Virus record (IMG/VR): IMGVR_UViG_3300030380_004460
Reading direction: 5' to 3' (one strand)
DNA: 64,000 nt
Source of the DNA: an uncultured virus (IMG/VR IMGVR_UViG_3300030380_004460)
Lineage: Duplodnaviria > Heunggongvirae > Uroviricota > Caudoviricetes
This document shows positions 1-64,000 of the stretch, in pieces. The notes under the pieces are model-generated. The model made no database searches. It was not told where the DNA came from and saw only the letters and a list, made by a program, of their open reading frames with translations. How positions within the stretch are numbered: the stretch's first letter is position 1; each line of letters opens with the position of its first letter. The position numbers and the translations under genes are program-made.

Positions 1-23
1 CCCACCCCGCCACAGCTAAACAA

Positions 24-265
24 TCTCATCGCAGCAAAATATTCTCATCGCAGCAAAGATAGCGGGGGGCCCGGCACAACGCTGTGCTGCGTCGCAAGGT
101 TTCTCACAGCAGAACACCTTTCTCACGGCAAAACGTATTGCTCAGAGCAATTCTCATTTGCTGCAGCAAAGCCCATTCACCCCGCAAACCCCGCAAAATA
201 TTGCGAGCAGTTTTTTAAGACTTGCTCAGGTCTCACGCAGTCAGCTCGGATATCCCCAACCGAGC
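24..265. repeat. Degenerate TCTCA-n(1-3)-GCA repeat array with short palindromes
   Basis: TCTCATCGCAGCAAA occurs at 24 and 43, with variants near 101, 120, 151 and 231. Palindromes: TTTGCTGCAGCAAA (157-170), TTGCTC-A-GAGCAA (138-150), CGCAA-aata-TTGCG (192-205), GCTCGG..CCGAGC (244-265). No ORF in the track. Confidence 0.7.
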
Positions 266-272
266 GTTTAGC

Positions 273-557
273 TTACGGCAGGGATTTGTCGATTGCTGGT
301 TGTCTGTAGTCTTTCAGTTGTAAAGACATTACGGCGTTCATATGATTGAGCTGGGTTTCAAGGACTATAATATCCTCAACCTTTTGCTCTAATCTCTTGA
401 CAAGGTGACCCACCCCCAGAGCGTGGTCAGCAGTGTCAGCGATTGCCTCAGTTATACGGCGTGTTTCAGCTTTGAGTTTTCTCAGAGCCATAGTCACCTT
501 TAGCCATTGCCAAAGGTCGTAGCTTGCTTCGATTTTATCCATTTGTCTTTGTGGCAT
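273..557 (-). CDS. Hypothetical coiled-coil protein
   Basis: 94 aa ORF, helical character, same strand as its neighbours. Confidence 0.55.
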   Translation of the reverse strand: MPQRQMDKIEASYDLWQWLKVTMALRKLKAETRRITEAIADTADHALGVGHLVKRLEQKVEDIIVLETQLNHMNAVMSLQLKDYRQPAIDKSLP

Positions 558-562
558 AAATG

Positions 563-668
563 TATACAGCAGGTCACTCCTCTGTGGGTCATTGTGATTT
601 ACTGCTGTGCCCCACTCCCGCTAAGTCTGTTTAACCCCCACTTAGCGGGCTAGGGTCTTCTGCGTATA
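563..668 (-). ncRNA. Candidate structured intergenic RNA (multi-stem)
   Basis: Perfect 10 bp stem CCCGCTAAGT/ACTTAGCGGG (617-626/640-649), second stem GUGGGGCA/UGACCCAC and closing stem UAUAC-GCAG/CUGC-U-GUAUA. GC-rich within an AT-rich genome. Confidence 0.45.
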
Positions 669-691
669 TTATCGGGGATACGTTCCTAAGT

Positions 692-1069
692 TTACTCTTG
701 TAACAGAGCGACTAAATCGGCCTTTTCTTCAGCAGTTAAACTTTTAGCATCGTTTTTCAACTTTGCCTTGAGCTTTTCTACTTGAGTCAAAGGACCCATA
801 GCTTTTGATAACCGGATTCTCCAGCAGCTAAAGAAGTCTCTAGCTATCTGTGCCTCGGCGCTTTTAGTCTTGGACTCGGCAAGGCGAGCTAACTCAAAGA
901 GAGTTTTGCCACCTTGGACTCGTAGACCACGCTTTGACGGGTTATCAACCCCTAGGGCTCGCATTACGGCGGGCCAATCGTCGTTCAGTATACGTAAGTA
1001 GGCATACTTAGGTCCGTCTTCTGTAGAAGACATATTTGCGTATGTTCTTAAGTTACTTGCGATGTTCAC
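692..1069 (-). CDS. Hypothetical early protein
   Basis: 125 aa ORF with GTG start, about 30 nt downstream of a TTATATATA box at ~1099-1110. Confidence 0.6.
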   Translation of the reverse strand: MNIASNLRTYANMSSTEDGPKYAYLRILNDDWPAVMRALGVDNPSKRGLRVQGGKTLFELARLAESKTKSAEAQIARDFFSCWRIRLSKAMGPLTQVEKLKAKLKNDAKSLTAEEKADLVALLQE

Positions 1070-1316
1070 TTAAGAAGTAATAATTAGAAGGTTTGGTCAT
1101 ATATATAATTTATGCCGTAGCAATTCACTAATAAAATGGCGTTTTGTCGACGATAGAACATACAAAATCACTGTATACCCCCCGTGTAAAAAAATAGTGC
1201 CACTATGCACATATATTCATCCACCCCCTTAAACAAATCGGGGTAAATTTTGAACCTAAAAAAAATCGGGGACATATTTTGAGCCCAGTCCCCTTGGGCT
1301 TAATGAAAGAAAGAAA

Positions 1317-1745
1317 CTATTTAGTTTCGTCTAGGGCAGATTTGATTTTGCCTTTGACTAAACCTTTTAGTTCATCGTCTTTTTCATCCCAAGCTGTTAG
1401 AACAACATTCCTTAGAAGGTCGTCTTTGACTTGAGTCTTGAGTGTTTCATCAAGTTTTTCGTAGGCCTTTTGTTGGGCCTTTGTTAGATTTTCTTCCAAC
1501 AGTGCTTCGATTTGAGCATCGTACTGTTTAAGGTACTTGTTCAAAACTGGCATTAGTGCGGCTTTTACAGCTGGGTTCGTATAACATACGAAAGCAACTA
1601 AAGCTGCGACTGCTGCCAATAGTGCGAGGACCATTGGTTCTTCTAACAAACCTGTTTCCTCAACGACACTAAGAATATCTGCGGTACTGTTACCGGCAGT
1701 TTCATTAGTTGCAGTTGAGTTATTGTCTGCTGTTGTATTATTCAT
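1317..1745 (-). CDS. Single-pass membrane protein with N-terminal N-glycosylation sequons
   Basis: N-terminus MNNTTADNNSTATNETAGNST, hydrophobic helix VLALLAAVAALVAFVCY, charged helical C-terminus; GAGGT RBS upstream. Confidence 0.75.
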   Translation of the reverse strand: MNNTTADNNSTATNETAGNSTADILSVVEETGLLEEPMVLALLAAVAALVAFVCYTNPAVKAALMPVLNKYLKQYDAQIEALLEENLTKAQQKAYEKLDETLKTQVKDDLLRNVVLTAWDEKDDELKGLVKGKIKSALDETK

Positions 1746-1789
1746 TTTTCTACCTCGAGGTGGGTGCCATTGTGGTCACCCGTTAATAA

Positions 1790-2725
1790 TTACTTTTTCT
1801 TGCTATATATACCTTTTGGTTTACAGGGCTTTTTATAAAAGGCACACCATTTACAGAGGGTTTGTGGCACCATTTCATACTGCTCAACGTCGTCCCCCCT
1901 TTTTTTAATTTCGTTGTGTATGCCTTTGATAAGCTCCCGCGCTTCTCGAAGGTTTTCATCATTGATTGCTACGAACATTATGTCGTCATATCGTAACCAG
2001 TCGATACCTGCAAACTTTGGTACAACGCCGGTTTCTTCATAATACATCAGTGCGTATATGATAAGCTGGCGGTAATATTCTTCGGGGAGCCAATGTCCGT
2101 ACCTTTTACTAGTTTTGTAGTCTACAATCGAGATATTATCTTCGAAATCTTTTGCGACTACATCTACAATACCGCGAATAGACAATTCTTTGTTGTGTAT
2201 ACGCATTTCAGCAAAGTGTGGACGGAGTTGTTTCAACGCCATATCCTTTGTCCTAGCGACTTTCCAGTCAACTAGTTCATACAGTTTCTTTTCGATACGG
2301 TGACAAAAGTTTACAAGTAAATCAATTGTTTCCCTTTCCATTACATCTGCGTCAATCTTTGGGTCTTGAAATAACCAAGGCATTTTTTCTTTACGTGCTT
2401 CCCATTGTTGGCGAAATTCTAGGATAGCCCATTCTTGGGGCTCCCCGTTTCTCCACTGACTTGGATATTTGTATTCTACATCGAATATTCGTTCAAGTAT
2501 ATCGTGTACAATGGTACCCCGAAAAAGGTGTAACGTTAACTTGTCAGGTAGTTTCTCGATATACCTATGGTAAAAATTTCGGGGGCACTGAAGGAAGGTG
2601 TTAATTTTCGAAGGCGATAACGGTAGGTTACTCGGACTCCAATCATCAACCTCAACTTCAGTATTTTGGTCACCGATATTTACGGTGAAAGATGCGCTAT
2701 TATGTGCGAATTCTTTTTCTGTCAT
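1790..2725 (-). CDS. Cas4/AddB-like PD-(D/E)XK exonuclease with Fe-S cysteines
   Basis: SPSKINTFLQCPR, GTIVHDILE, GIVDVV, IVDYKTS, QLIIYA, CKWC..C. Start placed at the ATG at 2725 because the TATA box at 2746-2754 is too close to the ATG at 2740. Confidence 0.85.
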   Translation of the reverse strand: MTEKEFAHNSASFTVNIGDQNTEVEVDDWSPSNLPLSPSKINTFLQCPRNFYHRYIEKLPDKLTLHLFRGTIVHDILERIFDVEYKYPSQWRNGEPQEWAILEFRQQWEARKEKMPWLFQDPKIDADVMERETIDLLVNFCHRIEKKLYELVDWKVARTKDMALKQLRPHFAEMRIHNKELSIRGIVDVVAKDFEDNISIVDYKTSKRYGHWLPEEYYRQLIIYALMYYEETGVVPKFAGIDWLRYDDIMFVAINDENLREARELIKGIHNEIKKRGDDVEQYEMVPQTLCKWCAFYKKPCKPKGIYSKKK

Positions 2726-2745
2726 ATTTGTTTGAGGCATCAGAG

Positions 2746-2754
2746 CTATATAAA
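2746..2754 (-). promoter_or_regulatory. TATA box (TTTATATAG class)
   Basis: The identical 9-mer lies upstream of - strand genes at 2746-2754, 57293-57301 and 60656-60664. Confidence 0.6.
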
Positions 2755-2840
2755 GTTATCTAAACATATGTATAGCCAGCAATTGTTTATAGCATCTATG
2801 CTATATAGTATATGTATAATAGAGCTATAGTTTATTATTG

Positions 2841-2856
2841 ACAAAGTCTTTATATA
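2841..2856 (+). promoter_or_regulatory. BRE+TATA promoter, probably leaderless transcript
   Basis: ACAAAGTCTTTATATA; the TATA box starts about 30 nt before the ATG at 2879. Confidence 0.6.
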
Positions 2857-2878
2857 TCTTCTTGAGCAAATAAATTGT

Positions 2879-3832
2879 ATGGGTCAAAATGATTATGGTG
2901 CAATTAATGTTATTTCCGACGAAGAAAGGGAGGCTTTAGGTTTGAGTGGCCCTTCTAGACCTGACGAAGAGGAAGGTGTATTCGAACAGATTGGTAAAAC
3001 AGCTGATAAAATCGGGGAGACAAAACTAGGCCAAAAGATAGGTTCAATACTTACTGTGTTTATACTCGCGATGTTTGGTAGTGGTAATGTTGACCTTGGT
3101 CAGTTTAGTGATATATGGGGTGACGAGGATGAACCGGCAATAAAGGGAGGATGCACAGACCCTACTGCAATAAATTACAAAGCTGATGCAGACTTTGACA
3201 ACGGCAGTTGTGTATTTCCCCCGCCAGTTATCTACGGATGTACTAATCCGGAAGCCGACAACTATAACTCGGCGGCTACCCACGACAATGGACGATGTCA
3301 GTTTTTAGGTGGACCAGTTGATAACGGAACCCACAATGAAACACAAACGAATGAGACTGTTTACGGATGTATGGATTTCGACGCATTGAACTATAATGAC
3401 CGTGCAGAAGAGGATGACGGGTCTTGTGAATACGAGGAGTACGATTGTACACCTAACTCAACTTATTTTTATGATGGATTAGAATACGGAAACTATTCTA
3501 GAGAATATAACACTTTGAATATTACTGTGGATATTGATACAGACTGTGACCAAGAGGCACTGCCCGTGATGGTAGGGTATGACGTAGGACATATCAAAGT
3601 GGTAGACAACGAAACCGTGTGGAACGGTTATATGTGGAACGATTACTTTTTCAATGTCACAGGTTGGGAAGGTAATGAGTACAATCTTACATCCGGCCCA
3701 GAATGGTTTACTGAACCATACACTGGGTGGTATATGATGTATGTCAATTTGTATGCAGACTGGGGAAGAAACGGTACTTACGAATATGTAGATTATTTCT
3801 TAATAAATAATATTGTATTGGAGGAGGAATGA
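2879..3832 (+). CDS. Membrane-anchored acidic surface protein with three GC(T/M)..NY..A..D.G.C repeats
   Basis: TM-like IGSILTVFILAMFG; repeats GCTDPTAINY..DNGSC, GCTNPEADNY..DNGRC, GCMDFDALNY..DDGSC; many N-x-S/T sequons. Confidence 0.8.
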   Translation: MGQNDYGAINVISDEEREALGLSGPSRPDEEEGVFEQIGKTADKIGETKLGQKIGSILTVFILAMFGSGNVDLGQFSDIWGDEDEPAIKGGCTDPTAINYKADADFDNGSCVFPPPVIYGCTNPEADNYNSAATHDNGRCQFLGGPVDNGTHNETQTNETVYGCMDFDALNYNDRAEEDDGSCEYEEYDCTPNSTYFYDGLEYGNYSREYNTLNITVDIDTDCDQEALPVMVGYDVGHIKVVDNETVWNGYMWNDYFFNVTGWEGNEYNLTSGPEWFTEPYTGWYMMYVNLYADWGRNGTYEYVDYFLINNIVLEEE

Positions 3833-4368
3833 CGTGGTTAGTGATACTAGAGATGTTAGCTGTGATAATGGCTACAATATCTATTATATTTGCAGTAATG
3901 ATGCTTTTAACATTTTTACTAAAGTTGATACCAAGAAAATCACAACAAAAAGTAAAAGAAGTGAAGGAGATTAAAGAACAGCCAAAAAGGAGGACTAAAA
4001 AGATGAGTAAAGATACAGCAAGCGAGGGGATAACGTTTAACGACATATTTATGTTTATGATAGCAGTGCCTTTGGTTTTACTCTGGGTTGGTTTTGCAGG
4101 TTTCGTTATACACAGCGGTTTGCAAGACGATTCTGTTCTTGAGCAAATTGAAGGGTATACAACTTTGATAGCTATATTAGGTGGGCCAGCCCTTCTAATT
4201 ATCAAAGACGCCTTAGATGTTTGGAAACAAGAACAAGCAGAGAAAACCGCATTTTACAAAATGAAAGCACAGTCAGTTATAGATTATAATGCAAAAGCCC
4301 AAGAGCAAGCACAAATGATTGAAGCTAAAGACCAAGAGCAAGAACATAAAATGCAAATGAAGAAATGA
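3829..4368 (+). CDS. Multi-pass membrane protein (holin-like candidate)
   Basis: Three hydrophobic segments and a charged C-terminus; ATGA overlap with the previous gene. Confidence 0.6.
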   Translation: MTWLVILEMLAVIMATISIIFAVMMLLTFLLKLIPRKSQQKVKEVKEIKEQPKRRTKKMSKDTASEGITFNDIFMFMIAVPLVLLWVGFAGFVIHSGLQDDSVLEQIEGYTTLIAILGGPALLIIKDALDVWKQEQAEKTAFYKMKAQSVIDYNAKAQEQAQMIEAKDQEQEHKMQMKK

Positions 4369-4416
4369 CCGAAACATTTATATGTTACAATCGCATAATT
4401 AAAAATGGTGACTAAT

Positions 4417-4647
4417 ATGGTCAAATGTGAATATACTATGTGCGGAGTTGATACTCCGTTAGAAGACTTAAATCGCGTACATCACTGGCCTTGCTGCGCA
4501 AGAGAGATTACAGACCCAGTTTTACACAGTAAGATAGCTGCTAATCTAGAATCCAAAGCAAAACCAGTTGTAGAAGAAAAACCAAAGCCAAAAGCAAAAG
4601 CACCAGCTAAGAAAAAGGCTGCAAAAAAGGAGAAGAGTAAAAAATGA
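4417..4647 (+). CDS. Small protein with Cys/His N-domain and K/A/P-rich tail
   Basis: GGTGA RBS before the ATG at 4417; promoter CGAAACATTTATAT at 4370-4383. Confidence 0.65.
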   Translation: MVKCEYTMCGVDTPLEDLNRVHHWPCCAREITDPVLHSKIAANLESKAKPVVEEKPKPKAKAPAKKKAAKKEKSKK

Positions 4648-4769
4648 ACGATTTCGAAATGGAAGAGTTAAGCAAGCAAGTCAAAGGACTTCACGAATTA
4701 TTAGAAGTCTTGATGGCTAACTGTTTAGAAGATGAAGTTGATTTAGATGGCGCCAAAGAAGAAGAGTAA
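4644..4769 (+). CDS. 41 aa acidic micro-protein (below ORF-track cutoff)
   Basis: MNDFEMEELSKQVKGLHELLEVLMANCLEDEVDLDGAKEEE; ATGA overlap with the previous gene and GGAG upstream. Confidence 0.55.
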   Translation: MNDFEMEELSKQVKGLHELLEVLMANCLEDEVDLDGAKEEE

Positions 4770-4935
4770 ATCTAGAGTCAACGAGGCAGGTAACTATACT
4801 ATGCCTAGTATGAGAAGAAGATTATTCTTACGAATCAAAGCTGGTAGTAAAGGTGGAGCACCCGGGCAATGGTCTGCTCGAAAAGCTCAAATGTTAGCTA
4901 AACAATATAAATCAAAAGGTGGAGGATACAAATAA
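4747..4935 (+). CDS. Small basic protein (conserved marine-virus family, DUF5872-like N-half)
   Basis: VNEAGNYT..RIKAGSKGG.PGQWSARKAQML...YK.KGGGYK; family recognised from memory. Confidence 0.75.
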   Translation: MAPKKKSKSRVNEAGNYTMPSMRRRLFLRIKAGSKGGAPGQWSARKAQMLAKQYKSKGGGYK

Positions 4936-5102
4936 TGCCACACACACCAAACCACAGATATAAGATGTCAGGTAAAAAGGTTAAAGTTGATAAAAACGGT
5001 AAAGAGTTAACGCCTAGACAAAAGAAAATAGCAAGTCTAGCACCACCTCGCAATAAAATAACCGGGGCTGATTTTAGAGCTTTGAGAAAAAGGAGAAAGT
5101 GA
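4935..5102 (+). CDS. 55 aa small basic protein (below cutoff)
   Basis: MPHTPNHRYKMSGKKVKVDKNGKELTPRQKKIASLAPPRNKITGADFRALRKRRK; TAATG and TGATG couplings at both ends; GGAGG RBS. Confidence 0.7.
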   Translation: MPHTPNHRYKMSGKKVKVDKNGKELTPRQKKIASLAPPRNKITGADFRALRKRRK

Positions 5103-5353
5103 TGTCTTCTCGTATGAAAAAATCACAAAAGTCACTAAAAAAGTGGACAGACGAAGATTGGGGTTATGTTACTAAAGGTGACGGAAAGAAACCTAAATCT
5201 AAACGAGGTCGATATTTACCAAAAAGAGTTAGGTCAGGATTAACAAAAAGCCAGAAGGCAGCTACTAATCGTAAGAAACGTAAAGCTGGAGGAGTAGGTA
5301 GCCGGGCTAAATATTCTAAGAAAATTAGAAAAGCAGTAAGGGGGTCGAGATAA
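5102..5353 (+). CDS. Small basic protein (DUF5872-like C-half)
   Basis: KKSQKSLKKWT.E.W..RGRYLP..L...QKAATNR.KR; TGATG coupling. Confidence 0.7.
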   Translation: MSSRMKKSQKSLKKWTDEDWGYVTKGDGKKPKSKRGRYLPKRVRSGLTKSQKAATNRKKRKAGGVGSRAKYSKKIRKAVRGSR

Positions 5354-5418
5354 TGGTATACAAAAAGAAACCGATGAAAAAGAAAATGCCTAGGAAGAAA
5401 TCCGCAAGGAGATATTAG
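5353..5418 (+). CDS. 21 aa protamine-like peptide
   Basis: MVYKKKPMKKKMPRKKSARRY; TAATG coupling; fills the gap between neighbours. Confidence 0.5.
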   Translation: MVYKKKPMKKKMPRKKSARRY

Positions 5419-5419
5419 T

Positions 5420-5602
5420 ATGGTAGCAAAGAAAGTCAAGGGTGTTGACGTTTCTAAATTAACAAAGAGACAACAAGACACACTAAAGAAACATTCAGTG
5501 CATCACACTAAGAAACATATGCAATTTATGGTAAACTCTATGAAAAGAGGTACTACGTTCACAAAGGCCCATAAAAACGCAATGAAAAAAGTAGGTAAAT
5601 AA
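5420..5602 (+). CDS. Small basic protein
   Basis: LTKRQQDTLKKHSVHHTKKHM..M..G.TF..AH..AMKKVGK; GGAG RBS. Confidence 0.7.
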   Translation: MVAKKVKGVDVSKLTKRQQDTLKKHSVHHTKKHMQFMVNSMKRGTTFTKAHKNAMKKVGK

Positions 5603-5892
5603 TGCCAGCAAAAAAAGACCCTAAATTAACTAGAGCAGGAGTATCAGGTTACAATAAACCTAAAAGAACTCCTAATCATCCTAAAAAATCACACGTTGTG
5701 GTTGCTAAAGAAGGAACTAAAACTAAACTTATTAGATTTGGACAACAAGGAGTCCGAACAGCAGGCAAACCTAAGAAAGGTGAGTCTGCAAGACAAAAGG
5801 CAAGACGTAAATCATTCAAAGCACGTCACGCTAAAAATATAAAGAAAGGAAAAATGAGTGCAGCGTATTGGGCTAATAGAGTGAAATGGTAG
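5602..5892 (+). CDS. Small basic protein (conserved marine-virus family)
   Basis: GVSGYNKPKRTPNHPKKSHVVVAKEG..IRFGQQG..FKARH..SAAYWANRVKW. Confidence 0.75.
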   Translation: MPAKKDPKLTRAGVSGYNKPKRTPNHPKKSHVVVAKEGTKTKLIRFGQQGVRTAGKPKKGESARQKARRKSFKARHAKNIKKGKMSAAYWANRVKW

Positions 5893-6245
5893 AAGAATCA
5901 GTTCGAGAGTACGAAAGTAGACTCAGACAACGTGTTGGTGAAGGAGAATATGAACGTCATAAAGAACTTGTTATACTTCTGGCACGAAATCTTGCTATTG
6001 AAGACTTGCTTTGGCAAGAAATTCTTATATCTATTCGGGATGTTGACGCTCGAACAGAGTTATTGCGACAACGCAACACAATTGTTAAGGATATTCATAC
6101 TGAGTTCCGCGCTCTTAATATTGAAATACCTACATTGGTAGAACAAAAGACCGAAAATTTTATGAACTTCCTAGGAGATTTAGAAGAAGATGATACCAGT
6201 AAAGAACCAGAAAGAAATGAAAGCAGCTCTGACGGGTCAGAATAG
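5886..6245 (+). CDS. Probable terminase small subunit
   Basis: Helical 119 aa protein immediately upstream of, and overlapping, the large terminase; call is from position only. Confidence 0.5.
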   Translation: MVEESVREYESRLRQRVGEGEYERHKELVILLARNLAIEDLLWQEILISIRDVDARTELLRQRNTIVKDIHTEFRALNIEIPTLVEQKTENFMNFLGDLEEDDTSKEPERNESSSDGSE

Positions 6246-7869
6246 ATTTGACTCGCAAAATTTAGAGAAGTTTTTCGAAGAAATACGCAAACATCCTAAG
6301 AAAATGGAAAAGTTAGTGCGAACTTTCTGTGAAACGTACCTTTTAGATGCAAAACAACGTCCTTTACGTGTTAGACCACTACAAATGAAGATTATTGTAC
6401 AATCTTTGACATATCCTGATGGAAATTCTGAAAAACACCGTAAATTAGCTATATTAGCCCCAAGAGGTAGTGGTAAATCGTGGGCATTGTCAATTGCAGT
6501 CGTTATTTTTATGTTTTTTAAGAGATTCAGAGACCTTGTGTTCGTTTTAGCTCCCACAGAGGACCAAGCCGCCCTGATTTTCAATTATGTGTACAGACAT
6601 TTTAAAGATAATACATTTTTAGATTCCTTAGTAGATAATTATAAACTACATAACAAACCGCATATCAAAATGCGAGGCGGTACTATCTTGCGTCGGGCGC
6701 CGGTGGCGCCCTCCAATCAGGGACAATCTATTCGTGGGCAGCACCCAACACTTTTAATAGTTGACGAGTCACCTTTAATATCAGATGAGTTGTTCATCGA
6801 TAATGTAGAGCCAGCGATAGTCGCAAACAAAGCACCGTTTATCAATCTCGGTACTCCTAAAAGTAAGGAGAATCATATGTATCGATATTTATTTGATGAG
6901 GGGTATGCAGATACTTTCAGTCGTTTGCACTTTACTTGGAAAGATGCCATCATAAAAGGGGAAGCTTACAGTCCACCATATGATGAAGAAGATATGTTGA
7001 ATAAAATGTTAGAATGGGGAGAGGACTCCCTGCACTGGAAAACAGAATACGAATGTGAATTTGTGGAGAGTATATCTAATGTATTTACACCAACCGGACT
7101 ACGAGAGTGTTTTGATGACTACCAACTACTTACCCCCGAAAACGCTGACGAATCAGGAGAGACAGGTACAAATAATACTGTGGCTGTTGACATTGGGAAA
7201 TCTGTTAATTCTACTGTTATTAGTGTATGGAGGACTGAAAAAGGACCTGACAACAATATTGCACGATTATTATATTTGGAAGAAATCGGACCTAAGTCAG
7301 GGGGGCACGATATACCTTATCAAAGAAGTCGTATTATGGACGTCGCTGTTGATTTTAATGCGGCTCGCGTTATTATCGATGCTACAGGTATTGGAGGTGC
7401 TGTCGAACAAGAAATAAGAATGGCTTGTATACCATTGAGTATACATTTCATACCGTTCGTATTTACTGGAGGAGCTAAAGGCAGTAAAACATATGCTTAC
7501 AGGGATTTTGTATCTTTTGTTCAGCAGGGTCTTATCAAGGTACCTGACATCGAAAGACAAGAAGGAACCGCCAAAAAACTAATGTGGAAGTGGTATCGTG
7601 AACACGTAGACTTAGAATACGTTATGGATGCCTCTCAGAAAACAGAGAAAATATCTGCACCATCAAACAAACACGATGATTATTGTGATAGTAGTGTATT
7701 AGGTGTACACGCAGCTTTATCTATGTTACCAGCAGACAGTATGTTAGGTACAATCAATGTTAGAAAGCGTGGTACAAGAAAACCAGTAAGTAGATACGGC
7801 GGAGGCGGTATAACTACTAGCGGAAGACGTCGTTCAGCTCCAAAAAAGCGATTTATGCGTGGTATTTGA
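6190..7869 (+). CDS. terL: Terminase large subunit
   Basis: Walker A APRGSGKS, VLAPT..QA, IRG, Walker B LLIVDE, GTP coupling motif, RNase H-like AVDIG / IDATGIG / KHDD. Confidence 0.95.
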   Translation: MIPVKNQKEMKAALTGQNRFDSQNLEKFFEEIRKHPKKMEKLVRTFCETYLLDAKQRPLRVRPLQMKIIVQSLTYPDGNSEKHRKLAILAPRGSGKSWALSIAVVIFMFFKRFRDLVFVLAPTEDQAALIFNYVYRHFKDNTFLDSLVDNYKLHNKPHIKMRGGTILRRAPVAPSNQGQSIRGQHPTLLIVDESPLISDELFIDNVEPAIVANKAPFINLGTPKSKENHMYRYLFDEGYADTFSRLHFTWKDAIIKGEAYSPPYDEEDMLNKMLEWGEDSLHWKTEYECEFVESISNVFTPTGLRECFDDYQLLTPENADESGETGTNNTVAVDIGKSVNSTVISVWRTEKGPDNNIARLLYLEEIGPKSGGHDIPYQRSRIMDVAVDFNAARVIIDATGIGGAVEQEIRMACIPLSIHFIPFVFTGGAKGSKTYAYRDFVSFVQQGLIKVPDIERQEGTAKKLMWKWYREHVDLEYVMDASQKTEKISAPSNKHDDYCDSSVLGVHAALSMLPADSMLGTINVRKRGTRKPVSRYGGGGITTSGRRRSAPKKRFMRGI

Positions 7870-7870
7870 A

Positions 7871-7902
7871 CAAAATTTTATATACTAGCGAAACTTTATA
7901 TA
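7871..7902 (+). promoter_or_regulatory. Tandem BRE+TATA promoters for the head operon
   Basis: CAAAATTTTATATA and CGAAACTTTATATA. Confidence 0.6.
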
Positions 7903-7914
7903 TTGTGATAGCAA

Positions 7915-9180
7915 ATGGGTCTAGCCGACAGGATACGCCGCGTTTTTGCTACGGTGGGTTCTAATCCTAACACTCCAAAGGATGAACCACGTGGTTTTGG
8001 CGCAGGTGTAATAAGAAGGTTGAAACTTACCAATAATTATGGTAACAGGAATTATGAGCAGCACATAGGTGACAATAGAACCTATATGAATGTTTATTTA
8101 TCAGACCCGATTGTACGTTCTTTGATTGACCTCCCTTGTTTATATGCAGTAAAGGATGGTTTTGATATTGTTACTGAAGACGAAAAACTAAGAGAAGAAG
8201 TAACAAAGATGTTTGTTGATATCAATATTGATATGACAATCTACGGTTGGCTACGCAACGCTCGAATCTTTGGTTCAGGTTATTTAGAATGGACTGGAGA
8301 CAACCTAGTTCTACGCTCTTCACAAAATATGTACGTGAAGAGAAACGAACACGGCCAATTAATGTATTATTATCAGAATATAGGAAACGACGCAGAAGAC
8401 GTTCGTTTTGACCCTGATGAAATTGTAGAACTACAAAACAATCCTTTTGATGATTACGCTTATGGTTTATCTGATATACATACTATTTTATACTTAGTAG
8501 ACCTAAAAGATTATGCAGAGCGAGACATTGGAGCAGCTCTGAATAAATATGCGGTATCACGTTTCGACATTTCCTGTGGGTTGCCTGATATGCCCTATGG
8601 CCCTGATAAGATTAACGAAATTGTTGATGCATTTAATTCTTTAGAACCCGGTGAAGATATAATTCACGGTAATGATATACAAATAAAAGAAATAGAAGGT
8701 ACAAATAGAGCCTTTGAATATGGTAAGTATACAGATGATATACTAGATAAAATACATATAGCTCTTAAAGTACCAAGAACTATGTTTACACAACCGGAGC
8801 AAGCTCGCCCGGTTTTTGAACCTTACGTTAAATATTTACAAAAAGCAGTAGAGTCTGCTATTAATTCACAACTAATGCCACAGTTTGGAGACGATGTTAA
8901 ATTTGCTTTCAGACACTTGAATGTAGATGATGCATTCACAAAGGCAAAAACCGATATGATATATCTATCAGAAGGTGTCTTGGCACCTAGTGAAGTTAGA
9001 AAGGAGAGAGGTTTAGATGCTGAAGGAGTAGTAGAAAAACAACCAACTGCCGCTGAAGTAAATATTTCTGGTGGAAAAGACCAAGACAAAATAGAAGAGT
9101 CTCAAAGAACAGAACAGAGATTATCTAAAAACCAGACAGGGAAACGCACTGAAGAAGAGGTTGTGGAGGTAGTAGCGTGA
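7915..9180 (+). CDS. Portal protein
   Basis: Follows terL; 421 aa; IFGSGYLE, YGLS, GVLAPSEVRKERGL portal-type motifs. Confidence 0.88.
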   Translation: MGLADRIRRVFATVGSNPNTPKDEPRGFGAGVIRRLKLTNNYGNRNYEQHIGDNRTYMNVYLSDPIVRSLIDLPCLYAVKDGFDIVTEDEKLREEVTKMFVDINIDMTIYGWLRNARIFGSGYLEWTGDNLVLRSSQNMYVKRNEHGQLMYYYQNIGNDAEDVRFDPDEIVELQNNPFDDYAYGLSDIHTILYLVDLKDYAERDIGAALNKYAVSRFDISCGLPDMPYGPDKINEIVDAFNSLEPGEDIIHGNDIQIKEIEGTNRAFEYGKYTDDILDKIHIALKVPRTMFTQPEQARPVFEPYVKYLQKAVESAINSQLMPQFGDDVKFAFRHLNVDDAFTKAKTDMIYLSEGVLAPSEVRKERGLDAEGVVEKQPTAAEVNISGGKDQDKIEESQRTEQRLSKNQTGKRTEEEVVEVVA

Positions 9181-10436
9181 ATGCTTACGAAAAATGTGTA
9201 ATAGGATTAAAACCACGCCTTAACAAAAAAGGTGTAGAGAATGCAGAGATTGTAGCTCAGAATATGTGCTCTATGTGGGCAGATAACAATGGCGAAGAAA
9301 AGGAATTCGGTGTTTCTAAATCAGATGAGACCCAAAAAACATTTGCTATGAATTTTGAATTTGATAAAGAAGCACTTAGTGTATCTAAAAAGGATACTGA
9401 AGATATGTGGGAATTCCCAGTTCGTGCTTTAACTTCTGGTCGTCACGATTATGAAGTTGAAGGAGAAGAACAAACTGTGTTTATAGAACCTAGTATACTT
9501 AAAGAAAGCTTGGAGAAGTTCAATGAACTACCAATATATTATACTCATCAAAGGACTCCTGAGGATTTACTTGGGAAGGCTATTAACCCTGAGATTGAAG
9601 AGATGGAAGACGGCAAGGTAGCAATATCTATGTTGGCTCAGATTTATGAACCAACAGCCAGAATGAAAGAAGTGATACAGAAAGTGGAAGACGGGGATAT
9701 TACTAACGTCAGTGTCGATTGGTTTTCAAAAGACGTTGATGTTATGGGCGATTCGTACGCGACAAATATCCGACCCGTAGAAGTCTCGTTTATAGACAAC
9801 GAGATAGCAACGCCCGTCTGTGGGGAATGTACGATTGACACGGAATGTGCAACACACGTATCAGAAAAAGAATTTGCAACCAAAGATGATTGTGGTTGTG
9901 GAGGGCACGACGAGAATTCGTGTGGTTGTGACCACGACGGTGAAGACAAAGAGGTCGATAATATGAGTGAGGAAGTTGTAAAAACAGAATCTGAAAAGAT
10001 AACAGAGAGAGAGTTTGCTTCAGTTAAGAAACAACTGGAAGATTTGACATCCAACCACTCCGAATTGGAGCAGAAGTACAATGATGCTTTGAATTCTATC
10101 GAAGAGTTTAAGACCGCAGAAGAAACCAGAAAGGCAGAGGAAGCTAAAAAGTTAAAAACAGCTTTAGTTAACAATGTCGTAAGTAAGGAAGTTCTTTTCG
10201 GAAAACTCAAAGAAGAATCCAAAGATGCCCGTACTGAAGAACTATTCGGTTGGGAAGACAACAAATTAACAGGTTTCTTTGAAGCATTAGAATCAATGCC
10301 TGAACCTGCCGAAACAGAAAAAACCTTCGGTAAGGGAATCGCAAAGGATTCAGAAGAAAAGGCTGTAGAAGCCGAACCTGAAGTAGAGAGAATGTTCTCT
10401 ATGATAGACGGAAAAATCCGTTTGAACAGGAAATAA
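9177..10436 (+). CDS. Prohead protease-scaffold fusion
   Basis: PIYYTH..LLG, VSVDW, VEVSFID..P (HK97-type protease), then a Cys/His linker and an acidic coiled coil; GGAGG RBS, GTG start. Confidence 0.82.
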   Translation: MNAYEKCVIGLKPRLNKKGVENAEIVAQNMCSMWADNNGEEKEFGVSKSDETQKTFAMNFEFDKEALSVSKKDTEDMWEFPVRALTSGRHDYEVEGEEQTVFIEPSILKESLEKFNELPIYYTHQRTPEDLLGKAINPEIEEMEDGKVAISMLAQIYEPTARMKEVIQKVEDGDITNVSVDWFSKDVDVMGDSYATNIRPVEVSFIDNEIATPVCGECTIDTECATHVSEKEFATKDDCGCGGHDENSCGCDHDGEDKEVDNMSEEVVKTESEKITEREFASVKKQLEDLTSNHSELEQKYNDALNSIEEFKTAEETRKAEEAKKLKTALVNNVVSKEVLFGKLKEESKDARTEELFGWEDNKLTGFFEALESMPEPAETEKTFGKGIAKDSEEKAVEAEPEVERMFSMIDGKIRLNRK

Positions 10437-10454
10437 ATATAGGAAGTAATAAAT

Positions 10455-10826
10455 ATGGCAACAGAAATATTAGTAAATGATGGTGGAGCACCAGCACGAA
10501 TATTACCATTTTTAATCCACGCTACTGTAGCAGCAGGAGACCCCCTACAGATACACTCTAACGGGAAAGTCAAACCAGCAGCAACCAGTGGAGCAGCCTG
10601 TGTTGGAGTAGCTTTAACAGCTGCATCAGGCTTGGATAATATGTGTAACGTGATAACTGGACACGGAGTCGTCGCTAACGTAAACGGACAAGGAAGCATT
10701 GTCGCAGGTTCTATCCTGTCAGCAGATGCAACTGGTAAGTTCGGTATTGCAGCAAGCGCCGACCAGAAAGAAGCTATTGCACTTGAGGCAATCAGCGGAG
10801 GAGTAGTGAAGGTCGTCCTTCTCTAA
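10455..10826 (+). CDS. Capsid decoration/cement protein
   Basis: Small Ala/Gly-rich beta protein (VAAGD..VGVA..IVAG..L.ADATG) between protease and capsid genes. Confidence 0.65.
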   Translation: MATEILVNDGGAPARILPFLIHATVAAGDPLQIHSNGKVKPAATSGAACVGVALTAASGLDNMCNVITGHGVVANVNGQGSIVAGSILSADATGKFGIAASADQKEAIALEAISGGVVKVVLL

Positions 10827-10840
10827 AGAGGTGAATAAAT

Positions 10841-11929
10841 ATGGTAACAACACAAGATGGAATACTAACATCCAATAACACTGGTTCATTCACTGCAACA
10901 ACTGGAGGAACCGGAGAGAGAGTTCTAGTAGATTACAAAGACGCTTTGCAAGACTACAAAGTAACTGACCTTCCAGCACTTCAGATGTTTACAGAAACAA
11001 TGACCACTGATACTGGTGGAGATATAGATTTAACATTCGCAATGCCTTCTATGAACTTAGAAAGAATTGATGAAGGAAGCACCCCTCAATACCAACACAC
11101 AAAGATGCGCTCCGAGAGAGTAGCAGTCAGAGAGTGGGGTATTGCAGTAGGTGTAACCCGCAGAATGATAGAAGATTCAAGATTCAACGAAGTTGAACTT
11201 GCACTAAACGAAGCACGAAGAGCAGTTGACAGACATATGTCTAAACACGTTATCTACGCATTGTTCGGTATTGGAGATGCAGACCTACAAACAGGTATCA
11301 GCAACGTAAGTATCGACAAACAAGATGCAGAAGTTGGCGCTAGTGGAATCAACGATTTCACAGTCAATCTCTACGGTGGTTTCATTGGTAGTGGTACAGC
11401 AGCTCAAGCAGCAGCTGGAGATGGACGCTACGTCGACTACGGTTTAACCGCAGCAGCAGACTTAGCCCGAACTCACTACAGAGAAGCAGCCACAAACGGA
11501 ACTGTTACACTAAGTGACTTGACCACAGCTATCGAGTTAATCGGACAACACGGTTACAACGCAGATACTGTAGTTATTTCACCAAAGCACTACAAAACTC
11601 TATTAGACTTAGCAGACTTTACTGCAGCAGTCGGAGCAGCTAACGCAGCTATCAGAGGAGGAACAGATGCTTTGGGTGGTATCAGAGACACCGCATCCAG
11701 TGGATTAGTTGGTTCATTGTTTGGATTGAACATTTATGTCAATGCATACATCCCACCAACAGCTTATGGTGTGTTTGATATGTCAGCAAAACCAATGGCT
11801 TACGTCGAAAGACGTCCAATGACTGTCGAGGAAGCAAACCCCGGTTTCGGAATCGTCGGTTCATATATGTCAATGAGATATGGATTGAAAGTTACAAAAC
11901 CAGAAACTGGTGTAATTTTCTACGATTAG
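10841..11929 (+). CDS. Major capsid protein (HK97 fold)
   Basis: IDEGS, WGIAVGVTRRMIED, ISPKHY..LL, G.LFGL.IYVN..IP, RYG.KV..PE; GAGGTGA RBS. Confidence 0.9.
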   Translation: MVTTQDGILTSNNTGSFTATTGGTGERVLVDYKDALQDYKVTDLPALQMFTETMTTDTGGDIDLTFAMPSMNLERIDEGSTPQYQHTKMRSERVAVREWGIAVGVTRRMIEDSRFNEVELALNEARRAVDRHMSKHVIYALFGIGDADLQTGISNVSIDKQDAEVGASGINDFTVNLYGGFIGSGTAAQAAAGDGRYVDYGLTAAADLARTHYREAATNGTVTLSDLTTAIELIGQHGYNADTVVISPKHYKTLLDLADFTAAVGAANAAIRGGTDALGGIRDTASSGLVGSLFGLNIYVNAYIPPTAYGVFDMSAKPMAYVERRPMTVEEANPGFGIVGSYMSMRYGLKVTKPETGVIFYD

Positions 11930-11944
11930 ATATCTAGATAATCA

Positions 11945-12002
11945 ACTCTTCGGAGTAGGTTCACAGTTGGGGGTCTGTATAAAAACCCCCACAATCTTTT
12001 TT
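11945..12002 (+). terminator. Hairpins plus T-tract after the capsid gene
   Basis: ACTC-TTCG-GAGT (cUUCGg tetraloop), TGGGGGT..ACCCCCA stem, then TCTTTTTT. Confidence 0.6.
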
Positions 12003-12028
12003 AACCTACTTAGCGTAGGTATATTATA

Positions 12029-15000
12029 ATGCCACTATCACGAAAAATACTACCACACGGTAAAGCAAAAATACAGTCAGGAGTCTCAGGAGGCTCTAAT
12101 GTAACTAGTTTAAATTTAGATGGCACAACTTTACAATTAAATCAATCTAACAGTCAACCACAAAGGACTGTAAATTTAAACAGTCTTTCTGGTACACCCG
12201 CAGGTAATGATACAGAACTGCAATTTAACAACAATGGTTCATTTGGCGGAACAGATGACTTAAAGTGGGATGGTAGTAAACTAAAACTTGGAGATTCTGC
12301 TGATACTGGTAATTATTTCGAAGTTCAAGGTAGTGATTCTGAAAATACCTATGATGTCTTGGTTGGAAGAAGAAGATTCCCTAGAATATCTTTAAACGAC
12401 AGAGGCTCCTACACTATGCAGATATGGGCACTTGGTAGCGAATTAAGGTTCGGTACGAGCGCAGGTAGTAACACTACAGCTGCTTTTGTAGTAAGGAGTG
12501 GTAGTGTTGGGTCCGTAGCGACAGCTGGTGCATATACATATGGTGTCTTCAACGTAGGTACGTCTGATAGTATCAACTCTAGTAAGGTAACAATAGTAGA
12601 TACTGCGAAACCACTAACGCTAGCTTATGATGGTAGTAATTATGCATCTTTAAAAGTAAGTAGTGGAGGTGTGTTAACAGTAGCTACTAATATGGCTAAT
12701 GCAGGGGTAGCAGATAGATTTTTGTTTGATGGTAATCATTTTAGAGGAACTGATACTAACGCTCCTTCGATGCGTAACGAAACGCCTTCAGATACTAACC
12801 CCGTTTTTACTTTTAATAATGACGTTGATACAGGGATGGGTAGAGCTGCAGCTGATACTTTATCTTTTATTGCAGCAGGAGCTGAACAATTACGTATAGC
12901 AGATAATGTAATTACACTTGGTGATGGTGTGGTTTTAGCACCCCACGCAAGTGACAACTTTACAATTGACTCTCCAAATGGTATAATATTAGATGGTACA
13001 TCAGCAGCTAATGGTGTACAGTATCACGACGGCGGCCTTGAGATAATGAGAATTTCTAACTCAAGTAGTAATCCAGTTATCAGAACTATGGTAGATGCTA
13101 AGGATATGATTTTCCAACAGTTCGATGGTACTGAAATTGTAAGATTCAAAGATAATTTAGACGTTGAAGTTGCTGGTAATTTAAAAATAACTCCAGATAA
13201 TAAACTATACTTAGGAGATGACGAGTTTATAGATGTTAACACTTCTTCTTCACCAAACAGGATGGATTTTCATATAGCAAATCTTCCTCGATTACACTTA
13301 GATTCGGGTACATTATTTTCGGGACAATCTGGAGGCCCTTCGATGGACTTGACTCCAAGTTCTGGTATTGCAAATTATGGGTTCGTGGGTGACACTGACA
13401 CCGGTATGTCTAGAACGGGTGCAGATACACTTGTATTGATGACAGGTGGTACAAACGCAATCACAATAGATAGTAGTCAGAATGTTGTAATACCAGCTAA
13501 TTTGACGGTACAAGGAACAACAACTACAATCGACAGTACAACCCTCAGTGTTAAAGACAAGAACATTGAGATGGGTGTAGTTAGTAGTCCTACAGATGTA
13601 ACGGCTGATGGTGGAGGTATCACATTAAAAGGAACTACCGATAAAACATTTAACTGGGTAGATTCTACAGACAGTTGGACTGCATCAGAACATATTGAAC
13701 TTGCATCTGGTAAATCATTTAGGATTAACGGTAACAACGTTTTGAATCAAACAACTTTAGGTTCTACAGTTGTAGGTTCTTCATTAACAAGTGTTGGAAC
13801 ATTAACCGCTTTGACGGGAGGCACAGGAGACTTAAACTGGGATAGTAATACTCTATTTGTAGACTCTTCTGAAAACAGAGTAGGTATAGGTACAAATTCA
13901 CCAGATGTATTATTTGATGTTAGTGGGTCAGCGGTCATACAGAGCCTTCGTATTAATGCTAATGACGGTGACAGGATGCGATTGTTTAGAAGAGCTGATA
14001 ATGAAATGGTGATTGCTTCTGAGTCAGCATCACTATATTTAAATTCTGCATTTAATGGTATTTATTTTGAAGGAGACTCAAGTGCCGTAAAAATGCGTTT
14101 GACTGGTGATGGTAACTTAGGTATAGGCACAACTGGACCTGATAAACGACTTCATATACACGGTGCAACAGACACAGCTTTCAAAATGAGCAATGCAGGT
14201 ACTGGAGAAGGTGGTTCTGATGGTTTTGAAATACTTCAATCAAATACTGGAGAAATAGTACTTAAAAATAGAGAAAGTGCTGCTTTAAAATTTGACACAG
14301 CCGGTACTAATGCAATGACGATAGATAGTAGTCAAGTTACTACTTTTATTAACACCCCAGTTGTTGGAACAATGACTTCAAGTGATAACAGCACTAAAGC
14401 AGCTTCTACAGCTTTTGTTAAAGCTCAATCATACGGAACAGGAACCATTGGTGGTACAGCTACCTCAGGTCGGATTCCTTTTGGTGATGGAAATAACTCA
14501 ATAACAAGTGATGCTAATCTAACTTATAATGGAAGTAGTTTTGAAGTGTTAGTCACATCATCTATAGGACACGGTGGTACTAAAAGAACTAAATTTCAAC
14601 ATAACAACGAAGTTAATTATTATAGTGATGGTTCAGAAACTTCTGGTACAGTTTACTATCAATATAGAGGTGGAGATTTTAATATAGCTCGAAATGCTAT
14701 ACACGTTAAAGCTTATAATGACGGCTCTCGTCCGAGATATGTAGGTATAGGCACAACTTCACCTGAAAGAAAATTACACATAATGACAGCTAGTGCCGGT
14801 AGTCCGGGTTACAGTACTTATGCTAATATGATATTAGAATCTGATGACCATAGTTATTTTCAATTTTCTTCTCCATCTAACAAAGTACAAGGTATAAACT
14901 TTGGAGATGGAAACGATAATGCAGGTGCTATTTATTATGACCACGCATCTGATTATATGAGATTTTTTGCAGGTGCTTCAGAAAGAATGCGTATAGATTC

Positions 15001-18000
15001 TGCTGGTAAAGTAGGTATAGGCACAACTTCACCAAACAGTAAAATGACAGTTCAAGGTGACCTTGACATTCCACGCGGTTCTAGATTTAGAGCAGGTTCT
15101 ACTGACAGTAATCAAGGTATAGATATTTATCACAACAACGATGGTAGTTCATCATTTAATGGTAATGTCGTATTCGAAGGTAGGTCTTCTGGTGGAGATG
15201 TCGTTTTCCGTAATTTAGACCACGGGCAAGATTATAAATTTTACGCAGAGAACGATTCTGGTACAGAACAGTTAATAATGAAGATTGACGGTACTGAAGC
15301 AGCTGTGGGTATAGGAGAAGGAAGTACTGGATTAACTACAGCTAATGGTGCGTATTTACACGTTACTGGTTCTTCAAACTTACTTGCTAATTTCTTATCA
15401 TCAGATGGTATAGGAGAAATACGAGTAGGAGATAGTTCAAAGTATACTAGATTATTAACAGCTGGTAATCAATTTAAGATAATGCCTTTTGATGGTGTTG
15501 AGTTGATGGTACTTGATGGTAGTACAGAAAAGGTTGGTATAGGTACAAATGCACCCGGTGAAAAGCTAGATGTGAGAGGTAAAATATTAGTAGACCAGTA
15601 TTTAAGATTACAAAGAAACACAAGCACCAACGGATTAAATTTAACTGATAGTGGAGGTAACGCAGTCCCTGTGCACACTAGAGCAGGATTCTTTGGTGAT
15701 AGTTATTCAATGACTCCAGATATTGGTGAGGTTATATTATATAGTTCAACCACTGGTTCTTCAACTGCTACAGCTGGTATGGTTACATTCGCAAGTAGAA
15801 ATGATGCTGGAACTCATATACCTTATGCTGAAATAGAAGGTATAGCATTCGATGATACTGCTAGTGGCGAAGATGGTCATATAGTATTTAGAGTAGAAAA
15901 AGCTAGCACTATGACTGAACAGATGAGGTTAACAGAAACTGGATTAGGTATAGGCACAACTTCACCTGCTTATGAATTAGATGTTAGCTCTGGACATATG
16001 AACGCTGCAAGACTCTATCTAAATGACGCTAACAATTACATAATGGGTGACTCTGAAACTATGTATCTTAGAGCTCACAATGATATGTATTTCAATATAG
16101 ATACACCAAATGATTCTACAACTAGACATTTCATATGGAGAGCCAATACTTCTTCTGAAAAAATGAGATTAGGAGAAGATGGTATACTTGAAGTAAAATC
16201 TGGAGGTAAAGTAGGTATAGGTACAGCTGCACCTAATGTTGAATTAGATGTAGCTGGTGATGCAAGAATAAGAGGTTCCAATAAACTATACTTTGGAGAT
16301 ACAGATACTACAGAATATATATCTACTAACGGAACTGACGATTTAAGAATACACGCTTCAGACACTGTTTTATTTGATGGTGATGGTAAGAGTATATTTA
16401 GAACTCCTTATTTAGCTTTAGAAACTAGTGCAGCATCTGAAAAGATGAGATTCGATATAGATAATGGAAGATTTGGTATAGGCACAAATTCACCTTCTAC
16501 TAAATTAGATATCATAAGCACAACGGAACAAGTAAGGTTTGGTTATGACAGTAGTAATTACTTATCGTTTAATGTAGACAGTACTGGTAATACTGTAATA
16601 CAAGCTAAAACAGGTAACTTAGAATTAAAAACTGATACATCATCTCACGACGTTAGAGTTGATTCAAAAGGTAAATTTAGAGTAGATTTGGGAGATTCTA
16701 ATGGTGGGCACTATGCACGTATAAGAGGTACTAGTAACACCCCAGTATTGATGGCTAAGTCTAATGGTTTAGTAGGTATAGCTACAGAGTCACCCAATGA
16801 AACATTAACAGTTGAAGGAGTGTTATCTTTAGATGAAACTTCTGCTCCATCAGCTACTTCTGGTTATGGTAAAATATACGTTAAGTCTTCAGACAGTAAA
16901 CTATACTTTATGAATGATTCTGGAACTGAGACAGATTTAACAGCAGGAGGAGGAAGCAGTGTCAGTTTTGGTAGTGACAATCAAATACCATTTACTAATT
17001 CAGGGGGCGATGACTTCGATTATTCTGCTAATTTAACATTTGATGGAAGTACTCTTATCACTGACGCTGATATTCGAATATTAGATGGTGAAAAATTATT
17101 ACTTGGTACTGACAGTAATTTTCAAATTTATGGTAGTGCCGGTTCTACAAAATACATAACTACACTTTCAGAACAATTATTAATATGGAATCAAGATTCT
17201 TCTAGTGCACCAATCAAATTACAAGCTACAGATACATCTAACGGTATTCAATTTAATATTGCAGGAACTGAAAAAGGTAGATTTACATCTACAGGTTTAG
17301 GTATAGGTACAACTGCACCTTCTTACAAATTAGATGTTAATGGGGACGCAAATGTTTCAAGTGTTCTATACTTAGGTGATTCCGATACTAAATTATATAG
17401 AAGTTCTAATGATTTATATATAAGAGCTACTTCTGATATACTTTTAAATGACACAGGTGGTAATGTAGGTGTAGGAATAGACCCTACTTCTAAATTACAC
17501 GTCAAAGGTGAATTAGATATTCAAAGTGGTAATCAAACTATTCTTATGGGAGCTGGTAATAGTTCAACATCTAGAAATGATAATGCTCTAAAACTAGCTA
17601 GAGTTGGATTAGCACATTATGAGAATGATGAAGCAGCAGCAGCTATGATATATGCATCTTCAGATGGAACTGATAATGCAGTAGCTATCGGTGGTGGAAC
17701 ATCTGGTATGAATGCAGCCACTAAATTACAATTTTTTACAGCTGCTAATGATACAACTACTGAAGGCACAGAAGTAATGCGTATTACTAATAACCAAAAA
17801 GTAGGTATAGGAACAAGTGCACCTGATTCTAAATTACACGTTGATGGTGACATTCGACTTAATGGTTCAGGTGACCATCTTATTTGGCCTAACAGAGTAC
17901 AATTAGATTCTAATGGTGGTACATTAGTGATGGAATCCTTAACTGGAAGTGATTCATTACTTGTATTAAAAAGTGCATCCTCACAGGATATAGGCATAAG

Positions 18001-19396
18001 ATTTAATGTTGGAGGTAATTCCAAAGCAGATATAAATTATCACGCAGATACCGACAATAGATTAAAAATTGATTCTAATGAAGCTATTGCTTTCGAAGAA
18101 GCTGGCAGTGAAATTATGCGTATTGCTGGAGGTAAAGTAGGTATAGGTACAACTACACCAGCCCAATATTTACACGTAAAATCTGGTGATACTGACCAAG
18201 CATTAAAGTTACAATCTACTGATGGAAATGTAGATGCTACATTTACAGACTCTGGCGGTAGTGGTATTATACGATTCTCTACTGATACATTTAAATTTTA
18301 TACTGATTCAGGATATTCTAACAATCCTTTAAATTTAAAAGGTGTTAATGTAGGTATAGGCACAACTTCACCATCTGCAACATTACACTTAAAAAGTTCT
18401 TCATCTAACGTACCTACTTTCCTTATGGAAAACACCAACGCGGATGATTCTGCTGCGTCTCTTACATTTAATAAAAATAGTGCTTCTCCAGCAGACGGAG
18501 ATGAATTAGGTTATATAGAATTCAAAGGAGATGATTCAGCAGGTAATTCTGACACTTTTGCTGATATATATTCTAGTGCAGAAGATGTTTCTACTACAAC
18601 AGAAGATGGTTCTTTGACTTTTAGAACAAATACTGCTGGAACACTAACTAAAACAATGGTATTGAGAAGTTCTAAAGTAGGTATAGGTGAAACTTCACCT
18701 GACGATTTATTACACCTTAAAGGAAGTTCTAATGTAGATATAAGACTTGAAGATAGTGATGCCACTGGTATGGGCAATATGGACACTATGATTCGAGGAT
18801 TTAGACAAAGCACTGAAGCTTGGTTTTTAGGTACTGAAAGTGGTGCTGGTACACTTAAGTTGGGTATAACTTCTGGACACACTTCTGATTTGGCTCTTCA
18901 CACAGCAGGTACTGAAAGAGTACGTGTCACAGATACTGGTAAAGTAGGAATTGGAACAAATGCGCCTGATACTTCATTACACGTTCTTGGTTCAGTAACT
19001 TCATCTCCTACTAAAATGATTACTACAAAATCAGAATCACTTGTTCCTGCACAGGTAACATCAGTAAATATGTCTGAGGATACCTTTCAGTATGTTTGTA
19101 TAGCTGAAAATGGCGGTATAGTTGATTTAGCTTTACCGGGTGCTCCTGTTTTGGGTGAAACTTATAGAGTTGTTTGGGAAACTAGATTCTTCTTTTCAAC
19201 TGGGGGTAGTTTCCCTTCAATAGTAAGGTTATCTAGACCAATTAATAATATGGAGATAAATCAGACAGCTGCTACGTTTACTTTGAAATCTAATTCATCG
19301 AATAGCACTTTTCAAGGTATGGCTGAAATAGTTTGCATAGATGATGGTGCTTCATCCAACATTGTTAAATATGTAGTGCAGAACACTCAAGTTTAG
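12029..19396 (+). CDS. Giant fibre/spike protein with about 17 (V/L)GIGTxxP repeats
   Basis: 2455 aa; GNDTELQFNN, DTGM..ADTL, GIGT.SP...LHV repeats typical of triple-beta fibres; no C-terminal S74 chaperone visible. Confidence 0.85.
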   Translation: MPLSRKILPHGKAKIQSGVSGGSNVTSLNLDGTTLQLNQSNSQPQRTVNLNSLSGTPAGNDTELQFNNNGSFGGTDDLKWDGSKLKLGDSADTGNYFEVQGSDSENTYDVLVGRRRFPRISLNDRGSYTMQIWALGSELRFGTSAGSNTTAAFVVRSGSVGSVATAGAYTYGVFNVGTSDSINSSKVTIVDTAKPLTLAYDGSNYASLKVSSGGVLTVATNMANAGVADRFLFDGNHFRGTDTNAPSMRNETPSDTNPVFTFNNDVDTGMGRAAADTLSFIAAGAEQLRIADNVITLGDGVVLAPHASDNFTIDSPNGIILDGTSAANGVQYHDGGLEIMRISNSSSNPVIRTMVDAKDMIFQQFDGTEIVRFKDNLDVEVAGNLKITPDNKLYLGDDEFIDVNTSSSPNRMDFHIANLPRLHLDSGTLFSGQSGGPSMDLTPSSGIANYGFVGDTDTGMSRTGADTLVLMTGGTNAITIDSSQNVVIPANLTVQGTTTTIDSTTLSVKDKNIEMGVVSSPTDVTADGGGITLKGTTDKTFNWVDSTDSWTASEHIELASGKSFRINGNNVLNQTTLGSTVVGSSLTSVGTLTALTGGTGDLNWDSNTLFVDSSENRVGIGTNSPDVLFDVSGSAVIQSLRINANDGDRMRLFRRADNEMVIASESASLYLNSAFNGIYFEGDSSAVKMRLTGDGNLGIGTTGPDKRLHIHGATDTAFKMSNAGTGEGGSDGFEILQSNTGEIVLKNRESAALKFDTAGTNAMTIDSSQVTTFINTPVVGTMTSSDNSTKAASTAFVKAQSYGTGTIGGTATSGRIPFGDGNNSITSDANLTYNGSSFEVLVTSSIGHGGTKRTKFQHNNEVNYYSDGSETSGTVYYQYRGGDFNIARNAIHVKAYNDGSRPRYVGIGTTSPERKLHIMTASAGSPGYSTYANMILESDDHSYFQFSSPSNKVQGINFGDGNDNAGAIYYDHASDYMRFFAGASERMRIDSAGKVGIGTTSPNSKMTVQGDLDIPRGSRFRAGSTDSNQGIDIYHNNDGSSSFNGNVVFEGRSSGGDVVFRNLDHGQDYKFYAENDSGTEQLIMKIDGTEAAVGIGEGSTGLTTANGAYLHVTGSSNLLANFLSSDGIGEIRVGDSSKYTRLLTAGNQFKIMPFDGVELMVLDGSTEKVGIGTNAPGEKLDVRGKILVDQYLRLQRNTSTNGLNLTDSGGNAVPVHTRAGFFGDSYSMTPDIGEVILYSSTTGSSTATAGMVTFASRNDAGTHIPYAEIEGIAFDDTASGEDGHIVFRVEKASTMTEQMRLTETGLGIGTTSPAYELDVSSGHMNAARLYLNDANNYIMGDSETMYLRAHNDMYFNIDTPNDSTTRHFIWRANTSSEKMRLGEDGILEVKSGGKVGIGTAAPNVELDVAGDARIRGSNKLYFGDTDTTEYISTNGTDDLRIHASDTVLFDGDGKSIFRTPYLALETSAASEKMRFDIDNGRFGIGTNSPSTKLDIISTTEQVRFGYDSSNYLSFNVDSTGNTVIQAKTGNLELKTDTSSHDVRVDSKGKFRVDLGDSNGGHYARIRGTSNTPVLMAKSNGLVGIATESPNETLTVEGVLSLDETSAPSATSGYGKIYVKSSDSKLYFMNDSGTETDLTAGGGSSVSFGSDNQIPFTNSGGDDFDYSANLTFDGSTLITDADIRILDGEKLLLGTDSNFQIYGSAGSTKYITTLSEQLLIWNQDSSSAPIKLQATDTSNGIQFNIAGTEKGRFTSTGLGIGTTAPSYKLDVNGDANVSSVLYLGDSDTKLYRSSNDLYIRATSDILLNDTGGNVGVGIDPTSKLHVKGELDIQSGNQTILMGAGNSSTSRNDNALKLARVGLAHYENDEAAAAMIYASSDGTDNAVAIGGGTSGMNAATKLQFFTAANDTTTEGTEVMRITNNQKVGIGTSAPDSKLHVDGDIRLNGSGDHLIWPNRVQLDSNGGTLVMESLTGSDSLLVLKSASSQDIGIRFNVGGNSKADINYHADTDNRLKIDSNEAIAFEEAGSEIMRIAGGKVGIGTTTPAQYLHVKSGDTDQALKLQSTDGNVDATFTDSGGSGIIRFSTDTFKFYTDSGYSNNPLNLKGVNVGIGTTSPSATLHLKSSSSNVPTFLMENTNADDSAASLTFNKNSASPADGDELGYIEFKGDDSAGNSDTFADIYSSAEDVSTTTEDGSLTFRTNTAGTLTKTMVLRSSKVGIGETSPDDLLHLKGSSNVDIRLEDSDATGMGNMDTMIRGFRQSTEAWFLGTESGAGTLKLGITSGHTSDLALHTAGTERVRVTDTGKVGIGTNAPDTSLHVLGSVTSSPTKMITTKSESLVPAQVTSVNMSEDTFQYVCIAENGGIVDLALPGAPVLGETYRVVWETRFFFSTGGSFPSIVRLSRPINNMEINQTAATFTLKSNSSNSTFQGMAEIVCIDDGASSNIVKYVVQNTQV

Positions 19397-19397
19397 G

Positions 19398-19412
19398 CAC
19401 AATCTTTAAATA
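19398..19412 (+). promoter_or_regulatory. Late-type promoter
   Basis: CACAATCTTTAAATA, nearly identical to 30477-30491. Confidence 0.6.
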
Positions 19413-19446
19413 CAATTGAGACGAATATTGTGTAAGGAGGTCTTTT

Positions 19447-19815
19447 ATGGCGCTAGATAATTATAGTGATAGGTTTGCACACGTTTCAGGAAGTTATACT
19501 TTTTCGAGCTCTCCATCCACTGCATTTAAGGAAATCATTCCTAAAACAGATGTGAAGATGGCAGAAAGAATTACTATGCAGTTTGTTAACGAAGCTGCTG
19601 GAGCACACACGGTCAAAGTATTCGGAACCTGTAGAAACGGAGCTGGTACAGTTGGTGGAACAGATTGGACTCAGATTGGAGATACAGTTACAGTAGATGC
19701 TACAAGTAGTTCTATTAAATCGATATCAACAACTGGTTTAGTTTCTTTTGCAGCCACAGCTAGTGGGACAAACGGGCAGGCTATGGCCTACGATGCAGTA
19801 CTTCAGAACCTATAG
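19447..19815 (+). CDS. Small beta-sandwich virion protein
   Basis: 122 aa beta-rich ORF; AGGAGG RBS. Confidence 0.7.
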   Translation: MALDNYSDRFAHVSGSYTFSSSPSTAFKEIIPKTDVKMAERITMQFVNEAAGAHTVKVFGTCRNGAGTVGGTDWTQIGDTVTVDATSSSIKSISTTGLVSFAATASGTNGQAMAYDAVLQNL

Positions 19816-19836
19816 GTCTAGTCCATATAATTAAAT

Positions 19837-22212
19837 ATGGCAGTAGTTACTTGGGATGGTTCCACAGATACAGATTACGGAACTGCGGCAAACTGGGATA
19901 CTGGGTCAGTGCCCACATCATCTGATGATGTAATAATTGCAAACGTAACAAACGATTGTGTACTTGACGGAAGTAGGTCTGTTAACTCTTTTACAGTTCT
20001 AAGTGGAGGAAAATTTAACGGCAACACAGAAATGCTTACAGTAGTAGGCGAAGCAGATGGTAGTGGAGCTACAAGTAATGGTTTTGCCGTAAACATTGAT
20101 GGAGTTATTGTTGGGACAAACACAAATATAACCATAACAACTCCAACAGCTACAACTGTAGATTTCTATGCACAAGGAGGCGGAAAGGTTCGTCACGTTA
20201 CAATTAATCACGCAAGTTGTGTTGCTACACTTGGTGCTTTATTAGACATAAGTGGTAATCTTACAATAACTTTAGGAGAGTTAAATACTAATTCAGGAAG
20301 TAATTATGCAGTTACAGTAGCAGGAACTACTAGAATAGGGCCAGCAAGTGGTGGTGCAGACCAAGCAACATTAACTTGTAATGATTCAACGGTAAGTTTA
20401 GGTTCTGGTTTGACTTCAGATTATGGTTTAACTGTAGTTAAAGGTGGTACTTTTGACGGAGGTTCAGGAAATCATACTATTGGCTCAATAAATGTGGCAA
20501 ACTTTGGTGATGCAAAAATGGACTTTACAAGTGGTGATACAACTGTAGATAGTGAAAAAACAGGAGACAATCGCAATATAATTACTAATGTAAATTCAAC
20601 AGTAACACATAGTAATGGAACAATCATTATGACTTTTGCAGGTAACACAGAAATAAGTTGGGAATCTACTACTTCAGGTAATGAGGGGCCGTATAATTTT
20701 ACTGTAAATAACGCAAGTGCTATACAAAGAAGCAGGAGAAGTCCGTTTAGAGTGTTAGGTGATTTGAAAATACTTGCTGGCGAATATAACACACTTTCTG
20801 GAGATTCAGGCGGAGATTTAGACCTTACAGTAACAGGAAGTACTATAGTAGGTGCAGGTGGCGGTTCAGCCGATGATTCAACATTAACTTGTAATACTTC
20901 AACAGTAAGTCTAGGTTCTGGTAAGACAGATGGTTTAGGATTACACGTAAAACAAGGTGGAACATTTGCTGGAGGTTCTGGAACACATACTATTGGCAGT
21001 ATTTCAGTAGACAATAATGCAGCAGCAAAGTGTACTTTTAGTTCAGGAGCTACTGAATTAAACGGGCACGGCGGTTCAGGATTGAGTAATCGAATCATTA
21101 TAGGTGGAGCAGATTCAGTTAATACAGCCGCAGGAACGCAGACTATTACTACAGCTTCGTCATATAATTTAGAATCTTCTGTAAATGATTTAATTAATAA
21201 TTTAGTATTAAACAGCAATCAAACAGCTACTATGACAAATACATTAATGATTGCAGGAAATCTTACAATATCTCAAGGAACTTTAACAACAAGTGGAAGT
21301 AATCACGCACTTACAGTAACAGGAGATGTAATTATAGCGGCAGCAGGAGGATTGACTTGTAATTCTTCAACTGTGTCTGTAGATAGTATTACTATTTCAG
21401 CAAATGGAACATTAAACGCTCCAGATGCGTCAGGAAGTTTAACTCTTAATGGAACGTTAAGTGCTTGGTCATTTCAAAACAACAGTACAAATTTTAATCA
21501 TAACAATGGAACTATAACTCAGACAAACGCAGGACATATAAAATCTGTAAGTTCTAATCCGATGTATAATTTTATTTTAAATTCAAGTTCTAGTGATAGT
21601 CACGAGGCTGTGTTTAGACCAAAAACAGGAACAGATTGTGTTATAGCTGCAAACGATGTAACAATTACAAGAGGTGTTCTAAAATTAAATACAGCATCAC
21701 ACAACGCAAGTATGGGAAGTCTTACAATAGGAAGCACAGGAACATATTTTGCAACAAGCGGAACTACTACTATTACTAGTGAATCTTCTGGTGGAAATGC
21801 AATAAACAATGATGGCTCGTTTGTACACAACAAAGGCACCGTTAAGATAGACCACGATACTTCTACTAATTTAGATATAATAGGAACCACAGGTGTAGAC
21901 CTTTACAATTTAATAGTAGATAGCGATGGTACTGTAAATTACAATAGGTCAATAATTGAAAATAATTTAACAAAGTTAGGTTCAGGGTTAATGAGACCTA
22001 CAGGCGATACAGGTAGAGATTTGACTGTTAAAGGAACTTTATTAGTTCAAGCAGGAACTTTTGGTAGAGGGGCTAACGACACTCACACTAATACATTTGG
22101 AAACATCGTAGTAGAAGGCGGAGAGCTTATACTTACAGGTGGTGGTGGTAGTGGTAAGACCATAGTAAATGGTTCATTTAGAAACGTAGGAGGGACAATA
22201 ACTAGTCATTAG
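19837..22212 (+). CDS. Beta-helix/adhesin-like virion protein with internal duplication
   Basis: W.G..D....ANW..G.VP...DDVII start; duplicated AD..TLTCN.STVSLGSG..G..V..GGTF.GGSG.HTIGSI block. Confidence 0.75.
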   Translation: MAVVTWDGSTDTDYGTAANWDTGSVPTSSDDVIIANVTNDCVLDGSRSVNSFTVLSGGKFNGNTEMLTVVGEADGSGATSNGFAVNIDGVIVGTNTNITITTPTATTVDFYAQGGGKVRHVTINHASCVATLGALLDISGNLTITLGELNTNSGSNYAVTVAGTTRIGPASGGADQATLTCNDSTVSLGSGLTSDYGLTVVKGGTFDGGSGNHTIGSINVANFGDAKMDFTSGDTTVDSEKTGDNRNIITNVNSTVTHSNGTIIMTFAGNTEISWESTTSGNEGPYNFTVNNASAIQRSRRSPFRVLGDLKILAGEYNTLSGDSGGDLDLTVTGSTIVGAGGGSADDSTLTCNTSTVSLGSGKTDGLGLHVKQGGTFAGGSGTHTIGSISVDNNAAAKCTFSSGATELNGHGGSGLSNRIIIGGADSVNTAAGTQTITTASSYNLESSVNDLINNLVLNSNQTATMTNTLMIAGNLTISQGTLTTSGSNHALTVTGDVIIAAAGGLTCNSSTVSVDSITISANGTLNAPDASGSLTLNGTLSAWSFQNNSTNFNHNNGTITQTNAGHIKSVSSNPMYNFILNSSSSDSHEAVFRPKTGTDCVIAANDVTITRGVLKLNTASHNASMGSLTIGSTGTYFATSGTTTITSESSGGNAINNDGSFVHNKGTVKIDHDTSTNLDIIGTTGVDLYNLIVDSDGTVNYNRSIIENNLTKLGSGLMRPTGDTGRDLTVKGTLLVQAGTFGRGANDTHTNTFGNIVVEGGELILTGGGGSGKTIVNGSFRNVGGTITSH

Positions 22213-22214
22213 AT

Positions 22215-25200
22215 ATGAGCGATATAGAGTTTAACGGCACGGGCGGAATAATAGAAGGAAATCTTGGAGCAGCAAACGTTAATGTAAATCTTGACAGTAC
22301 TGTAGAGTTTAGCGGTGATGATTATATTACAGTTCCATCTGCAAGTGATTTAGATTTTGGAACTAATGATTTTTCTATATCTATGTGGGTCAAGTTTGAA
22401 GCAGGTGCTATATCTACTGCTGAACAACATTTAATAAATAGAGGTCAAGCAGGTCTTGCTAATAGTTTTACATTAAGAGTTAACAGTGCAGAAAATTTGT
22501 TTTTTAGAGTATCAAGTGCAAGTAACAGTGGTAATTATGATATAGACCCTAGTAATTTAGGAAGTTGGACACATATTGCGATTACATTAGATAGAAGTGC
22601 TAACGCAGTATTGTATGTCAATGGAGTAGCTAAAATTACGCAAGACATTTCTTCTCATTCATCTAATGCAATTTCTAATGCTCAATGGTTGATTGGCGGT
22701 GAGAATAGTGCAAGTCCAGCAAATTTATTCAAAGGTAATGTGGCAGATGTTAAATTCTTTGGAGATTTACTTACTGAAACAGAAATAAAACAATTAGCAT
22801 CTAAGATAAATGTAGACTCAGCTACGTTTGGAATAGACAACAGGAAAGCTTGGTATAAGATAAACGAAGGCAGTGGTCAAACTATAACGGACCACGATGA
22901 TTCAGGAACCGATTATGATGCAACAATGACAAACGGTACTTGGATATATGATGAATACAGTGTAGATGTATATGATAATAGTACAACGACAGATGGAACG
23001 TTTACAGTAACACAAGGAAAGGTAGAGGGTTTGGCTTTGTCATCTGTTGAGTTAAATGGTAGTGACGATTTTATTAACATAAATAATCCTTTAGAATCTT
23101 GGAGTGAGTCTGCACAAAAAACATTTGCACTTTGGGTTTACAACGATGGCAATGCTAGCGAAACTCGTATATTTAACACAGGGTTTGAAGATTCGGGTTC
23201 TAAAACCGCATTTGCTTTAGGTATGTCTTTTGGAACAGCTAATAGGCCGTTTTATTTTTTAAGAGATACAAGCGCAGGTGCGCTTAAAGCACAGTTTGGA
23301 GAGGTTCATCCGACAAACACTTGGATGCACTATGTTATAGTTCAAGATGGTGCTAATGATAAAGCATATTTATATCAAAACGGAGTATTACAAGAAACTG
23401 TAAGTAGTGTTGGAGAAATTAATGCAACAACTTCGGATAGTGCAAAGATAGGAAGGCATTGGGATAGTTCAGGCAATTTTTTTGATGGTAAATTAAGAGA
23501 TTTAAGATTATATGATTACGACTTTAGTGATGAGCAAGTAGCTTCACTTTATTCAGGTTATTATCCGCAAACGCCTTTACATCATTGGAAACTTGATGAA
23601 GGTTATACTTCAGGAACAACAGCTAACACAGCAGGTGCTTTTGAAGATTCAGGCACAGGGACAGATTATGATGCACAAGGTTCAGGATTAGTAAACGCAA
23701 GTTGCGTAAACGGCACTCTTGACCTTGACGGTTCACTTACGATAGCAGCTAACGGAACTTTGTCAGCACCAAGAGGTAATATGGCTCTTGCAGGTGTGAC
23801 AAGCAATGTAACTATGGATAATTTTGGAGTTTTTACACATAACAGTGGAACAGTAACACTTGACCATAGTGCTGATGTAAGTCAAATGATTAATAAAAAC
23901 GGAACAGTAGAACCTGTATTTTTTAATTTAACTCATAACAGAGCAGCAAACAGTTATCATATGTTTCTTAAAAATAATGTTACAGTCGAAAATACATTTA
24001 CAAACACCGCAGGTTTTATGAATTTAGCGGCTAATAAGACTTTAACTTTAGGAACAGACACTTCACAAGGAACATATACGGCTGGTTGGTCATCAGGAGG
24101 TATTAGGCCTGCTGGAACTAGCACTGGCAATCCTGCTCACGTTCACGGTAAGAATGTATTATTTCCAGCCATATTGGATTCAGGTTCAGGAGACCCTATT
24201 GATTGGAACAACGAAGCTCCTGATACAGAAATAAATATTAAATTTATAGATTACCAAAGAGATACTTCAACTGGAGGAGGCGGAACTAAAGTTACCTTAG
24301 ATGGGGATTGTGAGTTTGATGCCGTAACAGTAAGTAGTGGAGATACTTTAGATTTTAATGGACAAAGGGCTAGGTTTGGTAGCACGTTTACTAACTCAGG
24401 AACAATAGACTGTGATGGTGCTTTAATTTATTGTAATCAAGTAAATATTGATGGGACTACACAAAATACTAGCACTGCTGCAATAATCAATAACACCGCA
24501 GGTTTTAACGATATGAGTGATGGCCAATGGAAATGGATGGGTACTAATTTTGGAGCAGGTAGTGCTACTGAGTCAGGGACATTTACCAACACTGCTGCAA
24601 AAAGAGTGTGTATGTCAGGAATTATTGCACCGAATGATAATACAACTGTAGGAGATATGGTAATAGCTGCAGGGGCAACATATAACGCAGGAAGTTACAC
24701 TACGACAGTAGCAGGAGATTTTACTACCAGTGGTGGTCTGCTTGGCGCAAGTGCTTTGACATTTGACGGAACTGATGACCAAGTGGTTATTGCGGATGAT
24801 AACAGTTTAGATTTTACAACAGCTTTAACAATAGAATGTTGGTTCAAAACTACAGATGCACAAGGAACTTTTGTCGTTAAACAAGGCGGTTTTTACAGAA
24901 TAGAAACCAAAGATGGTAAAGCTAATTTCTTAATATTCACAGGTTCTAACAAAACAGTTGCAGGAACCTCGACAGTTAATGATGATAAATGGCATCATAT
25001 TGCAGCAACGTACGACCAAACAAGTATGAAAATTTATGTAGATGGTAAATTAGAAAATACGTTGGCAGAAACAGGTACAATGACTACTTCATCAAGTCAA
25101 TTAATTTTAGGTTCTGAAGGTAGTGCTACTTATTATACAGGTTCGCTTGATGAAATAAGATTATTTAATGTTGCTAAAACTCAAGCGCAAATAAGAACTG

Positions 25201-26171
25201 ATATGTTTCAAGGGGGAACTTTAGCAAGTTCAACAGGTTTAGTAGCTAGATATAAATGTGACGAAGGTTCAGGAACATCATTAGAAGATAGTAGCTCAAA
25301 TACAAACACAGGAACATTAACAAGTGCATTTTGGGCAGGAGCAGGAACATTTACACAAGGCAGTTCTACGCTTCTTATGTCTGGTACTGGCAAAAAGATA
25401 TTCTTTTTAGATAATGAAGAATTAAAACATTTATCTTGTACTGGGACTATAACATTAGATGGCGTTGGTGCAACTGGTAATGACTTAAAAATAAATGGTA
25501 ACGTAAGCATAGCTGGTTCATTAGCTTCTGAAGAAAATGAAAAACTATTTCTTCAAGGAGGTAGTATAACATTTACAGTAGGAACAGCGGCAACAAGTAT
25601 AGCAAATTTAAAGAATTTAATTGTAGCAAATCCTACCACAGTTACTCTTCCTGCGTTAACCACAAAACAAATACAAATGGAGTCAGGCGGAACTGCAACC
25701 GCAGGAGGAGACCTTACACTTACAACAGAGTTGTTAATAAATAGTGGAGGAACTTTTAACGCTAATGATAAAACAATAACTGCAAAAGTAGTTGATATGA
25801 ATGGGACAGGTGCATTTGCATTAGGCGCTGGTGCTTTAGTGTTAAATGATAATTCAGGTGGATTTGAATCACAATCTACTTCAGTTTTCACCGCAGGTCC
25901 CGGATGTACAGTAGGTGGTGATGCTTCAGGACAAAAAGTTCCTTTTGAATCACAAAACGGTTTTCAGATAGTTGGAGATATAGATGACTTAAATGTTACT
26001 AATGAAGAACTTACTGTTGTAGGCACTGTAACAAACTGTACTGGTGATATTATACAATTTACACCCGGACACGACACAACTTTAAGTTTAGAAACAGACA
26101 CGGCAGAGGATAGAGATATAAGGTTAGGAGGACCTAGTTTGGACAACGCGAACCATTTGGTTCCAGAATAA
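22215..26171 (+). CDS. LamG/concanavalin A-like multi-domain virion protein
   Basis: Three LamG-type domains (FSISMWVK..WTHIA..LYVNG; WMHYV..LYQNG; IECWFK..WHHIAATYD..IYVDG) interleaved with beta-helix segments. Confidence 0.85.
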   Translation: MSDIEFNGTGGIIEGNLGAANVNVNLDSTVEFSGDDYITVPSASDLDFGTNDFSISMWVKFEAGAISTAEQHLINRGQAGLANSFTLRVNSAENLFFRVSSASNSGNYDIDPSNLGSWTHIAITLDRSANAVLYVNGVAKITQDISSHSSNAISNAQWLIGGENSASPANLFKGNVADVKFFGDLLTETEIKQLASKINVDSATFGIDNRKAWYKINEGSGQTITDHDDSGTDYDATMTNGTWIYDEYSVDVYDNSTTTDGTFTVTQGKVEGLALSSVELNGSDDFININNPLESWSESAQKTFALWVYNDGNASETRIFNTGFEDSGSKTAFALGMSFGTANRPFYFLRDTSAGALKAQFGEVHPTNTWMHYVIVQDGANDKAYLYQNGVLQETVSSVGEINATTSDSAKIGRHWDSSGNFFDGKLRDLRLYDYDFSDEQVASLYSGYYPQTPLHHWKLDEGYTSGTTANTAGAFEDSGTGTDYDAQGSGLVNASCVNGTLDLDGSLTIAANGTLSAPRGNMALAGVTSNVTMDNFGVFTHNSGTVTLDHSADVSQMINKNGTVEPVFFNLTHNRAANSYHMFLKNNVTVENTFTNTAGFMNLAANKTLTLGTDTSQGTYTAGWSSGGIRPAGTSTGNPAHVHGKNVLFPAILDSGSGDPIDWNNEAPDTEINIKFIDYQRDTSTGGGGTKVTLDGDCEFDAVTVSSGDTLDFNGQRARFGSTFTNSGTIDCDGALIYCNQVNIDGTTQNTSTAAIINNTAGFNDMSDGQWKWMGTNFGAGSATESGTFTNTAAKRVCMSGIIAPNDNTTVGDMVIAAGATYNAGSYTTTVAGDFTTSGGLLGASALTFDGTDDQVVIADDNSLDFTTALTIECWFKTTDAQGTFVVKQGGFYRIETKDGKANFLIFTGSNKTVAGTSTVNDDKWHHIAATYDQTSMKIYVDGKLENTLAETGTMTTSSSQLILGSEGSATYYTGSLDEIRLFNVAKTQAQIRTDMFQGGTLASSTGLVARYKCDEGSGTSLEDSSSNTNTGTLTSAFWAGAGTFTQGSSTLLMSGTGKKIFFLDNEELKHLSCTGTITLDGVGATGNDLKINGNVSIAGSLASEENEKLFLQGGSITFTVGTAATSIANLKNLIVANPTTVTLPALTTKQIQMESGGTATAGGDLTLTTELLINSGGTFNANDKTITAKVVDMNGTGAFALGAGALVLNDNSGGFESQSTSVFTAGPGCTVGGDASGQKVPFESQNGFQIVGDIDDLNVTNEELTVVGTVTNCTGDIIQFTPGHDTTLSLETDTAEDRDIRLGGPSLDNANHLVPE

Positions 26172-26208
26172 GCCAAACCTTTTAATACAAATTTGAGGAT
26201 ATTTAAAT

Positions 26209-26418
26209 ATGGATGAAGGAGAAAAAGAACAGTTGCTTATCCGAGTAGATGAACGTATAAAAAACATCTACAATAGAATGGATAAGTTTGAAACTCTTTT
26301 TACAAATCACCTTCATCACCACGAGTTGTGGGAAAATGATATTAAGAATCAGTTACACCGATGGTTAGCTCTTGTAGTAGCAGCCGCTGGTGGTGCTGGT
26401 GCAATGGGGATGATGTAG
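26209..26418 (+). CDS. Small coiled-coil plus C-terminal TM protein (XhlA/holin-like candidate)
   Basis: LLIRVDERIKNI..; hydrophobic C-terminus; own promoter CCAAACCTTTTAATA at 26173-26187. Confidence 0.55.
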   Translation: MDEGEKEQLLIRVDERIKNIYNRMDKFETLFTNHLHHHELWENDIKNQLHRWLALVVAAAGGAGAMGMM

Positions 26419-26883
26419 ATGGCAAGTGTAACATTCAATGCGGCTTTTAGAAATAAAGTTAGATTACTAGCAGGTATATCATCAGAAGAATTAGATAATG
26501 AGAATATCGATATCTTAGGTAATATGTCTGTAGACTGGTTTCAAGCAGAAAGTAGTTTAACATATACATTAGGTGGAGATGCAGGATATGACCAAGTAGT
26601 TGTATACTACACGTGTTTCTTAGCTTCTGTTGTTGAAAACGGAATGGGTATCGAAAGAATCAGATTAGCTGATGTCGAAGTTTATTATGACACAAAAGAG
26701 TATAGGTATTTTATAGACCTTGCTTTAGAGATGTTGAGGTTCAAGCTGGGTGTAAGTATCAAGACAACAACTTACAATGCAGACCCACACCTTGGAACTG
26801 TCAACTGGAACAAGAACGTTACTGGTGAGGACAGTACGAAGAATATCCGTAAGAGACCGCGCGGTGTAAACTATGGTAATTAA
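26419..26883 (+). CDS. Probable head-tail adaptor
   Basis: Position and size; KVRLLAG..E helical start and IERIRLADVEVYY hairpin, as in gp6-like adaptors. Confidence 0.55.
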   Translation: MASVTFNAAFRNKVRLLAGISSEELDNENIDILGNMSVDWFQAESSLTYTLGGDAGYDQVVVYYTCFLASVVENGMGIERIRLADVEVYYDTKEYRYFIDLALEMLRFKLGVSIKTTTYNADPHLGTVNWNKNVTGEDSTKNIRKRPRGVNYGN

Positions 26884-26885
26884 GT

Positions 26886-27830
26886 ATGGGCAAAATAGGA
26901 ATCAATATGTCAGGGCTTTTGAAACGCCTAAGCTTTCAGACTGGACAGTCTCGCAAAGTTACATACTATAGACCTCCTGTATACGGTAAAGATAATTACG
27001 GTGTAGAAACAGATACTATATCTGCCCAAGAAATAATTGTGCCAGATGTTCGTGCTTACATACACAACAAAACAGACAAAAGTTTTGTACAACAACGTGC
27101 AGGACACAATGTTACTGGTAAAGCAAATATATATTTACCAAATTTAGGTACTCTTAAAAACTTCCCAAACTTTAGCGGGGCGACTGCATTCAATGAACCG
27201 GAAGGATTTGACAAGATTATAGACTATGATAGGACTGTGTATCAAGTTCCTACTACTGGGACTACAGGATGGACTGGTACAGGTAGCGTGGCTTCAGATG
27301 GTGAATCTTTGACACTTACTGCAACTGGCGATGGTAATTTACTTTTTCAAACTTCAGCTATAAACACTTTAGCAGCTGACAGATTACAGTTTAAAATCAA
27401 AGGTAGTGGTAGTGTAGAACTAAAAGCAATTAGGTCTTACCACGGAGGTACTAGTTCTGCATACAGAGTCAATTGGGATAATGATAATTTTGTATTATTA
27501 GATGACACTTATTTGACTGTTGATTTACCATTTACTTCAGGCACTACAAGTGCAAGTATATATCAAAATGGAACCAGACATAACACACCTGTAACTAGTG
27601 GTGCATCATTTAACTACATTAATGATTTAAGGATATTTAGATTAGAGTTCAATTGCGATAACGCAGATAAATTAACCATCAAAGATGTTAAGTATTACAA
27701 GTCTGCTGAATGGAGTATACACGAGATTAACGATTACAATGATGAATTTATGTCACTCAGTTGTGTAAGAACTGAAGGACGCAGGGATAGTAGGAGGCAA
27801 GCATATGGCACCGCGTACAACCGCCCGTAA
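26886..27830 (+). CDS. Probable head-closure protein with inserted beta-sandwich domain
   Basis: Follows the adaptor; KVTYYRP..GKDNYG start and WSIHEI end bracket a ~150 aa beta-rich insert. Confidence 0.5.
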   Translation: MGKIGINMSGLLKRLSFQTGQSRKVTYYRPPVYGKDNYGVETDTISAQEIIVPDVRAYIHNKTDKSFVQQRAGHNVTGKANIYLPNLGTLKNFPNFSGATAFNEPEGFDKIIDYDRTVYQVPTTGTTGWTGTGSVASDGESLTLTATGDGNLLFQTSAINTLAADRLQFKIKGSGSVELKAIRSYHGGTSSAYRVNWDNDNFVLLDDTYLTVDLPFTSGTTSASIYQNGTRHNTPVTSGASFNYINDLRIFRLEFNCDNADKLTIKDVKYYKSAEWSIHEINDYNDEFMSLSCVRTEGRRDSRRQAYGTAYNRP

Positions 27831-28134
27831 GAAGTTTAAAGATACTTCAACTAACCGTAAGAAGCGTTGGAGTAAGAAGTCTCCGATGGCACGTTATGGT
27901 AAAGCTAATGGTTCTTGGAAAGGTGGTAAATCTGCACACTACTACAGACGTAAAGCTAACGCAGGTAAAGGTGAGGTAGTACATCACAAAAACAAAGGTA
28001 AGCATACCGCAAAGAACGCTCGACGTTCTAACTTACAAAAGGTAACACCTGCAAAACACAATAAGTTGCATCCTGAGAAAGGTAGGAAGGCTGCAGCTGC
28101 AAGAAAAAGAAATAGTAAAAGGAAGAAGAAGTAA
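27805..28134 (+). CDS. Very basic HNH-like protein
   Basis: NGSWKGG..GEVVHHKN..N..SNL..VT..KHNKLH. Confidence 0.65.
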   Translation: MAPRTTARKKFKDTSTNRKKRWSKKSPMARYGKANGSWKGGKSAHYYRRKANAGKGEVVHHKNKGKHTAKNARRSNLQKVTPAKHNKLHPEKGRKAAAARKRNSKRKKK

Positions 28135-28628
28135 TGTCACAAGACCACATTAATATTATAGAAAGAGCAATCATAGATAAACTACGCGCAGACCACTCTG
28201 GGATTAGAGTATACCCTCAGTTTCCAGAGGCAAACGATGCTGAGTATCCTTGTATAGTTATGGAGTTAACAAGTTCAGGTGAGTTTGATAGGTTTATGGG
28301 TGAGAAAGTATCTTTTGGTGGCGAAACAAAAACAGGGGAGTTAGTTGGTTTAGTATTTACTTTTCATATTATAATAGATAAAAATTCACAAAAACAAATA
28401 GATACCACAGGTAACGGTAGTCCTGATACAATGTTCAAACAAAGGAGGTTGTTAAACTATTTATTATTAAATGTTGCTAACAGTATAACTGACACTGATT
28501 TTTCTACTGCAACAACAGAGATTGTAGAAAGAAACTTAGGAAATTGGATTGATATAGGATATGACCCTGAGTTAGAGTTGTATGGTGGTAGTTGTGTTTA
28601 TTCAGTAGTTTTTAAAAATTATAGATGA
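28134..28628 (+). CDS. Probable tail terminator
   Basis: IERAIIDKL..VY..P..YPCIV pattern; position in the neck module. Confidence 0.55.
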   Translation: MSQDHINIIERAIIDKLRADHSGIRVYPQFPEANDAEYPCIVMELTSSGEFDRFMGEKVSFGGETKTGELVGLVFTFHIIIDKNSQKQIDTTGNGSPDTMFKQRRLLNYLLLNVANSITDTDFSTATTEIVERNLGNWIDIGYDPELELYGGSCVYSVVFKNYR

Positions 28629-30472
28629 AACGAAGTAAACGATTAATAAGAATTGGTTTGAATGTTTTATACAGACGCAAAAGAGATAATGTTGTAAAGT
28701 ATATGTATCGTAGGGTAGGTCAGAATCCCAACGAAAGATACAGTTTTAGATGGCAACCACAGTATTCGCCTAACAACGTTGATGATAAAGAATATCTTAA
28801 GAAAAAAACTTTTAGTTGGCTTACTTGGGCAAGATTTAAAGCTAAACAATTACCTCCATCTACTACTAGTTTTAACTGGAGAACTGGTGAGTTTTCTAAA
28901 AAAAGACCCGGTGATAACGAACGTGACCCTAGGAATAATTGGAGAGCTGCGCATTATTTTTGGAGTAGTAGAGTTGGTGGCGATTTGCGTATGGATGAAG
29001 AAACTGAAGACTCTGACGAACTAATGAGGAGAGTGCACAGATTTTACAATAAAGCTTTGATGCAACATAATTTTGTTGGTAAATCACAAGAAGCTGTTAT
29101 GGACTTGTTAATGAGAATAAAAAGACAGACTGGTGACCGTATGGGGGATATAGGATACAAAGCAATCATCAGAAGTTCTGGAGATACAACTGCTAGGTCT
29201 ACAGAAGAGAAGTTAATTTATTTAGCACCACATTTACATAAAATGAAATCTTTTAAAGAAAGGCCTACAGAGAAAAAAATAGTAGATAAAGTAAAACAAT
29301 TGATGCCTAAAAGAGCTGGTAAAGAACAACAAATAGATGTTATATACAGAAATAAAAATGGTAAATTAACCCCTGAAGGTAAGATGTTTGATAAATTTTT
29401 TAAAGCACAAGAAGGTAAAATGCTTGGTGCTTTGAGTCCAAATACAAAAACAAGTACTGGTTTAGATGTTACCGAAAAAACTTTGATAGGTAGATTTGGT
29501 GAACAAACAAAGGGTGATAAAGTTATAGCATCCCAACTATCATCCTTACCAACTAGTGTAAAAGCTTTAAGAGGTAAAACTGCTAAAGACAGGTTTGTTG
29601 CTCTTGTTCCTATATTACAACAAATGAGGGCAGAAATTAACAATCCAGATACTCAATTCGAGTTAAGAGGACAGGCTCAAAGAAGATTTGAAAAGGATGC
29701 AAAGAAAAAGGGTTATTACGAATTTGCAATACCTACTGGTGCTGGTGATTTACTTATTTTAGGATTGAGTAATAAGGGTGATAAAATAGGTTTATCTGGA
29801 GGTCTAATACCAGATGTAGGTATAAATATGGATATAGGACAAGCTGCAGCTAATCATATGTTAGGTGAAAAAGCTGGTCAAGCAGCTAGAAGTACATTAA
29901 GAATGATGAGTGGCAAAAATCAATTTGAGTATGATGGTAAACTTATACAATATAGAAATTATTACGCTAATAAATTATTACACGTAGGATATCCGGGTAA
30001 AGTTACTGATACACCCTTTGCTCCTACTATGCATACTAATATAATGTCTAGAGGTGATTTCGTTACTCATTTATCTACTTTAGTTAACGAAGCATATGGT
30101 GGTTCATTTCAGTCAGGAACTTGGCAGGATATGTTTGACCCTAAAACTAAATTTTCTAATAATAATGCATTTCATCAGTGGGCTATGGAGTGGATTGCAG
30201 AAAGTAAAACATTAGAAGATAAAGTAAACAAAACTATGTTTTCCCAAAGGTATTTTACTTGGGCTAGTGATAAAGTGTTTGTAGGTAAAAGAAGTCACAG
30301 ATGGGCAGGAGATATAAAAACGTGGAAATCACCTGCATCAATTAGACCGTTTGTTTATACTTCTAAAGTAGGAACTAAACAAGCAGAAGCAGCTAATTTA
30401 ACAAGACAGGGCGTTTTTACAGATTTTAGAACCGCTATGTCATCTCTTTTTGGCACTAGGTATACGAGCTAA
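28625..30472 (+). CDS. Large basic hypothetical protein in the neck/tail module
   Basis: 615 aa, K/R-rich, ATGA-coupled; no family recognised. Confidence 0.7.
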   Translation: MKRSKRLIRIGLNVLYRRKRDNVVKYMYRRVGQNPNERYSFRWQPQYSPNNVDDKEYLKKKTFSWLTWARFKAKQLPPSTTSFNWRTGEFSKKRPGDNERDPRNNWRAAHYFWSSRVGGDLRMDEETEDSDELMRRVHRFYNKALMQHNFVGKSQEAVMDLLMRIKRQTGDRMGDIGYKAIIRSSGDTTARSTEEKLIYLAPHLHKMKSFKERPTEKKIVDKVKQLMPKRAGKEQQIDVIYRNKNGKLTPEGKMFDKFFKAQEGKMLGALSPNTKTSTGLDVTEKTLIGRFGEQTKGDKVIASQLSSLPTSVKALRGKTAKDRFVALVPILQQMRAEINNPDTQFELRGQAQRRFEKDAKKKGYYEFAIPTGAGDLLILGLSNKGDKIGLSGGLIPDVGINMDIGQAAANHMLGEKAGQAARSTLRMMSGKNQFEYDGKLIQYRNYYANKLLHVGYPGKVTDTPFAPTMHTNIMSRGDFVTHLSTLVNEAYGGSFQSGTWQDMFDPKTKFSNNNAFHQWAMEWIAESKTLEDKVNKTMFSQRYFTWASDKVFVGKRSHRWAGDIKTWKSPASIRPFVYTSKVGTKQAEAANLTRQGVFTDFRTAMSSLFGTRYTS

Positions 30473-30476
30473 GTAG

Positions 30477-30491
30477 CACAACCTTTAAATA
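30477..30491 (+). promoter_or_regulatory. Late-type promoter for the tail operon
   Basis: CACAACCTTTAAATA. Confidence 0.6.
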
Positions 30492-30526
30492 TAATTGATG
30501 ACTAAATAAATGTAGAGGTTCCAAAT

Positions 30527-31168
30527 ATGGCATATTTCTTAGGTTCAGATGTGGAGGTTATTATAACCACCGAACTCGCAGGTAACTCTGTAAAAATAAC
30601 AGAAACTACTAATAAATATACAATTGCTGCAGAAGGTGCTACATCACCTACAACATCACTTGGTATTAACAGTTTGAATGATACTAACCAAGAGTTTCCC
30701 GGAGACGCTTTAGTAGATATAACTGGTGTAGATTTAGGAATTGGCGCAATGGATGAAGATATTGACTATCTAGGTCACAACACTCCTTTGAAAGCTGAAA
30801 TCCGAAAAAATACAACTTTAACACTTACATTCAAAAGAAAGAATGTCGTATTTGATGTACTTTATTCTGGTGACGAAGACGGTAACACTGGTAGATATGG
30901 ACTAAAAGCTAATGGTGGTGGTTCTAATTTGAGAACTGGTTTAGAAGAACCCGGTACTGATATAGGATACAGATTACTTGTTAAACTAAAAGCTTCACAA
31001 GAAATTTTTGCATTGAGAAATTGTCAAATGACTGCAAACAATATAACATTAACTCCAGATGGCACCCAAGAACAATCATTAGAATTTACAAGTATGGTTA
31101 CACCTTTATTAGTTAGTGCAGTTACTACAACTAACCTTGATACGGCAACAGGCTCAGGAGATATTTAA
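30527..31168 (+). CDS. Tail tube protein, paralogue 1
   Basis: Beta-rich 213 aa upstream of chaperone and tape measure; LRNC..TA..QE...EF. Confidence 0.7.
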   Translation: MAYFLGSDVEVIITTELAGNSVKITETTNKYTIAAEGATSPTTSLGINSLNDTNQEFPGDALVDITGVDLGIGAMDEDIDYLGHNTPLKAEIRKNTTLTLTFKRKNVVFDVLYSGDEDGNTGRYGLKANGGGSNLRTGLEEPGTDIGYRLLVKLKASQEIFALRNCQMTANNITLTPDGTQEQSLEFTSMVTPLLVSAVTTTNLDTATGSGDI

Positions 31169-31170
31169 AT

Positions 31171-31842
31171 ATGGTATACTACTTAGGAAGTGATGTAAAC
31201 GTTCATATGACAACCGAACACGGTACTTACACTGTTAGTGGAGGAGCATCTAATGTTACTGCTACCGGTGACTTAACCAATACAAACGGTATTGGTAACA
31301 ATGGAGCCGACTTTAGTTCCGTTATTCCAAAAAGAGGTACTGGATTAACTGCTGCGTCAAAACTAACTGATGTTATTGGTGTAGACTTTACACCCGGAAC
31401 CAGACAAGAAGAAATATCTTATATGGGTAAAAATACAAACTTACAAGCTGAAATTAAAAAAGAATTGATTTTAACAATTACCAGAAAGGTAAGCGAGAAC
31501 TTCTTTGATGCTTTGTTTAACACACCTGCAAGAGATGGTGTTTTTGATTCTGCTTCTGCTGATGGCACTGGAGGAACTAAAACACTACACGATGGTCTTA
31601 GAACATCTAAAAACCAAAACTTTGGTTACCGATTACATTTAGAACTTAAATCTAGCACCACTAATGGTGAAGGTGAAGTTATTACATTAAGAAATTGCTG
31701 TATCACAGCACACACGAGAACTCTTGATGCTAACAATGCACAAGAGGAAACAATTGAATTTTATTCATACGTCCAACCTGTTATATCTGGAGATGGCACA
31801 GTTACTGCCGCTACAGCTATTACAGGCACAGACGAAATATAA
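31171..31842 (+). CDS. Tail tube protein, paralogue 2
   Basis: Shares Y.LGSDV, GVD, Y.G.NT.L.AEI.K, GYRL, LRNC..TA, QE...EF.S.V.P with the previous gene. Confidence 0.7.
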   Translation: MVYYLGSDVNVHMTTEHGTYTVSGGASNVTATGDLTNTNGIGNNGADFSSVIPKRGTGLTAASKLTDVIGVDFTPGTRQEEISYMGKNTNLQAEIKKELILTITRKVSENFFDALFNTPARDGVFDSASADGTGGTKTLHDGLRTSKNQNFGYRLHLELKSSTTNGEGEVITLRNCCITAHTRTLDANNAQEETIEFYSYVQPVISGDGTVTAATAITGTDEI

Positions 31843-31862
31843 AGTGAATAAGGAGAACACGA

Positions 31863-32231
31863 ATGACTGAAGACGCAAATGTATGGACAATCGAAGAGCT
31901 AGTAGAACTAACAGACCAAGTACAAACTGGTAAAGTTACGTATAGAGGAAAGGACTTTCATTTTCAATTCTGCGAACTTGCAGAGAAAGAGGAACCTAAT
32001 CTAAAAGCACTGCCCGAAACTGCTACTGAACAAGAAAAACAGGACTGGGCTACTGAAGCTGGAATTGAAAGGATATTAGCAATGATAAAGAAAGCTAATG
32101 ATAAAAATCCTGATGGCGTTACTTTAACAGAAGAAAACTGGTCTACGGTACCTGTAACTCTTCGTTATCAGATAACATCTGAAATATTGTCTTATCAACA
32201 GGAGATAACTGAAAATTTTACTACTGGATGA
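31863..32231 (+). CDS. Tail assembly chaperone (gpG-like)
   Basis: Acidic 122 aa protein between tail tube and tape measure; ends at a slippery site. Confidence 0.75.
   Translation: MTEDANVWTIEELVELTDQVQTGKVTYRGKDFHFQFCELAEKEEPNLKALPETATEQEKQDWATEAGIERILAMIKKANDKNPDGVTLTEENWSTVPVTLRYQITSEILSYQQEITENFTTG
32213..32219 (+). other. -1 programmed frameshift heptamer A-AAT-TTT
   Basis: X-XXY-YYZ in the chaperone frame; the -1 frame reads TAC TAC TGG ATG into ORF 32228-32515. Confidence 0.75.
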
Positions 32232-32515
32232 GGGAAGCACCGGAACCTGTACTTCTCTACATCCCGTTGATGAAAGACTTAGGTTTATCTTGGAATGAGA
32301 TAAAAGAAACGCCAAGAGTAGAATTAGAAGGCATTCTAGTTGCATATACTGAGTATCAACTACTTCATAGTCTTGATGGCTATGATGACACTGATATAAA
32401 TAATATGGCAAAGAATAAACCTCAGATAAGAGGTCAATACGCCCGATATTTAGAAAAGAAACGAAAGTATTACAAAACAGTTGAGGAGAAAAAATCATTT
32501 AAAGATTTGATATAA
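32228..32515 (+). CDS. Tail chaperone C-terminal extension (gpT-like)
   Basis: LGLSWNEIKE.P motif; lies in the -1 frame relative to the upstream ORF. Confidence 0.7.
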   Translation: MREAPEPVLLYIPLMKDLGLSWNEIKETPRVELEGILVAYTEYQLLHSLDGYDDTDINNMAKNKPQIRGQYARYLEKKRKYYKTVEEKKSFKDLI

Positions 32516-32522
32516 GATAATA

Positions 32523-34847
32523 ATGGCAGGGTTTCTAGGCACTCTCTTTATGGGTAATGTAGGTTTAAGACTATTACTACCGCCTAAATCTGCCTATAAT
32601 AAAATGGCTCAAGAGTTTGGCGCTGGAGCTAAAAAAATTGGGCTTATTGGTAAAAACGAACAAGGTAAAAGTGCTAGAGCTCAAGAACAAAAAACAAAAG
32701 AGTCTTTACTTAAAGCACGTTTAATATTTCAAAAGGCTTCTAAAGACCAATCTAGTGATGCCATCAAAGCTTTACAATCAGAATTACAAACTTTAGATAG
32801 AATCACTGGCGGGGCTATTTCAAAAGTAGACAAACAACTAGAACTTAGTGCTCTGAATAGAAGTAAAAGAGGTGGTGTGTTTGGCGGTAAAGATTTATCT
32901 GACCTAGGAACACTGTTAGGTGGTGCTGAAGTAGACGCAGGTATTACATCACCTGAAGAAATGCTTGAACAATTTAATGCTAAGTTAACAAGTGTAGCTC
33001 GTGGGGCTATGGAAGTATTTCACAACTCTGTCACTACTTCTGTTACTGCATTGACTGTTTTAGGTTTTCAAATACAAACAGTAGCACGCAGTTTGATTTC
33101 ATATGAGAATGAGCTAGTCAACGCAAATTCTATATTTCAAGTAAGTAACGATGAGTTATACAGTATATCTAACGAAGTTGTAGATGTAGGTCTACAATAT
33201 GCACTGACATACGACAATATGTCTCAAGCATTGTACCAATTCGCTTCTGCGGGTTTAGATGCTTCTGAGTCTCAACAGATTCTTGCAGATGTTATGAAGT
33301 TATCTATGGCTGTACAAGGTGACTCTGAAACACTAGGTAAGTTGTTAATTCAGACTATCAAAGGTTTTGGTATGGAGTTTGAAGAATCTGGTAAACTTGT
33401 TGACCAGTTCGCACTTGCAATCAACGAGTCTTTGTTAGAATACCAAGATTTAGCTAGTGCGGTTAAGTTTGCTATGCCTTTCTTCGTTTCTACTAATCAA
33501 GGTGTAGAACAGTTACTTGGTGGTTTAGCTGTACTTACAGACCGTGCTTTAGAAGCAGGTATCGCAGGTCGTGGTTTAAGACAGGCACTTGCAGAGTTAG
33601 CTGAAAGTCTTGGAGATAACACACGTAAGTTCCAAGAGATGGGTATCAATATTACTGACGCGAATGGTAATTTATTACAGATGACTGACATTGCTGCAGA
33701 ATTTGCTAGACACTTTGGCGAAGCTGCTAACGACACTGAATTACTAACTACTTTAATATCAGACTTAAACGTTCGTGGTGCAACCGCGTTTGTTCATTTA
33801 GTACAAAACTCTGAAGAATTTGCAGAGGTTACAGAAAAAATTGCTAATGCGCAAGGTGATGCTACAAGAATGGCAGATAAACAAATGGAGTCTTTATCTA
33901 ATCAAATATTGGTTACAAAGAACGCAATGATGGCTGCTTTCCTTTATGGTGAAGCTCAAGAAGATGGAACAATGGGTGTAAACAGTTTCCACAAAGCTTT
34001 ACTAGATATGGTTAAAATGTTTAGAAGTAAATTTGTTGTTGAATTAGAAGACGGTACTATGATGATAACGGAGTTTGGTTTTCAAATGAGAGATGTTGCT
34101 ACTAGATTTGTTGAACAATTTACAGTTATTTTAGAAAAATTACTAGACTTTATTAACAGTTTAAATGCTAGTGGATTTGATTTTATCAGAATGTTAAATA
34201 TATTATTTCTTCCTTTAAGACTTGTTGTAGGTTTGATGGAAATGTTACCTGAATTTGCAAGAAGTAGTGTATTAGAATTCTTTTTATTGAGTCGTATGGT
34301 TGGTATGACAGGTGCAGCTTTCTTTATGGCAGGAGATATGTTATTTAGATTTAATCAATTTGTAGCTCAAGGTAATGAACAAGTAGCTAGACTCCTTGGA
34401 CTTTTAGAAACTGTAGCTGGTGTTGCATTAACTGTATTTTCTATACTTCCTGCTGTTAGGGTAGGTAGAGCTGCTGTAGGAGCTATGAGTGTTGGTAATA
34501 CAGCACTCAGGTCAAAAGTTGGACTTGCAAGTACTTTTAGTGTAGAAGCTGCAAAACAAGGTATAGGCAAAGGAACTATGGGTTTAGCTGCTGCTTCTGC
34601 TCTTACTGGTTTTAGTGGTGTTAAAGCAGGTATAGGTTTGACAGGTATAGGTGTTGCACAAATGATGGGTGCAGGAGGCGCTGATGGTGGACAAAGTAGT
34701 TATGATGCTTACGCACAATCTTTACAGGGTAACGCTTTTAATGGCGGTATGGGTGGTATGTCACCGACAACTTTAAATGTAGAGAATGCTAACTTTAGAA
34801 CAGATAACTTGAATGATACATTTTATAGTTCAGGATATGGAACGTGA
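32523..34847 (+). CDS. Tape measure protein (TP901-type core)
   Basis: LYQFASAG, L..AVKFA.P, G..AG.AGRGLR, G.A..MA..Q; hydrophobic C-terminal part. Confidence 0.9.
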   Translation: MAGFLGTLFMGNVGLRLLLPPKSAYNKMAQEFGAGAKKIGLIGKNEQGKSARAQEQKTKESLLKARLIFQKASKDQSSDAIKALQSELQTLDRITGGAISKVDKQLELSALNRSKRGGVFGGKDLSDLGTLLGGAEVDAGITSPEEMLEQFNAKLTSVARGAMEVFHNSVTTSVTALTVLGFQIQTVARSLISYENELVNANSIFQVSNDELYSISNEVVDVGLQYALTYDNMSQALYQFASAGLDASESQQILADVMKLSMAVQGDSETLGKLLIQTIKGFGMEFEESGKLVDQFALAINESLLEYQDLASAVKFAMPFFVSTNQGVEQLLGGLAVLTDRALEAGIAGRGLRQALAELAESLGDNTRKFQEMGINITDANGNLLQMTDIAAEFARHFGEAANDTELLTTLISDLNVRGATAFVHLVQNSEEFAEVTEKIANAQGDATRMADKQMESLSNQILVTKNAMMAAFLYGEAQEDGTMGVNSFHKALLDMVKMFRSKFVVELEDGTMMITEFGFQMRDVATRFVEQFTVILEKLLDFINSLNASGFDFIRMLNILFLPLRLVVGLMEMLPEFARSSVLEFFLLSRMVGMTGAAFFMAGDMLFRFNQFVAQGNEQVARLLGLLETVAGVALTVFSILPAVRVGRAAVGAMSVGNTALRSKVGLASTFSVEAAKQGIGKGTMGLAAASALTGFSGVKAGIGLTGIGVAQMMGAGGADGGQSSYDAYAQSLQGNAFNGGMGGMSPTTLNVENANFRTDNLNDTFYSSGYGT

Positions 34848-34856
34848 GGTAATTAA

Positions 34857-37800
34857 ATGATAAAGATTGAACCAAACACATTTTACAAAAGAGTAACCCC
34901 GTCTGCTGACGGTATTCTTGATGGTCACAAAGGAGATTTAACAATTTTATCAAAAGCTGTAAATGTAGCTTCTGGAAGTTTTGGTGGTCCCAACAACTAC
35001 ATATTATCTAGTAACATACCAAGTTCTGAAACATACGGTCAAGATGGTAAACTATCTCAAGTTTATTTTCACACAAATGTTTTGACTATGAATTTATCTG
35101 AAAATTTTGAAACACCTATGGTAAAACTTTGGAAACTTAAAGACACAAATTATAGTTTAACTTATGGCACTGTTGCAACAAGAGCCGATAATGATATGGT
35201 TGCTTTTTCTTCTGTTATTGATTATGAAAAACCAAACATAGTAGAAACGTTTTCTGGTGAAAATATTAGTTTAGGTGAAGATGTTAAATTTATAAAGGAT
35301 AACGTTACACTAAGTACAGAACAATATTACATACCTTATTCTGGGTTTAAATCTTTTGTTGAAGACCAAAATGCTTTGATACAATTAGAGGGTAAATTGG
35401 TTGTAGGAGATGTTGTAAAAGTTGGTGACAATATACCTTTGAGTTACGTTCCTGCAAGTGGTAGATATACGGTTCATAATGGTGTAAAACACAGTGGTAT
35501 AATAGGAATGTTTGATTCGCTTGACCCTGACCAATTTGAATTTACTTTAGACCAATGGAGGTCATACACTGGTATAACTGACCATTGGAGAGCTGAAACT
35601 AGAGAACAAGTTAAAATGCAGTCAGAGGAAACTTTTTTAGCAAAAGCTAATACTGAAAATACTATATTTAATACTAATTATGAAACTGACAATTGGAATG
35701 ATATTAAAGTTCAAACGTTAGAAAGCACTGGCGATGATACTCATTCTTTCGCATTTTCTAATGCAGAATTTACAACTGACGATTCTAAAACTGGCGGTCA
35801 ATCTATGATGTTCAATTCTTTTTGGGAAAATTATTCTGGTGCTTCTTTTACCGCTTCTGAGATTAAAAAGGCTGCTTTTCCGGGTACTAGTAGCACAGGA
35901 CATAATTATCCTCAAGAGATAACATATGCGGTAAATTCAATGCCTGAAATTGTGCCTTTGGAATTAGGTAGTGGTAGTAGTGCAGCTCCATATCGACCTG
36001 AGACTCCTACAATAACTGGTGAATATGAAGTTGTGTTTAAAATAAAACAAATGGGAGGAAGAGTTTTTGGTAGTTCAAGTGCTTCCGGTATTGAAAGTTT
36101 TAATATGTTACGTTCTTTTAACATAACTTTAAGTAATATACCACATCGTTCCGGAGAACGATTTTTTGATTATATTTTTAGAACTCAAGATGGAGATAAT
36201 AGTTTTGCAAGTCCCGGTGTTATGTTAGGTATGGGTGGATATCGAACTAGTACTAACAGTGACACAATTAAATTTTTCGATATGCAAGGTCAGTTAAATT
36301 TACAAGCTGCTGGTACATACATAAATAATAGTAGAGTTTTGCAGAAAAATGGAATTCCTACTGCTCACGTTGAGTTACCAACAGAGGAATGGATAACTGC
36401 ACGTTTTAAAATAGACCCTAGAAGACAAAGTCAATTAGTTTATTTCCCTTCGCACTTAAATGACAATGGTTCAATTAAATCTTTAGAATTAACTATGGCA
36501 GGGCCAAGTGGAACTCCTGTATGTTCGGGTTCTTTAGCTCCTCGATGTATGGTAATTAATAGTAGTAATATGAGAGCAATAAATAATACTGATACTACAG
36601 CATCACCTATGTTAGGTAACAAAAATTTAGTAACTGATATTGTGCCTAATATTGATGTTAGACAACAAATATGTTTAGACAACATTTCAGTTCGTAATTT
36701 AAATCATAGAATTTCCAATGCTACTTACAATGCTAGAAATAAATCACCTGCTAAACTCACCATACCATATCCTATGAGAAATGTGCCTATGGGTAAAGCA
36801 ACATCTAGCCCTGAAACTTCAGGAACAAGCTCTCACGATAATTATTTTATGAAACCAGATATGCCAGTTTGTAGTTTTATGTCTTTTGGTTTTGATAATA
36901 AACCTTCAGATGGTCAATATGCTTTGTTAATGAGTACATTCCAATGTATGAATCCCGCCCCGCAACAAATACATCACCATTATACTAAATTTGGTTATGT
37001 AAGTGGTTCTGGTCAAATGGGTATATTGAAAAAAGGACATTTTGATGCTAGTGGTACAAAGGGTACTTTGGGTGCTGCTGGAACTGCTACTGCTATTTCT
37101 ATTGGTGGTTTACCAAACGATGTAGAAAGATTTAGACAAAAGGGTAATATTAACTTTCAGTTAGGTAATGGCGCTGGAGGTGGTGGTGATAGAAAGAATT
37201 GGGCAGACACTGGCGATTGGACAAGACGAGAAAACCCGTTAGTTCAAGCTAGAATATTAAGCAAAAGCTCTGATGGTTTAACTATTAGTGTAGATACTAT
37301 TAATCCGTTTAAATTAGCTTCCGGAAGTAGGTACATAGCTTATGAACTTGGAGAAGATTGGGCAGGTACAGGAACTAGTCGTCAGATAGGAGCAGTTGAT
37401 ACTTTTCCGTTAGAAGTAGTTGCAATAGATGATAGGAAAAAAGAAGTGACTTTAAACAGAAGTATTAATGCAATCTTTGGTAATACTGATGGTGATGTTT
37501 ATTCAAGGTGTGCTATATCTCCTTACAAATATTGGTTGAATGTAACTGTAATGAATGCTGTACCAGACAATGGTATAACTGGCAGTGGTAAATGGGGTAC
37601 TGATTGGTATAAATCTACAAGTCTTGAACTTAGAGCTGGTGCTCAAAGAACTTACACTTCTGCACAACTTTTATCTGCTACTGGTAGTTATGGCACTACT
37701 TATAATGAATTTTTATATTCTGACACACCACAATATACAAATATGTGGGACTTAAGAACTAACACTCTAGATGGTGTTGTAGAAACACAAAAAGATTATG

Positions 37801-39092
37801 GTTTTGGAATTTATACACCAGCTGACAATGATAGTATAGAAAAATTAGATGGTTACGTAGCACGACATTTATTAGTTAGTGGTACTAATTTTATTGACCT
37901 TTCAGATGTTACGAGGGCATCTAAATTAAACAGAGGTGATGAAGTTACATTTATGATGACACCTTTCAAACAAATTGACAGGACGTTGTATAATCTTAAT
38001 ATATCTCAAGCCGGTTTTAAAAGTAGTTCAGCACACAGAGTTAATGGTGGAAGAGGTGCAACGATGATATTTGGTTTTAAAACTACACCACCTGTCATAA
38101 ATGATTTCCGAGTAAACCCTTCTTTTGATTTGTTAAAACAAGGTGTCGATATTGATACTATAGCTAGAAACGCAAATACCGTTACATTTAATTGGGATGA
38201 AAAAGGTGGTTCTAGACCTTGGTATAGATTACTTATAGTTGACAATAAACATATATCTAATAAATATCACACTATGAATTTTTATGCACCTTTAGATGAA
38301 GCACCTAGTGACTATAATGATTATTCTGATAGAAGCAATCCTATCTTTTACACTTCTTATGATAATTTTCCTGATTCGCCTACTGCTTTTAACGCAGGAA
38401 GTACTTGTCCTCATATAGAAGGTTTCAGTGGTTATGCTCATAGTGGCGGAAGTAGCATTGGACCAAGGTTAACCAATAGTCAAACTGCGTTTGGTAGCAC
38501 TGGCTCTTTTACCTTTGGAATGCACGTTAGACCACAATCAAGTAATGATACTTTATTTGCTGTATCTTCAAGTCATTTGACTAACACTCATCATATATTT
38601 GATGTTAAAATAAATTCTAGTAAACAAGTTGTAGTAACTGTTGCTAGTGGAACTAGCACTGCTACATTAACTAGTACGCAAACATACGCTTGTAATGGAA
38701 TAGAACCTCTTGCTATTTATACTACTTACAATAAAGATAGAGAAAATAACAACTTAAAATTATTTATTAATGGTCAACAAGAAGACAGTGCTGACTACAC
38801 TACTTCATTTGTTGCTTCTGGTAATATAGCTATAGGTGCTGATTTAGACAATGATGATAGAGCTGACGGTCTTTATAACGAAATATTTTGTTTAGAGACT
38901 GAAGCTTATATTGTTCCAAATGGTAGGAAATATGTTTTAAATACTTCACATTTACCAGACTTAAACTCTGGTAAGAGTAATTTCTATCAAGCTCGATTAT
39001 TTGCATTTGATTACCATAACATAAAAGGTTCTGATGAAGATACCATAGGACAATCTGACATCGCAGCTTGGAAAGTAACGGGGGTCAATTAA
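34857..39092 (+). CDS. Large tail-tip protein with C-terminal LamG-like domain
   Basis: 1411 aa after the tape measure; FTFGMHVRP..LKLFING. Confidence 0.7.
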   Translation: MIKIEPNTFYKRVTPSADGILDGHKGDLTILSKAVNVASGSFGGPNNYILSSNIPSSETYGQDGKLSQVYFHTNVLTMNLSENFETPMVKLWKLKDTNYSLTYGTVATRADNDMVAFSSVIDYEKPNIVETFSGENISLGEDVKFIKDNVTLSTEQYYIPYSGFKSFVEDQNALIQLEGKLVVGDVVKVGDNIPLSYVPASGRYTVHNGVKHSGIIGMFDSLDPDQFEFTLDQWRSYTGITDHWRAETREQVKMQSEETFLAKANTENTIFNTNYETDNWNDIKVQTLESTGDDTHSFAFSNAEFTTDDSKTGGQSMMFNSFWENYSGASFTASEIKKAAFPGTSSTGHNYPQEITYAVNSMPEIVPLELGSGSSAAPYRPETPTITGEYEVVFKIKQMGGRVFGSSSASGIESFNMLRSFNITLSNIPHRSGERFFDYIFRTQDGDNSFASPGVMLGMGGYRTSTNSDTIKFFDMQGQLNLQAAGTYINNSRVLQKNGIPTAHVELPTEEWITARFKIDPRRQSQLVYFPSHLNDNGSIKSLELTMAGPSGTPVCSGSLAPRCMVINSSNMRAINNTDTTASPMLGNKNLVTDIVPNIDVRQQICLDNISVRNLNHRISNATYNARNKSPAKLTIPYPMRNVPMGKATSSPETSGTSSHDNYFMKPDMPVCSFMSFGFDNKPSDGQYALLMSTFQCMNPAPQQIHHHYTKFGYVSGSGQMGILKKGHFDASGTKGTLGAAGTATAISIGGLPNDVERFRQKGNINFQLGNGAGGGGDRKNWADTGDWTRRENPLVQARILSKSSDGLTISVDTINPFKLASGSRYIAYELGEDWAGTGTSRQIGAVDTFPLEVVAIDDRKKEVTLNRSINAIFGNTDGDVYSRCAISPYKYWLNVTVMNAVPDNGITGSGKWGTDWYKSTSLELRAGAQRTYTSAQLLSATGSYGTTYNEFLYSDTPQYTNMWDLRTNTLDGVVETQKDYGFGIYTPADNDSIEKLDGYVARHLLVSGTNFIDLSDVTRASKLNRGDEVTFMMTPFKQIDRTLYNLNISQAGFKSSSAHRVNGGRGATMIFGFKTTPPVINDFRVNPSFDLLKQGVDIDTIARNANTVTFNWDEKGGSRPWYRLLIVDNKHISNKYHTMNFYAPLDEAPSDYNDYSDRSNPIFYTSYDNFPDSPTAFNAGSTCPHIEGFSGYAHSGGSSIGPRLTNSQTAFGSTGSFTFGMHVRPQSSNDTLFAVSSSHLTNTHHIFDVKINSSKQVVVTVASGTSTATLTSTQTYACNGIEPLAIYTTYNKDRENNNLKLFINGQQEDSADYTTSFVASGNIAIGADLDNDDRADGLYNEIFCLETEAYIVPNGRKYVLNTSHLPDLNSGKSNFYQARLFAFDYHNIKGSDEDTIGQSDIAAWKVTGVN

Positions 39093-42076
39093 TGGGATTA
39101 ACTTGGGATGATAATACAATCACTGTAGGAACTGAAGCTACAGCTACAATTACATTTAATGATGATGACGTTGAATGGATTTACGTTGATTGGGATGATG
39201 GTGAAGATAACTCTGTTGAAAATGCAATATATCAATGGGAAAGATTAAAGACTGACAGTAACAGCATCACTATGACTCACATCTATAATAAAGTAGGTGT
39301 ATTTTACCCAGTAATAAGAACTGTTAACAATCAAGGTATAATTTCTAAATATTTATACGATAACTCTAAAACTCCTACTACAATACCTAAACCCAGAGAA
39401 CAAGTGACTAGTATTGGCCAAATAACTGTTAGTGATGGTACACCATCTGGTGTGATACGTGTAGAAAATAAAGTTGTAAAAAGTGGTATAGATAATAGCA
39501 TATTTAATGAAGGACCTAAAGATGTTTATCTTTATAGACCTCCGACCAATTTATCAACGAGTAATATGGCTGATATTGAAATATTATTTGAAATAACTTA
39601 TTTAGATACTGCGCCTCAAACTCACGAAGTTAATGATGGTCAGTCTGATAGGTTTGACACAGGGTTGAGTACTAAAATTAGAACTTTGACTGCTGTTATG
39701 CATAATGGCACTAATTCTGTATCTGCTACTAAATTAGCTGCTTTAGGTAAAGTTACTAAAATACTTGAATTTAAACAGTTAACTGTAAAACGTATTGGAG
39801 ACACTAATGTTAACGTAAATGATTTTAACAAAATAAAAACTTTTTTGATAGCACAGAGTGACGCTGAAGTAGATGCTAATAGTACTCCTTATTTTCCAAT
39901 AACTTACGTTTCTAATGGAGACCCAATAAAGAAAAGTAGTGAAAGAAATGTTACATTAGATTTTACACAAAGTACTTCTAAAGCCTCTAATCAATCTATT
40001 GCTGATTATTATATCGATAATGGTAAAATATGGTTTGGTCCAAATGGTGAAAGATGGCAAACTGCAAACGGGACTACATTAAAAGATGACACTAAAACTA
40101 CTTTGTCAACTAAAGAAATAGGATACACATATATGCCAAGACCTGACGGTGTTAAACCTGATACTGGTGGTGGTGGTGGTAAGATTTACAAAGCTTTCAA
40201 CTTAGATAACACCGCTGCAAATGCGCCTTCTACTTATAATCAAACTGTTGGTAGTGTTGGTGATGATAACTATCAAAGTAGAACGAAAGCTAATCAGTTT
40301 CCTTTAGATGATTTTAACAGATTTTATGATTATAATCACTTAGCAAGAGTTAATGTAAAAACTGCGGGTGGTACTGAAGGTGCTTTAGATGCATTTAAAT
40401 TTGTTTACAGAGCAGCTCCACCACTTGGAGGAGCTGATAAGTATTATTATATTGACCAGAATGCTTTAAGTAAAGATTATACTACTTCAGCATATCTTAA
40501 TTATTCAAGTTCAGCAAGTTTATCACTAAATTATGAAGTTAGTGTTTCAGGTATGAATACAAGCACTTTTGTTAGTACGGATGGTTCTACTGCTAGAAAT
40601 GCTATAGAATATATGATATTAGCAAATGATGTTAAAACTAATAAAATATTTTTTAACATATCACCTTTCTCTCAGGACCATACATTTGTTGCTTCCGGAA
40701 ACACTGCTAAAACAGGTATTACTGTTGCTGGGGTGTATTATTTAAGAACTGGTAGTTTAATTGAAGGTGATAGGTTTACAGAATTTGCAGAGTGGGTTCC
40801 TGTAGATTTCAAAGATACTACAAAAGTTACCCGTGAGATAAGAGACGCAGGTAATAGTAGATTTATTGAATATTCTAGTTCTTTTACGAAACCCGGATTT
40901 ATTGAGTTTGATATGCCAAAAGATTGGGCTAAAATATCTATATCTGGATTGACTGGTGGTAAATTCAATCAGGTTGGTTCCTCTCTTGGTGCCCCCGGTG
41001 TTGGAGGTTTAGGTAAAGAATTGAGCAATGTAACATATGTTAGTAATTATAATAATGGTGGTGCAGAACCTTATGATTATCAAATATCTAAATTAGCTAC
41101 AAATGAATTAGCGTCATATGACCCGAAAGTTATTGGTTCGTTTAAATACCTTTATCAAGTTAAAGATGCTAGTGCTGCTAAAGCACATAATAAAACTTTT
41201 TGGGTAGCTTCTAGTAGTGCAACTCATCTATTTGTTGTTGATAATGTTGCAGGACTTATTGGTTCTCAATATTCTGCCGGTAATGAAATTGATGGTTATT
41301 TACGTAAAATTAACGCCTATGACGTATTTGATGGTGTTATGAAAATAGGTAGAAATACCGATAGTGAAAAAGGTAACCCACCTGATGCGGCTGAAACTAA
41401 TTATCCTTACACATTTATGTGGAATGATGCTGCAGAAAAAACTAATTTAGCATCTAACTTTGTAGACATCTACCCTATTAAAATAGTATTAGATGGTGGT
41501 GGCACTGGAAACACTGTGACCCATTTTGAAAGTGGAGCAAGACCCGGTGTAGAACTTTGGGATATATTACCTTTTAACAATTCTAATTCACAAGTAGTTA
41601 TACAAAAAGATAACACTGCATTTGATATGTCTTTTATGGAATTAACTAGCGATGTGTCTGTTGCTTACGCGGGTACATATTATTCATCAATATCTAAAGG
41701 TGGTAAAGTTACCATAATTAGAACTGGCACACCAATACAAAAAATAACATTTGCTGGTAATGCTTTGGGAGATGAAGCTACATTTAGTTTTAGTGAAGAA
41801 TATTTATCTTATAACACCTTACATAAATTAAGGCGTATTGAAGCAGAAGCTGTAAGAGTTATGTGGGATGAAAAACAAAAAGATGGAAGTTATGTTAGAT
41901 TCTTTGGTTATATTGAAGGTGTTACAGAAACGCATAGTAATCAAGGGCCAAAAGCTAGTAAACCTTTTACTTTTACGATGATTGTTGAAGAAATATGTTT
42001 AATAGAATTTTCTGGAGTATTAATGTCTGATATAACGCCGTTAGGAGGAGTTGCAGATGGTAACACATACTCCTAA
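39092..42076 (+). CDS. Tail-tip protein with N-terminal PKD-like domain
   Basis: VDWDDG..THIYNKVGVF PKD motif; start moved to the TAATG-coupled ATG at 39092. Confidence 0.7.
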   Translation: MGLTWDDNTITVGTEATATITFNDDDVEWIYVDWDDGEDNSVENAIYQWERLKTDSNSITMTHIYNKVGVFYPVIRTVNNQGIISKYLYDNSKTPTTIPKPREQVTSIGQITVSDGTPSGVIRVENKVVKSGIDNSIFNEGPKDVYLYRPPTNLSTSNMADIEILFEITYLDTAPQTHEVNDGQSDRFDTGLSTKIRTLTAVMHNGTNSVSATKLAALGKVTKILEFKQLTVKRIGDTNVNVNDFNKIKTFLIAQSDAEVDANSTPYFPITYVSNGDPIKKSSERNVTLDFTQSTSKASNQSIADYYIDNGKIWFGPNGERWQTANGTTLKDDTKTTLSTKEIGYTYMPRPDGVKPDTGGGGGKIYKAFNLDNTAANAPSTYNQTVGSVGDDNYQSRTKANQFPLDDFNRFYDYNHLARVNVKTAGGTEGALDAFKFVYRAAPPLGGADKYYYIDQNALSKDYTTSAYLNYSSSASLSLNYEVSVSGMNTSTFVSTDGSTARNAIEYMILANDVKTNKIFFNISPFSQDHTFVASGNTAKTGITVAGVYYLRTGSLIEGDRFTEFAEWVPVDFKDTTKVTREIRDAGNSRFIEYSSSFTKPGFIEFDMPKDWAKISISGLTGGKFNQVGSSLGAPGVGGLGKELSNVTYVSNYNNGGAEPYDYQISKLATNELASYDPKVIGSFKYLYQVKDASAAKAHNKTFWVASSSATHLFVVDNVAGLIGSQYSAGNEIDGYLRKINAYDVFDGVMKIGRNTDSEKGNPPDAAETNYPYTFMWNDAAEKTNLASNFVDIYPIKIVLDGGGTGNTVTHFESGARPGVELWDILPFNNSNSQVVIQKDNTAFDMSFMELTSDVSVAYAGTYYSSISKGGKVTIIRTGTPIQKITFAGNALGDEATFSFSEEYLSYNTLHKLRRIEAEAVRVMWDEKQKDGSYVRFFGYIEGVTETHSNQGPKASKPFTFTMIVEEICLIEFSGVLMSDITPLGGVADGNTYS

Positions 42077-43079
42077 ATTATTAATTGATAACACGTTGAC
42101 TGAATTTGTTTCTTGTGATTTAAAAGTGCGTGGCAATAATACTGCTGCACAATTAAACTTTACTGTAACTCAACCCGAACTGTCATATCGTAAGTATTGG
42201 AATAAAGAAGTTGTTTTGTTTTTTGATATATCTGATGCTACTCCTATATTTAGAGGTAGGATTGTTAACAGTGATATAGTTGATAATATAGGGCTTAGAT
42301 TTACTGCTGTTGATAATTTTGGTTTTTTAACTGGTCACGACAAAGCAAAGGTTATGCTTACTGATGAATCTAATGTTGACGGGTTGAGTGGAGGTAATGC
42401 AATAAAAAAATTAATACAACTTGCTAATTTAGATAGTGTGGTTGGTACAGATTATATTGGTGACACTAATCCCATAATAAATCCAGACAAAATGAGAGGA
42501 GATGTAATCATTTTAGATGCTATAAAAAGTATTTTGAAACAAGTTGTAAATTATAACTCAACTGTTACTAGAGAAAATTACGTCAGAAGATTTGACGATG
42601 GTTCAAAAACTCAAATAAAAATTGATTTAGCTGCTGATTTAGATAATGCTACGCCAATAAAAGTATATAGTTATGATAATATTATAACTTTTAAAGTCAA
42701 CAATCGTAAAATACCCACTATAATTAATGTAAAAGGTGATAACTCTTTTGGGACTTACAAACACGATTCGTTTATTGATTCTTATGGAGAAAATCCTTTG
42801 AGTGTTGATAATAAACAATTAAAATCAAAAGCTGAGTGCGTAGAGTTTGGATACAAGATATTCGAAGCAAATAAAAAAAATCAATATGAATACACTATAG
42901 AAACAGCTGACGGTGTTTACTTAAATGAAGGTGACGTTGTTGAAATAATTAGTGATGATGTAGACGTGTCTGGAAACTTTAGAATTATTGGTAAATCTTT
43001 ATCTTTAGGTTCTAACGATTATAAATTACAGTTAACTATAAACAAACAACCACCTATACTATCTCAATTCTTATTGTAA
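42057..43079 (+). CDS. Probable baseplate hub/tail-tip protein
   Basis: PIFRGRI..FTAVD..L..GDVVEI..GNFRI pattern; GGAGG RBS before the ATG at 42057. Confidence 0.6.
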   Translation: MVTHTPKLLIDNTLTEFVSCDLKVRGNNTAAQLNFTVTQPELSYRKYWNKEVVLFFDISDATPIFRGRIVNSDIVDNIGLRFTAVDNFGFLTGHDKAKVMLTDESNVDGLSGGNAIKKLIQLANLDSVVGTDYIGDTNPIINPDKMRGDVIILDAIKSILKQVVNYNSTVTRENYVRRFDDGSKTQIKIDLAADLDNATPIKVYSYDNIITFKVNNRKIPTIINVKGDNSFGTYKHDSFIDSYGENPLSVDNKQLKSKAECVEFGYKIFEANKKNQYEYTIETADGVYLNEGDVVEIISDDVDVSGNFRIIGKSLSLGSNDYKLQLTINKQPPILSQFLL

Positions 43080-43159
43080 CAAAATGCACAGTATCTTTTA
43101 CCTTCATATGTATATATAAAAGCCCTTTTTAAACAACCAGAACACTCTAGTACTCTCAA
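43064..43159 (-). CDS. 31 aa Zn-finger micro-protein (below cutoff)
   Basis: MRVLECSGCLKRAFIYTYEGKRYCAFCYNKN (TTG start); overlaps the 3' end of the convergent + gene. Confidence 0.5.
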   Translation of the reverse strand: MRVLECSGCLKRAFIYTYEGKRYCAFCYNKN

Positions 43160-43161
43160 AC

Positions 43162-43398
43162 TTAATCAGTCTTTCTTGGTAACTGTTGACCAGAACCGTA
43201 TGCTTCTGTATTGGAAGGATTTTCAGTCCTATACCTAATACCTTCACCGATAGTAAATGAACCATACTTGAAACCTACACCACTGTCGTTTAACTCAGCT
43301 CCAATGTAAGGGTGTGGGTCTTCCATATTGATACCGTTTCCACCACCGTTTCGTCCCATTTTGCGTCCATATCCAGTTACATCTTTTTCAAATGTCAC
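43162..43398 (-). CDS. Hypothetical Gly-rich protein
   Basis: AGGTGA RBS before the GTG at 43398. Confidence 0.6.
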   Translation of the reverse strand: MTFEKDVTGYGRKMGRNGGGNGINMEDPHPYIGAELNDSGVGFKYGSFTIGEGIRYRTENPSNTEAYGSGQQLPRKTD

Positions 43399-45256
43399 AC
43401 TTATCACCTACACAAGCATACTCTTTTCCGCCTTCAGTTGCATCCTGAAGTTCGTACTCTGAAAGCTTGCTGTAGTTAATATCGGGGAAATTCTTTATAA
43501 GGTTTTCGTAGGTATAGTGGTCTATTTCCTCATATGGGGCTAAAGTATACTGTCCGCCATCATATGGTAGGAAAGATACACCGTTGATTATATCCCAGTT
43601 TTTGTATACCCAGTTACCCACTTCGAACCATTCATCTTCTTTTACATATACAGTCATACTAGCGTTGTGTTCACACCAGTTTAATTGTAAGTTCTTGTAG
43701 TGTTTGAGTTGGTCCATAGCTGTCATATCCTTTCTGGTCATACAACCTTCTGGTGATTTAACTGGAAACTCTAATACCCAAGTAGTTGCATCTTCTTCTG
43801 TCTGTCCGTTTTCTGGAACACAAGGTACACCTTGGTCCTTCAACATTGCAAGTAATGGGTCAGTAGCAGCAATCCTATATCTTCTAATGTAGTATTGCGA
43901 GTATCTTGGGTGACACCCACTAGCTGAATCTACTAGTTGTGAAACTGTGCCTGAAGGCTTGACGCAAGTGGTAGAAACAGGCATATTAACATCTAGTGCT
44001 GTAGATGCTTTACGAGAAATGCGCAAAACACGCGATTTAAGGGCTTTTAAGGCCTCCGAGTTCATTAACAGAGGATTATCCATTTGACCAGTCAAACTGA
44101 CTCCTAAAAGCCGTTCTACGTCACAGTTCTTTTTCCACTGTTTCCTAAGATATGGAAAGTTAGTAAATGTAGATTGTAAAACACCAAGCCAAGTTGCTGT
44201 CTCCACCTTGTCTAATAATGAATCTAAATCATCCTCTTCTCTAACTACTACCTCAGACAGGTTACAAAATTCCATATCACGTAACATAATTTCACCACAA
44301 GGGTTAGTTCCTTGTATTTTTGATGAATATCTTCTGCTAGGTGCTTGGTTCTGCGCGGATTCTAAATTAAATATCCCACGTTCACCACTGCCCGATTTTG
44401 CCAACACACCCCATTCTACTAAGAAATCAGCAGCTGTTGGTTTTTCCCTGTATATAGCTGAGTTATTTGCCATAGCTCTTCTGATAGGAAACGGCCAATC
44501 TTTTGCGTGTCGCATATCTTCATCGTTTAAGTCCGATAGTGATATCTGCGAACTACGTCTTACTCCACCTGCCACTACTATCTCTGCAATCTGATTAGCA
44601 ATGTCGTGACATTCTAAAGAGGTTAGTTTTCTACCTTGTGCGTTGTGCATAGTTTCACGTATAAAATCGTGTAACTTAATGAGTGGTTGCGGTCCTGATG
44701 AACGACCACCCATTGTACTTAGACGGGCCCCCTCCGGTCTTAGTTGTGAATAATCAAAGTAAAGGTTTTGTCCTTCATATAAACTTGTCATAAGTGTTTT
44801 TACTGAATCTGCCCATCCTTCTCTAGAGTCATCTATAGTTACTCTAGCAATGTCTTTGCCTGATTTTATTTCAGGAATAGATGGTAACTTACTAACTTCA
44901 TCTTCTTCTACAGAAAAACCAAACCCAGTACCACACATTAGTATGTGTAAACATTCTGCAAATGCTTCAACACAGTTCAACTTCGCGAAAGAACAGTTGT
45001 AGATAACAGTGTTGTCCTTTTCTGCTGCTGGTCCTGCGGACCAAAGGAACCTCATAGAAGGCATAACAGCAAAGTCTAACATATACTGTCTTATCTTTTT
45101 AACAGTTTTTTCTGGTATCTTTTCACCGTTTTTTAAAATTAAAAAATCAATAAATCTTTCTATTGTTTCTGGCCACTCTTCACGTCGACCTTCATCTTCC
45201 ATCCAACGGGAATACGTTCTCTTGTATATAAATTCGGCTACTTCATTTTTAAACAT
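43388..45256 (-). CDS. nrdJ: Class II (B12-dependent) ribonucleotide reductase, RTPR-type
   Basis: KRTYSR, YNCSF, GGVRRS, TNPCGEI, FCNLSEV, TCVKPSGT, C-terminal CVGDKC. Confidence 0.95.
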   Translation of the reverse strand: MFKNEVAEFIYKRTYSRWMEDEGRREEWPETIERFIDFLILKNGEKIPEKTVKKIRQYMLDFAVMPSMRFLWSAGPAAEKDNTVIYNCSFAKLNCVEAFAECLHILMCGTGFGFSVEEDEVSKLPSIPEIKSGKDIARVTIDDSREGWADSVKTLMTSLYEGQNLYFDYSQLRPEGARLSTMGGRSSGPQPLIKLHDFIRETMHNAQGRKLTSLECHDIANQIAEIVVAGGVRRSSQISLSDLNDEDMRHAKDWPFPIRRAMANNSAIYREKPTAADFLVEWGVLAKSGSGERGIFNLESAQNQAPSRRYSSKIQGTNPCGEIMLRDMEFCNLSEVVVREEDDLDSLLDKVETATWLGVLQSTFTNFPYLRKQWKKNCDVERLLGVSLTGQMDNPLLMNSEALKALKSRVLRISRKASTALDVNMPVSTTCVKPSGTVSQLVDSASGCHPRYSQYYIRRYRIAATDPLLAMLKDQGVPCVPENGQTEEDATTWVLEFPVKSPEGCMTRKDMTAMDQLKHYKNLQLNWCEHNASMTVYVKEDEWFEVGNWVYKNWDIINGVSFLPYDGGQYTLAPYEEIDHYTYENLIKNFPDINYSKLSEYELQDATEGGKEYACVGDKCDI

Positions 45257-45290
45257 TGTATCACTTCTTTTTCATTGCTTCCTATTCTAC

Positions 45291-46139
45291 TTAAAGGTTT
45301 GCAGCCCACCGTTGCCAAGGGTCTTCAATTATTCTTAATTGTAATTCTTTCAACGCTGGTTGTAAGGACCATTCTTTCATTTTTACAAATGTAAAAATTG
45401 TGGGTATCACAAGTATTTTACCGTACTTACTTACACCTTTACAAAATGCCCAATGCTCACAACTACCCATCATCCTACCCTCTACAGTGTAAGCTGATTC
45501 CTTTCTTTTAGTTGCCCACTCTGTATTATTTACAGCCTCAGTTCTAACCAAAGCTGCACCACCAAATGCTGAGTTTACAATCACAGGTTCAAGGTTCTTC
45601 CATCTCTGTCTGTCTTCCTTCCTTTGGAATGGATTACAAGAGAGTAATAACCCTTCGTTGTTGTCTTTGTCTTGTATTGCAAATGTATCATAGTATGTTT
45701 GTTTACCACACATACACATATTACACTTGATAGTTTGTTTGACAAAAGGTGTGCACATTGCAACATCGTCCTTCATATACTTTAAGTAATCTTCAATTAT
45801 GTTTTCATTAAAATCTACATCAGAATCTATTATAAAACAGAAATCACTATCAATCGGTTTTATCCCGTTTAATAATCTATTTCTATAATAGGTCATCATT
45901 TTCATTCTTTCTTCATCTGGTGTATGTCCAAAGGTTGGTGCATCTAGTATTTCACTTATGACTTTACCCTCTCTAGATAACATCCATATTTCTAACTCTT
46001 CTACTGTTCTATCTGTAGAATCATTTTCGTAAAAGTAATATTCCATTTGATATTTCTTTTCAAGTTTTTCTAATCTAGAAAAAAGTTTAGGTAATATCTT
46101 TTCACTATTTCTAAATAAACACATTACAGTGATTTTCAT
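45291..46139 (-). CDS. GT-A glycosyltransferase (Anp1/CAP59-like)
   Basis: YENDSTD.T, RNRLL, IDSDV (DxD), YDTFA, SAFGG, CEH. Confidence 0.8.
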   Translation of the reverse strand: MKITVMCLFRNSEKILPKLFSRLEKLEKKYQMEYYFYENDSTDRTVEELEIWMLSREGKVISEILDAPTFGHTPDEERMKMMTYYRNRLLNGIKPIDSDFCFIIDSDVDFNENIIEDYLKYMKDDVAMCTPFVKQTIKCNMCMCGKQTYYDTFAIQDKDNNEGLLLSCNPFQRKEDRQRWKNLEPVIVNSAFGGAALVRTEAVNNTEWATKRKESAYTVEGRMMGSCEHWAFCKGVSKYGKILVIPTIFTFVKMKEWSLQPALKELQLRIIEDPWQRWAANL

Positions 46140-46978
46140 TTTTGATATTCCTCTTTCAATTCACTTCTTATCTTTTCTTTATCTACATTGAATTGTGTTA
46201 GTGGGCCATCTTCATACATTGGCATATCTGCAAAACCCATACTATCATAAAACTGTTGTGTCGCGTGAAATCCTTGTGCGCCAATGTACTTAGCTAAATT
46301 GCGTGATGTACTAACTTTAATTTGTCCAGATAACATCATTGCTATACATTTCGCTCCATCTTGACTATGTGCTACGTTTGGATTTGCACTATAATCATTA
46401 TATAATTCATATATCTTATCTACAGGGCGATATGCATAATCTTTACCACTTACTATTTCATAATACTTATCAAAAAACGATTGACGTTGCTGCCACGATT
46501 CTTTAGTAGTGCCGTATGACCACAAGTGTCCCATCTTCTTCATTTCTGAATCATTGCCTTCTTCTTTATTTTCACTGTACGCATTGAAAAAACCTATCGA
46601 TGGGTCATCTCTAAATGTATCAAACATATTAGCTATTGTCTGGAAATAGTGTTTAGATAAAACTAAATCATCTTCTAAAAATAATACTTCATTAAATCCT
46701 TTATTAATAAACATAGTATGTTCTGCTTTGCGCCAGTTTTCACATATTCCTATATTACCTTCTGATTCATATACAGAGGAAGTAGGAAACATTTCTTTGA
46801 AAGTAGTTACACAGTCAAACACATCATTGTAATATGCAGTCTTCCTCCAAGAATATGCATTTACTACTCCATCTTGGAATAAAAATATCTCAAAGTCTTG
46901 ATATGTTTGTTCTTTAATACTGTCTAATACTTGTTTCAGATAGTGTGGCCTGTTGTGTGATAAAATCGCTACTTTCAT
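46136..46978 (-). CDS. GT-A glycosyltransferase
   Basis: SHNRPHYL..VLDSI, FQDG, N.GI, FLEDDL, IG..G.H. Confidence 0.82.
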   Translation of the reverse strand: MKVAILSHNRPHYLKQVLDSIKEQTYQDFEIFLFQDGVVNAYSWRKTAYYNDVFDCVTTFKEMFPTSSVYESEGNIGICENWRKAEHTMFINKGFNEVLFLEDDLVLSKHYFQTIANMFDTFRDDPSIGFFNAYSENKEEGNDSEMKKMGHLWSYGTTKESWQQRQSFFDKYYEIVSGKDYAYRPVDKIYELYNDYSANPNVAHSQDGAKCIAMMLSGQIKVSTSRNLAKYIGAQGFHATQQFYDSMGFADMPMYEDGPLTQFNVDKEKIRSELKEEYQK

Positions 46979-47469
46979 TTTAACCTCAAAGCTACTATTG
47001 ACTGCCCGTTTTTAATACTTTCTACCTCTTCATACATATTAAACACCCAATGATATTCTGGTCGTTCCCAAAAATCGTGGATGAATACAACTGCATTATC
47101 TGATAGGTAAGGTATAACTTTTTCTGCACACTGTGGTCTTGCCCGACCATCTATCAAAACTAAATCAAACTTTTTATTTAGTGTGTCTACGTAATTAATA
47201 TAATCTTCAAATTGTATTGGGTCTGTAGGAATAGTTCTTGGTAAATTGTTTGGTACGTGATGTAGTAAAACGTTAAGCGGTTTTACCTTAAGTACGTCGT
47301 TATACCAGTTATTATCGTGTTCAATACTGGTATACGTTTTAACAAAAGTGCTGAAAAATAAAGTACTTCCTCCGGCACCCCATTCCAACATATGCTTATT
47401 AGGGGATAAATACTTAGTAATAACATTTATTTCTTCTTGAGTCATCCAGACGTGAGTAACGTCACTCAT
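46975..47469 (-). CDS. Class I SAM-dependent methyltransferase (sugar O-methyltransferase-like)
   Basis: LEWGAGGST, SIEHD..W, FDLVLIDGR.R, IHDF. Confidence 0.85.
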   Translation of the reverse strand: MSDVTHVWMTQEEINVITKYLSPNKHMLEWGAGGSTLFFSTFVKTYTSIEHDNNWYNDVLKVKPLNVLLHHVPNNLPRTIPTDPIQFEDYINYVDTLNKKFDLVLIDGRARPQCAEKVIPYLSDNAVVFIHDFWERPEYHWVFNMYEEVESIKNGQSIVALRLK

Positions 47470-47541
47470 TTATAATCTACAATGATTCTGTTACCTTTCT
47501 TTTTACTTTTTGTTGTAAGTATCCCCATTGCATCTCCTTAA

Positions 47542-47646
47542 TTAAGCGTAAGGACTAGAAGCTGCGTTTTTCATCACAGGTTCTTTTTTCTTTTCTTCTT
47601 CCTTCACTTCTTTCTTTTCTTTCTTTTCTACTTTCTTGTCAGCCAT
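47542..47646 (-). CDS. 34 aa K/E-rich micro-protein
   Basis: MADKKVEKKEKKEVKEEEKKKEPVMKNAASSPYA; TAATG coupling. Confidence 0.5.
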   Translation of the reverse strand: MADKKVEKKEKKEVKEEEKKKEPVMKNAASSPYA

Positions 47647-47930
47647 TATGCACTTCCTGACACTGTTTTGTAAGTTGTACCTATTAGTGCTGACTTTTCT
47701 TCCTCAGTTTTACCCCAAGGAACCATAGTTCCTGACAATGTATCCCAAGCCAAACCTACGATTTGGTCTTGAGTCTTACCGGTTGTTGAACCGCTAGCTA
47801 CCACAGTATCCCAATACTGGCTTCTACCGTTAGGCGAGCAAGTTGCCGTGAAACCTACACATATACCAGTAGGTTCTTCAGCAGGGTACCATTCATATCT
47901 TGTTACTTTGTAATCGGTGTGATGTGACAT
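47646..47930 (-). CDS. Hypothetical protein
   Basis: 94 aa; GAGGT RBS. Confidence 0.7.
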   Translation of the reverse strand: MSHHTDYKVTRYEWYPAEEPTGICVGFTATCSPNGRSQYWDTVVASGSTTGKTQDQIVGLAWDTLSGTMVPWGKTEEEKSALIGTTYKTVSGSA

Positions 47931-47932
47931 AT

Positions 47933-48082
47933 TTACCTCTTTCTTTTAGTTGTTTTGCGTTTTTTCTTCCCAGCAGTTCTGTACGCAATTGCTGCTGCTT
48001 GTTTAGGTTTATATCCTTCTTTCCTAAGTTTCCGGATATTTTTACTAATCGTCTTTTGTGTCTTTCCCTTCTTCAGTGGCAT
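47933..48082 (-). CDS. Small basic protein (MPLKKG.. family)
   Basis: MPLKKGKTQKTISKNIRKLRKEGYKPKQAAAIAY; GGAGG RBS before the ATG at 48082. Confidence 0.75.
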   Translation of the reverse strand: MPLKKGKTQKTISKNIRKLRKEGYKPKQAAAIAYRTAGKKKRKTTKRKR

Positions 48083-48353
48083 CTGCATCCTCCTGTAAGT
48101 CCACAAGGAACTTTTGCCATTTATCTTCAAGCTCGTTATCTTCAACGAAGTCACCAAACACTTTATTGTTTGCTTCAATTGCATTTTGTAACTGTATGTG
48201 TGACTGTTCTACCTGTGTAAGTCTGTCGCCCATACCTTTCAATTGTGCAATCAAAAAGTTCATATTACTAAACACTAATGTTTCGTCGTTTCCTTCTTGG
48301 AAACCAGCTATCCATTTTTCAAGTTCTTCTATTCTGTCCTCTACTTTTGTCAT
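48045..48353 (-). CDS. Acidic coiled-coil protein
   Basis: 102 aa; AGGAG RBS. Confidence 0.7.
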   Translation of the reverse strand: MTKVEDRIEELEKWIAGFQEGNDETLVFSNMNFLIAQLKGMGDRLTQVEQSHIQLQNAIEANNKVFGDFVEDNELEDKWQKFLVDLQEDADATEEGKDTKDD

Positions 48354-48367
48354 TGTTAACTCCTATG

Positions 48368-49423
48368 TTAGCAGCACGAGTTGCTGGAACATACTTTTAG
48401 TTCTATTAATCTATCCTTTGAATATCTATTTATACCTTTCGCTGCGAGGTTCTTTATATGCATACCAGCTCTGTTGTCGTCGGTATACCAACCCCAGTCT
48501 CCGGCGGGTTCATTATATATACATCTAAATATAAAGGCAACGTCATCTTGTTTCCACCCTGCATTCAATAATTCTGTCGAAATAATGTTGTTCTGTGTGT
48601 GTGATGAATGACCAGAATCTATACACTTGTTTAACATTTTCATAATACATTTGCGTGGTTCTAGTCTATACATATTAGGTACATAACCAGTTGTGGGTTG
48701 AAAACCTTCAGACTTATTGATTTCATTAATTAAATAATCTTCACTATTAGATGGTGTATATCTTATTCCTAATCTATCACAAACAAAAAACAATAATTCT
48801 TTTGTAATTGTTGTATTTTTTCTTCTATCTACATCAAGTTGAACGTATTCTTTAGTTGACATTTCTTCTATTTCTTCCATAGTCTTATCTAAATCATTAA
48901 CTGATATTTCAATACATTTTCTTCCAGTAGGTTCGTATGTTTGTTTGTCAAGGTATTGACTACCCGGCATCCTACGCATACAAGATACACTGTTACCTAT
49001 ACAATGTTCATCTAGTGTTGTAAGTGTATATTTCTTTTTAAGATGCATAAGAAAGTCTCTGATTGATTGTCTTTTTACTGATACTGGTAAATCTACTGGT
49101 TTTGGAAAATCAATGTTTAACTGAAATCCTCTACCACCTGTATAGTATATTCTAGGTTCTAAACCTCTAGGTTTACAAAATCTATTGTAAAGTTTTTTCA
49201 CATCCTTCAAACACTTGTTTACATCTTTGTTATGGTCAAAATCAAACCATATAGTGTTTATAACTGCACTATCGTAATTTACCTTTTTACCTTCTAGCCC
49301 TGTAAATGTGTATACACTAACATAACAATTACGTTTACCGTTGAATTCGTCTAATGATGTTAGTAAATCTAACACTGTTTCGCAACGTCTTATTCTGGCT
49401 GGGATTCCAAACTCTCTGAACAT
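48368..49423 (-). CDS. Archaeo-eukaryotic primase, PriS fused to a PriL-CTD/PriX-like domain
   Basis: Motif I WFDFD, motif II TGGRGFQL, motif III LD..RRMPGS; C-terminal PRKCI..GH..H plus Cys cluster. Confidence 0.8.
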   Translation of the reverse strand: MFREFGIPARIRRCETVLDLLTSLDEFNGKRNCYVSVYTFTGLEGKKVNYDSAVINTIWFDFDHNKDVNKCLKDVKKLYNRFCKPRGLEPRIYYTGGRGFQLNIDFPKPVDLPVSVKRQSIRDFLMHLKKKYTLTTLDEHCIGNSVSCMRRMPGSQYLDKQTYEPTGRKCIEISVNDLDKTMEEIEEMSTKEYVQLDVDRRKNTTITKELLFFVCDRLGIRYTPSNSEDYLINEINKSEGFQPTTGYVPNMYRLEPRKCIMKMLNKCIDSGHSSHTQNNIISTELLNAGWKQDDVAFIFRCIYNEPAGDWGWYTDDNRAGMHIKNLAAKGINRYSKDRLIELKVCSSNSCC

Positions 49424-49674
49424 AACTCTTCCATTTCAATCACCCAAGAAGTAGGGATGCATATAAAATCTACGCCATCATAATCTGTATAATGGTATGT
49501 AACTATTATAGCTCTCTCATCTTGTGCTACTACCTCACCTACTGTTTCACAGTAACATAAGTGTTCACTTGGGTCCTCTACATTTATTTTTTTCATTCTC
49601 GTTTCATTTGTGGCATCTAACCACTTAACTTTCATCAATGGTCCGTATTTACCTAGCATCTTTCCATTCCTCAA
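49390..49674 (-). CDS. Small beta-barrel hypothetical (V.W.DA..G..IP family)
   Basis: VKWLDA..TVGEVV..IPTSWV pattern, common in viruses. Confidence 0.65.
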   Translation of the reverse strand: MRNGKMLGKYGPLMKVKWLDATNETRMKKINVEDPSEHLCYCETVGEVVAQDERAIIVTYHYTDYDGVDFICIPTSWVIEMEELCSESLESQPE

Positions 49675-49987
49675 ACAGTTCAGCTACTGTATATAGGTCA
49701 TCACTGTGTGTATAATACTTACAACTGGATGGTGTTTCATCTACAAATATTGCTTTCCTAGGTCTATCAAACAACAATCTGTCATATGGTATTTGATGTA
49801 CTTCTAACCACTGTTCTGTTTTTAACTTAGTTTCTAAATCGTTAAGTCTAGTAGACCATATTGTAATATGATGTCCTTGTTTCTTCAACCACTGCATAAA
49901 TTCAGTAACATTAGCTATAGGCCTTGACGCATTTATATCTGCGTGAGGTGTGCATATTACATCATCCATACCAAAGACTAAATTCAA
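49649..49987 (-). CDS. Capless HAD-family phosphatase-like protein, degenerate motif I
   Basis: VFGMDDVIC, GHHITIWSTR, TEQWL..IPYD.L.F.RP..FVDE. Confidence 0.7.
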   Translation of the reverse strand: MNLVFGMDDVICTPHADINASRPIANVTEFMQWLKKQGHHITIWSTRLNDLETKLKTEQWLEVHQIPYDRLLFDRPRKAIFVDETPSSCKYYTHSDDLYTVAELFEEWKDAR

Positions 49988-51342
49988 ACTTTCACCGTTT
50001 TCAACCAGTTAGTCCATTTAGGAGCAATAGAGTTATTCCAATCGTAGTGTTTTACTGCATATGCTCTTGCATTTTTACTGTGTTCTTCTAATACATCTCG
50101 ATTTTTATAATAGTGCTCGAACGCTTTAGCTGCTGCGTGTTCATCCCACATTGCTCGCATAGGCGCTGCTCTGATAGGAGTGTCCCACATCAAATCTTTG
50201 TAAGGCACTAAGAATCCTCTGTCTGATTCTATTAAGTTATCATCACCCTCTAAACCGTGCGGTAATAACATTTCTTCTGGGCATTCTGGTTTGTCTGCAC
50301 CTACAATTTCGTAACTTGTAGTATAATTACATATTACGTTAGGTTTACCACAAGCCATTGCTTCTACTGTAGGTATACCAAATCCTTCACCACCTGTTGG
50401 TAATGCGTGAATATCCATCATATTATAGATATCTACCATACCTTTGTCGTCAGGGTGTTCGCCATTTTCCATATTACCCATAGTTGGTGGTATCATATAA
50501 TCTTCAATACCATATACATTTTTAGCCATATGTTCTATTCTCCATCCCATATGGTCATTCCAATCCATATGTAGCAGTAACCTAGTGTCGTCAGGTGTCA
50601 AATTATTTTTTTCAACAAACAGTTTAAAAGACCTCATCAATCGTGGTATGTTCTTTCTGTGTTGATTTCTTGCCACGCACCCCACTACAAATGCGTCATT
50701 AGGTCTTGGTGCATCTATTGGTTTAAAAAAGTCGGTGTCTACACCGTGCGATATTACCGTAGATTTATAACCATCAAAATCAAACTCTAATACTTTCTGC
50801 CCATAATAAGACATAGCAATAGGATAGTCGACATCTTTTATTGTGTCATACCAGTGTGGCATAGACGGTTGACCATCTATAGGTATTATAGAAGCAACCT
50901 TGTATTTACCTTTACCACCCATCTTGAATGCTTTTCTAGCTAACTTAACAAAGTCTGCTCTAGTTAACTTTTTACCATCATTATCTTCAAATGGTATACT
51001 TACTGCACTTGTCTTCTTAGACTCTGTAACATATGCAAACATTTGTATATCTAAGTGTGTAAATATTAAATCTGGTTCAAACCCTTGCAACCAGTTAGGA
51101 AACGATTTTTCTCCAAACCTTTCTTGGCCCGGATATATCAAGGGTAATAATTCAAAAGAAACTGTTTTTTCTTCTTGACCAAGTGGCCAAGGAGTCTTCC
51201 ACTCTGGAGTATGCTCTGTGTTTTGACATCCAGCATATCCAATCTCGTGTCCTTCAGATGCAAAAATACTTGCTATGTTTCTTGTGTTAGTTCCAAACCC
51301 TGTGGGAGCCATAGGGCTGTCAGAAATAGGCATTATCTTCAT
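49984..51342 (-). CDS. GT-B (GT4-like) glycosyltransferase
   Basis: SDSP..PTGFG, HGVDT..F.P, RNQ.RK, EGFGIPTVEAMACG. Confidence 0.9.
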   Translation of the reverse strand: MKIMPISDSPMAPTGFGTNTRNIASIFASEGHEIGYAGCQNTEHTPEWKTPWPLGQEEKTVSFELLPLIYPGQERFGEKSFPNWLQGFEPDLIFTHLDIQMFAYVTESKKTSAVSIPFEDNDGKKLTRADFVKLARKAFKMGGKGKYKVASIIPIDGQPSMPHWYDTIKDVDYPIAMSYYGQKVLEFDFDGYKSTVISHGVDTDFFKPIDAPRPNDAFVVGCVARNQHRKNIPRLMRSFKLFVEKNNLTPDDTRLLLHMDWNDHMGWRIEHMAKNVYGIEDYMIPPTMGNMENGEHPDDKGMVDIYNMMDIHALPTGGEGFGIPTVEAMACGKPNVICNYTTSYEIVGADKPECPEEMLLPHGLEGDDNLIESDRGFLVPYKDLMWDTPIRAAPMRAMWDEHAAAKAFEHYYKNRDVLEEHSKNARAYAVKHYDWNNSIAPKWTNWLKTVKV

Positions 51343-51350
51343 TCATTACC

Positions 51351-51545
51351 TCACTGCTTTATAGCTATAACGTCGTTCTTACTTACTATAACTGTACCTT
51401 TTTCTCCAGTCAAATAAATAAAATTATCATCGTCATTCACTATACGTCCACGTCCGACTTTTGTCTTATCCTCTTCTCGCCATACGACCTTTACTTCTGC
51501 GTCTTTTAAGAAAGATGCCAGTTTTTTATCATTATCAGTTTCCAT
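51351..51545 (-). CDS. Sm/Hfq-like fold protein
   Basis: VKVVW..GRI..DDNFIYL..VIVSKNDVIAI follows the Sm1/Sm2 strand pattern; GAGGTGG RBS. Confidence 0.55.
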   Translation of the reverse strand: METDNDKKLASFLKDAEVKVVWREEDKTKVGRGRIVNDDDNFIYLTGEKGTVIVSKNDVIAIKQ

Positions 51546-51574
51546 TTGATACCACCTCGGTATACATAAATATA

Positions 51575-52015
51575 CTAATCCATCGTATTTAAAGGTTCTG
51601 CTGTCTTAAATTGATGCAGCGGAATAAATGCATAATGATTTAACTCTACTGCTCCTCTGTCAGTTCTAGCGTTGTAACCTAACTTAAAATCAGCATTAGA
51701 CATATCTAAGTAACATATACCATTTGTAAAAGATATTACAAAAAATACTTTGTTACCCATACCAATCAATTCTATTGCCTTTGCAACTTTAGATGCTGGC
51801 ACTATAGTTTCTTCATATGCGTCTTTAGATATTCTTCTTGACTTGATTTCGACATAACACTGTTTGCCATTTCTATATCCAAGATAATCAAAGTGGTCAA
51901 ACTTTCCCAGCTTTTCAAATCCTTTCCCTAACTCATCACCAATATGTTTGATGACCATTTTTTCACGACCAATTCCCCAGTCGTAATCTTTCTTTACGTT
52001 TACTCTTTTTTTCAC
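51575..52015 (-). CDS. PD-(D/E)XK nuclease
   Basis: G..RE, FDHFDY, YVEIKSR; start moved to the GTG after GGTGA. Confidence 0.75.
   Translation of the reverse strand: MKKRVNVKKDYDWGIGREKMVIKHIGDELGKGFEKLGKFDHFDYLGYRNGKQCYVEIKSRRISKDAYEETIVPASKVAKAIELIGMGNKVFFVISFTNGICYLDMSNADFKLGYNARTDRGAVELNHYAFIPLHQFKTAEPLNTMD
51586..51600 (-). promoter_or_regulatory. Late-type promoter inside the replication arm
   Basis: CAGAACCTTTAAATA shares AACCTTTAAATA with the tail-operon promoter. Confidence 0.6.
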
Positions 52016-52095
52016 GATATCACCACTACAAACCCAAAAAATATAGCTATAATAAAAGCTATCAATAACATCCATTCTGCTTCATTTAGAAACAT
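52012..52095 (-). CDS. 27 aa membrane peptide
   Basis: MFLNEAEWMLLIAFIIAIFFGFVVVIS; GTGA overlap with the downstream gene. Confidence 0.5.
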   Translation of the reverse strand: MFLNEAEWMLLIAFIIAIFFGFVVVIS

Positions 52096-52237
52096 ATTTA
52101 TCTACTTCCCCCCAATCTGTGACGTGACATTCAGGACATCCCCATCCATTAAGGATACCAAAAGCACCTTCATACTTTTTCTTAAACATTACACAGTTAC
52201 ACGTTTTACAGACTGGAATAGCTTTTATTTTTTTCAT
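52082..52237 (-). CDS. Zn-ribbon micro-protein
   Basis: CKTC..CPEC; ATGA-coupled to polB. Confidence 0.6.
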   Translation of the reverse strand: MKKIKAIPVCKTCNCVMFKKKYEGAFGILNGWGCPECHVTDWGEVDKYVSK

Positions 52238-54462
52238 ACAAACTCCAATAAACTCTTTTGATTTCGGTCTACAACTGTTAGGTTTGGCTTCTTTCGAACC
52301 CAAGAGTCTAAACTAAACTTTTTCAAAAGGTTGTTAATAATATCCCAGTGATACTTTATATCTATTTCGCCGAGAGACTCAACAGTTTCTTCTACTTTGT
52401 AACCTTCTTTAGTTTTGTAGTAATAGAATGTAGTGCCGGGTCCTGTACGCATACCAAGTTGTTTACCTTGTTTAGCAAGTTGTACTATCAAATCATTTTC
52501 ACCAACATAATCTTCTATGTTTCTATTCATAGCTCTAGTCTGTAAAAAGTCTTCAAGAACAAAGTTATCAAAGTCATACAAATCCTCTACAAAGTCAGCG
52601 TTAACAACGTTGTCTAACCGTGCCATTGTTATCTTTTTAAGCACCTTCAAGTAAAACGGTGACCTTGTTTTTGCCTTGAAAGTAGAACCGTGTTTAGTTA
52701 AACTACCGTCTTCATTTCGTAATACATAGTTACCTATCTGTAACCACACACCCTCTTTGAAAACATCTTTATCTACTCTAACCCATTCCGGTTCACTACC
52801 TGTAAAAAAGCTTTCAACACCTTTCTGTAATTGTTTGTTAATCCAATCTGTATCTATATCTTTGTTTGTATTGATACCGTCAGTGTGTATGTACACAACT
52901 GAGTTTTCACCATACTTCATTTCAATAAGTTTCTTTGCTCCCATTATCAACCAACGAGCAACTCCGGTGATTGCAATACCTACAGATATATCTCCATATG
53001 TCATATACGGATTAGTATTAGCACCGTAGAATGTATTGACCATAATCTTAATACCGTTCGATTTACTCTTAGCTTCGTGAGTCTTTAGTTTCTTAAATGG
53101 TTTACGTATGTTGTTAAAGTTCTTACACATAGTATACAAACCAGATTTAAATGACTGGTCTACTCTTATAATTACATTTTTATTGATAACGTTATCTGGT
53201 ATAGTAAGATACATAGCATTCTGTTTAAATGTACAATTAAACGCACTGATGTCATAATCTTCATATCCTTCTATTGTGGTAGTATCAGGGCCTAAATTTA
53301 AAGTCATAGCAATACTAGGATACATAGATGCAAAATCTACTTTGTAGTTTTCTTTATGAAAACCCGGCAGATACAAGTCTATATGTGCTGCTTGAAAACT
53401 TTTATTCTCTGGATATCTATCTATATTTTTATCTATGGTTAATATATTCTTTTTATATAAATCTCTACCTTGCAATATTTTAGTTATAAACGAATCTGCT
53501 GAGTTTATATACAACTCCAACGGAACTCCTAATGTCTCAGCAATATAACAGTGTTGTACAAAGTAGTGTTCAAACAACCATTTAGTAATATCACAGTCGC
53601 TCAACACATACTCATTAACTGTTTCTATATCGTAATCAAGAATGTCTTTTTCACTAAAATCTAACTCAATAGGGTCGTGACCATAAAATCTTGCAACATC
53701 TTTTAATCTCTTTCGAATACCCGCTAATGCGTAGTCCCTACTTGTAAAGTTGTAAACATCAATAATAACTCTACCCCACGTTTGTATTCTTGTTTTCTTG
53801 TGATAAGAAAAGTCAGTCTCCCATCCGAATGATGAGTTGTTCTCTCTATTCAACTTAGGTTTTAAGTTGATACCGTGTTTACCAGCTCGAGCAAACAGTT
53901 GTGGGATATCGTATCCAATCAAGTTGTAACCATATAATATATCTGGGTCGTAATCGTTGATGAAGTCAGCAAACTTTTCTATTATCTCTTTATCACTTTC
54001 ACCGTCCCATAGTAATGATTCTCTATGTCCATCGCTTGTGACGTATCCTATAGCTACGATTGGGTGTTTATCACCTAACGGAAACGAACCATCAGCAGAC
54101 GTTACTTCTAAATCAAACCCTAAAGACTTAACATTTTCTTGAGGGTATCCATTGAAAAATTCAGGTTTCTCAATGCAAATCCTCTCTATCTCGTTGTTTG
54201 TAACACCATCTAACTTAGCGTATGACGGTATTGTCTCAGGATGTAACTCTTTCGCATTGTTAACATACTTCTTTGTGTACTTTCTATTCTCGTGGCCTAA
54301 AACTTTGTACTCTTCTCCATCTTTATCAGGTATGTAATAATGATGGTCTCTTGGTGACTTGACTATTCTTTTTTCGCCGTTAACCCAAACAATAATTTGT
54401 TGTTCTCCCGTCATTCTGTTGACGGTATGATTGCTACTCATAGCAATCAAAGGTATTTTCAT
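52234..54462 (-). CDS. polB: Family B DNA polymerase with 3'-5' exonuclease
   Basis: ExoI FDLE, ExoII YN..GYD, ExoIII Y..SD; polymerase motifs DFASMYPS, KIMVNTFYG, YIHTDG. Confidence 0.95.
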   Translation of the reverse strand: MKIPLIAMSSNHTVNRMTGEQQIIVWVNGEKRIVKSPRDHHYYIPDKDGEEYKVLGHENRKYTKKYVNNAKELHPETIPSYAKLDGVTNNEIERICIEKPEFFNGYPQENVKSLGFDLEVTSADGSFPLGDKHPIVAIGYVTSDGHRESLLWDGESDKEIIEKFADFINDYDPDILYGYNLIGYDIPQLFARAGKHGINLKPKLNRENNSSFGWETDFSYHKKTRIQTWGRVIIDVYNFTSRDYALAGIRKRLKDVARFYGHDPIELDFSEKDILDYDIETVNEYVLSDCDITKWLFEHYFVQHCYIAETLGVPLELYINSADSFITKILQGRDLYKKNILTIDKNIDRYPENKSFQAAHIDLYLPGFHKENYKVDFASMYPSIAMTLNLGPDTTTIEGYEDYDISAFNCTFKQNAMYLTIPDNVINKNVIIRVDQSFKSGLYTMCKNFNNIRKPFKKLKTHEAKSKSNGIKIMVNTFYGANTNPYMTYGDISVGIAITGVARWLIMGAKKLIEMKYGENSVVYIHTDGINTNKDIDTDWINKQLQKGVESFFTGSEPEWVRVDKDVFKEGVWLQIGNYVLRNEDGSLTKHGSTFKAKTRSPFYLKVLKKITMARLDNVVNADFVEDLYDFDNFVLEDFLQTRAMNRNIEDYVGENDLIVQLAKQGKQLGMRTGPGTTFYYYKTKEGYKVEETVESLGEIDIKYHWDIINNLLKKFSLDSWVRKKPNLTVVDRNQKSLLEFV

Positions 54463-54734
54463 CCTAGCGGCCCCTTACTATTCTGTGGTAAGTCATCATC
54501 ATCTCCGTCTACCGTAGGTAGTATGCTAATTAAATCCACTGCCTCTTCTATACTCAACGACCATACCTTATGCATAATATGTTGTTCTGTAGGTTGCGCT
54601 CCCATAATAACAGGAGCAGTCTCTTCTGCTTTTTTCTTATGATGTATTGCGCATCCTCTCAGCAAATCTAACCACTGTTCTCGGTTTATTGCTTGTCTGT
54701 TCTTTTCTAAATCTTTCATTTCTTCTTCTGTCAT
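54459..54734 (-). CDS. Hypothetical protein
   Basis: 91 aa; ATGA-coupled on both sides. Confidence 0.7.
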   Translation of the reverse strand: MTEEEMKDLEKNRQAINREQWLDLLRGCAIHHKKKAEETAPVIMGAQPTEQHIMHKVWSLSIEEAVDLISILPTVDGDDDDLPQNSKGPLG

Positions 54735-55015
54735 CTCAAAAACTCCGGTACTTTATCTTTTATTCTATTTGCTTGTGTCTTAGTATATCTAAAAACAACG
54801 TCGCCTTTAGTGTCCTCTTGTACAGTCCACTTCTTAACTATCACTAAATCTCCAACTCTCACCCATACTTTCTTTTTCATCTTTCCTACAATACGGCACA
54901 TTCTATTTTTTTCATCTTCACAGATTACTGTTGCTCTAGCTGCGCCATTCATTTCCCTAACCACACCAAACATTTCACCTCTTGGTGCGTAGGGTAGTTT
55001 ATTCATACCAACCAC
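54731..55015 (-). CDS. eif1a: Translation initiation factor aIF-1A/eIF-1A homologue
   Basis: GEMFGVV..M.G....V.C.D...R.CRI.GKMKK.VW.R.GD.VIV..W..Q...GDV..RYT..Q. Confidence 0.9.
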   Translation of the reverse strand: MVGMNKLPYAPRGEMFGVVREMNGAARATVICEDEKNRMCRIVGKMKKKVWVRVGDLVIVKKWTVQEDTKGDVVFRYTKTQANRIKDKVPEFLR

Positions 55016-56378
55016 CGTAGTCTATATCGTCAGTCTTAACTTCTACTGCTGGTAAATCAGCAGCTAAAACGTGTTTTGTATTATCAAATGGGTTAATTAC
55101 TTCAACTTCTGTGCAGTAGTTACGAATGTATTCTTCTGCAATTTCTGGCCAAGTTTGTCTCATCAAATCAGCAGTACCACGCATCAACTCTCCCCAATCA
55201 ATTTTTGTACTTGGTTCTCTTACTAATGCTGACTTAAAGTATGTTATTTTCTTATCTTCTTCTTCTTGTTCTAAAAATCCTAACATAACTAAAGACGTAA
55301 GTAAAGGATTGATGTTCTTCTGAGCAAACGGCAACCCAGCTTGACGTGCAGCTTGTTGTATCTCTTTCTTAGTCATCTTGATTACTTCTGCTGTAACCAT
55401 ACCAAACTTATCTATCTCTGTGTCAGGTATCAGTTTAAGTATATCTGTACCGTGTGATGGCATCTGTAAACATTCTGTCACAAACGTGTCAATGTAAATT
55501 TGTGTTGCTAGCCAATTATGTTTAGGTGTTATCAACCCATACTGCACACCGTCTCTTTCTACTCTAACTAACTCGCCGGGGTAGAATCTAGCAACTGCAT
55601 TGATTAACTTAAGATAGTAATGAACTTTACTTCTAGCTATAGGAAATAATGTTGGTATCAAATCATACAAGAAAGGAGCACAAGGATTTCTTACTTTAAC
55701 ACCCTTACTGTCATCCCTTTCTATAATACAATTAGCAATATGTTTTTTTAGTGCTTCTATCTCTTCATCTTCCATAGTAACTAAATCTTCGTGTGGTTTA
55801 GCAAAAGTATCTAGTTTGTACTTAATAACATCTTCAGTTTGTTTTACTGTAGGATTTGTATGTGTTACCATATACCTACGTTCTAACTCAGCATCTAAGA
55901 ATGCATCACCTCTTTTATTCTCTACTGCCTTACAGACAAACACAAACTTAGGGTGTAACACTTGTTCTCTAACATCTTGTATGGTCACATCAGTTCTCTT
56001 TCTAACTGCTGCCCTATCATCTGCCCACGTTTTTAATATCTCAATAATAGCTTCTGGACATTTCTGTGCTTCAGGTATTGCAAGGAATCTTGATGAATTT
56101 ATTCTATCCATATCATACCACAGTGCTGTTTCAGACATTTGTTCTACAACAGTATATGGTATACCTGTACCTTCTAGTAAGTTAAACACAGCATTCATAA
56201 TAACAGTTTTACCTGTACCACTGTATGCATTAATCATAAAATTAGTGTCTTCTAGTAAGTAAGACAGTGCTGCAGTTACAGCAAGTTTGTCTTCACCTAT
56301 GATAGGGACGTGTTCGCCCTTTTCATTCCTTACGTTATGAAAATACCTAACTAAATCGGTAAGTTCAAACTGGCTCAA
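54999..56378 (-). CDS. AAA+ ATPase, probable MCM-related replicative helicase
   Basis: IIGED, Walker A AYSGTGKT, Walker B-like LAIPE, arginine finger ELERR, C-terminal winged-helix-like segment. Confidence 0.7.
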   Translation of the reverse strand: MSQFELTDLVRYFHNVRNEKGEHVPIIGEDKLAVTAALSYLLEDTNFMINAYSGTGKTVIMNAVFNLLEGTGIPYTVVEQMSETALWYDMDRINSSRFLAIPEAQKCPEAIIEILKTWADDRAAVRKRTDVTIQDVREQVLHPKFVFVCKAVENKRGDAFLDAELERRYMVTHTNPTVKQTEDVIKYKLDTFAKPHEDLVTMEDEEIEALKKHIANCIIERDDSKGVKVRNPCAPFLYDLIPTLFPIARSKVHYYLKLINAVARFYPGELVRVERDGVQYGLITPKHNWLATQIYIDTFVTECLQMPSHGTDILKLIPDTEIDKFGMVTAEVIKMTKKEIQQAARQAGLPFAQKNINPLLTSLVMLGFLEQEEEDKKITYFKSALVREPSTKIDWGELMRGTADLMRQTWPEIAEEYIRNYCTEVEVINPFDNTKHVLAADLPAVEVKTDDIDYGGWYE

Positions 56379-57058
56379 TTCCTAAACTCCTTTGCTTTTT
56401 TCAAGTCAATCACTCCATTTTCTAATAATCTAATCGCAAATTTCTTTGCTTCTTTATCATCAACGTTTGATATCTCTTTAATCTTTAAGAATAAATCAAT
56501 CAAACTGATGGGGTGACCGTCTAAGTCAACCAACTTAATGACTAACTCTTCAGGCACTACCCATCTAAAATCTCTCACTATGTTCTGAAATGCATTTAGC
56601 GGAGAGGGTCTAAATACTTCTTTGACAAACATATCTTCACTGCTTTTCTTGATACTATATCCAGAAACTTTGTTACCTGATAAATTAGTTATCTTAGTTT
56701 TTGATATTTCAAATACTAAATCACAAGGATTAATATTATCATCAAGCAGGTCAGAGAAGATATTCTGTATAAGTGTGTGAGATGAAAGGTTTACACTACT
56801 CATATACTTGATAGTTGAATCTCCACGTTCTATGAATATTCCATATGTGTAGTCATTTACTTTCATTATACCGTTATCACAGTATACACACTTACCAGTT
56901 CTCTCAGCCCAACAGTCTACTCTTTTGTTTTTACTTTGCACATAGTGTTTCACTCTATGCAAAGGATTAACAAACGCAAACTGTGCCAGAGCAGTCATTG
57001 AGTCTTGTAACCAGACTCTCTCGCTTCTGTTAGACTGTATCCAATCACTAAAGCTCAA
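56375..57058 (-). CDS. Probable ssDNA-binding protein (gp32-like, Zn-binding)
   Basis: HY..C..CVYC motif and D.VFEISK..Y; adjacent to the helicase. Confidence 0.5.
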   Translation of the reverse strand: MSFSDWIQSNRSERVWLQDSMTALAQFAFVNPLHRVKHYVQSKNKRVDCWAERTGKCVYCDNGIMKVNDYTYGIFIERGDSTIKYMSSVNLSSHTLIQNIFSDLLDDNINPCDLVFEISKTKITNLSGNKVSGYSIKKSSEDMFVKEVFRPSPLNAFQNIVRDFRWVVPEELVIKLVDLDGHPISLIDLFLKIKEISNVDDKEAKKFAIRLLENGVIDLKKAKEFRN

Positions 57059-57060
57059 TT

Positions 57061-57261
57061 TTAATCTTGAGACTGTTGTTGATTGCCTTTGTCGTATAGT
57101 CTGAAATACGGTTTGTTACTACCTTCTTCCCAGTATGAGTTACGGAACATTACTACTTCTTTACCATCTTTGGTTTTACCGGAGTAGTATATCTCGCCTT
57201 TTTTGCTCTCATTACGGAACAGGCCAACCATTTCTTCCAATTTGTTGTTATTTTGTGGCAT
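57061..57261 (-). CDS. Small DUF736/PC4-like nucleic-acid-binding protein
   Basis: GLF.N.SK.G..YYSG..VMF.N..N.P.FRLY; GGAGGT RBS. Confidence 0.6.
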   Translation of the reverse strand: MPQNNNKLEEMVGLFRNESKKGEIYYSGKTKDGKEVVMFRNSYWEEGSNKPYFRLYDKGNQQQSQD

Positions 57262-57303
57262 TTCTTTACCTCCATTTGGACCAGCTTTACTACTATATAA
57301 AGC

Positions 57304-57561
57304 CTACGCCCTCACTAAACGACCCGTTTTAGGGTCGAGTCTAAGCGGATTACCAGCTGACTCAGCTATCTGTATAGTTGCTTCGTAAGCTTCTGATATA
57401 TTGTCTATAATTGGTTTGATAGAAAATAAACAGTCTCCGCAATACCATTTAGTATTTATTATTTTAGCGTATCTTGCAAAGGGTTTCATATCACCCTCTG
57501 CTATTTTACAATTACACCATTGGCATTTACCAAGTGTAACTCCATCTCTAGCGCCTCGCAT
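57304..57561 (-). CDS. Zn-finger protein
   Basis: CQWC..CGDC. Confidence 0.7.
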   Translation of the reverse strand: MRGARDGVTLGKCQWCNCKIAEGDMKPFARYAKIINTKWYCGDCLFSIKPIIDNISEAYEATIQIAESAGNPLRLDPKTGRLVRA

Positions 57562-57849
57562 CTAACCGAATAAACTAGCTAACCCATCACTGTTGGGTTC
57601 ATCGTTTTTTGGCGCAAGTAAATGTTTATCACCGTGTAATTCTTTTAGTTCCTTTAAGAACTTGATGTACATATTAAACACTTGTTTAGGTGACATTTTA
57701 CTGCTTGGTACTATTTCTAGAGTAACACCACCAATACTCAATCGGTGTGTTCTCCCTCCTTTCAAGAGAAGATTCTCTTGTGAGCTATCAAAGTATAGTG
57801 ATTTAAATCTATCACTATCTGTCATTTCATTTTTCTTCTGTTCCGGCAT
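57562..57849 (-). CDS. Hypothetical protein
   Basis: 95 aa; GAGGT RBS. Confidence 0.7.
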   Translation of the reverse strand: MPEQKKNEMTDSDRFKSLYFDSSQENLLLKGGRTHRLSIGGVTLEIVPSSKMSPKQVFNMYIKFLKELKELHGDKHLLAPKNDEPNSDGLASLFG

Positions 57850-58114
57850 TTATTACCTCGTTTATAATTTCGACTGCTTTCCAATTGAGTTTAAACTCTT
57901 TATCGAAAAGGCCGACCTTGTGTAAAGACTTGTATAAGCCCTTAACCATACCCATTGTTTCATCAACTTTGTTTTCGAGCATATTAAATTCGTGATGTAA
58001 TTCATCCATCTTATCTAATATCTCTTTTATGTTTTCAACAAATGGCCACCAATCACCTGTTAGGTTTTCGGTTCTTCTTTCGATGTTTGTTCGCCACTGA
58101 GCGTGTGGTTCCAT
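57827..58114 (-). CDS. Hypothetical coiled-coil protein
   Basis: 95 aa; GGAGG RBS. Confidence 0.7.
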   Translation of the reverse strand: MEPHAQWRTNIERRTENLTGDWWPFVENIKEILDKMDELHHEFNMLENKVDETMGMVKGLYKSLHKVGLFDKEFKLNWKAVEIINEVINAGTEEK

Positions 58115-58331
58115 AGACTACCCTCCTATATGTTTTTGTATTTACATTCATATGCTCTCCATTTCCATTTACTGAGTTCACTATCCATTTTATTTGACCT
58201 GTATAGTAATCTTTACAGTTTTCATAAGTTGGCTGCATTCCTCTCATTCTAACTTTATCTTTGAGCCTACATCTAGATTTGCCATTCTTATTCCATATTT
58301 TTTCGAATTGCTCATCCAAACATTGACCCAT
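58053..58331 (-). CDS. Hypothetical protein
   Basis: 92 aa; GGAGG RBS; overlaps the next gene by about 60 nt. Confidence 0.55.
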   Translation of the reverse strand: MGQCLDEQFEKIWNKNGKSRCRLKDKVRMRGMQPTYENCKDYYTGQIKWIVNSVNGNGEHMNVNTKTYRRVVYGTTRSVANKHRKKNRKPNR

Positions 58332-58659
58332 TGTAATCCTCCTTATTTGCTTTACGTTTACCTTTAGGTAACTCGTCTAATAATCCTAATCCCTTTTCCA
58401 TCATTTTATTCATCTTAAGTATATTTTGCTCAAAAAACTTTACATATGCTAATAATATTACTTCATCTCTTTTAGTCATAATGTATGTGCTTGACATTTT
58501 TTCTAATGTAGGAACTATTGCAATAGGCTCTAATTCCATAAATATTTTCAACCATTTTTCAAAAACTGCTTTGTCTTCTTTGTTTTCCAGCAAAGGTTCG
58601 ATGTCTATATCTATTTCGTCATCGTTTGCCATTTCTAGAAACTTTTCAATTAAAGACAT
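58312..58659 (-). CDS. Hypothetical protein
   Basis: 115 aa, helical. Confidence 0.7.
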   Translation of the reverse strand: MSLIEKFLEMANDDEIDIDIEPLLENKEDKAVFEKWLKIFMELEPIAIVPTLEKMSSTYIMTKRDEVILLAYVKFFEQNILKMNKMMEKGLGLLDELPKGKRKANKEDYNGSMFG

Positions 58660-58665
58660 AAATTT

Positions 58666-59169
58666 TCAATCATCCTCTGTATTTAAAAGTATTGATAAAT
58701 CATACCGCACGGGTTTAGGTAATCTATCCAATTCTATACCTAACTTTTCAATTACATCCCATTTAACGGACTTTTTAGTGGCACTTTTATACATCATAGA
58801 TACTTGGGATGGGGTCAGTGCATAAACACGTTTATTGCGCGGTATGTCTCTTCTGATAAAGAACCACGCTTCACCACCCTCTTTCACTAAATCCTGTGCA
58901 TACTCTATTTGGTGCTCAGGTATAGCAGGTGTTTTATTATAATACAATGGGAATGATGTTTTGTTTCTGCTCGTTTTACACTCTATTAATATTGGTCTAC
59001 CTTGATATACAGCAAAGAAATCGCCGGGTTGCTTCTCTGCAACTGCTTTCTTGACGAATCTTGATACATCATTAGTATCTTGTATTCTAAACCACCAACA
59101 CCCAGCGTCATCTAACGATTTGCGTATCTCCCACTCAAAGTTCTTACCTGTATAATTATTAGTCTTCAT
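58666..59169 (-). CDS. Holliday junction resolvase (RecU/Hjc-like)
   Basis: GKNFE.EI, PGDF, IECKTS, I.EHQI. Confidence 0.82.
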   Translation of the reverse strand: MKTNNYTGKNFEWEIRKSLDDAGCWWFRIQDTNDVSRFVKKAVAEKQPGDFFAVYQGRPILIECKTSRNKTSFPLYYNKTPAIPEHQIEYAQDLVKEGGEAWFFIRRDIPRNKRVYALTPSQVSMMYKSATKKSVKWDVIEKLGIELDRLPKPVRYDLSILLNTEDD

Positions 59170-59229
59170 CTATTCATCTCCATAAATACCCACTGCCAAA
59201 AGCTGTAAAACAATACGAACCATACAACA

Positions 59230-60120
59230 TCACTCACCAAAATCCTCCAACGACGTGTTGCCACCAAAGGTTAACTCCATCGCTGTCTTATGATAATCTT
59301 CAGATAGTTCTATACCTATTCCTTTCCTTCCTAATTCTCTTGCTACTCTACAAGTAGTTCCACTTCCTGAGAATGGGTCCAGTACTATATCGCCGGGTTT
59401 ACTCCCAGCAAGTATACACTTCTTTGGTAAGTCTGGGGGAAACACAGCAATGTGAGAACCTCGTATAGGTTTAGGTGCAATCCACCAAACATCACGCGAG
59501 TTTTTTCCTTTTGGATTTCCTACAATCAATCTTTCACCTCTACTATTTACTTTCTTACCTACAGGTTTTGCTAGTGGTTCTCTTATCGCATCCATATCAT
59601 AATAATACTGTGGGTTTTTAGATAATAAAAATATAAATTCGTGTGACCGTGTTGGTCTGTTCTTTACGCTTTCAGGTATAGGGTTTGGTTTTGCCCACAC
59701 AATATCACATCTTAGATACCAACCTGCTTCTCTCAACGCAAACGCAGCTACCCACGGCACACCTACTAAATCTCGTTTTTTCAAATTACTTCCTGTTTTT
59801 ACTATTGTTGTGTTTCTAGTCCCTCTCAAATCACTACCGGTCGCCCCACCCGTATTGCCTGAGTAACCAGCATAACAATCTCCAATGTTTAACCATACTG
59901 TTCCGTCATCTTTTAGCTTAGGTTTTATTTCTTCAAATAGTCTAACTAAGTTTGCTGCATAATCTTCTACGGTTGGTTCACAACCAAACTGCTCATCGTC
60001 TCCGTAATCTCTTAAAGCCCAATAAGGTGGAGAAGTCACAACACATTGTATTGAATCATCATCTAACGTTTTCACTACGTCAACGGCATTTCCTTGAAGT
60101 AAATCAGGTTTTACCACCAA
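59230..60120 (-). CDS. Amino-DNA methyltransferase (N4-C/N6-A family, beta order), no adjacent restriction enzyme
   Basis: TSPPY, WAKPNP.PES..R.TR.HE.IF, H.AVFP, DPFSGSGTT. Confidence 0.92.
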   Translation of the reverse strand: MVVKPDLLQGNAVDVVKTLDDDSIQCVVTSPPYWALRDYGDDEQFGCEPTVEDYAANLVRLFEEIKPKLKDDGTVWLNIGDCYAGYSGNTGGATGSDLRGTRNTTIVKTGSNLKKRDLVGVPWVAAFALREAGWYLRCDIVWAKPNPIPESVKNRPTRSHEFIFLLSKNPQYYYDMDAIREPLAKPVGKKVNSRGERLIVGNPKGKNSRDVWWIAPKPIRGSHIAVFPPDLPKKCILAGSKPGDIVLDPFSGSGTTCRVARELGRKGIGIELSEDYHKTAMELTFGGNTSLEDFGE

Positions 60121-60214
60121 TCACCTTCCCACTTATCTTCGCCGAGATATATCTTTTCCATAAATCTCATAAAGAAGTGTACAAACTTCACGGCTACGTC
60201 GAACTGTTCTTCGG

Positions 60215-60562
60215 TCACTTCTTAACTTTCCTAAACCAATTGCGTTGTGCAATCCTTATCACAAATCTTAGCAGTGCAAAACTATATACTTTATTCAGTT
60301 TGATTCTACCGTTTACGGGAGGTTGATGTGATTCAAGTCTCTCTTGATACTGCTCATCAGTTTCGTGTATGTTTTGGTCTGGCATTTTATCTGACTTAGT
60401 TTCGATTTTAATCGTTTTTTCAGTTTCGTCATACTCAAACGTAGCATATTTAAGTTCTCTTTTAATCACTACGTTGTCTGCCTCTTCATTAGCCATATCG
60501 AATAAGTCTTCTGCTTCTTCGTCATATGTCTCTTCGTTTTCTATTATTTCTTCTTCAGTCAT
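60215..60562 (-). CDS. Hypothetical protein with acidic N-terminus
   Basis: 115 aa; GGAG RBS. Confidence 0.7.
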   Translation of the reverse strand: MTEEEIIENEETYDEEAEDLFDMANEEADNVVIKRELKYATFEYDETEKTIKIETKSDKMPDQNIHETDEQYQERLESHQPPVNGRIKLNKVYSFALLRFVIRIAQRNWFRKVKK

Positions 60563-60670
60563 TTTCTCTCCGTGCTCTATTAAGCAAAGTTGCTATAAAC
60601 ATATGCTTGTCATACAAATGCTTAGTATGCTCTATTAGGCTATTAGAAGAGCGTACTATATAAAAATTAC

Positions 60671-60811
60671 TCATATGTAAACCCTATCTTCTGGCTTAAC
60701 TAATCTTTGGTAACAAATGTGACAGTATGGATTACCAGCAGTGTCTCTATACCTAACGTAATTTAAAAATAGTCTACATTTACAAGTGTTACAAACAGTG
60801 TAATTACTCAT
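60671..60811 (-). CDS. 46 aa Zn-finger micro-protein
   Basis: CNTC..CHIC; GAGGT RBS; ATGA overlap. Confidence 0.6.
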   Translation of the reverse strand: MSNYTVCNTCKCRLFLNYVRYRDTAGNPYCHICYQRLVKPEDRVYI

Positions 60812-60966
60812 TTATACCTCGATTTTACTCTAATCGCTTGATTACAATCAGGACATCTTTTATACGTTTTATCCCACACTGATGTACACATTGAGCACCA
60901 ATTCCATTTGGCATAACCACCGTGATTTTTACGAGGTCCTACTTCAGTTTTGTAACCATTATGCAT
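60808..60966 (-). CDS. 52 aa Zn-ribbon micro-protein
   Basis: CSMC..CPDC; GAGGT RBS. Confidence 0.6.
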   Translation of the reverse strand: MHNGYKTEVGPRKNHGGYAKWNWCSMCTSVWDKTYKRCPDCNQAIRVKSRYK

Positions 60967-61108
60967 CCATTAACCTCTTACATTTAGCACAGTTTATGTG
61001 CCTATTCCAAAACGGTTTGCTCATATGATATTTTTCTTGAACTGTCAAACCTTTCACTCCACAAGCAGTGCTACCTGTTTCTTTTATCAGTAAGTGTTTT
61101 CTTCTCAA
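60959..61108 (-). CDS. 49 aa Zn-binding micro-protein
   Basis: H..TACG..CAKC; GAGGTGA RBS before a TTG start. Confidence 0.55.
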   Translation of the reverse strand: MRRKHLLIKETGSTACGVKGLTVQEKYHMSKPFWNRHINCAKCKRLMDA

Positions 61109-61184
61109 CTTTCTTCACCTCGAATATCGGCAGTTTGAAGAACTGCATTTCGTCTATCATTCTTTGTAATCCCTTTCTCTTCAT

Positions 61185-61343
61185 TCATATATCACCATAC
61201 ATATATTTACCATTGTAGCAGTATGGACAAGTATCTATCTCTTCTTTCTCATCAAACTCCGTCTCTACTATTTCACCGCAGTCAGGGCATTCAGTGATGC
61301 CACTGCCGTCAACAAAATCGCATATATCTATCATCGAATCCAT
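61185..61343 (-). CDS. 52 aa acidic Zn-ribbon micro-protein
   Basis: CPDC..CPYC. Confidence 0.6.
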   Translation of the reverse strand: MDSMIDICDFVDGSGITECPDCGEIVETEFDEKEEIDTCPYCYNGKYMYGDI

Positions 61344-61345
61344 AG

Positions 61346-61579
61346 TTATTCAATAGGCCCCTCTTTTAAAAGATTTTCTAATTTATTAGTTACTTCATCT
61401 AAAAGCGATTCTAAGTTATGAATTTTTGCTAACAAATCTTTCTCTCTATTGAAAGCACCTGATAGCATTTTATCTCTTTCCATAAGTTCTCTCGCAGAAT
61501 CCTCAGCAACTTGACACATATGTAAATACTTATCTTCAAGACCCTGTCTTTCTTCTGCTTCTAATCTACCATCACTCAT
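61346..61579 (-). CDS. Hypothetical coiled-coil protein
   Basis: 77 aa. Confidence 0.65.
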   Translation of the reverse strand: MSDGRLEAEERQGLEDKYLHMCQVAEDSARELMERDKMLSGAFNREKDLLAKIHNLESLLDEVTNKLENLLKEGPIE

Positions 61580-61660
61580 ATCGAATCACTACCCACCATA
61601 TAGCAATAGTAAGTATTAACATTCCAACAGTTGCAGCAGCTTGATACACCTGTGGGTCTA

Positions 61661-61846
61661 TCATATTTCAGCCTCATAATATACATCTGTTCCCCTGTCA
61701 ATCTCTTGCTCAGTTATCTGCCACAGAATATCGTGAACAACCATTTGTTCTTCAGGCAGTGGGTGTTGTTGCTCGATACCTAATCGGTATGCATAGAGAC
61801 TCTCAAAGTCTCGCGTGTCTATCTCTATCTGATATATTCTTTTCAT
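61661..61846 (-). CDS. Hypothetical protein
   Basis: 61 aa; AGGAG RBS. Confidence 0.65.
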   Translation of the reverse strand: MKRIYQIEIDTRDFESLYAYRLGIEQQHPLPEEQMVVHDILWQITEQEIDRGTDVYYEAEI

Positions 61847-61953
61847 TTCGTTTTCTCCTTTTTATACGTAGCTTTTTGACCACTCTTCTGTTGAGTGTAT
61901 TAAAATCAACCCAGCCTGTGCCACGTTTTGTACAGTCTGGTTCTTCGTTGTGC

Positions 61954-62214
61954 TCAGTCATTATCGCAGATGCTGTAACTCTCCTTCAATTCTTCTAAAG
62001 TAACATTGTCATTACTTTTTTTTTGTCTACGAATGTAAAAATCAATTTGTTTTTGCATTTCATTTATCTCTGCTGATAAACCATACAACCCGAATTTTAC
62101 GTTCTCTAAAAACTCAACGTTTTCATCACGCACACTTTGTCTTTGTATTTTGCCGTAGTCTCCTGTGAGTTTTAGCATTTTCTTTATGTTATTCTTTTTT
62201 TCTTTTGTTGTCAT
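61954..62214 (-). CDS. Hypothetical protein
   Basis: 86 aa. Confidence 0.65.
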   Translation of the reverse strand: MTTKEKKNNIKKMLKLTGDYGKIQRQSVRDENVEFLENVKFGLYGLSAEINEMQKQIDFYIRRQKKSNDNVTLEELKESYSICDND

Positions 62215-62476
62215 TTCTATTTCCTTCCATTACGTTTTCCCTGATAGCCGATGGTTGTAGTTTTGATTCATCAAATAATATAGGGCCATATTCAAAAGAT
62301 TTGCCGTCATCTTTCTCATACTCACCTATTAATTTGTTTTTCAAATCAACACCAGCAGGAATGTCAAGTAAGGTGTCTCCACCAAATAAGTCAGCTTCAA
62401 GTTCTTCAAGCACAATTTTGTTCTTGAATATTTCAGCTAATAGCAATTCAAACAGTTTTGTTTCGTGTTCGTTCAT
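62189..62476 (-). CDS. Hypothetical acidic protein
   Basis: 95 aa; AGGA RBS abuts BHB element B. Confidence 0.65.
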   Translation of the reverse strand: MNEHETKLFELLLAEIFKNKIVLEELEADLFGGDTLLDIPAGVDLKNKLIGEYEKDDGKSFEYGPILFDESKLQPSAIRENVMEGNRNDNKRKKE

Positions 62477-62477
62477 A

Positions 62478-62603
62478 TTTTGTCCTTGTAATGGGCAGGT
62501 AGCGGATACGCAAAATTTAGTGTATGCCTACTTACGATTGCTGCTACAGAGGATTGTCGCAGCCAGAATTCAGTTTCCACTACCTACCTTTCATTACGTT
62601 GTT
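62478..62603 (-). ncRNA. BHB-type element B (relaxed bulge-helix-bulge closing a 16 bp stem)
   Basis: AAUG-[AAA]-GGUAGGUAGUGGAAAC ... GUAUCCGCUACCUGCC-CAUU-[ACA]. 15 of 16 inner positions pair; two are G.U pairs that only work on the - strand. Confidence 0.6.
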
Positions 62604-62610
62604 ATCTTAT

Positions 62611-63324
62611 TTAAAATCTTGGGTGCGGCATACCTCCAATTTGCCAATCTCTCGTAACTTCACCGTCAGTCCATATAAGATGCCCTGCTCTCATAATTTG
62701 TCTACCATCTTCACTAAATGAACCATTAAATGTGTTGACCCATTCATCATAAGTCATATGCATCAATACATATAGTCTGTAGCTCATAGCTCGTTTTAAC
62801 GAACTAGAATGATAGTCAGGAAATACTTCTTCGCAATATGCTTGGTAAAGTTCATTGTGAGTATCATCAAGCCTTAAATCTCTGTTTGATGAGTATATCT
62901 CAGGAATATTCACGTTGCCTGTAATAAAGTGATGTGACCCGCTGTAATGCTCATCAGCAGTGCGATAAGGCCATCCTTGTCTTTGACCAGTTTTATACAG
63001 CACAATATCTCCTGTGATTGAATCGTCATCAAGACCACCCAGCAATCTAGTGTGTATGATGCTGTCATACCTTTGCGTTTCGAACTTGATTGTCCGACCG
63101 TTCTTTTTGTAGAGCACAACCCATCTTCTACAACGGGTTTCACCTTGTATACGATGAAATATCTCAAGTTCTTGCTCAGTAAACTGATTGCGTGTGCAGT
63201 TTCTCACTAGCGAAGCGTGAGGCCTTGAAAAGTCATCCATTATATCACCTAACTCAGCGATAATATGAACTCTTTCGCGGTCTTCTTTGAACTTCTCAGC
63301 GTTGATTACTATTGTCTGTGTCAT
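62611..63324 (-). CDS. Hypothetical protein flanked by the two BHB elements
   Basis: 237 aa; GGAG RBS lies in the outer helix of element A. Confidence 0.75.
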   Translation of the reverse strand: MTQTIVINAEKFKEDRERVHIIAELGDIMDDFSRPHASLVRNCTRNQFTEQELEIFHRIQGETRCRRWVVLYKKNGRTIKFETQRYDSIIHTRLLGGLDDDSITGDIVLYKTGQRQGWPYRTADEHYSGSHHFITGNVNIPEIYSSNRDLRLDDTHNELYQAYCEEVFPDYHSSSLKRAMSYRLYVLMHMTYDEWVNTFNGSFSEDGRQIMRAGHLIWTDGEVTRDWQIGGMPHPRF

Positions 63325-63331
63325 TTGTGTT

Positions 63332-63443
63332 CTCCATTTGTGGGGAAGGAAGCCGTAGGAACAGGGGAAATTGCAAAACCCCTATGTTGAAAGCGAAACA
63401 AACTAAACAAACTGTGTTTGACTTCCTTCCTGTCCACTGCGAG
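63332..63443 (-). ncRNA. BHB element A (canonical helix-bulge-helix-bulge-helix)
   Basis: CUCgCA-GUGG-[ACA]-GGAAGGAAGUC ... GGCUUCCUUCC-CCAC-[AAA]-UGGAG. Confidence 0.68.
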
Positions 63444-63469
63444 TGTTGTGCTGCGGGGAGACCGGAGCA

Positions 63470-63787
63470 CTATTTTTTTATCCTCCTGAGTAAACTCTTT
63501 TCACGGCGAGATGTACCAATGATTCTTTTTCTTTTGACAGCTCTTGCGTGTTCAAGTTGCTTACGAAGTACTTCTTTGCGTTTTTCTGTGTTAGCAATAA
63601 ACACAGTTCTACCGTCATCATTTGTGAATACAGAGTATCGTAACTCTGTTCGCTTCATTTCATCTGGAAAGAACTCTCCAGAACAGCACGCACATCTGTA
63701 ACATTCGTGATTGTGTTTAGTTTCATTAACTAATCTAACATTGCCGCCATCGTCACAATCAGGGCATTCTATCTTTACTTGAACCAT
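63470..63787 (-). CDS. Zn-ribbon protein with basic tail
   Basis: CPDC..CACC; GGAGG RBS; TAATG coupling. Confidence 0.7.
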   Translation of the reverse strand: MVQVKIECPDCDDGGNVRLVNETKHNHECYRCACCSGEFFPDEMKRTELRYSVFTNDDGRTVFIANTEKRKEVLRKQLEHARAVKRKRIIGTSRREKSLLRRIKK

Positions 63788-64000
63788 TATTCTTCCTCCA
63801 TATCAAAAGCATTTGCTTGTTCTGCAATCTTCAAAGCATCTTCGAAGTCTTGCATTTCTTTGATTGAAATCACTGCGTCAGTTCCGTCGCCACCACTACC
63901 GATTACGATGTACTGATTGACTTCTGATAACTCCACAAAGAAGTCGCTCCATCCCTCATCAATCACAATAGATTTGTGAGACGCACTGAGATAGACGTGA
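63787..64000 (-). CDS. Partial hypothetical protein (5' end outside the window)
   Basis: Open frame ..IDEGWSDFFVELSEVNQYIVIGSGGDG..FDMEEE-stop. Confidence 0.6.
   Translation of the reverse strand, partial: HVYLSASHKSIVIDEGWSDFFVELSEVNQYIVIGSGGDGTDAVISIKEMQDFEDALKIAEQANAFDMEEE

Follow-up and report, generated by a model that had tools for sequence, protein, structure and literature searches.

The archaeal tRNA splicing endonuclease EndA cuts bulge-helix-bulge (BHB) motifs after the second base of the bulge, and helices of at least about 2 bp border such a motif on both sides. The hBHBh' form of the motif is defined by a 4-bp central helix flanked by two 3-nt bulges (PMC4090602). The tRNA introns are described there as 11-129 nt long, and after excision they are circularised and can serve as functional small RNAs; the intron of tRNA-Trp, for example, carries a C/D box small RNA (PMC4090602, PMC12558985). 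Archaeal 16S and 23S rRNAs are flanked by BHB processing stems, and EndA cutting followed by ligation gives rise to circular intermediates (PMC7714728, PMC12558985). Few EndA substrates other than tRNA and rRNA are listed in the surveyed literature, namely the cbf5 message and one Haloferax leader. The cbf5 pre-mRNA of Crenarchaeota contains a BHB intron (Watanabe 2002 as cited; Yokobori et al. 2009, PMC2738675). The 5' UTR of HVO_1309 in Haloferax volcanii contains a 46-nt BHB intron, whose excised piece is circular and which is cut by recombinant EndA, and the leader sequence is conserved among relatives (PMC7714728, Schwarz et al. 2020). Splicing was not demonstrated for 12-bp insertions in one archaeal virus (PMC2738675), and a literature search of limited coverage found no BHB motif in a viral transcript.

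Here we describe element A, a candidate BHB cassette on the minus strand of a viral sequence of 64,000 nucleotides (IMG/VR record IMGVR_UViG_3300030380_004460), which is referred to as the window. The best explanation of the sequence comparisons reported below is that element A is a conserved non-coding RNA cassette with a canonical hBHBh' motif as its closing stem.

By analogy, the closest experimentally shown case is the HVO_1309 leader intron. Both place a BHB in an untranslated part of a protein-coding message without tRNA or rRNA. The HVO_1309 intron, however, belongs to a cellular gene, measures 46 nt and has been demonstrated by experiment, whereas element A is viral, encloses 94-153 nt, lies between two cistrons and is predicted; it further differs in enclosing a conserved hairpin and a U-rich tract of its own. 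The likeness to cbf5 would lie in EndA-type splicing of a protein-coding transcript, as proposed here for element A. The cbf5 intron interrupts the reading frame and has to be removed for the protein to be made, whereas the predicted cut in element A lies 3' of the stop codon of the upstream gene, so that no protein would be spliced at this site. Like the tRNA introns, element A combines a 4-bp helix with two 3-nt bulges, its 94 nt fall within the range of 11-129 nt, and its layout matches that of a pre-tRNA with an intron at position 37/38; unlike them, it has no tRNA body around the motif. The rRNA processing stems resemble element A in being long stems with a BHB at the base, but they enclose kilobase-long rRNA, whereas element A encloses 94-153 nt of viral RNA.

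Predicted fold and layout of element A

Element A (63443-63332, minus strand) is located in an intergenic gap of 145 nt (63469-63325, minus strand) between genes for a 105-aa and a 237-aa protein. RNAfold folded the minus strand of 63475-63320 with -45.8 kcal/mol (z = -2.80), and 2 of 200 shuffles were equally or more stable. The MFE and centroid structures had the same 3-4-3 geometry, made up of an outer helix, a 4-bp helix and an 11-bp inner helix.

In the outer helix, CUC(g)CA (63438..63443) pairs with UGGAG (63332..63336), giving 2 bp, a 1-nt bulge and 3 bp. The 3' strand of this helix contains the GGAG ribosome-binding site of the downstream 237-aa gene, and is followed by AACACAA and then by the AUG start of that gene. 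The central helix is formed by GUGG (63434..63437) and CCAC (63340..63343). Directly 3' of each central-helix strand is a 3-nt bulge, and both bulges are unpaired in the MFE structures of the window and of the distant relative L026. The 5' bulge (63431..63433) is ACA in the window and AUA in the 7 other distinct sequences that were collected, and the 3' bulge (63337..63339) is AAA in all 8, with an unpaired probability of 0.91-1.00 in the variants folded with longer flanks.

The inner helix pairs GGAAGGAAGUC (63420..63430) with GGCUUCCUUCC (63344..63354; RNAfold and alignment) through 11 bp, one of them G-U. Between its strands lies an interior of 65 nt that holds the U-rich tract GUUUGUUUC (63395..63403), which was invariant in 8/8 aligned sequences including L026, and the hairpin P2 (63361..63385), which consists of a stem of 5-7 bp with covarying pairs and a conserved loop of 11-13 nt (UUUUGCAAUUU). 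A further small hairpin of the MFE structure, P0 (63448..63470, GUGCU-C-CGG-UCUCC-CCG-C-AGCAC), has as its first base the last base (G) of the TAG stop codon of the upstream 105-aa gene. All of these features were read on the minus strand.

The cuts would presumably fall after the second bulge base, at 63432/63431 and 63338/63337, if the rule for tRNA position 37/38 is carried over. The predicted excised RNA computed from the bulge positions is 94 nt long (63338..63431) and includes the U-rich tract; the corresponding lengths are 93-97 nt in close relatives and 153 nt in L026.

The first-pass annotation of this locus had described a canonical BHB on the minus strand in a viral intergenic region without tRNA or rRNA. 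Its coordinates and base pairs were reproduced throughout by the sequence check and RNAfold, the 3-4-3 geometry was recovered in both MFE and centroid structures, and the 94-nt piece (63431-63338) that it had given follows correctly from the cut rule. The non-coding location also held, as a 49-aa ORF across the gap was not conserved. ARAGORN found 0 tRNA genes in the 64-kb window, and no curated Rfam family reached its gathering score at element A, in agreement with the described lack of tRNA or rRNA; in E-value mode, Rfam returned only two matches, at E 0.93 and 3.3, which are at the level of chance and fall well short of their gathering scores. No C or D box was found in the interior by eye or by Rfam. 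Scans for sigma-70 promoters and terminators returned nothing at element A, archaeal promoters being outside the coverage of the promoter scan.

The virus, the flanking genes and the likely host

By its gene content, the window belongs to a tailed virus. It encodes a large terminase, a portal, a capsid, a tail tape-measure-type protein and a family B DNA polymerase, and further a B12-dependent ribonucleotide reductase, glycosyltransferases, a DNA methylase, and Cas4-like and RecU-like nucleases. Related contigs are marine. In GenBank phage records, there was no DNA match to the locus and none to the capsid or aIF-1A proteins; the terminase and the DNA polymerase had only remote matches of 20-25% identity in GenBank phages, which did not place the host.

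The gene upstream of element A (63470..63787, minus strand) encodes a 105-aa zinc-ribbon-like protein with a basic tail, whose family comprises 25 clusters at 59-100% identity. The downstream gene (62611..63324, minus strand) encodes the 237-aa protein, which belongs to a small family: a HMMER search against 1.84 billion representatives returned 8 proteins at E <= 0.001, and the family was absent from the species-representative genomes searched. Neither protein had a match in Pfam or PHROG, the ESM Atlas search for the function of the flanking proteins gave no usable match, and the AlphaFold model of the 237-aa protein had a mean pLDDT of 39.1 and was unusable.

An archaeal host is likely, because one of the viral genes is for a translation initiation factor of archaeal type, aIF-1A (54731..55015, minus strand; NCBIfam NF003084). 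This protein scored 107.9 bits against the NF003084 cut-off of 91 and matched Pfam eIF-1a with an E-value of 5.3e-19. Its best solved structures were named aIF1A or 'Translation initiation factor 1A' (E 2.4e-24), followed by eIF1A chains at about 1e-11, and all 19 solved-structure matches were aIF1A or eIF1A, with bacterial IF-1 by name at 0/19. Genomes G002 and G004 also encoded an aIF-1A above the NCBIfam cut-off. The earlier suggestion of an archaeal host is thus in keeping with aIF-1A, whereas its narrower placing in Thermoplasmata or Poseidoniales is conjectural. The literature search returned nothing relevant on virus-encoded aIF-1A. No EndA or RtcB gene was found in 3/3 virus records (G001-G003), which are fragments of 28-78% completeness, so the host enzymes would be needed for any processing of element A.

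Several other features of the window were observed. Gene orientation and GC skew switch together at about 43000-44000, with the structural genes on the plus strand to the left of the switch and the replication and early genes on the minus strand to the right. The structural module includes a 2455-aa ORF (12029-19396, plus strand) without a Pfam match. A 1318-aa protein (22215-26171, plus strand) has three concanavalin/laminin-G-like lectin domains, and an N-terminal stretch of it matches the lectin fold with which clostridial neurotoxins bind their receptors; the simplest reading is that of a putative receptor-binding tail fibre. Two gaps at 1-272 and 558-691 are GC-rich (0.49-0.53) and very strongly folded. 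Positions 13-156 contain pairs of adjacent 19-nt direct repeats (13-50 and 100-137) that share a TCTCA motif, along with repeated UGAGA motifs on the minus strand, and the region runs past the start of the window. It could represent an array of the iteron type, or else several small RNA hairpins clustered together.

Conservation in close relatives

The family of the downstream 237-aa protein was used to collect 2 viral and 13 metagenome loci. Three of them (L004, L007 and L008), whose contigs break off inside the element or directly ahead of it, were left out; the part that they retain duplicates other rows. Seven distinct sequences were obtained from the window plus 11 loci, and addition of L026 gave 8. 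The central helix is 4 bp long and both bulges are 3 nt in 8/8 distinct sequences, the inner helix has 11-14 bp in all of them, and the outer A-U and C-G pairs next to the 3' bulge, together with a third C-G pair, can form in every one.

In the alignment of the 7 close sequences, all 4 central pairs and all 11 inner pairs were invariant and none was compensatory; the U-G pair of the inner helix was likewise present in 7/7. The three of the five outer pairs nearest the bulge (A-U, C-G, C-G) were kept in every sequence, with one C-G to U-G change elsewhere in the helix and the two distal pairs broken in 2/7. P0 had 6 of its 8 pairs invariant and two end pairs broken in 2/7 sequences. In the P2 stem, 4/7 pairs were changed on both sides with pairing kept. 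The invariance of the stems despite the covariation of P2 points to a sequence-specific constraint that would go beyond EndA alone, and hints at an additional sequence-specific partner for the stems of element A.

The full motif was present in the MFE structure of 4/7 close variants, and the outer helix was not predicted in the other 3, whose outer-pair probabilities were 0.25 (L011), 0.07 (L013) and 0.07 (L014). The shortness of the outer helix counts against cutting by EndA. With longer flanks, the outer-helix pair probability was 0.04-0.11 in 3/6 variants, and GGAG was mostly unpaired there. At first pass it had been proposed that the outer helix gates translation by including the GGAG site; since the site is mostly unpaired in these 3 of 6 long-context variants, such masking is not conserved, which weakens the proposal.

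A distant relative with compensatory changes

A distant relative, L026, was found through the alignment of the zinc-ribbon family. It is located on G004, a viral contig of 75.5 kb that is estimated to be complete. Its zinc-ribbon homolog is 46% identical to the 105-aa protein of the window, and the gene order is as in the window: a peptidase-like gene, the zinc-ribbon gene, a gap of 208 nt, a 259-aa gene (the homolog of the 237-aa gene) and a homolog of the 95-aa gene, with an extra 52-aa ORF between the gap and the 259-aa gene. On sequence comparison, the element in this gap is the ortholog of element A.

The gap folded into the same 3-4-3 geometry in both MFE and centroid structures (z -3.84), with 0/200 shuffles as stable. 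The outer helix is CCA/UGG, with 3 contiguous pairs, and the bulges are AUA and AAA, still 3 nt each. The central helix is GCAG/CUGC in L026 versus GUGG/CCAC in the window, so that 2/4 pairs are changed on both sides. The inner helix, which begins with GGGAAGGAG..., has 14 bp, and 3 of its first 9 pairs are changed on both sides. The interior measures 153 nt versus 94 nt in the window and retains GUUUGUUUC, and AAAUGGAGA is retained as well, though the downstream gene is a different one, the 52-aa ORF. MAFFT misaligned the 5' arm of L026, and the arms were compared with those of the window by a bulge-anchored script that was checked against the independent fold; the covariation in the BHB helices comes from this one distant lineage. 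Loss of the 3-4-3 geometry in related genomes, which had been named beforehand as the observation that would speak against the motif, was not seen, L026 keeping the geometry via compensatory changes.

Comparison with chance

Element A was chosen by a reader seeking the BHB shape over many windows, and its resemblance to the motif was compared with what chance produces. By bare pattern score, element A (43) was the best site on both strands of the window, with the next best at 38; as scores of at least 43 occurred in 3/14 dinucleotide shuffles of one 64-kb strand, the score is not significant alone. In a fold-based scan (160-nt windows, step 20) that required the motif in the MFE structure, two sites were returned from both strands of the window, element A and a weak site at 28563-28658. 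The latter is inside a coding sequence, its region is no better folded than shuffles (z -0.12), and it was judged to be chance. The same scan found 0 sites in two shuffled 64-kb sequences, and on both strands of the 75.5-kb G004 the ortholog of element A was the sole site.

The 3' side of the motif was searched in IMG/VR with the pattern TCCTTCC-N4-5-AAATGGAGA, which returned 27 loci. An upstream BHB partner was present only in 3 contigs that were already in the set, and 24/24 unrelated loci with the 3' motif, which serve as a negative control, had none. An intron-less allele was sought with a 17-nt exon-junction pattern; its 3 IMG/VR matches were all unrelated GC-rich contigs without flank similarity and were attributed to chance. 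The 23-nt 3' core was not found in species-representative genomes, where a cell copy of element A was looked for.

Nucleotide conservation of element A was 0.66-0.90 per 50-nt bin, which is high for non-coding DNA and is not above that of the best coding bins nearby. The conservation and covariation in relatives show that the structure of element A is real.

Other bulged hairpins in the same gene array

Bulged leader hairpins are common in this gene array. Element B (62597-62488, minus strand; z -3.97) lies between the 237-aa gene and the next gene. In it, an AAA bulge separates a basal helix of 6 bp from a helix of 13 bp, and its shape is not that of a BHB. Its stems covary in relatives, and its interior is replaced wholesale between lineages. 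Its basal helix varies in length, with 6 bp (window), 4+3 bp (L010) or 3 bp (L026), and the 3-nt bulge is kept, never with a second bulge. A third bulged hairpin (52076-52233, minus strand; z -2.58) lies in the gap between the DNA polymerase gene and the gene at 52075. Its stems of 11 and 5 bp are separated by an AAA bulge, it stops immediately ahead of the ribosome site of the latter gene, and it is likewise not a BHB. Among the bulged hairpins of the array, the 4-bp spacing and the second bulge are fixed only in element A. The spacing in element A appears to be specifically constrained, because the basal helix of element B drifts over 3-6 bp and has no second bulge.

A motif of the P0 type, (Y)UGCUCCGGUC(N)CCCCGCAGCA(S), is located 5' of element A in the window, and a near-identical copy is located 3' of element B in L026 (about 3054-3076). 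The P0-type hairpin looks like a movable module.

Alternative explanations

One alternative is that element A acts in cis, as a leader or intercistronic hairpin left uncut by EndA. It could be a protein-bound bulged stem, bound for instance by the adjacent basic zinc-ribbon protein, or a stabiliser or insulator of the message, with the 3-4-3 geometry needed by another factor or incidental. We consider this explanation unlikely, though deserving of serious weight. It would account for stems whose sequence stays the same throughout the 7 close variants while P2 covaries, and it agrees with the occurrence in the same array of element B and the hairpin at 52076-52233, both of which have a 3-nt A-rich bulge on the 5' strand and a non-BHB shape; element A also ends 3 nt before a ribosome site, as does element B. 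However, L026 keeps the second bulge and the outer pairs despite the altered sequence of its central helix, and the helix of element A stays at a constant 4 bp, whereas the basal helix of element B drifts. To our knowledge, no archaeal factor except EndA is defined by two 3-nt bulges placed 4 bp apart, which argues against an uncut hairpin. So does the expectation that an archaeal cell would in any case cut a canonical BHB that folds stably.

Much less probable is that the locus acts as DNA, as an inverted-repeat element such as a promoter or operator, or a replication or packaging signal. The two arms are indeed perfect, sequence-invariant inverted repeats in the close variants, and there is an A-rich stretch just upstream. 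Pairs are nevertheless kept through G-U wobbles, namely the inner U-G pair in 7/7 sequences and the outer C-G to U-G change, and G-U pairing works in RNA and not in duplex DNA, so these pairs count against a DNA element. The conserved asymmetric 3-nt bulges and the compensatory changes in P2 and L026 argue in the same direction, as do the empty sigma-70 and terminator scans at the element, with archaeal promoters lying outside that scan. The idea that the region is a chance resemblance without function, or a short protein-coding gene, has been largely refuted by the sequence comparisons, and we give it hardly any credence. The pattern score was matched in 3 of 14 shuffles, and the 49-aa ORF (63470-63321) starts with GTG downstream of an AGGAGGA motif and overlaps the next gene in an ATGA. 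This ORF is broken by stops in 3/7 distinct sequences and by frame-shifting indels in others, for which reason it was rejected as a gene and the gap is taken as non-coding. Against chance stand the conservation across four lineages with compensatory changes and the fold-based scan, which picked the orthologous site in two genomes.

Proposed processing and its implications

Processing of element A by host EndA is the best reading, and we lean towards it with limited confidence. Element A would be transcribed with its neighbours in the early-gene array, since the genes here share one strand and leave little space between them. The RNA would then fold, and host EndA, reading shape and not sequence, would cut each 3-nt bulge behind its second base, releasing an RNA of 94 nt (63431-63338), or of 153 nt in L026. 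A host RNA ligase such as RtcB would probably circularise the released piece, and the mRNA ends would be either joined or left apart. If joined, they would give a shorter leader in which the GGAG site is unpaired; if left apart, the downstream message would begin one base before UGGAG. A look-up of RNA runs containing 62611-63800 returned none, and one metatranscriptome run, searched at 85% likeness, had no cover of the element A locus, which says nothing on its expression.

A more speculative version, which we put forward tentatively and regard as somewhat doubtful, is that the excised piece is itself the product: a family of marine archaeal viruses would employ EndA and an RNA ligase of the host to produce a small RNA of 94-153 nt, circular and stable, that may act in trans on targets of the host or the virus, and the same cut may separate or re-tailor the flanking early messages. 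The proposed circle is predicted to carry the conserved U-rich tract (GUUUGUUUC) and the conserved hairpin loop. In a search of the window for targets in trans, the complement of the P2 loop was not enriched, with 4 matches versus 4.96 expected.

If this more speculative version is true, the circle would be the first virus-encoded RNA produced via the archaeal BHB pathway. The two natural variants, with interiors of 94 nt and 153 nt and different central helices, allow a direct comparison. A conserved and covarying BHB cassette in viruses that infect uncultured marine archaea would mean that viruses exploit the tRNA-splicing machinery of their hosts for message processing or for circular RNAs.
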